DNA of 40,922 bases, taken from contig CP070716.1 in NCBI GenBank assembly GCA_020350425.1, forward strand, positions 2,209,369-2,250,290, in the 5' to 3' direction. Shown one piece after another: positions 1 through 40,922 of the stretch. The stretch is from Gemmatimonadota bacterium (GTDB taxonomy: Bacteria > Gemmatimonadota > Gemmatimonadetes > Gemmatimonadales > GWC2-71-9). The position numbers and the translations under genes were made by a program. Within the stretch, counting starts at the first letter, position 1, and each line of letters begins with the position of its first letter. Under the pieces are notes generated by a model, which searched no databases, was not told the DNA's origin, and was given only the letters and a program-made list of their open reading frames with translations.

Positions 1-531
1 AGGGGTGACGGGACCGCAGCGCACTTCGGACTAGCCGACGAGGTGGATATCGTGGTCGGCACCTTCTCTAAGTCCCTGGCTTCCATCGGCGGCTTCGTCG
101 CCGGCGACGAGGTCGTCGTCCATTACCTCAAGCACAACAGCCGCCCGTTGATCTTCACGGCCGCACTGCCGCCCGCGAACACCGCCGGCGTGCTCGCCGC
201 GCTGGAGGTCATGATCGCCGAGCCGGAGCGACGGGAGCGCCTGTGGGAGAACACGAGGCGCTTCCAGGAGGGCTGCCGCAGTCTCGGGTTCGACATCGGC
301 CCGACGCAGACGCCGATCGTGCCGGTCCTCATCGGCACGCTGACGAACACCTTTGCCTTCTGGCGTAGGCTGTTCGACGGCGGTGTGTTCACGAACCCGG
401 TGGTGCCGCCGGCCGTACCGCCCGATCAGTGCCGCCTACGGGCGAGCCTGATGGCCACCCACACCGCGGATCAGATCGACTCCGCACTCGAGACGTTCGG
501 GAGGCTCGGTCGGGAGATGGGGGTCATTTGA
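1..531 (+). CDS. spt: Serine palmitoyltransferase (alpha-oxoamine synthase family, PLP-dependent), 5'-truncated by the window edge
   Basis: Frame +1 is open from base 1 (RGDGTAAHFGLADEVDIVV...). It has the PLP-lysine motif GTFSKSLASIGGF (SPT-type GTFSKS rather than BioF/Kbl GTLxKA), plus SRPLIFTAALPP and FTNPVVPPAVP. Followed by bCerS-like and CerR-like genes. Confidence 0.8.
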   Translation, partial: RGDGTAAHFGLADEVDIVVGTFSKSLASIGGFVAGDEVVVHYLKHNSRPLIFTAALPPANTAGVLAALEVMIAEPERRERLWENTRRFQEGCRSLGFDIGPTQTPIVPVLIGTLTNTFAFWRRLFDGGVFTNPVVPPAVPPDQCRLRASLMATHTADQIDSALETFGRLGREMGVI

Positions 532-1649
532 CGCCCACCGTGGTCGTGCGCCCGGTCGAGACCGGCGCCGACCTCAAACAGTTCATCGCCTTTCCGTATC
601 GACTGCACCGTGGGGACCCCCTGTGGGTCCCCCCGTTGCGTATGGACATCCGCACCATGCTGTCGAAGGAGAAGAACCCCTTCTTTCAGCATGCCGACGC
701 CCGGTACTTCGTCGCGGTGACCGCCTCCGGGGACGTCGTCGGGCGCATCGCCGCGATCCACAACCACGCCCACAACGAGTTCCAGGAGGACCGGGTCGGC
801 TTCTTCGGGTTCTTCGAGTGCGTGGACGACCAGGCGGTGGCCCACGCCCTGTTCGAAGCGGCGGCGGCCTGGCTCAAGGAACGGGGCCTGGACACCATGC
901 GGGGTCCCGCCTCCTTCTCCACCAACGACGAGTGCGGCCTGTTGGTCGACGGCTTCGACACGCCGCCCACGCTCCTCAATCCGCACAACCCGCCGTACTA
1001 TGCGGCGCTGGTGGAGCGGGCGGGCTTCACCAAGTCCAAGGACCTGCACCAGTACCAGACGGTGAGCAACCAGCTTCCCGAGCGGCTGGTGCGGGGAGCC
1101 AAGCTGGTCGCCGAGCGCAAGAAGATCACGCTGCGCTCCCTCGACAAGAAGCGGTTCTTCGAGGAGGTGGACCAGATCAAGCCCCTGTACCACGCCGGGT
1201 GGGAGAAGAACTGGGGCTTCGTGCCGATGACCGACGCGGAGATCGATCACCTCGCCAAGCAGCTCAAGCCGGTGGTCGTGCCGGACCTCGTGGTGTTTGC
1301 GGAGCGCGAGGGCAAGACGATCGGGTTCGCCGTGGCGCTCCCCGACTTCAACGTGGCGCTCAAGACGAACCCCTCCGGACGCCTCTTCCCGGGGATCCTC
1401 AAGGTCCTCTGGGCGTCGCGCAGGATCACCCGCATCCGGATCATGCTGCTCGGGGTGCTGCCGGAGTACCGCAACACCGGGGCCGACGCGCTCATGTACC
1501 ACTGGATCTGGGACAAGGGCTATGCGCTCGGCTATCGCTGGGCGGAGGCCGGCTGGCTGCTGGAGGACAACCACCCCATGGCCAACGGACTGCTGCGCAT
1601 GGGGTTCGAGGTGTACAAGACCCTGAGGATGTACGACCGGCCACTGTGA
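528..1649 (+). CDS. bcerS: Bacterial ceramide synthase-like GNAT N-acyltransferase (bCerS/YghO family), 373 aa
   Basis: TTG start overlaps the spt stop (TTGA). Family motifs: FPYRLHRGDPLWVPPL, KNPFF, VGRIAA, GFFGFFEC, RGPASFSTNDECGLLVDGFD, NPPYY, WEKNWGFVPMT, and a C-terminal GNAT region LLGVLPEYRNTG...WLLEDN. Confidence 0.8.
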   Translation: MTPTVVVRPVETGADLKQFIAFPYRLHRGDPLWVPPLRMDIRTMLSKEKNPFFQHADARYFVAVTASGDVVGRIAAIHNHAHNEFQEDRVGFFGFFECVDDQAVAHALFEAAAAWLKERGLDTMRGPASFSTNDECGLLVDGFDTPPTLLNPHNPPYYAALVERAGFTKSKDLHQYQTVSNQLPERLVRGAKLVAERKKITLRSLDKKRFFEEVDQIKPLYHAGWEKNWGFVPMTDAEIDHLAKQLKPVVVPDLVVFAEREGKTIGFAVALPDFNVALKTNPSGRLFPGILKVLWASRRITRIRIMLLGVLPEYRNTGADALMYHWIWDKGYALGYRWAEAGWLLEDNHPMANGLLRMGFEVYKTLRMYDRPL

Positions 1650-2650
1650 GAGCCTGCGTCACGGGCGGGACCGGATTCGTGGGCTCTCACCTCGTCGACG
1701 CACTCCTGCGTCGCGGTGACGAGGTCGTCTGCCTCGTTCGCAGTCCCCAGAAGGCCGCGCGCCTGTTCACCGAGCGCGCGCCCCTCACGGTACGCGGAGA
1801 CCTCACCGACGAGAGCGCCTTGCACGAGGCGTGCGCGGGCGTCGACGTCGTGTTTCACCTCGCCGGGGTCACCGCGGCGCGCGACCGCGCGGAGTTTTTG
1901 GAGATCAACGCGGAGGGAACGCGCCGCGTGCTGCAGGCGGCAGCCGACGCGGCCCCGTCGCTCCAGCGCTTCGTGTACGTCAGCAGCCTTTCGGCTGCCG
2001 GCCCCGCCTCCCGGGGCCACCCGCTGACCGAGCGCGCGCCACCCAAGCCGATCAGCAACTACGGCGCCAGCAAGCTCGCCGCCGAGGAGGCGGTCCGCGG
2101 CGGTCGCGTGCCGTGGAACGTCGTGCGGCCGCCCGCCGTCTACGGGCCGCGGGACGCGGAGCTCGCCCGGGCGTTCAAGCTGGCGCGGTGGGGCCTCGCG
2201 CCGGTGTTCGGGGATGGCTCCCAGGAACTCTCGCTCGTCCACGTGAGCGACCTGGTGGCCGCACTGCTTGCCGTGGTCGACTCGGCCGCGTCCGGCGCCA
2301 CGTACTTCGCGGCGCACCCCGAAATCGTCGCGCAGCGCGAGCTGCAGCGCGCGATCCACGCGGCCGTGCTCCGGGCGCGCGGGGCAACGGCCGGCGGGCT
2401 GCGCCGTCCCATCGTCGTGCCGCTCCCGAGCCTGGTGACCCGCGGGGCGCTCTACGTCACCGGCACCGCCGCGCGCCTGGTGGGGCGGCCTACCGTCCTC
2501 TCCCCCGACAAGGGACCCGAATTCCTCGCCGAGGCGTGGACCTGCTCCTCCGCGGCGCTGGAGCGGGACACGGGGTGGCGAGCCGAGATCCCCGTCGCCG
2601 TCGGGGTCGACCAGACGGCGCGGTGGTACCACGAGCATCGCTGGCTATGA
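1646..2650 (+). CDS. cerR: NAD(P)-dependent epimerase/dehydratase-family (extended SDR) oxidoreductase, probable ceramide reductase CerR, 334 aa
   Basis: GTG start overlaps the upstream TGA. Rossmann motif VTGGTGFVG, HLAG, SSLSA, catalytic YGASK and RPPAVYGP. The CerR assignment rests on operon context. Confidence 0.65.
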   Translation: MRACVTGGTGFVGSHLVDALLRRGDEVVCLVRSPQKAARLFTERAPLTVRGDLTDESALHEACAGVDVVFHLAGVTAARDRAEFLEINAEGTRRVLQAAADAAPSLQRFVYVSSLSAAGPASRGHPLTERAPPKPISNYGASKLAAEEAVRGGRVPWNVVRPPAVYGPRDAELARAFKLARWGLAPVFGDGSQELSLVHVSDLVAALLAVVDSAASGATYFAAHPEIVAQRELQRAIHAAVLRARGATAGGLRRPIVVPLPSLVTRGALYVTGTAARLVGRPTVLSPDKGPEFLAEAWTCSSAALERDTGWRAEIPVAVGVDQTARWYHEHRWL

Positions 2651-3483
2651 ACCCGGTCGACAAGCTGCTCGCCGCGTACCTCGCGTTCGTGACGGTGATG
2701 GCGGCCGCACGCGGCGGCCTCGACGAGCCCACCACCTGGTGGATCGTCCTGGCGCACGCGCTCTTCGGGCTGCTGCTCTACCTGTTCACCCGTCTCACAC
2801 CGGAGAACCGCGCCGGCCAGTTCATCCACGATCTGTACCCGCTGCTCCTGCTCCCCGCGCTGTACACGGAGATCGGGCTCGTGAACGAAGTGTTCGGGAT
2901 CGACCGCGTCTTCCAGAACGACGCCCTGGTGCAGCGGTGGGAGGCCGCGCTGTTCGGCGGCCAGGTCTCCTACACGTGGATTCGCACGTTCCCGTCGGTG
3001 TTCTGGTCGGGCCTGCTGCACGTTGCCTACGTGAGCTACTACCCGATCGTCTACCTGGGACCGATCATCCTGGTGTTCCGCGGGCGACGCGACCGCGCGC
3101 GCCGTGTGCTGCTGGCCACCATGACCGCCTACGTCGTGTGCTACGTGGTGTTCATCGCCTTTCCGGTGGCCGGCCCCAACTGGGTGTTCGACCACCCGAC
3201 CGGTCCGGTGCGCGACGTGTGGAGCGCCCGCATGGTCTATGCCCTGCTCGCGGGCGGCTCGTCGGTGGGCGCGGCGTTCCCGTCGTCGCACGTCGCCGCT
3301 ACGATGGCAGCGGTGGCGGCGCTGTGGTGGGAGTGGCGCACGCTGTTCGCCGTGTTCGTGGTCCCGGCCACCCTCATGACCATCGCCACGGTGTACTGCC
3401 AGATGCACTACGCCATCGATGCGACGCTGGGGCTGCTGATCGGCGTGGGGTCGGCGGGAGTCGCGCGCCGCATCAAGCCATAG
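2647..3483 (+). CDS. PAP2-superfamily membrane protein of Aur1/inositol-phosphorylceramide-synthase type, 278 aa
   Basis: ATG overlaps the upstream TGA (ATGA). Multiple hydrophobic helices; motifs LHVAYVSYY, FPVAGP, AAFPSSHV and MHYAID (His/His/Asp triad). No KxxxxxxRP phosphatase C1 motif seen. Confidence 0.75.
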   Translation: MNPVDKLLAAYLAFVTVMAAARGGLDEPTTWWIVLAHALFGLLLYLFTRLTPENRAGQFIHDLYPLLLLPALYTEIGLVNEVFGIDRVFQNDALVQRWEAALFGGQVSYTWIRTFPSVFWSGLLHVAYVSYYPIVYLGPIILVFRGRRDRARRVLLATMTAYVVCYVVFIAFPVAGPNWVFDHPTGPVRDVWSARMVYALLAGGSSVGAAFPSSHVAATMAAVAALWWEWRTLFAVFVVPATLMTIATVYCQMHYAIDATLGLLIGVGSAGVARRIKP

Positions 3484-3498
3484 CACCCCAGCCGCGCG

Positions 3499-4617
3499 CT
3501 AGTGCTGGTGCGTCGAGTGGTCGTGCTCCGCGGCCACCGCCGCCCCCATACTCTCGACCGCCATCCCCGCGATCATCTCGTACGGGCCACGGACCTGCTG
3601 CAGGTAGTGCGCCCGGTCGAGCACGTAGAGCTCGTGCTGCTGCGAGGCGCGGGGCCACATCTCCGCCTTCGCCGGCTTGAAAACGCCGGCCACGACGCCC
3701 ATGCCCCCGGCGTACAGCGTGTCGGCGGTGGGGTTGTCGTAGGTCACCGAGACGCGATAGACGTGATCGGGCGTGATCTTCACGCCCCCGGTGCGGTACA
3801 GACGGCCGATGGTAACTCCCACGACCTCCTCTCCCTCATCGGTGATCGCCCGTCCCTCCCAGATCACCCGATTCTCGGTGACGTCCTCGAACTTGATGCT
3901 CGTCGCGTTCTCGTGCAGGTGGCTCCCAATGACCATGATGCGCCCCGGCATCACCGGGCTCGCCTCGTAGGACCAGGTCGATTCCCCCGGCGGCAGATCG
4001 AACGACTTGTCGCCTGCGGGGAACGCCACGTCCATCTGAAAGGGGAAGACGTTCATGAGGGGCCAGGGCCGACCGGCCTTTACGTACCGGAGCTTCACGC
4101 GTACGGTGACACCGACATGGTCCGCACCGGTGGGATTGTGGAGCATCGCGCTCACCACCATGCGGGTCCCGCCGGGCACGGGGTACCCCATCAGCAACCA
4201 CGGCATCGATTGTGCGCCCGTCTCCTTCCCCACGGCGAGAATCCGCTGAGAGATGGGGAGGAACAGCTCGCGGAAGTCGGGGTTGATCAGGTTCAGGTGG
4301 TGCACCAGCTCCGTCGGCAGCGGGGTTCCCTGCGCGTCGAGCACCTCGTAGTCGAACCCGTACAGGTAGACGGCGAAGGGGAAGCTCAACTCCGTCACCG
4401 GCGGAAAGACCGCTCCGCCGTGGCCGCCGTGCCCCCCGTGACCGGCCTCGGCCTCTCCGACCGCCATCGGCCCGCCTGGAAGGTCGACGGGACCGATCTC
4501 CACGACGAGCTCCTGCGCCTCGTCGTCGTTGACCAGCCGGACGGTCGGCTCCTGCGCCAACCCGATCCGGCCCGTGCCCGCGATCAGCACCAACGCAGCC
4601 ATAGCTCTCAACACCAC
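3499..4617 (-). CDS. Secreted protein with probable copper type II (PHM/DBH-like) monooxygenase fold
   Basis: Signal peptide ending GLA|QE. Ordered putative Cu ligands VHHLNL, MLHNP, GSHLHE and GGMG. His-rich segments GHGGHGGHGG and EHDHSTHQH. Confidence 0.55.
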   Translation of the reverse strand: MVLRAMAALVLIAGTGRIGLAQEPTVRLVNDDEAQELVVEIGPVDLPGGPMAVGEAEAGHGGHGGHGGAVFPPVTELSFPFAVYLYGFDYEVLDAQGTPLPTELVHHLNLINPDFRELFLPISQRILAVGKETGAQSMPWLLMGYPVPGGTRMVVSAMLHNPTGADHVGVTVRVKLRYVKAGRPWPLMNVFPFQMDVAFPAGDKSFDLPPGESTWSYEASPVMPGRIMVIGSHLHENATSIKFEDVTENRVIWEGRAITDEGEEVVGVTIGRLYRTGGVKITPDHVYRVSVTYDNPTADTLYAGGMGVVAGVFKPAKAEMWPRASQQHELYVLDRAHYLQQVRGPYEMIAGMAVESMGAAVAAEHDHSTHQH

Positions 4618-4669
4618 TTGGGACTCCCGGTTCTGGAAGTCCTAATGGAACTATCGGCTTTGCTGGAAA

Positions 4670-6133
4670 TCAAGCCTGCGCGGCCAGCGCGGTTCGCTGC
4701 ATCGGGTCCACGTCGGGAGCCACAGGCAGCACCCCGTCGATCCCCTCCGGGATGGGTACACCCAGATGCCCCAGGATGAGAGGAAAGGTGTCCACCGTGC
4801 GCACCGGGCCCACCAGATGCCGATTCGAGGCCACCAGGCAGCGCATGTGATCGGCGGTGAGGCTGCCGTGACCCGAGCGATGCTCCGGGATCTCCCAGTC
4901 GCGCCGCAGGTCCCAACCCACCTCGGCGATGATCACCAGGTCGCCCGCGCGGGGTGACCGGAAGAGCTGCAACAGTTGCGTCGGGGCGTCGGGATACGGC
5001 GAGCTCATCGTGCGCCGCAGCCACTCGCGGTCGTCGTGCTCGGCGGGGCCACCCAGCCCCAGCAGGTCCGCCGTATCGGGCAGATAGCGGATGCGGCCCC
5101 CGCCGGAGTCCACCAACCGCGCACGGCCCTCTCTGCCCACCAGCCGCACGGCGTCCCCGTCGTTCCCCACGACCAGCGCCACGCCAGGGAGCTGGGCCAA
5201 CTCGCGCACCAGGTTGCGGGGGATGTCCGCCACCATTCCGGCCTCGATCTCGCCGATCGTGAACCGCCGCGGGCGCGGCGTGCCGGGCCGGAGATAGAGC
5301 TGCACGGAGCCGTTGCCGGACACCATCACCCCCACCTTGGGGTCGCGGCGCCAGATCGCTGGGTAGCGCAGCGCCGGCATCCCCATCGCCTCCAACTCGA
5401 GACTCACGTCAGTGTGGTGCTCCACGGGCGTGAGACCGTGGTCGCTCACCAGCAGCGTGAGATGGTCGCCGTCGAAGCCGCCTGCCGCTGCGTAGTCACC
5501 GATGATGCGATCGAAGCCGCGGTACATGTCGAGCACGAGCGTGTGCCAGGGATCCCAGAAGTGGGTCACGCCGTCCACGCCGGGAAACACCGCGAACACG
5601 AAGCGGTGGCGCTCACGTGTCGTGCGGCAGAGTGCCCGCCCGACGGCCCGCTCGAGCGGCCCGTACGTGCCCACGTAGTGCGCCAGCGCCCCCCACAGCG
5701 CCCGCGCCCGCTGCACCCGGTCGCGCTCGGGCGGGAGCCCCCGGGTCAACGGACTGCACAGGGACACCGACTCGGGGACGAGATCGAACAGCGTGACGAG
5801 TCCGGGACGGAGATCGCTGTTGATGAGGCCGCCCTGCGGGCCGCAGTAGCTGCGCAGGTGCTCGCGGTCGCGCCACCACTCGCCGGTGTAGCCCCGCACA
5901 TCCATCCAGCGGATGCCGGGCACGTCGCAGGTACCCGGATAACACCCCGTGAGGAACGGCAGGTACGCCACCCCTGTGGTGGACGGGAAGACGGTGGTGG
6001 CGGGCACCATCCCGCCGGACTCCAGCAGGTACCGGCTGATGTTGGGGAGATCTCCCGCAGCGACGAGGTGCGCGAAGACATCGGCCCTCGCGCCGTCGAG
6101 AATGACCAGTGTCGCTCTGCGATCCGTCGTCAC
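4670..6133 (-). CDS. Alkaline phosphatase superfamily nucleotide pyrophosphatase/phosphodiesterase (type I phosphodiesterase), 487 aa
   Basis: LVILDGAR, FPSTTGVAY (catalytic Thr region), PGVDGVTH, VSDHG and SGHGS. GTG start at 6133 chosen because the upstream ORF extension lies in the divergent intergenic region. Confidence 0.85.
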   Translation of the reverse strand: MTTDRRATLVILDGARADVFAHLVAAGDLPNISRYLLESGGMVPATTVFPSTTGVAYLPFLTGCYPGTCDVPGIRWMDVRGYTGEWWRDREHLRSYCGPQGGLINSDLRPGLVTLFDLVPESVSLCSPLTRGLPPERDRVQRARALWGALAHYVGTYGPLERAVGRALCRTTRERHRFVFAVFPGVDGVTHFWDPWHTLVLDMYRGFDRIIGDYAAAGGFDGDHLTLLVSDHGLTPVEHHTDVSLELEAMGMPALRYPAIWRRDPKVGVMVSGNGSVQLYLRPGTPRPRRFTIGEIEAGMVADIPRNLVRELAQLPGVALVVGNDGDAVRLVGREGRARLVDSGGGRIRYLPDTADLLGLGGPAEHDDREWLRRTMSSPYPDAPTQLLQLFRSPRAGDLVIIAEVGWDLRRDWEIPEHRSGHGSLTADHMRCLVASNRHLVGPVRTVDTFPLILGHLGVPIPEGIDGVLPVAPDVDPMQRTALAAQA

Positions 6134-6170
6134 GGTTCGCCAATCTACCCAAGGCGCTTGAATTTTGCAG
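6134..6170 (-). promoter_or_regulatory. Candidate sigma70-type promoter for a leaderless or near-leaderless phosphodiesterase transcript
   Basis: Minus strand reads CTGCAA-N17-TAGATT, with the -10 at 6147-6142, 8 nt before the GTG at 6133. No Shine-Dalgarno. Locally AT-rich divergent spacer. Confidence 0.35.
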
Positions 6171-6192
6171 ACAATCGGTGAACTTGCATCGC

Positions 6193-6990
6193 ATGCCACC
6201 ACCACCACCGTGCACACACCTCGGCAAACACTGCCGTGAGCTGAGGGTGACCATGCGCGTCGCCGACCTGGAGGATGACAGCCAGAGTCTCCAGGATGCG
6301 TCGGCCACCTGGATGCTGGGACACACCGAGCGCATCACGATGGGAAAGCCCTACGTCGACGGGATCGAGCTGCTCGTCGATGCCACGATCCACGTGCCGT
6401 GCAAGTACCTCGACGTGCACGACGCCGCGGGCACCTCCCAGCACAACGGGCACCCCAGCGCCAGGTGCAAGGCGCACGGATTCCGCGGCCCCCTTCCCCG
6501 ACTCAGCCAGCCGGCACCGCAGGACCGATACGTGTTCCGCCGGGGCGGCAACCGCTTCGCCGTCGTGTACCGCGGCAAGCGCCGCGTGCTCGAGCTGCCG
6601 CTCAAGCGGGCCGCGCAGCGCGCGCTGCCCGTGATGCAGGGGAAGAACCCCTGTCTCGACGCGCCGTGCCGCACGGCCGACAACACCAAGGGCGCGGCGT
6701 GTTGCCGCGACCTCACGCTCGACCTGGTGCTTCCCAAGTCGCACACGCGGACGGAGTCGCTGTTGCGGTCCCGCAAGTCGCCGTACCTGTGCAAGGTCGA
6801 TCGTGACGGGCCCGATTCGGTGGAAATAGAGGTGATCTCGGCGTGCGGCTATCTCGACGCCGACGGCGTCAGCTGCGTGCTGCACGACCGCGTGCTTCCC
6901 AATGGCCGGGGCGCGAAGCCTTCCATCTGCTATGAGTGGCCCGATCTGGGCCCCGACGACGTCGGGCACCCGGGGTGCGCGCTGACGTGA
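6193..6990 (+). CDS. Cys-rich YkgJ/CxxCxxCC-like (putative Fe-S/Zn-binding) protein with two tandem related domains, 265 aa
   Basis: C-terminal half PCLDAPC...AACCRD...ACGYLD..SCVLHDR...KPSICYEWP matches the CxxCxxCC family pattern. N-terminal half PC....HCREL...PCKYLD...RCKAH is a degenerate copy. Confidence 0.6.
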   Translation: MPPPPPCTHLGKHCRELRVTMRVADLEDDSQSLQDASATWMLGHTERITMGKPYVDGIELLVDATIHVPCKYLDVHDAAGTSQHNGHPSARCKAHGFRGPLPRLSQPAPQDRYVFRRGGNRFAVVYRGKRRVLELPLKRAAQRALPVMQGKNPCLDAPCRTADNTKGAACCRDLTLDLVLPKSHTRTESLLRSRKSPYLCKVDRDGPDSVEIEVISACGYLDADGVSCVLHDRVLPNGRGAKPSICYEWPDLGPDDVGHPGCALT

Positions 6991-7068
6991 GGAGCGCGGG
7001 GGCTGGAGAGCTGGAGGCGGGGAAGAACGGGTGCGCGCTGGCGTGACCGGCGCCGACCGGCATCAGGG

Positions 7069-7926
7069 TCAGTAAGTGATCGAAAACGAATACTCCCCCT
7101 GGACGGGGCGACCCTCCGCCGTTCGCGCCGGGTAGAAGGTCCACTCGAACAACCTGTCGAGCAGCTTCTTGCGGAAGTCTGAGTCGGAGATCTCGGGCTC
7201 GACCGTCACCCGTGTGACCCGGCCCCGGGAGTTCACCCAGAAGCGGATCGTGTACTCCTTGCCCCGCACCGATGCGGGCGGATCCAGGGCCGGAAGGACC
7301 TGATTGCGGGCCTTCGGCGCCTCCACGGCACCACCACCACCCGATCCCGGCCCGATGTTGCTACCCATCCCCGTTCCCTGACCCGAACCCACACCGCCGC
7401 CGCTGCCCGATCCCGTGCCGGCACCCTCGCCGGTTCCGGCACCCACGTCCTGCGGCCGGGTGACGACGACGCGCTGCACGGTGGTTGGGGGTGCGATCTC
7501 CGCCACCTCCGGTGGGATCAAGTTGAGGTCCGGCTTGGGCAACACCAGCTCCACCAGCTCTTCATCGGGCTCGGGCGCCTGCAGCGCTACGGGAGCCGGC
7601 CTGGGTGGCGCGGGGGGCAGGTTGATGAATTGCACGCCCTTGTTGCCGCCGCCGCCGCCCCCGCCGACCGCACCGGGGCCGTCGCCCTCGCCCACGAAGG
7701 CCAGCGCCTGCCCCCCCACGATGGCCAGCACGATCGCCGCGGCATGGAGCACGGCCGCCGCGCCCGCGCCGGCCCCAAGCCTGCGGTCGCGACGCGGCAG
7801 GCTGCCGGTAGGGGCGCGCCGCGGCGCCTGCGGGCGCTCGTACACTTTCTGCCCGTACAGGGCCTGCAGTTCATGCAGCCCCGGATCGGTGCGTGGCACG
7901 GGTCTCGCCCGGGGGTGCGCGCTCAT
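7069..7926 (-). CDS. TonB-like energy transducer (N-terminal TM, Pro/Gly-rich linker, TonB C-terminal domain)
   Basis: TM segment AAAVLHAAAIVLAIV with His, Pro-rich and GxG-rich linker, and C-terminal IRFWVNSRGRV...WTFYPARTAEGRPV typical of TonB_C. Confidence 0.7.
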   Translation of the reverse strand: MSAHPRARPVPRTDPGLHELQALYGQKVYERPQAPRRAPTGSLPRRDRRLGAGAGAAAVLHAAAIVLAIVGGQALAFVGEGDGPGAVGGGGGGGNKGVQFINLPPAPPRPAPVALQAPEPDEELVELVLPKPDLNLIPPEVAEIAPPTTVQRVVVTRPQDVGAGTGEGAGTGSGSGGGVGSGQGTGMGSNIGPGSGGGGAVEAPKARNQVLPALDPPASVRGKEYTIRFWVNSRGRVTRVTVEPEISDSDFRKKLLDRLFEWTFYPARTAEGRPVQGEYSFSITY

Positions 7927-10097
7927 CGAGCTCGGATCCTCTCCCGCATGAGTTGATACACCTCAGGGTCGAGGAAGTACACCCGATCGAACGCCGCTCC
8001 CGTCTGGCTGTCCTCCGCTCCGACCGCATCGAGAAACACCCGGCGGTATTGATTGGCCAACGTTGGGGCGTAGAAGTCGAGGATCAGGGCGCCGCACTGC
8101 ACCGCCGCCCGCCGTCTGAGATCCTCCAGGTCCTCGGCGGTCGTGGCGTAGCGGGCCATTTGCCGGTCGTCGATCAACAGGAAGCACAGCTCCTTGAGGA
8201 AGGCGAAGATCGTGGGCTCGGGCCGATCGGTGGACAGCGGCATCTGCACCGCGACCACCTGGTCACCCGCATCGAACGAGTCGTACTCCACGATGCGGCC
8301 CTCCGGACCGATGGGCGGCGACGGGAAGATCAGACCTGCCGTGAGACGGCGGCGCTCCAGATAGCGGCCCAGCTGCGGGGCGAACAGGGAATCCCACATC
8401 GCCTGCACGGCCTGGTAGCGCGGCTGCTCCCGCGCGCTCATCTCCCTCCAGTAGTCCCGGTAGAAGACCTCCCACTCCTCCTCCGCCGCGTCCACCAGCC
8501 GGCCGAGGAGCCTGCGGGCGCCTCCCTGCAGATTCTGGTCCAGGATCATCATCGCGATTTGCTCCTGGTTCCCCATCTGCCCCGCGGCCCCCCCGGGGGC
8601 GCCCCGGCCCGGTCGTGGCGCCTTGCCATCGGCCACGAGGCGCAGCGCCGCGAGCATCTCCTCGGGGTCGCTGTCCGGCATGTACAGCGGCACGAAATGG
8701 AGCAGGTCGTATCCGGCACCCTCGCCGATTCCCTCGCGCAGATCGGTGGCGAGCGAGTCGAGCGCCGTCGGATACACACCGCGCTCCAGCTTCGCGAGGC
8801 GGATGAGCTCCTGGTACTCCGCGCTGTACAGGCCAAGCGGCCCAGGCTGGTCGGCCGCGATCACGGCGAGGGCGTGAAACCAGAGGTCCACCTGGGGGCG
8901 CTCGCGTACCACCCAGTGCCCCGGACCGGTCCGGCCGCCGGGAGCAGGTGAGGGCCGCGCCCCGGGCTGTACGCCCGGCTGCAGCGGCACCGCCTGCGCC
9001 GTCGGGGGCTGGGCCGGCTGTGCCGCCACCTGCGTCCCACCGATCTCGGCCTCCAGCGCCCGCAGGATGGCGTCACTCAGCGGGAATGCGTCCTCAAACG
9101 CCACGTCCGCCGGCAATCCCTGCAGTGCCACGGCGGCGGCGACCTGCGTCTCTTGATACGCCCCGAGCAGGGTCGGGTCGTAGACGTCGAGCACGAGCGC
9201 GCCGCACCGGACCGCCGCCCGGCTGCCGAGCTCGGCCGGCATCTCCTGGGCGCCCGAGGCCCGCACCGCCCGCGGCACGACCGCGTAGCAGAGCTCCCGC
9301 ACGATCGCGAAGACGCTGGGATCGGGGCCGGCGCCCGGCGGCGCCCACACGGCCACGACGTTGTCCAGGCGGCGGAACGCCGAGCCCGTCTCCAGCCGGC
9401 CCTCGGGTCCCAGGGCGGGCGACAGCAGGATCGTCCCGCCGTCGAGTCGCGGCGGCTCGAGCCACGGGGCGAGCGCCGGCTCGAGCGTTTCGCTCCACGC
9501 CGCCTGGATCTCCTGGTAGCGGGCCGAATCCGCCGCGATCACCCGCTCCCAGTACTCCTCGAAGAAGATGTCCCACTCCTGCTCGAGCAGCTCCACGAAC
9601 CGCTTCAGGCCATCGCGGAGGTCTCCATCGCGAAACGCCCCCGCCGCCCACCGAATGCCGGCGCGGGTGCTCGGGCCGTAGACCTCCTCTTGCCGCAGCT
9701 CGCGCCTCGCCACGGCCATGAGGGCGCTGAGCATCTCATCGCGGGTCGCGTTGGCGAACTGCAGCGGCGCGAAGTGCAGGGCACCGAACTCGGGCTTCTT
9801 CCCGAACTCCGCCAGAAGCTCCGCGGCGAGGCTGTCGAGCGGGGTCGGGTAGACTCCCAGCTCCTCCTTGGCCCTGCGGACCTGCTCCACGTACTCGGGA
9901 TGGTACGGCTGGAACAGGTCGTCCATGCCGAAGCCCACGACCGCCAGGCCGTGGAACCAGAGATCCGCCGCGGGGCTGGCGCGCACGGTCCAGCCCTCCA
10001 GCTCGGACGCCACCTGCGCCGCTGCCGGTGCCGCCAGCGCCGCGGAGCCCGCCAGCAGCAGGCCAATCACTCGATTGCTCAGCACGCTTCCGTCCAT
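7923..10097 (-). CDS. Secreted hypothetical protein made of two tandem homologous domains of about 320 aa, 724 aa
   Basis: GGAAGGGG RBS before the ATG at 10097, signal peptide ending PAAA|QV, clear internal duplication, and stop overlapping the TonB-like start (ATGA). Confidence 0.8.
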   Translation of the reverse strand: MDGSVLSNRVIGLLLAGSAALAAPAAAQVASELEGWTVRASPAADLWFHGLAVVGFGMDDLFQPYHPEYVEQVRRAKEELGVYPTPLDSLAAELLAEFGKKPEFGALHFAPLQFANATRDEMLSALMAVARRELRQEEVYGPSTRAGIRWAAGAFRDGDLRDGLKRFVELLEQEWDIFFEEYWERVIAADSARYQEIQAAWSETLEPALAPWLEPPRLDGGTILLSPALGPEGRLETGSAFRRLDNVVAVWAPPGAGPDPSVFAIVRELCYAVVPRAVRASGAQEMPAELGSRAAVRCGALVLDVYDPTLLGAYQETQVAAAVALQGLPADVAFEDAFPLSDAILRALEAEIGGTQVAAQPAQPPTAQAVPLQPGVQPGARPSPAPGGRTGPGHWVVRERPQVDLWFHALAVIAADQPGPLGLYSAEYQELIRLAKLERGVYPTALDSLATDLREGIGEGAGYDLLHFVPLYMPDSDPEEMLAALRLVADGKAPRPGRGAPGGAAGQMGNQEQIAMMILDQNLQGGARRLLGRLVDAAEEEWEVFYRDYWREMSAREQPRYQAVQAMWDSLFAPQLGRYLERRRLTAGLIFPSPPIGPEGRIVEYDSFDAGDQVVAVQMPLSTDRPEPTIFAFLKELCFLLIDDRQMARYATTAEDLEDLRRRAAVQCGALILDFYAPTLANQYRRVFLDAVGAEDSQTGAAFDRVYFLDPEVYQLMRERIRAR
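7930..9992 (-). repeat. Intragenic tandem domain duplication (about 9992-9040 and about 8915-7930) with a Pro/Gln linker
   Basis: Matching blocks: DLWFHGLAV/DLWFHALAV, GVYPTPLDSLA/GVYPTALDSLA, LHFAPL/LHFVPL, EWDIFFEEYW/EWEVFYRDYW, SPALGPEGR/SPPIGPEGR, RELCY/KELCF and RAAVRCGALVLD/RAAVQCGALILD. Confidence 0.9.
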
Positions 10098-10265
10098 CGC
10101 CCCTTCCAAACCCGGCACCCCATGCCAGAGTTCCGCTGTCGGTCACAGAGTCTCGCGCAACCGCCAAGTATCGACAGGGCCGAGCCGCACGGCAACCCGC
10201 CCAGCCGTGTGCAAATCTCCGGGGCTGGGGCGTCACCCTGAGTAGGACGTATCAGCGAGGCAACG

Positions 10266-12470
10266 ATGAAGACGCTCATGGCTGCCCTGACGGCAACGCT
10301 GCTGGCCTCCCCCCTGCTGGCGCAGGGGTGGATCGAGCCGGTCCCGGGCCGGGATCCCGGCTTCGCGGTGGTGAAGGTCCGCACCACCGTCTCGGTGCAG
10401 GTGACCGGGCGGATCGCCCTGGTCGAGGTCGAAGAGTGGTTCCGCAACGACGGACGCGGCCTGGGGGAGGGTGACTACCTCTATCCGCTTCCGGGGGAGG
10501 CGGTGTTCAGCAACTTCTCACTGTTCCAGGGCGACCTGGAGCTGCGGGGGGAGACCATGGACGCCGATCAGGCGCGGGCGATCTACGAAGAGATCGTTCG
10601 GTTGAAGCGCGACCCGGCGCTCATCGAGTTGGCCGGGCACGGTCTCGTGCGGGCCCGCGTCTTTCCCATCAACGCGGGGGAAACGCGCAAGATCACCTTG
10701 CGCTACACCCAGATCATGGAGCGGGCCGGAGACGCGCTGCAGTTCCGCTACGCCGCCGGCGGCCGCTTCGGGCGCAGGGTGACCCCGGAGCAGGCCGTGG
10801 TGACCCAGCATCGCCCCGAGGACGCCCCGCTCACCTTCACCCTGGTGGCCGACAGCGGCAGCGCCTACGGGAATCCCTTCTCCCCGACCCATGCGCTGAA
10901 CGTGTCGCGGGAGCGGGGACGGCTCACCGTGCGGCCCGAGGACGAGCTGCGCGGGGACTTCGTGGTGTTTCTTCCCATGGCCCGCGGGCTGGTGGGGATC
11001 ACGCTGGTCACGCACAAGCCCGCCGGCGAGGACGGCTACTTCATGCTGACGCTCTCGCCCGGGAGCGCCGACGGCACCACGCTGCCACGCGACCTGACCG
11101 TGGTGCTCGACGTCTCCGGCTCCATGTCGGGCAGCAAGATTGATCAGGCGAAGGCGGCCCTGCGGCAACTGCTGGGGACGCTGGATCGTGAGGACCGCTT
11201 CCGGCTGCTGTCGTTCAGCAGCGGCGTGACCGCCTACCGCGCCGATTGGTCCGAGCCGAGCGGCCGCGCGCTGCGCGACGCCCACGCCTGGATCGACCGG
11301 CTCGTCGCCGACGGCGGCACCAACATCGCCGGGGCGTTGCAGGAGGCCTTCCGGCTCGACAGCCCCGAGACTCGGCTGCCCATCGTGGTGTTCCTGACCG
11401 ACGGGCTGCCCTCGGTGGGCGAGCAGAATCCCGAGCGCATCGCGCAACAGGCCGAGCAGCAGCGCGGCCGCGCCCGCGTGTTCGCCTTCGGGGTGGGTTA
11501 CGACGTGAACACCTACCTGCTCGACCGACTGTCGGCGGCCGGGCGGGGTGCCACCCAGTACGTACAGCCCGGCGAGGACGTCGAGCGGGCGTTGAGCGTG
11601 CTGGCGGCAAAGATCCAGCACCCGGTGCTGACCGACCTCGCGCTGGTCGACGCGCCGGTCGAGCTGGAGGAGATCTATCCCGGCACCCTGCCCGACCTGT
11701 TCGCGGGCGAGGAATTGGTCGTCTTCGGGCGGTACCGCACCTCCGACCGCGATCGGAGTGGCGCCATTACGGTGACAGGCCGCCGCAACCGGCGCACGGA
11801 GCGGTACGCGACCGACGCCCGGTTCCCCGATCACGCTCCGGGCAACGAGTTCATCCCCCGGCTGTGGGCGTCACGCAAGATCGGGTTCCTCACGCAGCAG
11901 GTCCGCCTGAACGGCGCCAACGACGAACTCATCGAGGAGATCCGCCGCACCGCGCTGCGCTACGGTCTGCTGAGCGAGTACACCTCCTACCTCGTGCAGG
12001 AACCGGAGGACGTCGCTGTGCGCCGGGACGCTCCGAGGCGCGGACAGCCCGTCAACACCCCCGCCGCCGAGGCGCAGTCCGGCGTGGGCGCGGTCGTCGC
12101 CGCCGAGGAAGCCCGCATGAAGCGGGAGGCGAAGTCGGCCGTGGATCTGATCGAAATGGAGGACGCATTCTACGCCCGCGGCCACATGGGCCAGGCGCGG
12201 CACGTCGCCGGCCGCCTGTTCGCCGAGCGGGACGGCGTCTGGACCGACTTGAAGCACGCCGATTCGGTGCGCACCGTGGAGATCGCCCCGTACGGTGAGG
12301 CGTACTTCGCGCTGCTCCGGCTGGCGCCCGAGCTCGAGCCCTACTTCCGGGAGTTCGGGCAGGTGTTGATCGCCGGCGACCGCGTGAGCATCCGCGTGGC
12401 GGACGGCGGGCTCGAAACGATGTCGACGCCCGAGCTGGCGCGCCTAGTGCGCGACTTCCGGGCACGGTAA
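10266..12470 (+). CDS. Exported VIT + von Willebrand factor A domain protein (inter-alpha-trypsin inhibitor heavy-chain-like)
   Basis: Signal peptide (LLA|QG), VIT domain (EGDYLYPLP...DPALIE...RVFPI), vWA MIDAS motifs DVSGSMSG, GGTNI and FLTDG, and C-terminal RLWA..I / YGLLSEYTSYLV. Confidence 0.9.
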   Translation: MKTLMAALTATLLASPLLAQGWIEPVPGRDPGFAVVKVRTTVSVQVTGRIALVEVEEWFRNDGRGLGEGDYLYPLPGEAVFSNFSLFQGDLELRGETMDADQARAIYEEIVRLKRDPALIELAGHGLVRARVFPINAGETRKITLRYTQIMERAGDALQFRYAAGGRFGRRVTPEQAVVTQHRPEDAPLTFTLVADSGSAYGNPFSPTHALNVSRERGRLTVRPEDELRGDFVVFLPMARGLVGITLVTHKPAGEDGYFMLTLSPGSADGTTLPRDLTVVLDVSGSMSGSKIDQAKAALRQLLGTLDREDRFRLLSFSSGVTAYRADWSEPSGRALRDAHAWIDRLVADGGTNIAGALQEAFRLDSPETRLPIVVFLTDGLPSVGEQNPERIAQQAEQQRGRARVFAFGVGYDVNTYLLDRLSAAGRGATQYVQPGEDVERALSVLAAKIQHPVLTDLALVDAPVELEEIYPGTLPDLFAGEELVVFGRYRTSDRDRSGAITVTGRRNRRTERYATDARFPDHAPGNEFIPRLWASRKIGFLTQQVRLNGANDELIEEIRRTALRYGLLSEYTSYLVQEPEDVAVRRDAPRRGQPVNTPAAEAQSGVGAVVAAEEARMKREAKSAVDLIEMEDAFYARGHMGQARHVAGRLFAERDGVWTDLKHADSVRTVEIAPYGEAYFALLRLAPELEPYFREFGQVLIAGDRVSIRVADGGLETMSTPELARLVRDFRAR

Positions 12471-12480
12471 ACTGGACGGC

Positions 12481-12984
12481 GTGAGCGTCGACTGGGCGGA
12501 AGTGTACCGCACGACCTTCGAGGACCTGGTCCGCTTCCTGCACCGCAAGGTGTGGGATGCGGACCGGGCGAAGGACCTGGCACAGGAGGTGTTCGTGCGC
12601 GCGCTCGATCACCGGCCGGACAACCCGAAGGCCTGGCTCTTCACCGTGGCGAGCAACCTCGCGCGTGACGAGGCCCGAACGGCGATCCGCCGCCGCAAGC
12701 ACCTCACGCTCCTCAAGTCGGAAGTCGCCGGGCAGAGCGCGCCCGACCCGGCCGAGGAGCTCGACCGGGAGCAGCGCATGGAGCAGGTACGCGCGGCGCT
12801 CAACCGGCTGAGCGAACGGGATCGCGACGTGCTCCTGCTGTGGGACGCCGGGCTCGATTACGGCGAGATCGCCGCGGAGACCGGCCTCTCGAAGGGCGCG
12901 GTCGGCACGACGCTGGGACGCGCGCGCCGCCGCCTGGTGGAGGCGTACGGCGCGCTGGAGGACAAAGATGTCGCACATCGATGA
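12481..12984 (+). CDS. ECF RNA polymerase sigma factor
   Basis: Region 2 AKDLAQEVFVRA...KAWLFTVASNLARD and region 4 LSERDRDVLLL...GLDYGEIAAETGLSKGAVGTTLGRARRRL. Confidence 0.93.
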   Translation: MSVDWAEVYRTTFEDLVRFLHRKVWDADRAKDLAQEVFVRALDHRPDNPKAWLFTVASNLARDEARTAIRRRKHLTLLKSEVAGQSAPDPAEELDREQRMEQVRAALNRLSERDRDVLLLWDAGLDYGEIAAETGLSKGAVGTTLGRARRRLVEAYGALEDKDVAHR

Positions 12985-14155
12985 GGGACTGCTGCACGCC
13001 TACCTCGACGGCGAGACCGACGGGGCGGAGCGGTCAGGCCTCGAGCAGCACCTGGACATTTGTGCCGAGTGCCGCACGCGGCTGGCGGAGGCCCGCACGC
13101 TGCGCGATCGCAGCGCGGCGATTCTGAGCGGCTCCGGTCCCGCGACGGTGACCGCGCCTCCCTTCGAGCAGGTCGTGGCGCGTTCCCGCGCGGTGGAGAC
13201 CCGGCGGCGCGTATTCCGTCTGAACCGCCTCGCCGCGCTGGGCTGGGCGGCGACGATCGTGCTCGCGGTGGGCGTGGGGTGGATCGCCCGGGGCTCGCTG
13301 GGATTCGGCGAGCGACCGGCGGAGCAACGCAGCGTCGCCGTGGCGGACAGCACGCCCGAGCAGGCCGCGGACGTGGAAGCGGGTGTGGTGGGGGGTGCAC
13401 CTGCGCAGGTCGCGGCGCGCGAGAGCACCTCCGAGACCGAGCGCGAGGCGCGTCGCGACGAGGCCGCGCCGACAGGCGCCGCGAAGTCGGAAGTCGCCGC
13501 GCCGGGGCGTGCCGAGGGACAGCTCACGCCCGAGACCGAGCAGGCGAGGGCGAAACTGGCCGAGGCAGAGGTGGAGCAGCAGCCGGCTGCGGGGGTCGCC
13601 ATCCCCGTTGCACCGGCCCCGGTTCAGGTGCGCACGAGGGGTGCGGTCGCGCTCGCCGACTCGGCGGACCAGGAGCCGGCCGAGCGCCGAGCAGCGCAAC
13701 CGGCGGCGGCCGCAGAGGCCTTCGCCGCGCATGAGGTGGACCTAGACGCGCTGGTCGGCCTGCCGGGAGAAGGGGCGGCGTGGAACGAGACCGACGAGCA
13801 GACCGCGCGGGAGTTGCTGGGCGCCCCCCTCCTGCGGCTCCCCGACGCCGCCGTCGTGGCGTACCTCGTCCCGGCCGAGGAGGGCCGGCGCGCCGTGCAG
13901 CTGGTGCAGCGCCTCGCCTCCGGTGAGGTCGTGGTGCTGCGGCAGGAGGCGGTGGCAGCGATCGCAACCGGGGAGCGGGTGGCCGGGCCGGCGGAGGAGC
14001 GGGCGCAGGCGCGCGATGAGCTGAAGGCGATGAACGAGCCCCTGCTGGGAACCGGCCTCGCGTCCGCGACCGTGCGTCGCGGGGATTACCTGCTCACGTT
14101 GCGCGGCACGCTGCCGCCCGACTCCCTGCAGGCACTGCTCGACGCGCTGCCCTAG
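12968..14155 (+). CDS. Zinc-binding (zf-HC2/ZAS) transmembrane anti-sigma factor
   Basis: N-terminal H...LHAYLDGE...HLDICAEC (HxxxCxxC), one TM (WAATIVLAVGVGWI) and an Ala/Glu-rich extracytoplasmic region. Overlaps the sigma gene. Confidence 0.88.
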   Translation: MSHIDEGLLHAYLDGETDGAERSGLEQHLDICAECRTRLAEARTLRDRSAAILSGSGPATVTAPPFEQVVARSRAVETRRRVFRLNRLAALGWAATIVLAVGVGWIARGSLGFGERPAEQRSVAVADSTPEQAADVEAGVVGGAPAQVAARESTSETEREARRDEAAPTGAAKSEVAAPGRAEGQLTPETEQARAKLAEAEVEQQPAAGVAIPVAPAPVQVRTRGAVALADSADQEPAERRAAQPAAAAEAFAAHEVDLDALVGLPGEGAAWNETDEQTARELLGAPLLRLPDAAVVAYLVPAEEGRRAVQLVQRLASGEVVVLRQEAVAAIATGERVAGPAEERAQARDELKAMNEPLLGTGLASATVRRGDYLLTLRGTLPPDSLQALLDALP

Positions 14156-15186
14156 CGGGCCGTCTCGCCCGTCCGGCGCACCCTGATCAGCTCGGCGACC
14201 ACCGACACGGCGATCTCGGCAGGCGTGTCGGCGCCGATCGCCTCCCCGATGGGCACCCGCACCCGCTGCAGCGCGTCGAGCGGCACCCCCGCCCGCTCCA
14301 GCGCCTCGAAGATCACCGCCCGCTTTCGCGCGCTGCCGAGCATGCCGACGTAGCGCGCCGGTGACGTCGCCGTGCGCTCCACGATCTCCGCATCGTAGCT
14401 GTGCCCCCGGGTCGTGGCGAGCACGTAGTCGTCGGCGTCCAGCGAGAGCCCGTCGAGCACCGTGCGGAAGTCCTGGGCGATCACCTCGTGCGCCCACGGC
14501 AGGCGATCGGGGTCGGCGAACTCCGCCCGATCGTCGGTGATCACCACGTAGAAGCCGGCGTCGGCCGCGACCTTGGCGATCGCCCGCCCCACGTACCCGG
14601 CACCGAAGATGACGACGCGGGGCACCCGCTCGAGCGGCTCGACCAGCGCCCCGAGCGCCTCATCGACCCGCGCCGCGGCCCGCGAGGGCTGCACCGCGGC
14701 CTCGACTTCGGTGTCGAACGGGGCCCCCACGACCATCACCTCGGGTCCGATCCGCGCCTCCTTGCGCGGTCCCGCGCTCCAATCGACCGCCGTCAGGACC
14801 GTGCCCGCCACGCGGCGCTCGGTCGCCTCCGCCAGCGCACCGTACAGCGCCGCCATCTCGGGGGTCGCCACGATGGGCTCGAGAAACAGCTCCACCGTGC
14901 CTCCGCACGAGAGACCCACGTCCCCGGCCAAGTCCGCGTTGAGCGTGTGGCGCGAGAAGCTGGGGGCGCCGCTCGCTGCCGCGGCCAGCGCCTGCTCGGC
15001 CACGTCGGCCTCCGTGCAGCCGCCACCGACGGTGCCCCACCGCCGGCCATCCGCCGCGACCACGAGCTTCGCGTCCCGCGCCATGGGCAGCGAACCCCGC
15101 TGACTGGACACCGTGGCCATCGCCCCGGCCACCCCGGCCTCCGCCAGCTCGCGGGCGGCGTGCCACACCGCGGCGCGCTCGCTCAC
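14152..15186 (-). CDS. xdhC: XdhC/CoxI-family molybdoenzyme accessory protein
   Basis: GTVGGGCTEADV, GLSCGGTVELFLEP, VIFGAGYVG, TRGHSYD, YVGMLGS and PIGEAIGADTPAEIAVSVVAELI. Confidence 0.9.
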   Translation of the reverse strand: MSERAAVWHAARELAEAGVAGAMATVSSQRGSLPMARDAKLVVAADGRRWGTVGGGCTEADVAEQALAAAASGAPSFSRHTLNADLAGDVGLSCGGTVELFLEPIVATPEMAALYGALAEATERRVAGTVLTAVDWSAGPRKEARIGPEVMVVGAPFDTEVEAAVQPSRAAARVDEALGALVEPLERVPRVVIFGAGYVGRAIAKVAADAGFYVVITDDRAEFADPDRLPWAHEVIAQDFRTVLDGLSLDADDYVLATTRGHSYDAEIVERTATSPARYVGMLGSARKRAVIFEALERAGVPLDALQRVRVPIGEAIGADTPAEIAVSVVAELIRVRRTGETAR

Positions 15187-15536
15187 GACGCGGGCAGCTC
15201 CTCGAGGGTCGCCACCGCCCGGCGCAGGTGGGGAATCACGATCGACCCACCCACCACCAGGGCCACGGAGAACGCCTCGAACAGCTCGTCATCCGTCGCA
15301 CCCTCCTCGCGGCAGCGAATCAGGTGGTAGGTGATGCAGTCGTCACACCGCAGCACCATGGAGGCCGTGAGCCCCATCAGCTCCTTGGTCTTGGCAGCGA
15401 GCGCGCCCGCCTCGTAGGCGCGCGCGTCCAGCGCGAAGAACCGGTTGATGGTGAGGTTTCCCGCCTCGTGGATGGCCGCGTTCATCTTCTCACGGAAGTG
15501 CCGGAAGGCGTCGAGACGCTGGTGGGCTTCGGACAT
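15183..15536 (-). CDS. Carboxymuconolactone decarboxylase / AhpD-like protein
   Basis: GALAAKTKELMGLTASMVLRCDDCITYH (CxxC followed by His) and GGSIVIPHLR. Confidence 0.85.
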   Translation of the reverse strand: MSEAHQRLDAFRHFREKMNAAIHEAGNLTINRFFALDARAYEAGALAAKTKELMGLTASMVLRCDDCITYHLIRCREEGATDDELFEAFSVALVVGGSIVIPHLRRAVATLEELPAS

Positions 15537-15556
15537 GGGAACTCCACAGTGTGCAA

Positions 15557-15576
15557 TGGGGCCCCGCAGGACCCCA
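15557..15576 (-). other. GC-rich RNA hairpin between actF and the CMD gene (weak terminator or stability element)
   Basis: Minus strand UGGGGUCC-UGCG-GGGCCCCA forms an 8-bp stem (one U-G pair) closing a cUNCGg tetraloop. Only two U follow. Confidence 0.35.
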
Positions 15577-15606
15577 CGACAACCCTTACGCGACGGCCGC
15601 GAACGG

Positions 15607-16863
15607 CTAGTGGTGGCCGGTAGCCTCCGCCTGCGCGGTGAGCCGCGGGCTCACCATCGGGAACGTACGCGCGAACAGCCCGTACGCCAGCAGGAACAAT
15701 CCCAGGAACCCGAGGGAGATCCCGATCTCCGGCAGCCCGATCTGGGGCGCGTGCTCCGTGAGGGAGGGCTGCACCAGCAAGTAGCGCTCCAGCCACACCC
15801 CCAGCAAGCTGATGAGCACGAACAGGGTGAACGTGAACGCGGTCACCTTCGACTTCACCCAGATCAGGCCCCAGAAGGGAATGAGGAAGACCATCAACCC
15901 TACCATGATCGAGATCGGCTGCCAGTCGCCCCACAGCCGGTAGAAGACGAACGACGTCTCCTCCCGCAGGTTGCCGTACCAGATCACGAGCAGCTGGCTG
16001 AATACCAGATACGCCCAGAACACCGAGAAGCCGAAGATCAGCTTGCCCAGATCATGAAACTGCTGCCGGCCGATCACGTCGCGCATTCCCAGGCGGCGGC
16101 GCCAGTAGACCATCATCAGCCCCAGCATCGTGAGCCCCGTGAGCACCGCACCCATGAAGAAGAAGGCACCGAACAGGTTGCTGATCCAGTACGGCGCGAG
16201 CGACATCACGAGGTCGAACGCGATGAGCGAGAAGAGCCACGCGTACATCACGCACAGGGCCACCGCCAGCCGGCTGAGCCGCCGCTCGAGCTTCTCCTGG
16301 TCCGCGGGCATGCCGCTGTAGCCGGCCGCGATGCGGTCGTACAGGATCCGCTTCCACCCGGTCACCTGTCCCCGCAGCTCTGCCACGTCCGGCTTCACAT
16401 CCGTATACACAAACGCCACGGCCACGACCAGGAGTGCGAGGAGCGCCACCAGATCCCGCCAGAACACCCACGAGACCGTGAGCCACTGGCCGCGCGCCGG
16501 CGTCGGGTGCTCGATCCAGGGGAACACCTCCTCGCGCCCCAGGAACAGCACCAGGAAACAGACGACGGCGACGGGGAGGAACGCCACCGACGCCTCGGCG
16601 AAACGGATGATCGGTCCGGACCACACGCCCTTGGTGATCTTCTGCGTGGCGGCGAAGACCGTGGCGCCGAGCGCGATCCCGGTGAAGAACAGGAAGTTCA
16701 CGTGGAACAGGCGCCAGGCGCGTCCGGGGTCATCGCCCGTGACGAGCGCGACGAACAGCCCCAGCCCGAGCACGGCGAGCAGGGCGCCAAGCAGGAGCAT
16801 CCCGCGTGCCGGCGCGTTGGCGCTGCGGCGGAGGAGCTCGTCGTTCGGGATGCCCAGGCTCAT
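15607..16863 (-). CDS. actF: Alternative complex III membrane subunit ActF (NrfD-like), 418 aa
   Basis: ATG at 16863 overlaps the actE stop. About 10 TM helices; AFDLVMSLAPYWISNLFG, HDLGKLIFGFSVFWAYLVFSQLLVIWYGNLREE and WLERY. Confidence 0.88.
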   Translation of the reverse strand: MSLGIPNDELLRRSANAPARGMLLLGALLAVLGLGLFVALVTGDDPGRAWRLFHVNFLFFTGIALGATVFAATQKITKGVWSGPIIRFAEASVAFLPVAVVCFLVLFLGREEVFPWIEHPTPARGQWLTVSWVFWRDLVALLALLVVAVAFVYTDVKPDVAELRGQVTGWKRILYDRIAAGYSGMPADQEKLERRLSRLAVALCVMYAWLFSLIAFDLVMSLAPYWISNLFGAFFFMGAVLTGLTMLGLMMVYWRRRLGMRDVIGRQQFHDLGKLIFGFSVFWAYLVFSQLLVIWYGNLREETSFVFYRLWGDWQPISIMVGLMVFLIPFWGLIWVKSKVTAFTFTLFVLISLLGVWLERYLLVQPSLTEHAPQIGLPEIGISLGFLGLFLLAYGLFARTFPMVSPRLTAQAEATGHH

Positions 16864-17414
16864 TGTGCCGCTCCCTGCAGCAACCGCACGTAGTTGACGA
16901 CGTGCCAACGATCTTCCGGACTGATCTTGCTGCCGTATTCGGGCATCAGGGCGCCGAAGCCGTTGGTGATCGTCCCGTAGATCCAGCCGTCGCTGTTGTC
17001 GACCTGGCGCTGCTCGGTCAGGTTGCGCACCGCGTTCGCCAAGGCGGGAGCCACGGGGCCGTCCCCCCGCCCCTCGGAGCCGTGGCACACCGTGCAGTAG
17101 ATCTCGTAGCGATCGCGGCCACGCTCCATGCTCGAAGCGGTGCGCTGCACCGGATTGGACAGGCGATCGAGCGTCGACCGATTCTGCGGGATCGCGGGCG
17201 GCACGACCTCGATGCCCGTCACCGGCACCGTCCCCTCCACCGGCTGGCGCGGCATCTTGTACGGTTGGATGGCGATGCCCCGGTGCATCACCGCGAACCA
17301 CGGGATCGCCGCGACGAGGTCATCGGGGCTCGGGAAGCGGTGCCACTGCTCCCGCGTGCAGCCGCTGATGAGCAGCGCGACGGCGGCCAAGGCGAGGGCG
17401 AGCTTACGTCTCAA
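16860..17414 (-). CDS. actE: Alternative complex III monoheme cytochrome c lipoprotein ActE, 184 aa
   Basis: GGAGG RBS before the TTG at 17414, lipobox LISGC, PVEGTVP, CTVCHG heme motif, distal Met in LMPEY, and DRWHVVNYVR. Confidence 0.88.
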   Translation of the reverse strand: MRRKLALALAAVALLISGCTREQWHRFPSPDDLVAAIPWFAVMHRGIAIQPYKMPRQPVEGTVPVTGIEVVPPAIPQNRSTLDRLSNPVQRTASSMERGRDRYEIYCTVCHGSEGRGDGPVAPALANAVRNLTEQRQVDNSDGWIYGTITNGFGALMPEYGSKISPEDRWHVVNYVRLLQGAAQ

Positions 17415-17913
17415 CGCGCACCTCCACCGCACCGGAGTGTCGCAGCAGCTCCTCCACCGCAGGGCGCCGTTCGACCGGGCAGGCGACGAAGATCCCGATC
17501 TGGTCGTCGGTGAAGCGCCCGTCGTAGGCGCCCGCCTGCCGCGTACGCCAGGAATGGAACAGGAGCCCCAGGATCGTCGCGCCCGCGCCGAACAGAATCG
17601 TCAGCTCGAAGGCGATCACCACGTAGGGGATCACCGAGCCCACGGGCTTGCCGCCCACCACCAGCGGCCAGTCGTACGACATCCACAGGGTCAGCGCGAA
17701 GCCGCTGGCGCACCCGAGGAGGCCACCGAGCAGCGTCCACAACCGCACCGGGCTCACCTTGTGGCCCACCGCCTGCGCGATCTCCACGTTGGGCACCGGC
17801 GTGTAGACGGTGACGTCCCGGTACCCCTTGGCCTTCAGCGCCTTGATCGCCGCTGCGGCTGCGTCCACGTGCTGGTACGCCGCGAGAATCCCGCCCGGAT
17901 GCGTCTTGTTCAT
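17404..17913 (-). CDS. actD: Alternative complex III subunit ActD (DUF3341), 169 aa
   Basis: VYTPVP, two TM helices, WPLVVGGKP, IAFELTILFG, and position between actC and actE. Confidence 0.9.
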   Translation of the reverse strand: MNKTHPGGILAAYQHVDAAAAAIKALKAKGYRDVTVYTPVPNVEIAQAVGHKVSPVRLWTLLGGLLGCASGFALTLWMSYDWPLVVGGKPVGSVIPYVVIAFELTILFGAGATILGLLFHSWRTRQAGAYDGRFTDDQIGIFVACPVERRPAVEELLRHSGAVEVRVET

Positions 17914-19265
17914 GTCCCGGGCCTCGCTTTCCGCGGCATGGGGATGATCTCCTTCACCTCGGTGATCGAGACCATCGGGAAGTTCTTCGCGAACAGCAGG
18001 AACCACAGGAAGAACCACGCGAAGCTGCCCGCCAGGATCGACCACTCGACCCACGTCGGGGTGTAGTGCCCCATCGCGTACGGCTCGTACTCGAAGGAGA
18101 GCGACACCACGATGATCACGAACCGCTCGAACCACATCCCCAGGTTCACGAAGAGGGACAGCACGAACAGCGCCGGGATGCTGCGGCGCACCTTTCGGAA
18201 GAACAGCAGCAGCGGCAGGAACCCGTTGCAGATGATCATCGTCCAGGTGGCCCACCAATACTCGCCGAACGCCCGGTTGTAGAAGGACGCCTGCTCGAAC
18301 GGGTTCCCCGAGTACCAGGCGATGAAGTACTCGACGGCGTACGCGTACCCCACGATGAGCCCGGTGAGGAGCAACAGCTTCGACAGGTTCTCGAAGTGGT
18401 CCACCGTGATGTATCGCTCCACCTTGAACACCTTGCGGAGCGGCACCAACAGGGTCACCACCATCGCCACGCCGGAGTAGATGGCGCCGGCCACGAAGTA
18501 CGGAGCGAAGATCGTGGCGTGCCAGCCCGGCACGATCGACATGGCGAAATCCCACGACACGACGCTGTGCACGGAGAGCACCAGCGGGGTCGCGAGGGCC
18601 GCCAGGTAGAGGTACGCCCGGATGTAGTGGCGCCATTGCTGGTCGGTGCCGCGCCACCCCAGCGACGTGACCTCGTACAGCTTCCGCCGCCAGCCCGTCG
18701 CCTTCTCCCGGACGGCGGCAACGTCGGGGACCAGGCCGACGATGAGGAACAGCGTGCTCACCGTCAGGTACGTGGACACGGCAAACACGTCCCACAGCAG
18801 CGGCGACTTGAAGTTCACCCACAGCTGGCGCTGGTTGGGATACGGGAACAGCCAGTAGGCGTACCAGATCCGACCGACGTGGATCAGCGGGAACAGGCCC
18901 GCCGTGAGGACGGCGAACACCGTCATGACCTCGGCGGTGCGGTACACCGACGTGCGCCAGGCCGACCGGAACAGGTAGAGTATCGCCGAGATGAGGGTCC
19001 CGGAGTGCGCGATGCCGACCCAGAAGACGAAGGTCGTGATGTACACGCCCCAGAGCACGGGCGGCGTGTACCCGGCGACCCCGAGCCCCCAACGGATCTG
19101 CCACAGCAGCGCGAACGCGCCCAGCGCCAGCACCACGAGGACCACCGCGAGCAGCACGAAGTACGTGCGCGACGGCCGTCCGAGCGTCGCGACGACGTCG
19201 CGCGTGATCTCGTGGTAGGTCGGCTGCTGCGGCGCCGTCCGTTGGGGTTCCGCGATGGTGGCCAT
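17910..19265 (-). CDS. actC: Alternative complex III quinol-binding subunit ActC (NrfD/PsrC family)
   Basis: WGVYITTFVFWVGIAHSGTLISAIL, FPLIHVGRIW, NFKSPLLWDVFAVSTY, PLVLSVHSVVSWDFA, PGWHATIFAPYFVAGAI and GMWFERFVII. Confidence 0.95.
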   Translation of the reverse strand: MATIAEPQRTAPQQPTYHEITRDVVATLGRPSRTYFVLLAVVLVVLALGAFALLWQIRWGLGVAGYTPPVLWGVYITTFVFWVGIAHSGTLISAILYLFRSAWRTSVYRTAEVMTVFAVLTAGLFPLIHVGRIWYAYWLFPYPNQRQLWVNFKSPLLWDVFAVSTYLTVSTLFLIVGLVPDVAAVREKATGWRRKLYEVTSLGWRGTDQQWRHYIRAYLYLAALATPLVLSVHSVVSWDFAMSIVPGWHATIFAPYFVAGAIYSGVAMVVTLLVPLRKVFKVERYITVDHFENLSKLLLLTGLIVGYAYAVEYFIAWYSGNPFEQASFYNRAFGEYWWATWTMIICNGFLPLLLFFRKVRRSIPALFVLSLFVNLGMWFERFVIIVVSLSFEYEPYAMGHYTPTWVEWSILAGSFAWFFLWFLLFAKNFPMVSITEVKEIIPMPRKARPGT

Positions 19266-19270
19266 TCGCG

Positions 19271-22200
19271 TTACGCCTCGTCCACCGTCAGGTTGCGCAC
19301 CTTGCGCAGGTAGGTCACGCCTGGCCGGGTGTTGAGGTCGCCCAGCACACTGTAGCCCCGCTCATCGCGCGAGAGCTGGTGCACGCGCGAGCTGGGGTCG
19401 TTCAGATCACCGAACACGATCGCATCGGAGGGGCAGGTCTGCTGACACGCGGTGAGGATCTCCCCGTCCTCCAGCTCCCGTCCCGCGAGCTTCGCATCGT
19501 GCTGCTTGCCGCGAATGCGCTGCACGCAGAACGTGCACTTTTCCATGACGCCCTTGGACCGCACGGTCACGTCGGGATTGAGCAACCAGTGCAGCGGGTC
19601 GGGGAAACTGAAGGCCGGATCCGCCGGGTTCTGGTGATCGAACCAGTTGAAGTATCGAACCTTGTAGGGGCAGTTGTTGGAGCAGTAGCGCGTGCCGACG
19701 CAGCGATTGTAGACCTGCCCGTTGAGCCCGTCGGGCGTGGAGTACGCCGCGAACACGGGACACACCGGCTCGCACGGCGCGTGACCGCACTGCTGGCACA
19801 TCATCGGCAGGACGCGCGCCTCCAGCGGCTCGCCATCTTCCCCACCCTCGAAGTACCGCTCGATGCGGATCCACGCCATCTCGCGGCCGCGCCGGACCAG
19901 ATCCGGCCCCACGGTCGGGATGTTGTTCTCCGAGTGGCACGCCGTGACGCAGGCGCTGCAGCCCGTGCACTTGGAGAGGTCCACGGCCAGGGCCCAGCGC
20001 GGCAGGTCGCCGGCGTAGTCGCCGTACCTGGTGTCGGCGTCCTGCGCCTCCTGCACCTCGTCCAACAGCTGCTCGACGTGCTCCGGCACCGGCGCCGCGT
20101 GGCCGCCGTGCTCCTCGCCGTGCTCGCCGTGCTGCAACGCCGCCAGCGTCACGGCCTGCGCGATGCCCCGGCCCATCTGCCGCGACTTCCCCTCGGTCTT
20201 GGCGAGGTACTCGTGCCGGCCCGTGTGGCGTAGCGTGGACGCGGCGTAGTGCGAGAAGCCCCCGAAGTCCGTGACGTCGGTCGACAGCAGCGCGTAGACG
20301 TTCGCGCCCCGTCCTTCGGCGTAGCGCCCGAACGCCGTGTGGCCCTGTCCCAGCGGCATGGCGATCACGTCGCGGCGCAGGCCCGGATAGAGATAGGCCG
20401 GCGCCTCGACGGTGCCCGCGGACGTCGTGACCTCCAGGATGTCGCCCTCGCGAATGCCCCGCGCCGCCGCCGTCTCCGGGTGAATCTCGACCCAGGTGCT
20501 CCACGTCATCTTGGTCACCGGGTCGGGCAGCTCCTGCAGCCACGGGCGGTTGGCCCCGCGCCCGTCGTACAGCGCCGACGAGGGATACGCGATCAGCGTA
20601 AGGGCATCCAGGGGCGCCGATCGGGTGGCGGGCTCCTGCAGGTCCGTCACCGTTCGAGCGAGCCGCACCGCACGCGCCGGCGCGTCGCGCCACACGCCGC
20701 CGCGCTGCAACGCCTCGGTCCAGAAGGCGTCGAAGGGCCGGAAGTCCCCCAGCTGCCGCTGCAGACGCTGCCAGCCCTGCTGCAGGTAGTCCTTGTAGGT
20801 CTCGGCCGTGAAGCGCGCGGCGATCGTGCCGCCCGCCTGCCGCGCCACGGCGAGCAGCACATCGCCGCTCTGGCGCGTGTCGAACACCGGCTGCATGACC
20901 GGCTGCTGCAGGGCGTACGCTCCGGCCCGCGGCTCGAAGTCGTTCCACTGCTCGAGCGGGTCGTGATCGGGCAGCACGAGGTCCGCGTGCATCGCGGTCT
21001 CGTCCCAGAAGCGCGAGAAGCTCACGCTGAACCCCACGCGCTCCATCGCGCCGGCGAAGTCGGTCCCCGCGGGGGCGGCATGCGCCGGGTTGACGCCATG
21101 GACGAACAGCACCCCGACGCCGCCGTTGCGCATCGCGCGCACCAGCGAGCCCAGTTCGGCGTAGCTCGACGGACCCGCCGGATTGAGATCGGCGCCGTAC
21201 AGCACCGTCCGACCGATGTTCCCCGCCACATAGTTCAGCACGTTGACCGCAGCGGCCGTCACGTGGGCCTGCTCGTGCTGTGCGCCCACCCCACCGGCCG
21301 CCGCCACGCTCGGCTCGGCGACGAACTCCCGCGCCAGCCGCTCGATGGTTGCCGCCGCGATCCCCGTGCGCTCCGCCACGTCGGCCGGGGCGTGCGCGTC
21401 GAGCAGCTGCTCCACCCGGAAGGTGTCGGGCTGGCGCGGCACGAGACGCTCGGTCACGATCACGTGGGCCATGCCCAGCGCCAGCAGCGCCTCCGACCCG
21501 GGACGCGGCGCAATCCACTCGTCGGCACTCATCCCGGTCATGCTCATGCGGGGCTCGACGTGGACGTAGCGTCCCATCGAGCCGTCCCGATAGCCGTGCC
21601 CCTCGGCGAACCCCCGGGCGTGCTCGACGGGACTCAGCCACGTCTCCAGGAAGTCGGCGCCGAACGAGATCACATAGCGCGCGGCGCCGAAGTCGTAGCG
21701 CGGCAGCTGATCCACGCCGAAGACCTGCCGGCTCGCGTGTCGCAGGGCCTCGTAGCCGAACGGCTCGTACACCACCGGGTCGGCGGCACCAAGCGCTCGG
21801 AGCCACTCCGTCACCAGCCGGTCGAACGTCCCGGCCTCGTTGCCGGTGACGAAGCGGATCAGATCCCCCGTCGCCCCCTGCAGCCGTTCGGTGATGCGCG
21901 CGATGGCGTCGTCCCAGCTGATCGGCTCGAACTCCCCACTCGCGCCCTTCGCCATCGGGCCGCGGATCCGGTCGGGATTGTAGAGTCCCTGCAGTGAGGC
22001 CAGGCCGCGCGCGCACAACCGTCCCCGGTTGACGGGGCTCTCGGGGTTGCCCTCGACCTTGACCACGCGCCCCTCGCGAACGCGGGCGTGCACGCCGCAT
22101 CCCGCCGGGCACTCACGACAGGTGCTCGCATACCAGGTGGCGATCCCGGGGATCTGGTTGTCGGGGGGGACCAGGTAGGGGATGAGCTTGTCGGTCGCGT

Positions 22201-22294
22201 CGCCGGAGCATCCGGACAGCGCGGCGGCGCCGCCCCCGGCCGCGCCGAGGACCTTCAGGAACCGCCTGCGATTCATCCCGTCGCCGTTTGCCAT
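19271..22294 (-). CDS. actB: Alternative complex III subunit ActB (molybdopterin-oxidoreductase-like domain fused to a 4-cluster ferredoxin), Tat lipoprotein
   Basis: Tat/lipo signal MNRRRFLK...LSGC and NRPWLQELPDPVTKMTW. Fe-S motifs CTGCSACVTAC, CQQCGHAPCEPVCP, CVGTRYCSNNCP (3Fe-4S type) and KCTFC...ACQQTCP. Confidence 0.93.
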   Translation of the reverse strand: MANGDGMNRRRFLKVLGAAGGGAAALSGCSGDATDKLIPYLVPPDNQIPGIATWYASTCRECPAGCGVHARVREGRVVKVEGNPESPVNRGRLCARGLASLQGLYNPDRIRGPMAKGASGEFEPISWDDAIARITERLQGATGDLIRFVTGNEAGTFDRLVTEWLRALGAADPVVYEPFGYEALRHASRQVFGVDQLPRYDFGAARYVISFGADFLETWLSPVEHARGFAEGHGYRDGSMGRYVHVEPRMSMTGMSADEWIAPRPGSEALLALGMAHVIVTERLVPRQPDTFRVEQLLDAHAPADVAERTGIAAATIERLAREFVAEPSVAAAGGVGAQHEQAHVTAAAVNVLNYVAGNIGRTVLYGADLNPAGPSSYAELGSLVRAMRNGGVGVLFVHGVNPAHAAPAGTDFAGAMERVGFSVSFSRFWDETAMHADLVLPDHDPLEQWNDFEPRAGAYALQQPVMQPVFDTRQSGDVLLAVARQAGGTIAARFTAETYKDYLQQGWQRLQRQLGDFRPFDAFWTEALQRGGVWRDAPARAVRLARTVTDLQEPATRSAPLDALTLIAYPSSALYDGRGANRPWLQELPDPVTKMTWSTWVEIHPETAAARGIREGDILEVTTSAGTVEAPAYLYPGLRRDVIAMPLGQGHTAFGRYAEGRGANVYALLSTDVTDFGGFSHYAASTLRHTGRHEYLAKTEGKSRQMGRGIAQAVTLAALQHGEHGEEHGGHAAPVPEHVEQLLDEVQEAQDADTRYGDYAGDLPRWALAVDLSKCTGCSACVTACHSENNIPTVGPDLVRRGREMAWIRIERYFEGGEDGEPLEARVLPMMCQQCGHAPCEPVCPVFAAYSTPDGLNGQVYNRCVGTRYCSNNCPYKVRYFNWFDHQNPADPAFSFPDPLHWLLNPDVTVRSKGVMEKCTFCVQRIRGKQHDAKLAGRELEDGEILTACQQTCPSDAIVFGDLNDPSSRVHQLSRDERGYSVLGDLNTRPGVTYLRKVRNLTVDEA

Positions 22295-22327
22295 CCGTCC
22301 TCTACCCGTGAGCGCCCGTTCGCCCGC

Positions 22328-22900
22328 CTAGTAGTGGCAGACGGTGCAATCGGTACTTGCCTCTTCCTGCTCGTGGCAGGTGATGCACCATCCCATCTTG
22401 AGCGATGCGTACTGGTAGACCTGGGGCATCTCCTGGATGGGACCGTGGCAGTCCTGGCACTCGAGCTCCTTGTCGGAGTTGACATGCCGGTGATGCGGGA
22501 AGCGCACGAAGGGCGCGAGCCGGTGCACCTCGACCCATTCGATCGGTCGGCGCTCGTTCCAGTAGTCCCGGAGCTTCTGTACCTCGGGATTGGCCGCGCC
22601 GGCGATGATGTGACACCCCATGCAGGTGGAGACGGTGGGGAGGCCGGCGCTCGGGCTCACCTCGGCGGCGAAGTGACAGTAGCGGCAATCCATCTCGAAC
22701 TCGCCGGCGTGCACGTCGTGGCGGTAGAAGATGGGCTGCACGGGACCCGGGAGGCCGGTAGTGTCGACGTCGACGGGTGCCTTGAAGCCGCTCATCTGCG
22801 AGGCGGCGCCCTGTGCGGAGCCACGGCTGGTGACGAGGGACAGGATGGCCACGGCAACCAGGCCGAGTGTGGCAGCCAGCAGCGAGGCGCGTTTCTTCAT
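22328..22900 (-). CDS. actA: Alternative complex III pentaheme cytochrome c ActA, 190 aa
   Basis: GGAG RBS before the ATG at 22900, N-terminal hydrophobic segment, five CxxCH motifs (CRYCH, CMGCH, CQDCH, CITCH, CTVCH), QPIFYRHDVH and LKMGWC. Confidence 0.92.
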   Translation of the reverse strand: MKKRASLLAATLGLVAVAILSLVTSRGSAQGAASQMSGFKAPVDVDTTGLPGPVQPIFYRHDVHAGEFEMDCRYCHFAAEVSPSAGLPTVSTCMGCHIIAGAANPEVQKLRDYWNERRPIEWVEVHRLAPFVRFPHHRHVNSDKELECQDCHGPIQEMPQVYQYASLKMGWCITCHEQEEASTDCTVCHY

Positions 22901-23022
22901 GGCGCTCCATGTCGAGCCCCGGCCGTGAGCGCGGGGCGCCGTGCCGTTGTCATACCAGAAACCGCAAACTGAAAGCGGCCGCAGAGGGGCAATACACGAG
23001 AATCCGGTCGCGGCCGCCGTGT

Positions 23023-23054
23023 AAGATAGTCGCCGGCCCCGGTTGCACAACCGG
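23023..23054 (-). promoter_or_regulatory. Candidate act operon promoter with a palindromic operator over the -35
   Basis: Minus strand TTGTGC-N16-TATCTT (-35 at 23050-23045, -10 at 23028-23023). The -35 lies inside the inverted repeat CCGGTTG-CA-CAACCGG (23039-23054). Confidence 0.4.
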
Positions 23055-23083
23055 CCGTCCCGCGGCCTGCGGCACCCTTCCCG

Positions 23084-23872
23084 CTACCCGGTTCGCCCCC
23101 GCCAGCGCTCCAGATTGCCCCCCTCGATGTCGTCGCGCACCGCAGCCGGCAGGTCGGACAGATCGAGCTTCGCCACGACGGCGTCGGGAATGCGCAGTGG
23201 CATCCCGGTGCCGAACGCGAACCGCTCGTGCCCCACGGTGCCGAGCAGGATCCCGAGGTGGTCCTCGGGCGGACCCCAGAGCCACGAGATGTCCCACAGC
23301 ACCCTTCCGGCCTCGTCCGGCGTGAGGCCAAAGTGGACCTCCTCGATGAACGCGCGATCGGCATGCACCACCAGCAGACGCACGTCCCGGTCGTTGCGAA
23401 TCAGGGTGCGGACCGCGGCGGCGGGAAACTCGGGCGCCAGATCGGCCGGGTGCCGTTGGCGGGCATCCTCGATCCGCACCGTCAGCACCGCCGGCAGTCC
23501 GGCCACGCCCAGCGCCGTCGTCGCGACTCGCATCTCGGCGCCCGCGGGGTCCAATCCCTGGTATTGAGGAAATAGCCTCACAGCAGGCGCCCCCATGGCA
23601 ATCGCCGCGTTGAGGTCGTCCTCGAAGCGTGGTCGCCCCGGATGGAGGGTCGGTGTAGGCAGGAGCCGGTCGTGGTGGGGGGCCACGATCTCCTCCAGGG
23701 CGGCGTTGCCGAGCGCCGGGTCCTTGTGGAGGATCGAGGGGAGGTATCCCACCCACGCCCGCGCGATGCCGAGCCGATCCATTTGCAGCAGGAGCCAATC
23801 GGCGGTGGCGGCCTGTTGCACGTACCGGTACGGGTACGGTCCGACGAACGCCGCGATGTCAGTCGCCGCCAT
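23084..23872 (-). CDS. Amidohydrolase_2-family TIM-barrel protein lacking the canonical metal ligands, 262 aa
   Basis: Family pattern (MDRLGIARA, N...EEIV, VRLFPQYQG, GHERFAFGTG) is present, but the N-terminus reads DIAAF instead of DxHxH and the terminal Asp is replaced (GTG). Confidence 0.7.
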   Translation of the reverse strand: MAATDIAAFVGPYPYRYVQQAATADWLLLQMDRLGIARAWVGYLPSILHKDPALGNAALEEIVAPHHDRLLPTPTLHPGRPRFEDDLNAAIAMGAPAVRLFPQYQGLDPAGAEMRVATTALGVAGLPAVLTVRIEDARQRHPADLAPEFPAAAVRTLIRNDRDVRLLVVHADRAFIEEVHFGLTPDEAGRVLWDISWLWGPPEDHLGILLGTVGHERFAFGTGMPLRIPDAVVAKLDLSDLPAAVRDDIEGGNLERWRGRTG

Positions 23873-24665
23873 CGAACACCCCCGCAGGGAAGATCGCGCG
23901 GGCGTTGCCGCCACGGATCAGGTTCAGGTCGTCTTCGTGCAGCCCCAGGGACTCGAGGTACCGCAGTTTGCCCCATCCGGTGCCCATGGTGACGTCGGTC
24001 CCCCACACCAGCTGCGCTGGTCCGACCGTCTCCAGCGCCTGATGCACCATGTCGGTGTCGACCCCGGAGCCCGAGAGGTCGATCCAGATGTTGCCACGAC
24101 CCTGCACCACCCGCAGTGTGTGACTCCAGTCGCCGCCCCCACCGAGGTGCGCCAGAATGAACTGGGTGCCGGGGTGGCGATCCGCCAGCTCGGCGAGCTC
24201 CACGGCGTCCGACGCCTCCTGGCCCGGCCAATCCCGACGCCGGTGCTGCCACACGTGCTGGAGCACGGGCACGCCCCACTCCATGGCGGCCTCGGCGAGG
24301 GGATCGAGCAGCGGGTCGTTGGCGCGGCGACTCGCCGCCAGCTTGATGCCGACCATGCCGGCCTCGAGACGGCACGTCACTTCGTCGAGCGCGTGCTCGG
24401 CGTAGTTGGGGTTCACGACGCAGTATCCGAACACCCTGCCGGGGTGCGCGCGCTGCAACTCCAACATGGCTTCGTTGGCATGCGTCACGTCGCCGGGGGA
24501 CGGGAAGTAGGTGGGCGAGCGGTGCCCCCAACTCCCCAGGATGGACGCCACGTGCGCGGTGATTCCCATGCGCTCCCCCGCCGCCAGCCGCCTCGCGTTC
24601 ACGTCACGCCAGTCCCCGCGTCCCGAGCGCTCCGTGAAGAAGTGGGCGTGCACGTCGATCAACAC
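23859..24665 (-). CDS. Metal-dependent amidohydrolase (Amidohydro_2 family)
   Basis: IDVHAH, GIKL, VLQH, LAHLGGG and LVWGTD, i.e. a complete ligand set. Confidence 0.88.
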   Translation of the reverse strand: MLIDVHAHFFTERSGRGDWRDVNARRLAAGERMGITAHVASILGSWGHRSPTYFPSPGDVTHANEAMLELQRAHPGRVFGYCVVNPNYAEHALDEVTCRLEAGMVGIKLAASRRANDPLLDPLAEAAMEWGVPVLQHVWQHRRRDWPGQEASDAVELAELADRHPGTQFILAHLGGGGDWSHTLRVVQGRGNIWIDLSGSGVDTDMVHQALETVGPAQLVWGTDVTMGTGWGKLRYLESLGLHEDDLNLIRGGNARAIFPAGVFDGGD

Positions 24666-25813
24666 GTGCGGGCCACCTCCACCATGACGTCGCCCAGCCG
24701 CTCCGTCACCATCTCGATCTCCTCGTCGCCGTGCGCCAGCGACACGAAGTTGTAGGCGTTTCGCTTGAACAGCAGACCGCGCCGCGCCGCCTCACGCGCG
24801 ACCCGGCACGACAGCGCTTCGGTCGCGAAGTCCAGGTAGCACATCTGCGGCAGGCCGCGCACGCCACCAACAAGCTCGGGGTGCGCATCGGCCAACTGCT
24901 CGAGCACGCGATAGAACCGGATCCCGACGCGCTCCAGGTGCTCGAGCACGGGCTCGCGCGCATACGTCTCGAGCACGGCGCGGGCGGCCGCCAGGCTCAC
25001 GTACTCGGTCGCGAGCGTCGAAGAGATCCACGTGCGGGTCGCCGCCTCCATCACCTCGCGCGCGCCGCACACGGCGGCAATGGGCAGGCCGTTGCCGAGC
25101 GCCTTGCCGACCACGGTGAGATCCGGGACCACACCGCTGCGCTCCGCCATCCCGCCGGCGGCCACGCGGAACGCCGTCTTGATCTCGTCGAACACGAGCA
25201 GCGCACCGTGCCGCCTCGCTTCGCGGCTCGCGGTCGCGAGCCACTCCTCGCTGGGGGGGGCGCTCACCACCGGTTCGAGCACCACGGCCGCCACCGGCTG
25301 GAACGCCTCGAGCGTGGCGGTCAGCGCCGCCGGGTCGTCGAAGGCCACCTCGCGCCGCAGTCCGCGGACCGCCTTCGGCACACCCGCCTCCTCCGCACAC
25401 CAGTCGAGCCATCCGTGATACCCGCAGGTGAGCACACGCTCGCGGCCCGTCACGACCCGCGCCAGACGCACGGCTGCCGCCACGGCCTCGGCACCGGTCT
25501 TCAGGAATCGCACCGCCTCGGCGCCGCGGATCACGGCGCAGAGGCGCTCGGCGACCTCGGCTTCGAGCGCCGGCGCCAGCGAGCCCACCACACCGTCGCG
25601 CGCCGCTCGCTCCACCGCCTCGACCACCGCCGGGTGTCCGTATCCCAGCGCCACCGCCCCCAGGGCCATCGCCGTGTCGAGGTACTCCGCCCCCCGGTCG
25701 TCCCACAGGCGACACCCGGCCGCCCGAACCATCCGCCCGGGGACATCGGCAGACACACCGAACAGGGCGTCGGGGCGCTTGCTGCCCGTCGAGGTGAAGC
25801 CCGGGACCGTCAT
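24659..25813 (-). CDS. Class III PLP aminotransferase (glutamate-1-semialdehyde aminomutase-like, probably not HemL), 384 aa
   Basis: GCRLWDDRGAEYLD, FLKTGAEA, GYHGW, LLVFDEIKTAFR, PDLTVVGKALGNGLP and ISST. ATG at 25813 overlaps the trmJ stop. Confidence 0.82.
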   Translation of the reverse strand: MTVPGFTSTGSKRPDALFGVSADVPGRMVRAAGCRLWDDRGAEYLDTAMALGAVALGYGHPAVVEAVERAARDGVVGSLAPALEAEVAERLCAVIRGAEAVRFLKTGAEAVAAAVRLARVVTGRERVLTCGYHGWLDWCAEEAGVPKAVRGLRREVAFDDPAALTATLEAFQPVAAVVLEPVVSAPPSEEWLATASREARRHGALLVFDEIKTAFRVAAGGMAERSGVVPDLTVVGKALGNGLPIAAVCGAREVMEAATRTWISSTLATEYVSLAAARAVLETYAREPVLEHLERVGIRFYRVLEQLADAHPELVGGVRGLPQMCYLDFATEALSCRVAREAARRGLLFKRNAYNFVSLAHGDEEIEMVTERLGDVMVEVARTC

Positions 25814-26535
25814 CTGAGCCCCATGCGCTCGAGGTAGCGCACCACCTCGATGCACATGGCCCGCAACAGGGCGGCCTCCCGCCCGTCCATCGGGGTGCGG
25901 TGCACGACTTCCCGCACAGTGCGCATGATGCTGGCGGGGTTTCGCGTCTTGAAGAACTCGATCGCGCCCAGCGCCTCCTCCGCGTCGCGGAAGAGCAGCT
26001 CCAACTGCTCCGCCGTGGCGGGCGCGGCGCTTCGACGTGGCACCTTGAAGGGCGCCACCCCGCGCGCCAGGTACAGCTCGTAGGCCATCAGCGTGAACGC
26101 CTGCGCCAGATTGAGCGCTCCGTACTCCGGGTTGGTCGGGATCGCGATGCTGCGGTGGCAGCGGTCCAGCTCCTCGTTGGTGAGGCCGCGGTCTTCGGGC
26201 CCGAGCAGCAGCGCCGCCTGGCCTTCGTCGGCACGCGCCAGCAGCTCGGGCGCGATCTCCCGCGGTCGCTGCATGTTCCGCTTGGCGGTCCGCGCGCGGG
26301 CCGTCATGCCGGCGACGTACGTGCAGTCGGCCAGCGCCGCATCGAGGTCGTCGTAGCGCTGCACGCGCCTGAGCAGGTCGCCGGACTTGTGGGCGATGCC
26401 CTCGATGCGGCGCGCGTCATACTCCTCGGGCGCCACCAGCCGCAGGTCCCGGAGCTCGAAGTTCTTCATCGCCCGCACCACGCCCGCGATGTTCACCAGG
26501 TCCTGCGTTCGCACCAGCACGACGGCCAGCCTCAC
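25810..26535 (-). CDS. trmJ: SPOUT tRNA (C32/U32 2'-O)-methyltransferase, TrmJ/LasT family, 241 aa
   Basis: VVLVRTQDLVNIAGVVRAMKNF, LLGPEDRGLTNEEL and IPTNPEYGALNLAQA. GTG at 26535 overlaps the upstream TGA. Confidence 0.85.
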   Translation of the reverse strand: MRLAVVLVRTQDLVNIAGVVRAMKNFELRDLRLVAPEEYDARRIEGIAHKSGDLLRRVQRYDDLDAALADCTYVAGMTARARTAKRNMQRPREIAPELLARADEGQAALLLGPEDRGLTNEELDRCHRSIAIPTNPEYGALNLAQAFTLMAYELYLARGVAPFKVPRRSAAPATAEQLELLFRDAEEALGAIEFFKTRNPASIMRTVREVVHRTPMDGREAALLRAMCIEVVRYLERMGLR

Positions 26536-29294
26536 GACACCTCCGCCGTGACGGCGGTGGCCGGCGACTCGCGGTCGCCCCGCAGGTACACCCACCCCGC
26601 TCCTCCCGACAGCGCGAGTTGGCCCGCGCGGCGCTCACGCCCCGGATACATTTCGTTGATCACGAAGTTGACCGGCAGGCGGTCTCCCGCTCGGAGTGGC
26701 CGTCCCACGTCCACCGTCACGACGACGGCGTATCCCCCGGGGGTTCGCGCCCAGCGTCCCGTGCACCGAACCGCGTCGGCCGCCGTCCCCGGGACCGCAC
26801 GAATCCGCACATCGCCCGACCGCGGATCGGGCACCGCCACGTATCCCGCCCACCCCTCACCACCGAGATAACACTGCACGCCATCGGCGTGGATGTCCTC
26901 CGCCTCGTTGTCGAGACCGAGCTCCGGGGCCGAGGCATCGCGCAGCGCGAGCGGCTCCTTGGTCACATCCGCGGCAAAACACACCCTCGAATCTACGCCG
27001 AACACCGCCACGCGCGCCGCGAACGGCCCGGCCGCTCCGTAGGGGGATTCCGACCGACGGTAGTGCGGCTCCCCGAGTCGCACGACCGCGCCGCGCGGCA
27101 CCGCACGCCGCCACGCCTGGGGCGCCGGCACCTCGCGCAGCAGCGGACATGGGATGACCGGGCGCGGCGCGGCGCGCTCCGCGGGCGGAGCCGGCGGGTC
27201 GCCGCGCACCCCGGCGAGCGTGTGGGTGGTGCCGTCCGCCTCGCGCAGTCGCACGCCACCTGGCGTGAACTCGAAGCGATCGACGGCTCCGTCGCCCCGG
27301 ACGACGGTGACCACGGCTCCGTCCACCACGACCGCCATAACCGTCGCGGCGCGGAGCGCGTAGCACTGCACCCACCGGCCCGCCCCAGCCGCGCGCCGCA
27401 CCAGGAACCGCAGCGGCGCGCCATCGGCGAAGTACATGTCGGGTGGTCCGGGCGCGAGGGCCGTGAACACCGTCTCGTTCGGGCGAGGCGCGAGCCGCAG
27501 CTCGCACGCCTGCGCGGCGCCGCCGCATGCGAGGGCTCCGAGCGGCGAGTCCAGCACGCTCATTCCCTCGAGCACGTCGTACCCGTGCTCGTGACCGGCG
27601 GTGGAGCGGACCGGCAGCGGAGGTTCTTCCGTGGCACCGCTGGGCGCGTCGACGGCGAAGCCGCCGAGAGCATGAACGGGGAGATCCACCACGACGTCCG
27701 GCGGCGCGTCGACATGCACCACGTCGAGCACGTACTCCGGTCCGACCACGACGGCTCGCTCGACCGCCGTGCCCTCGCCCACCAGGCCGCGTGCCCACGC
27801 TCGACACCACGACCAGCGCTCACCCGCCACGAAGGCGCTGCACCACCCGTGGCGCGCGAGCTGGCCGACCCCGGCGCGCCCGGGCGCATTGTGCGCCAGG
27901 GCGGAGCGGTACCAGTGCAGCGAGGGCGACACGTACGATCCCGTCCCGAAGTCGGCCAGCACGTGCTCGCCGGCAAAGAGCGAGAGGTGCAGCAGATCGG
28001 GATGCCCGTGGCCCCCCGGCGCGCCACCGCACTCGAGGCTGACGTACCGGTCACCGGGCCCGCGCAGCACGGCGAGGCCGTGCCCGGCGATGAGCTTGGA
28101 GCTGGGCGCCCACGCCGCATCGTCCCTCGGCGGCTCCGGCGCCATCCAGCACAGCGCCTTCCAGCCAAGCTGCGCTCGCGAGAAGCGCTCCGGCGGCCGG
28201 TTCTGCTCCTGCTCGGCGATGGCGCTCAGGCCCGGGTCCTCACCCGGCGGCGCGTCGGCGTGGTAGATCGCTGCCAGGAGGGCCTCGAGCCGCTGGTCGC
28301 CGACGCGAGCACGCCCGACCTCCCACAGCTCCGCGAAGCGGCGCTGCACGACGCTCACGCCGAACGGCGCGTCGCCGCGCGCCGGCAGCGTCAGGTCGGG
28401 GAGCAGCGTGTCCAGGGGCGCCAGGTACATGCTCCGCAGCCTCGGCCCGACCCGTTCATCGGCGTACAAGTCGATCCCGGCGGTCTGCAGCAGCTCCCCA
28501 GCAAGGAGGAAACCGCGCAGCGCGAAGAAGTGGTAGTTCTCCCCCTCGAACCAGAGCCCCTCCGGTGAGACGCCGCGCCAGAGCTGTGCCGCGAGCCCGT
28601 GCGGGCCGGCGACCGCCCGCTCGACCAGCCGGTCGTCGCCGAGCCACGCTCCGGCCGCCACCAGCGCCGCGTTGTTCCACACCTGTCGGTTGGACCATCC
28701 CTCGTCGAACGACGCGATCAGCTGCGCAGACTCCCGCACCACATCGTCCAGCGTCCCGCGGATCCCGGCAACCAGCTCCGGGCGCGACAGCATGGCGGCG
28801 ATCAACAGCTGCGCGAGCCAGATGGACTCCAGGTACGTGGAGAAGAAGAGATGCGTGGGCCCCAGCACGTTGTCGCGGTTGGGAACGGACGGATAGACCC
28901 GGGCATAGGCCGCGAGCACCTCGCCCGCCTTGCGCTGCAACCGGTCATCGTCATCGAGCGCTCCCAACAGCGCCAGGTGAATAGCGCGCTCCGAAAGCCA
29001 CAGGTGGTAGCGCCAGACCCAGGCCTGGTCGTGACGCTCTCCCTCGTGCTCCCTGCCGCAGCGCGGGCAGCGGTGCCGCCGGGGGTGGAGCGGATGAAAA
29101 TCGAGGCGGGTCCCGTCGCTGGAACACACCCCGCCATCCCGGGTGAGGCGGGGCTTCACGGTCGGCACGGAGAGTGGACGGTCGAGCAACGGGTCCAGCA
29201 GGCTCCGTAACCTGCGAGCCAGACCCCGCAGCGTCGCGGAGCCACGAATGGCCTCGCGGCGGGCTGCGAGATCGTCAGGTGAGCGGGGCAGCAT
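26532..29294 (-). CDS. Heparinase II/III-like polysaccharide (oligo-uronide) lyase with a C-terminal CBM9/DOMON-like domain
   Basis: N-terminal C..DG...HRCPRCG, WSNRQVWNN, GLWFEGENYHFF, GGHGHPDLL, DFGTGSY and WYRSALAHN. C-terminal DGVQCY...NFVINE beta domain. No signal peptide. Confidence 0.75.
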   Translation of the reverse strand: MLPRSPDDLAARREAIRGSATLRGLARRLRSLLDPLLDRPLSVPTVKPRLTRDGGVCSSDGTRLDFHPLHPRRHRCPRCGREHEGERHDQAWVWRYHLWLSERAIHLALLGALDDDDRLQRKAGEVLAAYARVYPSVPNRDNVLGPTHLFFSTYLESIWLAQLLIAAMLSRPELVAGIRGTLDDVVRESAQLIASFDEGWSNRQVWNNAALVAAGAWLGDDRLVERAVAGPHGLAAQLWRGVSPEGLWFEGENYHFFALRGFLLAGELLQTAGIDLYADERVGPRLRSMYLAPLDTLLPDLTLPARGDAPFGVSVVQRRFAELWEVGRARVGDQRLEALLAAIYHADAPPGEDPGLSAIAEQEQNRPPERFSRAQLGWKALCWMAPEPPRDDAAWAPSSKLIAGHGLAVLRGPGDRYVSLECGGAPGGHGHPDLLHLSLFAGEHVLADFGTGSYVSPSLHWYRSALAHNAPGRAGVGQLARHGWCSAFVAGERWSWCRAWARGLVGEGTAVERAVVVGPEYVLDVVHVDAPPDVVVDLPVHALGGFAVDAPSGATEEPPLPVRSTAGHEHGYDVLEGMSVLDSPLGALACGGAAQACELRLAPRPNETVFTALAPGPPDMYFADGAPLRFLVRRAAGAGRWVQCYALRAATVMAVVVDGAVVTVVRGDGAVDRFEFTPGGVRLREADGTTHTLAGVRGDPPAPPAERAAPRPVIPCPLLREVPAPQAWRRAVPRGAVVRLGEPHYRRSESPYGAAGPFAARVAVFGVDSRVCFAADVTKEPLALRDASAPELGLDNEAEDIHADGVQCYLGGEGWAGYVAVPDPRSGDVRIRAVPGTAADAVRCTGRWARTPGGYAVVVTVDVGRPLRAGDRLPVNFVINEMYPGRERRAGQLALSGGAGWVYLRGDRESPATAVTAEVS

Positions 29295-30312
29295 CCTCCC
29301 GCTCCCACACGGCGACCCCCTCGAAGGCGAACCCGGCTGGCAGGACCTCGCCCCCGGCGGCCTCCACGGCGGCGGCCACGGCCCCGCGGCGTCCCGCCGG
29401 ACCGAGCAGCATCATGCACCCCCCCGCGCCCGCTCCCGTCGCCTTGGCACCCCAGGCACCGGCGGCCAACGCCGCCTGCTCAATGGCGCCGCTCCTCGGA
29501 GTCGCGATGGTGGGATCGAGCCGCTGCTGCTGCTTCCAATTCTCCGCCATAACGCCCGCGAGCCGGTGCCAGTCGCCCTGCTCGATCGCATCGGCCGCCG
29601 GGGCTGCGAGCGCGCGAATGCGGTGCAGCGCATCGGTCACCTCCCCGTCACCCTCGCCGTACGCCTGCCACACCCTCGCGTGTGTGGCGGACGAGAAGTG
29701 CGAGTGCCCCGTGTACACCAGCACCAGATGCCTCTCGAGCTCGCGCGCCGCCTCCTCGCTCACGGGCAGTCGCCGCGCCCGCACGCCGTCGGCCGCGAAG
29801 GACAGCTCGTGAAAACCACCGAGCGCGGCGGCGTACTGATCCTGGCGTCCACCCAGGAGCCCGAGCTCCTGTGTCTCGAGCTGGAAACCCATCTCCGCCA
29901 GCTCTTCGGCGTCGTACGGCTCCTGCCGGCACCGCGCCAGCCCCGCGAGGAGCCCGACGTCGAGCGCCCCGGAGCCACCCAAGCCCGATCCGCCCGGCGC
30001 GTCGGAGCGGGATAGCACCTCGATGCCCCCTGTCACCGGCAGCATGTTCAGGGCCGCCTTGTGGAGATCCAGCTGCCCGTCGTACGCGATGGCGCCCGAC
30101 GAGCGGAGCGTGACATGTTCCTTGAGGTCTTCCGCGTGCAGCACGATGCGCCGGGCCTGGGAGCCCTTCGCCGGCAACAGGAAATCCACATGCACGTGCA
30201 GGGTGACCGCGGCGTTGACCACGGCCCCGCCTTCCGTGTCGGCGTACACCGGCACGTCGGTCCAGCCTCCCGCGAAGTCGACACGCAGCGGAGCGCGGGT
30301 GTGCACGCTCAC
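29275..30312 (-). CDS. GHMP-family sugar kinase (HddA heptose-7-phosphate kinase / fucokinase-like), 345 aa
   Basis: RAPLRVDFAGGWTD, PGGSGLGGSG, GRQDQYAAALGG and GAKATGAGAGG. GTG at 30312 overlaps the upstream TGA. Confidence 0.85.
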   Translation of the reverse strand: MSVHTRAPLRVDFAGGWTDVPVYADTEGGAVVNAAVTLHVHVDFLLPAKGSQARRIVLHAEDLKEHVTLRSSGAIAYDGQLDLHKAALNMLPVTGGIEVLSRSDAPGGSGLGGSGALDVGLLAGLARCRQEPYDAEELAEMGFQLETQELGLLGGRQDQYAAALGGFHELSFAADGVRARRLPVSEEAARELERHLVLVYTGHSHFSSATHARVWQAYGEGDGEVTDALHRIRALAAPAADAIEQGDWHRLAGVMAENWKQQQRLDPTIATPRSGAIEQAALAAGAWGAKATGAGAGGCMMLLGPAGRRGAVAAAVEAAGGEVLPAGFAFEGVAVWEREDAAPLT

Positions 30313-31898
30313 GGTTGGCCCCCCTGCTGCCGGATGCGCCACGTCGCGATGCCGGCCAGCTCGCCTCGCAGATCGGGTGGGTCCGCCACGATCCGCCGCG
30401 CCGCGCCCTGAAGGCCGCGGGCGTGGTACAGCCAGGTGGTGGGTTGGTCGGTCGCCAGCACTCGCTGCGCCTCGCGCCACGCGTCGCCCAGCGCGGCTTC
30501 CGACTGCGCGGCTCGTACCGCGGCGGTGGCGGCGTCGAACGCCGGGCTCCGGTAGCCGGCGTAGGCCAGCGGCCCGGCAGCCGCGCCGTCGAAGAGGGCG
30601 CCCACGTACCCCAGGGAGAGATCACCGGGGATCCCCGTGACCAGGGCATCGAAGTCGCGCTCCTCACCCTGCGCGGTGGCGAGAAAGCTGGTCAGCTCGA
30701 GCTGACGGATGGTGACCTCCGCCCCCACCACCGCCAACTGTGCCTGGATCATCTGCTCCAGCGCGTTCTCCCCGCTGCCCACGGTGAGCAGGTCGAAGGC
30801 GAGCCGCCGACCGCCGCGCACACGCACCCCATCGGCGCCCTCCACCCAGCCGGTCGCCTCCAGCAGCGCGCGCGCCGCCACGGGATCATGGGGAATCGTG
30901 GCGACCGCTTCGTGCCACGGGTGCTCCGGCGGCACGGGGCCGTGCGCGACGGTCCCGTACCCGTACAGGAAGGCCCGCACGATGAGCTCCCGGTCGAGCG
31001 CCATGGTAAGGGCCCGGCGCACTTCGGCATCGGTGAACGGCTCGCGCCTGAGGTTCCACACCAGGGCGTACACCAACAGGATGGGGTAGTCGACCACCGC
31101 GAGACGGGGATCCTGCTCCACGAAGGCCGCGTGCGCCGGCGCGATTCCCGCAAAGTCGAGCTCACCCGACGTCAGGGCCGCCAGCTTCGTGGCCGGCTCG
31201 TCGACCACGGCCACGACGAACCGCTCGAGCCCGGGACGTCCCAACGCCGCCGGAAACGTCTCGCTGCGGCGGAACACCCACCGCTGACCGGGCCGGTAAT
31301 CCACGAACACGAAGGGGCCGTTGCCCACGGGTGATGCATTGAACTCCGCACGGCGAATCTCGCCCGGCTCGAGCCGCGCGAAGTGCGCCGCCGGGAGGAT
31401 CGCGAGATCGGTGAGCACGTCGGGAAAGGTAGGCTGGGGCCGATCGAACTGCACGCGAACGGTGAGGGAGTCCACCAGCGTGACCGCGCTCACCGATGCC
31501 AGATCACGTGCTCGCGGGTACGCCACGGCGGGGTGGCGGGCCATCTCTAGGGTCCAGACGACGTCCCGGGCGGTGGTCGGGGCCCCGTCGTGCCAGCGCA
31601 CGTCGGGACGCAGCTCGAAGGTGAGCGCGGTACGGTCATCGCTCCAGCGCCACCGCGCCAGCCGCGGTACGGGGTCGAGCGCCGTATCGTAGGCGGCCAA
31701 GGTCAGGAACAGCACCTGCTTCTGCACCGCCTTGGCCAGGGGATGGACCGCGACCAGCGGATTGATGGACTGCAGATCGGCACCCGACGCGTAGAATACC
31801 GCCTGCTGGCGTCCCGCCCCCCGCTCCACCGTACACGCCGCGACCACGAGCATCAGCAGGCTTGACGCCCAGGCACGCGCCGAGCGAGTGTAGCGCAT
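30309..31898 (-). CDS. ABC transporter solute-binding lipoprotein, family 5 (OppA/DppA-like), 529 aa
   Basis: Signal MRYTRSARAWASSLLMLVVAAC (lipobox), LRPDVRWHDGAPTTARDVVWT, PVGNGPF and VRRALTMALDRE. Confidence 0.88.
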   Translation of the reverse strand: MRYTRSARAWASSLLMLVVAACTVERGAGRQQAVFYASGADLQSINPLVAVHPLAKAVQKQVLFLTLAAYDTALDPVPRLARWRWSDDRTALTFELRPDVRWHDGAPTTARDVVWTLEMARHPAVAYPRARDLASVSAVTLVDSLTVRVQFDRPQPTFPDVLTDLAILPAAHFARLEPGEIRRAEFNASPVGNGPFVFVDYRPGQRWVFRRSETFPAALGRPGLERFVVAVVDEPATKLAALTSGELDFAGIAPAHAAFVEQDPRLAVVDYPILLVYALVWNLRREPFTDAEVRRALTMALDRELIVRAFLYGYGTVAHGPVPPEHPWHEAVATIPHDPVAARALLEATGWVEGADGVRVRGGRRLAFDLLTVGSGENALEQMIQAQLAVVGAEVTIRQLELTSFLATAQGEERDFDALVTGIPGDLSLGYVGALFDGAAAGPLAYAGYRSPAFDAATAAVRAAQSEAALGDAWREAQRVLATDQPTTWLYHARGLQGAARRIVADPPDLRGELAGIATWRIRQQGGQP

Positions 31899-32892
31899 GC
31901 TCGGTCGGATCGTTCGGCGTCTCGGCCTCGGGCTCGGCATCGTCTTCGTCGTCGTCACGCTCACGTTCATTCTGATTAGTCTCGCGCCCGGTGATCCCGC
32001 AAGGCTCTGGGTCGGACCGGGGGCCGGCCAGGAGGAGCTCACCGCCGCGCGGCGCGCGCTGGGACTGGACCACCCGCTCCCTCTACGTTACGCAGCCTGG
32101 CTGGCCGATTTCGCCCGCGGCCGCTGGGGCACCAGCATCGCGCAGCAGCGGCCGGTCGCCCGCGTGATCGCCGACGCCCTACCGCACACCCTCGTGCTGT
32201 CGCTGAGCTCCCTGCTGGTGACCTATCTCTTCGGCCTGCTGATCGGCGTCATCCAGGCCATGAAGCGGCGCTCGCTCCTGGATACCGGTCTCACCGTGGG
32301 CACCCTGCTGGTCTACGGCATGCCCGCCTACTGGCTCGCCATCATGCTGGTCCTGGTGTTCGCCTACGGCGCGGCTCGCTTCGACTGGCCGGTGTGGCTG
32401 CAATTCCCCGCCATGGGGGTGGCGGGTCTCGACGCCGACTTTCTCAGCCCTTGGGATAGAGTGGCCGACCGGGCACGGCACCTGGTGCTGCCCCTGGCGA
32501 CCCTCGGGGCGATCGGCGCCGCCGGAACGGCGCGGTTCGTGCGCGGCTCGGTGCTCGACGTCCGGGGCCAGGAGTTCGTGCGCACCGCGCGCGCCAAGGG
32601 ACTGCCTGCCAGCGCGGTGGAGTTGCGGCACGTGCTGCGCAACGCGCTCCTCCCCGTGGTGACGCTGCTCGGCCTCTCCCTGCCCGCCCTGTTCTCCGGC
32701 ACCGTCTTCGTGGAGGTAATCTTCGCCTGGCCCGGCATGGGCCGGGTCATGGTGGATGCGGTCGGGGCGCGCGACTACCCGATCGTCATGGCCACGACGG
32801 CGATCTTCGCCATGCTGGTCGTGCTGGGCAACCTGCTGGCCGACCTGCTCTACGCCGTGGCCGACCCTCGCCTCCGAGGCGAGACACGGTGA
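31897..32892 (+). CDS. ABC transporter permease, DppB/OppB-like
   Basis: LAPGDPA, LGLDHPLPLRY, EAA loop EFVRTARAKGL, HVLRNALLP, EVIFAWPGMG, RDYP and DLLYAVADPR. Confidence 0.93.
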   Translation: MLGRIVRRLGLGLGIVFVVVTLTFILISLAPGDPARLWVGPGAGQEELTAARRALGLDHPLPLRYAAWLADFARGRWGTSIAQQRPVARVIADALPHTLVLSLSSLLVTYLFGLLIGVIQAMKRRSLLDTGLTVGTLLVYGMPAYWLAIMLVLVFAYGAARFDWPVWLQFPAMGVAGLDADFLSPWDRVADRARHLVLPLATLGAIGAAGTARFVRGSVLDVRGQEFVRTARAKGLPASAVELRHVLRNALLPVVTLLGLSLPALFSGTVFVEVIFAWPGMGRVMVDAVGARDYPIVMATTAIFAMLVVLGNLLADLLYAVADPRLRGETR

Positions 32893-33764
32893 GCGGTCTG
32901 CGCACCCTCCTCCGCGACCGCCGCGCCGCTGCCGGGTTCCTGGTGCTCGCGTGCTGCGGGACCCTCGCGCTGCTGGCGCCGCTGGTCGCGCCGGCCGACC
33001 CCCTGGCCCAACAGGACGTCCTGGCGACGCGCTACCTGGCGCCTCTCGCCGAGAGCCCCGCCGGCGTGCGCCACTGGCTGGGCACCGACGCCTTCGGGCG
33101 CGACGTGTTGTCGCGGCTGCTGTACGGCGCGCGGATTTCTCTGGCCGTGGGGCTGCTGTCGGTCGCCGTCTCACTGTTGGTCGGAATGGCGGTCGGCGTC
33201 CTCGCCGCCGCGCTGGGCGGTGTGGCCGAGCGCACTCTCATGGCCGCGACCGATGCCGCGCTGGCGATGCCCCGGATCGTGCTGCTGCTCGCCCTGATCA
33301 CGCTCTGGGAGCCGAGCCTCGCCCTGGTCGTGCTGGTACTCGGGTTCACCGGCTGGATGCCCCTCGCCCGGCTGGCCCGCGCCGAGGTGAAGGGCGTCCT
33401 CGGCCGGCCGTTCGTCGACGCAGCCCGGGCCTCGGGGGTAGGGCGCGGCCGGCTCGTGTGGCGTCACGTTCTGCCCAACGCGACCACCTCCGTGATGGTG
33501 GCGGCGGCGCTGGGCGTGGGCAACGCGATCATGCTGGAGGCGGGACTCTCGTTCCTCGGCCTCGGCATTCCGGCGCCGGCACCCTCCTGGGGCAACATGA
33601 TCGCGAGCGGCCGGGAGGCGCTGGTGAATGCCCCCTGGATCGCCACCTTCCCCGGCCTGGCGGTGGTGGTGACGGTCATCGCCACGAGCCTGATCGCGGA
33701 TGGGGCGCGCGACATGCTCGACCCGCGCACCCGCGAGGGGGGTGGCGCGGGCGCCGTCTCGTGA
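32889..33764 (+). CDS. ABC transporter permease, DppC/OppC-like
   Basis: HWLGTDAFGRDVLSRLLYGARISL, FVDAARASG, HVLPN, EAGLSFLGLG, PSWGNMI and DGARDMLDPR. Confidence 0.93.
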   Translation: MSGLRTLLRDRRAAAGFLVLACCGTLALLAPLVAPADPLAQQDVLATRYLAPLAESPAGVRHWLGTDAFGRDVLSRLLYGARISLAVGLLSVAVSLLVGMAVGVLAAALGGVAERTLMAATDAALAMPRIVLLLALITLWEPSLALVVLVLGFTGWMPLARLARAEVKGVLGRPFVDAARASGVGRGRLVWRHVLPNATTSVMVAAALGVGNAIMLEAGLSFLGLGIPAPAPSWGNMIASGREALVNAPWIATFPGLAVVVTVIATSLIADGARDMLDPRTREGGGAGAVS

Positions 33765-33773
33765 GCGCGGTGG

Positions 33774-34280
33774 CTAGCCCTCCTCGTCCCCGAGCGGCAC
33801 GTCCGTGAGCTGGCGCTTCAGCGCCGGATGCTGCCGCATCAGGTACCATCCCATCGCGAGGGCCGCCGCCAGGCTAACGACGCCCACCTGCCACCAGGCC
33901 GATCCCGCCAGCAGCGGCTGCGCGAACAGCAGCAGCGCGGCGTAGATGTGCGCCGCCACGAAGATCAGCACGAAGAGAATCGCAAAGCGGGCCACCGGGT
34001 ACTCTTCGGCCTTCGTGACGAGCCATGAGGCGAAGACGCCCAGCGCCACGAACGCCAGCACGTGCACCATGTTGTAGGCCAGTATGGGCCCCGGCGTGAT
34101 CTCCAGCGCGGCCGGATCCTCCAGGCCATAGAACAGCACCGCGCCGAACATGGCGGGTGTGTAGAAGGGAGAGCGGCCCATGACAACATTGAGCAGCGCG
34201 AACAGCACCACCACGGTGAGGTAGCCCAGCAGGCCGGCGAACATGCCGCCCCTCAGGACGTCCTTGACCTCATCGCGCAT
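33774..34280 (-). CDS. Hypothetical 4-TM membrane protein, 168 aa
   Basis: AGGAGG RBS 5 nt before the ATG at 34280, four hydrophobic helices, and motifs GRSPFYTP, YNMVH and RQHPAL. Confidence 0.75.
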   Translation of the reverse strand: MRDEVKDVLRGGMFAGLLGYLTVVVLFALLNVVMGRSPFYTPAMFGAVLFYGLEDPAALEITPGPILAYNMVHVLAFVALGVFASWLVTKAEEYPVARFAILFVLIFVAAHIYAALLLFAQPLLAGSAWWQVGVVSLAAALAMGWYLMRQHPALKRQLTDVPLGDEEG

Positions 34281-34335
34281 GGGCACCTCCTGGCAAGAGG
34301 AACGACGGTCGCGCTAGGCGCTCGTGAAGACCGGC

Positions 34336-36990
34336 CTAGAGCTCCGTCAGGGCGAGCCGTTCCACGAGCACCGTGACGACCTCCCGCGGCCCGGCATCGA
34401 AGGTGATGCGATTGCCCCCCTCGGCGACCGTCAGCGCCCGCAGGGGTGTCTCGTCCAGCCTCGCGCACCGTGACTCTTCGACCGCGAACGGGAGCGTCCA
34501 GCCACCGCTCACACGCTCGCCGGTCAGGTTGACGCACCGCAGCACCAACCCCGTGCCGTCCTCGCTCGGCTTCACCGCCTTGAGGGCCAGTCCGTCCCCC
34601 GAGAGCGCCGGTCCCTCGACGAGTTCGGGGACGTCGGTCCCGTACGGCAGCATCAGACCGCCGAGCGGCGCGTGGAACTCCTCGGCGAGTCGCTCGAGCT
34701 CCTCCCACTCGGCGGGCACACTTGCCTCGTCCACGGCCACCGTGCTCACCGCCAGCTCCGCACGAAACCGACCGGGTTCCTGCGCCTGCGGCGTCGCCGT
34801 GGGCCAGCCGGCGTGCCCCGGTCGCGCCGCGAGCTCGCCCCGTGACAACTCGCCCACCGCTCTAAGCAGGGTCACGGCGACGCTCCCGTCACTGGTCAGC
34901 TCGAACTCGTAGAGCCCCCGCGCGAACACCGAGAGGGCACCGGGTACGCTGACGTAACGGTGCGCCGGCGCCGTATTGACCGGCCACTCGCGCTGGGAGG
35001 CCGAGGCCGCGTGCTCCACCGGGTGCCGCACGACGGGGCCGTACTGCGTGTCGGCGAGGTGCACCCCCCTCGGTTCGTTCTTTGGCAGCGGGAAATGCAG
35101 GCGCAACCGATGGTCCCCGGCCAGGTTGACGCCCTCGACGACGAAGCGCACGAGGCGCGACCCCGCGTCGAGCCGAGCGAACACCGTTCCCCGCGCGCGT
35201 CCCGGGACTTCGAAGTCCCGTGCGACGGCGGCCACCAACGGCCCACCCCACACCTCCCGCCCCCTGCTCCACCGTGCCGTGCGAGGCGCATCACCCTCCG
35301 TCGGCTGGAACGTGTAGGTGTCGCCGTCGTCGTGCTGGCTTACGACCGACGCAAGCTCAGGGAACCGGCGCCCGCTCCGCCGATCCCGCAACTCGAATCC
35401 TCCCCGCGGATCCGCCCCCACGTCCCCCCACTCGGCGGCCGCCCGGTGCCGCCCGCTCACCCACACCCGGTGGCGCTCGTCCTCCGGCCGGTGCCAGTCA
35501 CCCACCCGGTAGCTGCGCATGCCCAGCGCGGGCACATCGCGCGCCTCGAGGGCGACGCGAAACGCCGCTACCTCGTGCTGGATGGGATACTCCGAGGGGC
35601 TGTCGAGCCGGTGGTAGCCGCGGTACCAGCTGAGCGTCTGCAGCGGGACGGCGGTCCCGTCGGCGGCGATCAGCGCGGGCGGCGCGGGCCACTCGGGCGG
35701 GAGGTCCTCCTTCGGCGCGGGACGCCCGATGACCATCCGCTTCCGCGGCACGGTGAGCGTCGCCTCGACGACGCCGCTGCGAACGTGCGCCGAGGGATTC
35801 AGCACCGCGAGCGACGGCAACCAGGAGCCCTCGTCGCGCCGCGCCCGGCCGCGATCCTGCCCCAGCCGCTCGTGCACCGCATCCACCAGAACGGCCCGCG
35901 CCTGGGTGGTCACGCGCTCCGCGCGCGCCGCCGCCTCTCGCGCCACCGCGTCGTCGGTCGTTCCGCAAACCGTGTCGTGAAACGTGCTCTTCAGGTGCTC
36001 GCGCCACGCCGCTGCCAGCAGCGGGAGCCGATGGGCACCGCCCTCCACCCACGCCAGCGCCGCCTGCGGCTCCGCCCAGCGCAACAGCAGGCGCTCGCCC
36101 TCGGCGATCGCCTGCTTCAGCCGGGCCCGCGTCGACAGCGCTCCCTGCAGCAGCCACGAGTAGCGCGGAGAGAAGCGGAGCTCACCCCGCACCACGGGCG
36201 CCTCGACCCCCGCAGGCAGCGCCGCGAAGTAGTCGGCCGGCGAGCCGAGCGCGAAGTCGTACCCGGGCGCGAGGCCCCTGAGGCGGGCGGCGATCTGCCC
36301 GATGTCGGGTTGCAGGGCGTGGTGGTCGGCGCCGTTCATCGCGAGCAGTACCGGGACGGTCGCACGCCCCTCGAGCATCCCGCGCATTCCCTCCCAGCGT
36401 CGAGCCAGCGCCGTCGGATCCGCCGGGAGATTGGCCGCGACCTCGAACCCTGCCGGTGGGAAATGGTAGGTCAGCACCGAGCTCCCGTCGGGGCCGACCC
36501 AGCGGAAGAGGTCCTTGTCCTGGCCCGGCTCGCCCCCGTAGCCCCGCAGCACCATGGCGTGCTCGATGCCGAAGCCCGCGAGAATGGTCGGCAGCGCCGC
36601 GGGGTGACCGAACGCATCGGGGCTGTACCCCACGGGCATCCACCCGCCGTAGCGTCGCCCGTCCGCGCGGCCGGCGAGGAGGTTGCGCACGAGCGCCTCG
36701 TCCGAGACGAGCAGCTCGTCCGCGAGCACGTACCACGGGCCCACCACCAGTCGGCCCCCACGCACCAGCGCCTCGACGCGCGGGACCTGCTCCGGACGCA
36801 CCCGGAGGTAGTCCTCCAGCAGGATCGTCTGACCATCGAGGAGGAACCGCAGGGTGGCGTCCGACTGCAGTCGGGTGATCACGTCGTCCAGCAGGCTCAC
36901 CAGGCGCACGCGGAACCACGCCTCCGGCTCGTACCACTCGCGATCCCAGTGGGTGTGCGGGACGATGACGACTCGGCTGGCGTCGTCCAC
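34336..36990 (-). CDS. Glycoside hydrolase family 38 alpha-mannosidase (MngB-like)
   Basis: VPHTHWDREWY (Zn ligands), FLLDGQT, VGPWYVLADE, SPDAFGH (nucleophile Asp), NGADH and FHDTVCGT. No signal peptide. Confidence 0.92.
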   Translation of the reverse strand: MDDASRVVIVPHTHWDREWYEPEAWFRVRLVSLLDDVITRLQSDATLRFLLDGQTILLEDYLRVRPEQVPRVEALVRGGRLVVGPWYVLADELLVSDEALVRNLLAGRADGRRYGGWMPVGYSPDAFGHPAALPTILAGFGIEHAMVLRGYGGEPGQDKDLFRWVGPDGSSVLTYHFPPAGFEVAANLPADPTALARRWEGMRGMLEGRATVPVLLAMNGADHHALQPDIGQIAARLRGLAPGYDFALGSPADYFAALPAGVEAPVVRGELRFSPRYSWLLQGALSTRARLKQAIAEGERLLLRWAEPQAALAWVEGGAHRLPLLAAAWREHLKSTFHDTVCGTTDDAVAREAAARAERVTTQARAVLVDAVHERLGQDRGRARRDEGSWLPSLAVLNPSAHVRSGVVEATLTVPRKRMVIGRPAPKEDLPPEWPAPPALIAADGTAVPLQTLSWYRGYHRLDSPSEYPIQHEVAAFRVALEARDVPALGMRSYRVGDWHRPEDERHRVWVSGRHRAAAEWGDVGADPRGGFELRDRRSGRRFPELASVVSQHDDGDTYTFQPTEGDAPRTARWSRGREVWGGPLVAAVARDFEVPGRARGTVFARLDAGSRLVRFVVEGVNLAGDHRLRLHFPLPKNEPRGVHLADTQYGPVVRHPVEHAASASQREWPVNTAPAHRYVSVPGALSVFARGLYEFELTSDGSVAVTLLRAVGELSRGELAARPGHAGWPTATPQAQEPGRFRAELAVSTVAVDEASVPAEWEELERLAEEFHAPLGGLMLPYGTDVPELVEGPALSGDGLALKAVKPSEDGTGLVLRCVNLTGERVSGGWTLPFAVEESRCARLDETPLRALTVAEGGNRITFDAGPREVVTVLVERLALTEL

Positions 36991-36993
36991 GGC

Positions 36994-39069
36994 CTAGTTC
37001 AGCCCCAGCTCCGCCTTCGCCTCAGCCGGCAGGAGCGGTGGCAGCTTGGCGATCGGCACCGCGAACCCCATCCCCACCGCCTCGCGCAGGCCGGCCCGAT
37101 GCACCGCGACCACTTCACCGCTCGCATTGAAGATCGGGCTTCCGCTGGAGCCGCCCACCGTGAACCCGTCGAAGTTGACGACGTCGGCCGTCACCTTGCT
37201 GAAGATGCCCGCGCTCATCGAGGTGCGGACGGTGCGGGTCGCGTCGAGCGCATTGCCGAGGCCGGCCGGAAACCCGATGAGGGCCGCCGGCTCCCCCTGC
37301 CTGGCGTTCTGGCCGGTCCAGTCGACCTGCGGAACGTGCTGCCCGGTGAAGCCGCGCACCTTGAGCACCGCGAGGTCGGGGCCGGAGCTCTGCGCCGCGG
37401 CGACGAGATCGGCGCGCTGCATCAGCTTCTGGTCGGCCATGGTGACGTAGAGCGAGTCGGGCGCGCGCCCCTGCGGCACCGCGACGTGGCGGTTGGTCAC
37501 GAAGTACCCCGAGGCCGTGAGCGCAAAGCCCGAGCCATCGTAGATCTCGCCTCCCACGTACGCGGTCACCAGGCCAATCGCGCTCTGGTTGGCCTGCGCA
37601 ACGGCCGCCAGGTTGGAGCCGCGCATCGCGCGCATCTGCGAGCTGATCTGCGTGGACCGCTCCTCCGCATCCCGCACCGCCCGCCGCAGCGAATCGAGCA
37701 GGGCGCTCGACGTCCCGGCCGTGCTGGCCCGGTTCAACTCCGCCCGCACCCGCTCCAGCTCAGCCTGTGCCGCGCGGTTGACGGAGTCGCCCGCGGCGAG
37801 CTGCTCCGCCATCGAGGCCTCGGCGCGCCGGAGCGAGGCCTCCAATGAGCGGGTGTGCTCCTGCGCGTCCACCAGCGCTACGCGCAGGCTCTCGACCACC
37901 GCCGCCGGCGCCGACCCGACCCGCGCATCCTCCAGCTCCTGGCGCAGCCGGTCGTACTCGGCATCGGCGTCCGCCTGGATCGAGTCGCTCCGCGCCGCCA
38001 ACCGCTCCAGCGCGAGCCGCTGCTGCTCCTGGATCTCGCTCGTCGCCCGCTGCACCCGCCGCTCGCCGTACCAGTACATGCCACCGAGCGAACCGGCGAC
38101 GAGCACCACGAAGAACCACACGATCCACCGCGTGCGGCGCGCGCTCTTGCGGGAGGACTCGGCGAACAGGTCGCTGAAGAACTCCGTCGCACCCTTGCCG
38201 CCGAACGAGCGGCGGGCGCTCCCGACCTTGGCAGCGACCCGTTGCACCAGGGACTCGCGCCGCCGCTTCGCCTTCGGCGGCGGCGGCGGCGCCGCACCAC
38301 GCTGCCGACCCGCGGCTTGCGGGTCCGCCTCGCCAGGCCGCACGAGCTTGGCGACGACCAGCTCGATCCCCAGGGGACCGAGGCGGACTTGGGCGCCCGT
38401 GCGAAGTTCCTGCTCGCCGTGGACCCGTACGCCCCCGAGGAACGTGCCGTTGCGGCTCTGCGCATCGCGCAGCACCACCCTGCGGTCCGGCTTGAGGACG
38501 ATCTCGGCGTGCACCCGCGAGACGGAGGTGTCGTCGGACCCCACCGGCCGCAGCTCGCATTCCTTGCCGCGCCCAATGCGGATGCGGCCGCCCTGCGCCT
38601 CGAACTGCTCGCCGGTCCGCGCCTCCAGCAACACCACGTGCAGCTCGCTCGCGCCGGCAGCCGGCGGTGCGACCTCCTCCATGCTCTCGAGCGGCACGGT
38701 GGCCGCCGCGGGCTGCGCACCCAGCGGCCCCTCGGCCAACGTGTCCTCCGGCCGGTCCCGGCCCACCGCCTCCACTCGGTACTGCGGTCCCCTCGCGCCC
38801 AGGCGAATCACGCTGCCGGCCGCCACGGCGAGCGGGCTCCCCGGCTCCAGGCGTTCGTCCTCCAGGAAGGTCCCGTTGCGGCTCCCGGTGTCTTCCAGCC
38901 ACCACCGGCCATCGCGCTGGAAGAGCCGCGCGTGGCGGCCGGACACGACCTCGCTGCGAGCCCCCGTGACGGTGAGGTCGCAGTCGGGATTCCGGCCGAC
39001 GCGCACCTCCCCGGTGTGGAACTCGAGGGGCCGATCGGCCGCCAGATCACGCAAGCTGAGGTATGGCAT
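36994..39069 (-). CDS. Double-FHA, single-TM, coiled-coil, trypsin-like serine protease, 691 aa
   Basis: FHA1 GR...SGRH...SRNGT and FHA2 GR...SRVH...SRNGT, TM WIVWFFVVLVAGSLGGMYW, long coiled coil, and catalytic triad TNRHV / DLAVL / GGSSGSPI. Alternative TTG start at 39078. Confidence 0.88.
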   Translation of the reverse strand: MPYLSLRDLAADRPLEFHTGEVRVGRNPDCDLTVTGARSEVVSGRHARLFQRDGRWWLEDTGSRNGTFLEDERLEPGSPLAVAAGSVIRLGARGPQYRVEAVGRDRPEDTLAEGPLGAQPAAATVPLESMEEVAPPAAGASELHVVLLEARTGEQFEAQGGRIRIGRGKECELRPVGSDDTSVSRVHAEIVLKPDRRVVLRDAQSRNGTFLGGVRVHGEQELRTGAQVRLGPLGIELVVAKLVRPGEADPQAAGRQRGAAPPPPPKAKRRRESLVQRVAAKVGSARRSFGGKGATEFFSDLFAESSRKSARRTRWIVWFFVVLVAGSLGGMYWYGERRVQRATSEIQEQQRLALERLAARSDSIQADADAEYDRLRQELEDARVGSAPAAVVESLRVALVDAQEHTRSLEASLRRAEASMAEQLAAGDSVNRAAQAELERVRAELNRASTAGTSSALLDSLRRAVRDAEERSTQISSQMRAMRGSNLAAVAQANQSAIGLVTAYVGGEIYDGSGFALTASGYFVTNRHVAVPQGRAPDSLYVTMADQKLMQRADLVAAAQSSGPDLAVLKVRGFTGQHVPQVDWTGQNARQGEPAALIGFPAGLGNALDATRTVRTSMSAGIFSKVTADVVNFDGFTVGGSSGSPIFNASGEVVAVHRAGLREAVGMGFAVPIAKLPPLLPAEAKAELGLN

Positions 39070-39100
39070 GTGGCGCAAACTTACGGCCCACCCGGACCCG

Positions 39101-40078
39101 TCACCAGGCGAGCACGATGGATCCGAAGTTGCGGCTCTCCTCCAGGTACCGGTGCGCCGCTGCGGCCTCCCGCATCGGAAAGACTCGATCCACCAGGGGG
39201 CGGAGCGTACCTTCGGCGAACTGCGGGAGCACCAGCTCGGCGAAGCGCCGCGTGAGCACGGACTTCTCCTCCGACGAGCGGCTCCGCAGCACCGTGCCGA
39301 CGAGCAGCGCCCGCTTGCGCAGCAGCAGCCCGAGGTCGATCTCGGCGGTCCGCCCCCCGGTGAGGCCGATCACGATGATCCGGCCATGCTGCGCCAGGGC
39401 TTCCAGGTTCCCCTTGAGGTACGGACCACCGACCAGGTCGCAGATGACGTCGATCTGTCCGGCAAGCTCGGCACCATCGAAGCCGCCCCCGGTCTCGATG
39501 CCCCGAGCGAGCCCGAGCTCCCGGGCCGCACGCTCGAGCTTTGCCGCCGTGCGCGAGGTGCCGACGACCTCGGCCCCAGCGCCACGGGCGAGCTGGAGCA
39601 GGGCCAGGCCGACGCTGCTTCCCACGGCGTGGATGAGAACGCGGTCGTCGGCCTCGATCCCCACCTGCATGAGCGCGTCGTGCGCCGTTATGAAGGCCTC
39701 GGGTACGGCGGCCGCCTGCTCGAACGACCACGACTCGGGGATCGCGATCAGATGGCGGGCATCGACCGCCACATACTCGGCGTACGCGCCCCCACCCACG
39801 ATCCCCATGACCCGGTCGCCGGGGACCCACGCGGCCACCCGCTCCCCGACCGCCTCGACCACCCCGGCGTGCTCCAGCCCGGGGATGTCCCGGGGCACGC
39901 CATCGGGCGCGGGGTAGCGCCCGAGCCGCTGCAGCGCATCGGCCCGGTTCACCCCTGCTGCACGGACCCGTACCAGCACCTGGTGCGCCTCGAGGCGCGG
40001 GCGCTCCGCCTCCAGCGGCTCGAGCACCTCGGGTCCGCCCGGCCGTACGATGCGCACCGCCAGCATCGCTTCGCTCAT
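39101..40078 (-). CDS. NAD(P)H:quinone oxidoreductase, PIG3/zeta-crystallin (MDR) family
   Basis: AAGVNRAD...GRYP, PGLEHAG, GGGAYAEY, AAAVPEAFITA, LIHAVGSSVG and GTVLRSR. Confidence 0.92.
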   Translation of the reverse strand: MSEAMLAVRIVRPGGPEVLEPLEAERPRLEAHQVLVRVRAAGVNRADALQRLGRYPAPDGVPRDIPGLEHAGVVEAVGERVAAWVPGDRVMGIVGGGAYAEYVAVDARHLIAIPESWSFEQAAAVPEAFITAHDALMQVGIEADDRVLIHAVGSSVGLALLQLARGAGAEVVGTSRTAAKLERAARELGLARGIETGGGFDGAELAGQIDVICDLVGGPYLKGNLEALAQHGRIIVIGLTGGRTAEIDLGLLLRKRALLVGTVLRSRSSEEKSVLTRRFAELVLPQFAEGTLRPLVDRVFPMREAAAAHRYLEESRNFGSIVLAW

Positions 40079-40094
40079 CGGCTTCCCCCTTCAC

Positions 40095-40103
40095 TGTTAT
40101 CTT
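40095..40103 (+). promoter_or_regulatory. Candidate extended -10 promoter for the kinase-like gene (near-leaderless mRNA)
   Basis: TG-T-TATCTT ends 9 nt before the ATG at 40113, within a 34-bp divergent spacer. No clear Shine-Dalgarno. Confidence 0.4.
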
Positions 40104-40112
40104 TGGGGCGCC

Positions 40113-40922
40113 ATGACGTCGCCGGCAAGTCCAGCCCGCCCCCTGATCGATCCCTCGGTCGACCAGGTGGGCCTGTTCGAGTGTGCGCAGCGGAACTTCC
40201 TCGGCACGCTCGAGATCCTCCAGCTGGTCGCCGCGTCGCCCAGGCGGGCGCTGTTCGTGGCCCGCGACGTCATGCTGAAGCGGCGGGTCGTGTTGCGCGT
40301 GCATCTCCTGCCCGAGTCCACCTCGCGCGTCTGGTTCGAGCGCGAGACGGAGCTGCTGGCGGCGCTCGACCACCCGGTGCTGCGACCGGTGTACGCGGCC
40401 GGCTACCGCGCCGACTGGGCCTTCCGCATCGCCAAGTGGATCGAAGGGGAGAGCCTCATCGACGTGGTGGCCCGAGGGCCCCGGCCGATACCCTCCGTGC
40501 TCCAGCTCGCGCGCGATCTCGCGAGCGTGCTCGAATACGTGCACTCCCAGCGGATCGTGGTGCGCAAGCTCGCGCCGACGACGCTGATGGTCGAGAGCAC
40601 CGAGCGTACGTACGTGACCGACCTGCGCTTCGCCAACATCTGCCTGGATGTGGCGGGCCCGGACGACGACCAATTCGCCGAGCCCTTCCTCGCGCCGGAC
40701 GTGCGCCGCGGGAGTGCGGGTGAGCCCACGAGCGACATCTACTCCGCCGGCGCGCTGCTCTACTTCGCCGTGACCGGCGAGGCGCCGCCGCGCAACCCCG
40801 ACGAGATTCGGCCGCCGATCACGCTGCGCCCCACCTGCCCCAAGGCGCTCAACCGCGTGATCATGCGCGCCCTCCAGGCCGACCCCATGAAGCGGTACCT
40901 GACCGCCGCCGAGATGGCCGCG
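40113..40922 (+). CDS. Hanks-type Ser/Thr protein kinase-fold protein with degenerate catalytic motifs (pseudokinase), 3'-truncated by the window edge
   Basis: Not in the ORF track; translated by hand from ATG 40113 and open to the end. ARDVMLKRRVVLR, WFERETELLAALDHP, WIEGESL, LEYVHSQRIVVRKLAPTTL, VTDLRFA, FLAPD, SDIYSAGALLYFAVTGEAP and ALQADPMKRY. Confidence 0.85.
   Translation, partial: MTSPASPARPLIDPSVDQVGLFECAQRNFLGTLEILQLVAASPRRALFVARDVMLKRRVVLRVHLLPESTSRVWFERETELLAALDHPVLRPVYAAGYRADWAFRIAKWIEGESLIDVVARGPRPIPSVLQLARDLASVLEYVHSQRIVVRKLAPTTLMVESTERTYVTDLRFANICLDVAGPDDDQFAEPFLAPDVRRGSAGEPTSDIYSAGALLYFAVTGEAPPRNPDEIRPPITLRPTCPKALNRVIMRALQADPMKRYLTAAEMAA

What the first reader, a model, noticed from the sequence alone, without database searches (positions are those of the whole stretch)
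2647..3483. Aur1/IPC-synthase-like phosphotransferase as a candidate ceramide head-group enzyme
Seen: AAFPSSHV and MHYAID match the AFPSLH and HYxxD catalytic motifs of yeast Aur1 and sphingomyelin-synthase-type enzymes. The KxxxxxxRP motif of PAP2 phosphatases is not visible. Established: Aur1/SMS enzymes transfer a phospho-head group from a glycerophospholipid to ceramide, and an Aur1-like enzyme acts in Bacteroides inositol sphingolipid synthesis. Inference: the product is a phosphosphingolipid with an unknown head group (inositol, ethanolamine or glycerol). No inositol-lipid genes are in this window, so it may be a different donor.
Basis: partly seen in the sequence, partly recalled or inferred. 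Interest (0 to 1): 0.7.

Follow-up and report, generated by a model that had tools for sequence, protein, structure and literature searches.

The report
Aur1-like ceramide head-group transferase gene
The last gene of a four-gene sphingolipid operon in an uncultured Gemmatimonadota bacterium encodes a membrane enzyme built like the yeast inositol-phosphoceramide synthase Aur1, so this common soil and sediment phylum probably makes phosphosphingolipids, most likely with an inositol head group.

Summary
ORF 2647..3483 (+), 278 aa, carries AAFPSSHV and MHYAID and has no KxxxxxxRP. It matches Pfam PAP2_3 (E 4.4e-18). A confident model (pLDDT 94.9) matches yeast Aur1 over its whole length (Z 17.7, 251-255 residues); phosphatases match only the core. 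His215/His254/Asp258 align with the Aur1 triad H255/H294/D298.

The gene overlaps the stop codon of an upstream SDR reductase (ATGA) and closes a tightly coupled spt / bCerS-like / cerR-like / PAP2_3 operon. That order is kept in 64 of 65 informative genome loci. Linkage to bCerS or cerR also holds in 33 of 36 metagenome loci seeded from distant relatives, in seven arrangements. In 151 Gemmatimonadota genomes, all 83 with a homologue also have bCerS.

A same-genus genome has an overlapping PIP-synthase/MIPS gene pair, and in this MAG that region falls in an assembly gap. One relative lacks both the PAP2_3 gene and the PIPS-MIPS pair but keeps spt-bCerS-cerR.

Best reading: a ceramide phospho-head-group transferase (about 0.7), most likely an IPC synthase (about 0.45 overall). 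No biochemistry exists. It is a new member of a known kind.

The parts
1..531 (+). 3' part (176 codons) of a serine palmitoyltransferase-like gene (spt), cut by the contig end
   Evidence: Pfam Aminotran_1_2 E 5.8e-25. The best NCBIfam model is the serine palmitoyltransferase equivalog NF047600, 220.7 bits on the fragment. The full-length orthologue in G138 scores 522 bits on the same model (cut-off 640), above BioF at 391 and Kbl at 369. The window is one whole contig of a MAG whose contigs are joined by runs of 100 N.
540..1649 (+). bCerS-like GNAT-type N-acyltransferase (putative bacterial ceramide synthase); the GTG at 540 or 546 lies 9-15 nt after the spt stop
   Evidence: Weak Pfam Acetyltransf_1 match, E 4.9e-4, and no NCBIfam model. 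The position between spt and the SDR reductase is kept in 74 of 80 genome loci. Start region read. It was not compared directly with Caulobacter bCerS.
1646..2650 (+). cerR-like NAD-dependent SDR (epimerase/dehydratase family) reductase; its GTG start overlaps the bCerS stop (GTGA)
   Evidence: Pfam Epimerase E 1.6e-41. Overlap read. Found upstream of the PAP2_3 gene in 77 of 80 genome loci.
2647..3483 (+). the finding: a 278-aa PAP2_3 / Aur1-fold integral membrane enzyme, putative ceramide phospho-head-group transferase; its ATG overlaps the cerR stop (ATGA)
2920..2922 (+). codon of Asp92, invariant in the family (in NDALVQRWEAALFG); role unknown
   Evidence: Invariant in the 40-sequence alignment A1 and the 27-sequence alignment A2.
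3079..3105 (+). Arg-rich loop RGRRDRARR (residues 145-153), predicted to be cytoplasmic
   Evidence: Six Arg in this stretch, and three more Lys/Arg at the C-terminus (ARRIKP). By the positive-inside rule the two catalytic loops then face the periplasm (inference).
3271..3294 (+). C2-type motif AAFPSSHV with catalytic His215
   Evidence: Aligned with Aur1 AFPSLH (H255). Invariant P212, S213, H215.
3403..3420 (+). C3-type motif MHYAID with His254 and Asp258
   Evidence: Aligned with Aur1 HHYFVD (H294, D298). Invariant H254, D258.

Best explanation
The gene encodes an integral inner-membrane enzyme of the Aur1 / sphingolipid-synthase branch of the PAP2 (lipid phosphatase/phosphotransferase) superfamily. 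It is the last gene of a translationally coupled operon: spt, bCerS-like, cerR-like, PAP2_3. Proposed mechanism, inferred by analogy with the Aur1 mechanism in PMC13133130: Asp258 activates His254, which attacks the phosphodiester of a glycerophospholipid. This releases diacylglycerol and leaves a phospho-head-group on the histidine. His215 then activates the C1 hydroxyl of the (dihydro)ceramide made by the three upstream enzymes, and the ceramide takes over the phospho-head-group. The positive-inside rule puts the active site on the periplasmic face. The most likely donor is phosphatidylinositol, giving inositol phosphoceramide. Relatives carry a PIP-synthase/MIPS pair, and the one close relative that lacks that pair also lacks this gene. 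Shown: the sequence motifs, fold, operon structure, synteny and co-occurrence. Inferred: the transferase rather than hydrolase chemistry, the acceptor, the donor and the topology. My sub-odds are: any ceramide phospho-head-group transfer about 0.7; inositol specifically about 0.45 overall.
For: 1. Family. PAP2_3 is the best Pfam match, at 66.2 bits.
2. Fold. The model has pLDDT 94.9. Foldseek's two hits at E<=0.001 are both Aur1 (9vj4_A, TM 0.67/0.66; 9ivc_A); the next, LpxE, has TMq 0.38. VIA-align gives Aur1 Z 17.7 with 251-255 residues aligned over model 1..278. LpxE gives Z 17.0 but only 162 residues (90..276), and SMSr Z 10.0.
3. Active site. The family profile aligns to Aur1 over positions 11-277 against Aur1 42-313. 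H215/H254/D258 lie on H255/H294/D298, S213 on S253 and Y128 on Y153. The Aur1 residues are defined in PMC13133130 (passages read).
4. Phosphatase residues. No K-x6-RP in 0 of 40 members; SR-x5-H-x3-D in only 1 of 40.
5. Operon. The GTGA and ATGA start/stop overlaps were read.
6. Synteny. Of 65 genome loci with at least 2.5 kb upstream, 64 have bCerS and cerR. Of 36 such metagenome loci seeded from relatives 30-45% identical, 33 have bCerS or cerR, in 7 arrangements.
7. Phyletic pattern in 151 genomes. There are 83 with a homologue and 98 with bCerS, and all 83 lie within the 98. In family f2 the figures are 3 of 31 within 5 of 31.
8. Inositol. MIPS is in 128 of 151 genomes. In same-genus G059 a CDP-alcohol transferase (PIPSynth, 157.5 bits, cut-off 170) overlaps the MIPS start. 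Among bCerS-positive genomes the homologue is present in 81 of 91 with MIPS and in 2 of 7 without it. Those two are the incomplete own MAG and G026, which has a PIPS fragment at a contig end. G039 keeps spt-bCerS-cerR but lacks exactly this gene and exactly the PIPS-MIPS pair, with no N and a 13-bp junction.
9. Weak expression hint. One error-free 537-nt contig of a metatranscriptome library bridges the cerR/PAP2_3 junction (2293-2829), and a second study has a 206-nt contig inside the gene.
Against: 1. No activity, lipid or mutant data exist for any member of this clade.
2. Sequence similarity to Aur1 is marginal (profile E 8e-4, 16-18% identity). LpxE, a phosphatase, scores a better E-value (2.3e-5) on the C2-C3 core and an equal Z.
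3. A shared fold does not fix the chemistry or the donor.
4. The inositol argument is thin. MIPS is almost universal in the class and does not co-vary with this gene (f2: MIPS 28 of 31 against PAP2_3 3 of 31). G039 is a single event. Four f1 genomes (G106, G140, G149, G150) have no homologue yet keep MIPS; the gap after cerR was inspected in three of them (G140, G149, G150). The MIPS-negative genomes are few and related to one another.
5. PssA and PgsA-like genes are present, so PE and PG are available donors.
6. The own MAG holds no PIPS or MIPS as assembled.
7. The cerR-like protein starts 5 residues before its GxxGxxG motif, so it has no signal peptide. Ceramide may therefore be finished in the cytoplasm and need flipping to reach a periplasm-facing site.
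8. bCerS and cerR were named from family, order and literature description. They were not compared directly with the Caulobacter proteins.
9. RNA-library contigs can come from contaminating DNA, and no control stretch could be laid.
Confidence: 0.67

Rival explanations
1. It is a ceramide phospho-head-group transferase, but the donor is phosphatidylethanolamine or phosphatidylglycerol. The product would be ceramide phosphoethanolamine or ceramide phosphoglycerol, as found in Bacteroides and Porphyromonas, whose synthases were not identified in the papers I read. (This overlaps the general transferase claim of the best explanation and differs only in the donor.)
For: The own genome has PssA (126 bits, above the cut-off of 107) and PgsA-like genes. 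No PIPS or MIPS is present in the assembled MAG. MIPS does not co-vary with this gene across families. Relatives of Aur1 and SMS are reported to differ in, or to be promiscuous for, their donor (PMC13133130 passage). BLAST with a eukaryotic EPC synthase found nothing in B. thetaiotaomicron (PMC8791184), so bacterial EPC synthases are still open.
Against: The PIPS-MIPS region of this MAG lies in an assembly gap, and the same-genus genome has it. G039 lacks both this gene and PIPS-MIPS. The best structural match is the PI-specific Aur1, not the PE-using SMSr (Z 17.7 against 10.0). Pfam PAP2_C (PF14360) was not among the three matches at E<=1.
Confidence: 0.22
2. It is a lipid phosphate phosphatase of the sphingolipid pathway. 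It might dephosphorylate ceramide-1-phosphate or a long-chain-base phosphate, or remove the extra phosphate of a PIP-type intermediate.
For: It belongs to the PAP2 superfamily, and source databases name its relatives 'membrane-associated phospholipid phosphatase' or 'phosphatase PAP2 family protein'. LpxE, PgpB, G6PC1 and the acid phosphatases share its core fold at Z 13-17. The H-H-D triad is common to hydrolases and transferases.
Against: The Lys and Arg of motif C1 and the Ser-Arg of C3 are replaced throughout the family (0 of 40 and 1 of 40). In my recollection these residues bind the phosphomonoester in PAP2 phosphatases. A classical PAP2 in the same genome keeps them. Only Aur1 matches the N-terminal 90 residues. 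Its distribution follows bCerS and not MIPS, so it is not a general PIP phosphatase. I looked for no ceramide kinase gene, and none was annotated in the window.
Confidence: 0.07
3. It acts on a different acceptor or has no sphingolipid role. For example, it could modify another envelope lipid or work as a phospholipase-C-like diacylglycerol generator, and its linkage to the spt operon would be inherited gene order.
For: 79 of the 80 genome loci are from one phylum, so their synteny could be inherited. The gene is dispensable in some lineages that keep spt-bCerS-cerR. SMSr is reported to hydrolyse glycerophospholipids without ceramide (abstract of PMC7988496, seen in the listing).
Against: Linkage survives seven different gene arrangements in divergent metagenome loci. 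In the 151 sampled genomes the homologue never occurs without bCerS. Its start codon overlaps the cerR stop codon.
Confidence: 0.04

Closest known systems
Saccharomyces cerevisiae Aur1, catalytic subunit of inositol phosphorylceramide synthase (PDB 9vj3/9vj4, 9ivc)
   Same: It is the best structural match over the whole chain (Z 17.7, 251-255 residues; TM 0.67). The motifs are the same: AFPSLH against AFPSSH, and HYFVD against HYAID. The H-H-D triad and Ser253/Tyr153 equivalents align. There is no K-x6-RP. Both belong to Pfam PAP2_3.
   Different: Identity is only 16-18%. The bacterial protein is 278 aa against 401 and lacks the C-terminal tail. No Kei1-like partner gene is evident in the operon. 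It is encoded with the bacterial Spt/bCerS/CerR pathway. Its donor is unknown, whereas Aur1 is strictly PI-specific (PMC13133130).
Bacteroides thetaiotaomicron BT_1522 (Aur1-like PI-dihydroceramide / IPC synthase)
   Same: It is a bacterial Aur1 homologue shown by knockout and complementation to be needed for inositol phosphoceramide (PMC8791184, PMC9246714; passages read). It depends on a MIPS plus PIP-synthase supply of PI, and such a pair also exists in Gemmatimonadota.
   Different: BT_1522 sits in the inositol operon BT_1522-1526, away from spt. The gene here sits in the ceramide operon, and PIPS-MIPS lies elsewhere: 20-80 kb away on the same contig in many family members.
Sphingomyelin synthase family (SMS1/2, SMSr; PDB 8ijq)
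   Same: They carry out the same kind of reaction, phospho-head-group transfer from a glycerophospholipid to ceramide, on the same LPT core. Some Atlas look-alike clusters carry PF14360 PAP2_C on 13% of members.
   Different: The structural match is weaker (Z 10.0, 192 residues). P0002 itself has no PF14360 match. A different catalytic scheme has been proposed for SMSr (PMC13133130).
Membrane PAP2 phosphatases (LpxE 6ebu, PgpB 5jki/5jwy, LPP1, G6PC1)
   Same: They share the six-helix core and the C2/C3 histidines and aspartate (Z 13-17). LpxE gives the best sequence E-value to the profile (2.3e-5, C2-C3 only).
   Different: They match only residues about 90-278. The C1 Lys/Arg-Pro and the C3 Ser-Arg are missing here.
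Caulobacter crescentus phosphosphingolipid genes (CpgB ceramide kinase, CpgC, CpgA)
   Same: These also decorate ceramide made by Spt/bCerS/CerR, and they lie next to those genes (PMC11324152).
   Different: The chemistry and families are unrelated: a kinase, then enzymes that add phosphoglycerate. The passages I searched in that paper mention no PAP2 enzyme (0 occurrences of 'PAP2').

Membership tests
PAP2 / LPT superfamily | Pfam match above the gathering score | tested here: met
   PAP2_3 66.2 bits (cut-off 27); PAP2 34.7 bits (cut-off 27.2).
PAP2 / LPT superfamily | C2 histidine and C3 H-x3-D on loops on the same side of the membrane | tested here: met
   H215, H254 and D258 are invariant in 40 sequences. 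Both loops lie opposite the Arg-rich loop and the C-terminus (the topology is inferred).
Aur1-type sphingolipid synthase (PAP2_3 branch) | H-H-D triad aligned with Aur1 H255/H294/D298 | tested here: met
   Profile-to-Aur1 alignment; triad residues defined in PMC13133130.
Aur1-type sphingolipid synthase (PAP2_3 branch) | Whole-chain fold match that includes the helices N-terminal to the LPT core | tested here: met
   Model 1..278 aligns with Aur1 44..318, 251-255 residues, Z 17.7. Phosphatases align from about residue 86-99 onward. Foldseek's two hits at E<=0.001 are both Aur1.
Aur1-type sphingolipid synthase (PAP2_3 branch) | Significant sequence similarity to Aur1 | tested here: inconclusive
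   Profile E 7.9e-4 (22 bits) against 177,635 PDB sequences, 16-18% identity.
Aur1-type sphingolipid synthase (PAP2_3 branch) | Genetic coupling to ceramide synthesis | tested here: met
   ATGA overlap with cerR. 64 of 65 and 33 of 36 informative loci are linked. All 83 genomes with a homologue have bCerS.
Aur1-type sphingolipid synthase (PAP2_3 branch) | Transfers phosphoinositol from PI to ceramide | not testable with these tools
   This needs an enzyme assay or lipidomics.
Aur1-type sphingolipid synthase (PAP2_3 branch) | The organism can make PI (MIPS plus PIP synthase) | tested here: inconclusive
   Not found in the 75%-complete own MAG, but the flanking genes stop at or lie near contig ends. 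Present as an overlapping pair in same-genus G059 and adjacent in G138. MIPS is in 73 of 74 genomes of the family.
Aur1-type sphingolipid synthase (PAP2_3 branch) | Kei1-like regulatory subunit | not tested
   The operon has no extra small membrane-protein gene. I did not search for one.
PAP2 lipid phosphate phosphatases (PgpB, LpxE, LPP) | C1 motif K-x6-R-P | tested here: not met
   0 of 40 family members. The control paralogue L004 has KGVANRTRP.
PAP2 lipid phosphate phosphatases (PgpB, LpxE, LPP) | C3 motif S-R-x5-H-x3-D | tested here: not met
   P0002 has A-T at the S-R positions (ATVYCQMHYAID). The motif occurs in 1 of 40 members.
Sphingomyelin synthase family | Pfam PAP2_C (PF14360) / SMS-type architecture | tested here: not met
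   PF14360 is not among the three Pfam matches at E<=1. SMSr gives Z 10.0 over 192 residues.
BT_1522-type bacterial IPC synthase | Close sequence relationship to BT_1522 | not tested
NCBIfam gave P0002 no specific model.

The most novel reading that the evidence does not exclude
Gemmatimonadota, and relatives in other phyla whose look-alike clusters are labelled Acidobacteriota and Pseudomonadota, make inositol phosphoceramide with a stand-alone Aur1-fold enzyme. The enzyme needs no Kei1 partner and is hard-wired into the bacterial Spt/bCerS/CerR operon. This would be a second, widespread bacterial route to inositol sphingolipids outside Bacteroidota. It would also provide a minimal prokaryotic model of the antifungal target Aur1, and it raises the possibility that the eukaryotic IPC synthase fold has a bacterial origin.
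Probability: 0.4. Interest if true: 0.65.

Novelty: new member of a known kind. Interest (0 to 1): 0.5.

Why it matters
Bacterial ceramide synthesis (Spt, bCerS, CerR) is now known, and papers predict producers in dozens of phyla (PMC11334938). Head-group enzymes, however, are known only for Bacteroides IPC (BT_1522) and the Caulobacter phosphoglycerate lipids. In my searches I found no paper on sphingolipids of Gemmatimonadota or on a PAP2_3 gene in the spt operon.

If the prediction holds, it would:
- name the phosphosphingolipid synthase of a phylum that is abundant in soils and sediments;
- give lipid geochemists a gene marker for bacterial phosphoceramides;
- give structural biologists a 278-residue, single-subunit relative of the antifungal target Aur1.

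It is still an annotation-level prediction within a known enzyme family, not a new mechanism.

Tried and rejected
1. My first translation, from 2649, was out of frame; corrected.

I repeated it with 11 sequences (A3).

4. Taxon names for distant relatives: the listing of cluster members gave none. The Atlas gave only 'commonest phylum' labels, so the taxonomic range outside Gemmatimonadota stays uncertain.

5. Guessing NCBIfam accessions next to NF052561 in the hope of a BT_1522 model gave unrelated families. It was a dead end.

6. [quoted passage not shown] 2022) is not held under its DOI or PMC id. bCerS and CerR are therefore named from secondary descriptions in PMC11087976 and PMC11334938.

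7. The own-genome paralogues L002 and L003 and the second bCerS-like gene have no sphingolipid or inositol neighbours. They are not rival candidates for the operon's function.

8. General PIP phosphatase idea: rejected because the gene's distribution follows bCerS, not MIPS.

9. A literature search that included Gemmatimonadetes with min_terms 3 returned only mammalian sphingolipid papers. I repeated it strictly.

10. RNA-library contigs leave parts of the operon uncovered.

11. No complex prediction was run, because no partner is claimed.

Full report
**What is in the sequence.** The window has about 70% G+C. It is one complete contig of a metagenome-assembled genome whose contigs are joined by runs of 100 N. 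The genome is rated 75% complete. An ATG at 2647 opens a 278-codon frame that ends with TAG at 3481-3483. My first translation, from 2649, was out of frame. AAFPSSHV is residues 209-216 (nt 3271-3294) and MHYAID is residues 253-258 (nt 3403-3420).

**Family.** The best Pfam match is PAP2_3 (PF14378; E 4.4e-18, 66.2 bits, cut-off 27). Generic PAP2 comes second (E 1.8e-8). NCBIfam has no specific model; the only traces are UppP and LpxE at E about 0.1. Homologues are plentiful:
- 1295 proteins at E<=1e-3 among the 8000 candidates scored, the best 70% identical. The few named hits are called PAP2 phosphatases of Gemmatimonadota MAGs.
- 1732 clusters at 50% identity at E<=1e-3, 727 at E<=1e-10 and 60 at E<=1e-30.

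An alignment of 40 members down to 27% identity keeps D92, Y128, P173, P177, P212, S213, H215, H254, D258 and G262 invariant. The C1 motif of PAP2 phosphatases is absent in 40 of 40 members. S-R-x5-H-x3-D is present in 1 of 40, and HY/HFxxD in 40 of 40. A classical PAP2 elsewhere in the same genome (L004) has KGVANRTRP. The loss of the Lys/Arg residues is therefore a property of this family and not of the organism.

**Fold.** AlphaFold2 on the 40-sequence alignment gave mean pLDDT 94.9 and pTM 0.92, an all-helical membrane protein.
- Foldseek against the PDB: the only two hits at E<=0.001 are yeast Aur1, namely 9vj4_A (E 3.7e-4, TM 0.67/0.66) and 9ivc_A. LpxE follows with TMq 0.38.
- VIA-align: Aur1 Z 17.7 with 251-255 residues aligned over model 1..278 against Aur1 44..318. 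LpxE has Z 17.0 with 162 residues from model residue 90 onward. PgpB and G6PC1 have Z 13-14 from about residue 86-99 onward. SMSr has Z 10.0.
- Only Aur1 accounts for the N-terminal three helices.

A profile of the family aligns to Aur1 from end to end (positions 11-277 against 42-313, E 7.9e-4). H215/H254/D258 fall on H255/H294/D298, S213 on S253 and Y128 on Y153. PMC13133130 defines H255/H294/D298 as the essential triad. It describes the two-step mechanism through a phospho-histidine intermediate (passages read) and reports strict PI specificity for Aur1. The sequence similarity to Aur1 is marginal. The structural similarity is not.

**Operon.**
- The spt-like fragment ends with TGA at 529-531.
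- The next frame can start at GTG 540 or 546.
- Its TGA (1647-1649) overlaps a GTG at 1646 that opens the SDR gene.
- The SDR gene's TGA (2648-2650) overlaps the ATG of the finding.

The four products are as follows.
- An Aminotran_1_2 fragment whose best NCBIfam model is serine palmitoyltransferase. The full-length orthologue in G138 scores 522 bits on that model, below its cut-off of 640 but above BioF and Kbl.
- A protein of about 370 aa with a weak GNAT match.
- An NAD-dependent epimerase-family reductase (E 1.6e-41).
- The PAP2_3 protein.

The first three fit the Spt, bCerS, CerR trio as described in PMC11087976, which PMC11334938 says is often clustered on genomes. I could not compare the bCerS-like and cerR-like proteins directly with the Caulobacter enzymes. 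Downstream, on the other strand, lie an unknown 372-aa gene and a type I phosphodiesterase-family gene.

**Is the linkage more than inherited order?**
- Genome collection: 587 stretches encoded a relative and the best 80 were kept. 79 of these are labelled Gemmatimonadota and one 'Bacillota' MAG.
- Of 65 loci with at least 2.5 kb upstream, 64 have bCerS and cerR, and 63 also have spt, always in the same order. The exception, L040, is a partial copy.
- A metagenome scan seeded with 11 distant relatives returned 80 loci. Of the 36 with at least 2.5 kb upstream, 33 have bCerS or cerR.
- Of 37 loci that are under 45% identical to P0002 and have at least 2.5 kb on one side, 32 are linked. Seven gene arrangements occur, including divergent bCerS and cerR placed elsewhere.
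- Three loci with ample flank are unlinked: L123, L132 and L150.

In an even sample of 151 Gemmatimonadota genomes, 149 of them at least 90% complete, a homologue (E<=1e-5) is present in 83 and bCerS in 98.
- All 83 lie within the 98.
- 15 genomes have bCerS only, and 53 have neither.
- In family f2, where both genes are rare, the 3 of 31 with the homologue lie within the 5 of 31 with bCerS.

These counts were made by comparing the two tables by hand. They include the unpublished genomes G053 and G093. Related genomes are not independent.

**Head group.**
- MIPS was not found in the own MAG.
- MIPS is present in 128 of 151 sampled genomes: 73 of 74 in the same family, including the same-genus genome G059, which is 97% complete.
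- In G059 a CDP-alcohol phosphatidyltransferase overlaps the MIPS start codon. Its best NCBIfam models are phosphatidylinositol-phosphate synthase (157.5 bits, cut-off 170) and the BT1523-type PIP synthase.
- G138 has the same adjacent pair.

In the own MAG none of NamZ, PIPS, MIPS or the cupredoxin gene gives a tblastn hit.
- The left flanking gene (84% identical) is cut by a contig end.
- The right flanking genes sit on a 2-kb contig, near its end.

The absence is therefore an assembly gap and not a loss.

Among bCerS-positive genomes, the PAP2_3 homologue is present in 81 of 91 with MIPS and in 2 of 7 without.
- The two are the own MAG and G026, which carries a PIPS fragment at a contig end.
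- The five that lack it are G039, G093, G128, G002 and G005.

G039 (99% complete, same family) is the clearest case.
- It keeps spt-bCerS-cerR, followed directly by the neighbouring genes, with the PAP2_3 gene missing.
- NamZ and the cupredoxin gene are 13 bp apart, with PIPS and MIPS missing and no N.

Against over-reading this:
- MIPS does not co-vary with the gene (f2: 28 of 31 against 3 of 31).
- G140, G149 and G150 lack the gene at the operon but keep MIPS, and G106, of the same genus as G140, also has no homologue but keeps MIPS.
- PssA and PgsA-like genes make PE and PG possible donors.

I therefore treat inositol as the most likely head group, not as established.

**Topology and mechanism (inferred).** Six Arg in 145-153 and three Lys/Arg at the C-terminus mark the cytoplasmic side. 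The loops that carry the C2 and C3 motifs then face the periplasm, as the active site of Aur1 faces the lumen. PMC11087976 places Caulobacter CerR in the periplasm, which would deliver ceramide to that face. Here, though, the cerR-like protein starts five residues before its GxxGxxG motif and so has no signal peptide. Where ceramide is completed remains open.

**Expression.** Near-identical DNA occurs in sediment, mangrove and other metagenomes from several studies. In metatranscriptome libraries, one error-free 537-nt contig covers 2293-2829 across the cerR/PAP2_3 junction. A 206-nt contig from a second study lies at 3220-3425. Contigs from RNA libraries can derive from DNA, and I could lay no control stretch. 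This is a weak hint of co-transcription.

**Comparison and novelty.** The closest characterised enzymes are Aur1 and the Bacteroides Aur1 homologue BT_1522, shown by knockout and complementation to be needed for IPC (PMC8791184, PMC9246714). Caulobacter decorates ceramide with unrelated enzymes (PMC11324152). My searches found no paper on Gemmatimonadota sphingolipids or on a PAP2_3 gene in the spt operon. The library lacks most subscription journals, and the key 2022 paper was not held. Its supplementary tables may already list Gemmatimonadota among the Spt/bCerS/CerR carriers.

**Verdict.**
- The finding is a real, correctly delimited gene.
- It is a new, uncharacterised member of the Aur1-type sphingolipid synthase kind.
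- It probably acts as a phosphoceramide synthase (about 0.7), most likely for inositol phosphoceramide (about 0.45 overall).
- No experimental support exists yet.

Noticed in passing
window 6109..6990 (+): A Cys-rich protein (up to 293 aa in the open frame) with no Pfam or NCBIfam match. It lies downstream of the operon in 62 of 80 genome loci and stays in place where the PAP2_3 gene is lost (G039, G140, G149, G150). In other loci a cupredoxin gene on the opposite strand lies between it and the operon, and an ECF sigma factor follows. Function unknown.
   Followed up: partly
window 3499..4617 (-) and 4670..6217 (-): An unknown 372-aa protein and a type I phosphodiesterase / nucleotide pyrophosphatase family protein (PF01663, E 1.9e-18) lie between the operon and the Cys-rich gene. 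They are variable: found in 18 and 5 of the 80 genome loci. Whether the phosphodiesterase acts on lipid head groups was not examined.
   Followed up: partly
window 1646..1690 (+): The cerR-like reductase begins only five residues before its GxxGxxG motif, so it has no N-terminal signal peptide. Caulobacter CerR, by contrast, is reported to be periplasmic (PMC11087976).
   Followed up: no
L093 (G039:C3:219000-233000) and L177 (G039:C3:194000-208000): This close relative lacks exactly the PAP2_3 gene in the spt operon and exactly the PIPS-MIPS pair between NamZ and the cupredoxin gene. All flanking genes are intact and there are no assembly gaps.
   Followed up: yes
own genome, G000:C1:447960-449066 (outside the window): A second bCerS-like gene (42% identical) lies next to a Ser/Thr protein kinase and an M6 peptidase, with no spt or reductase nearby. 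G059 has the same paralogue.
   Followed up: partly
own genome, L003 (G000:C1:1983608-1984492) and L002 (G000:C1:1490113-1491258): Two further transferase-type PAP2_3 paralogues. L003 has HFPSLH and HYLVD, even closer to the Aur1 motifs. It sits divergently from an Orn/Arg-decarboxylase-like gene and a PEMT-acyltransferase fusion, which may be another lipid head-group pathway.
   Followed up: partly
G123:C1:3128430-3129224: The PAP2_3 orthologue of this single-contig genome matches in three adjacent pieces (residues 161-267, 37-141 and 2-50). This suggests frameshifts: either a pseudogene or long-read assembly errors.
   Followed up: no
L040 (CP070792.1): A partial copy of the gene (residues 88-273, 65% identical) lies away from any spt, bCerS or cerR gene. 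It is the only unlinked locus among the 65 informative genome loci.
   Followed up: no
window 15607..23050 (-): A cluster of a multihaem cytochrome c7-like protein, a 1007-aa molybdopterin-oxidoreductase / 4Fe-4S fusion and two NrfD-family membrane proteins. From recall it looks like an alternative complex III-type quinol oxidoreductase module.
   Followed up: no
window 10266..14155 (+): A VIT-VWA protein is followed by an ECF sigma-70 factor and a zf-HC2 anti-sigma factor.
   Followed up: no
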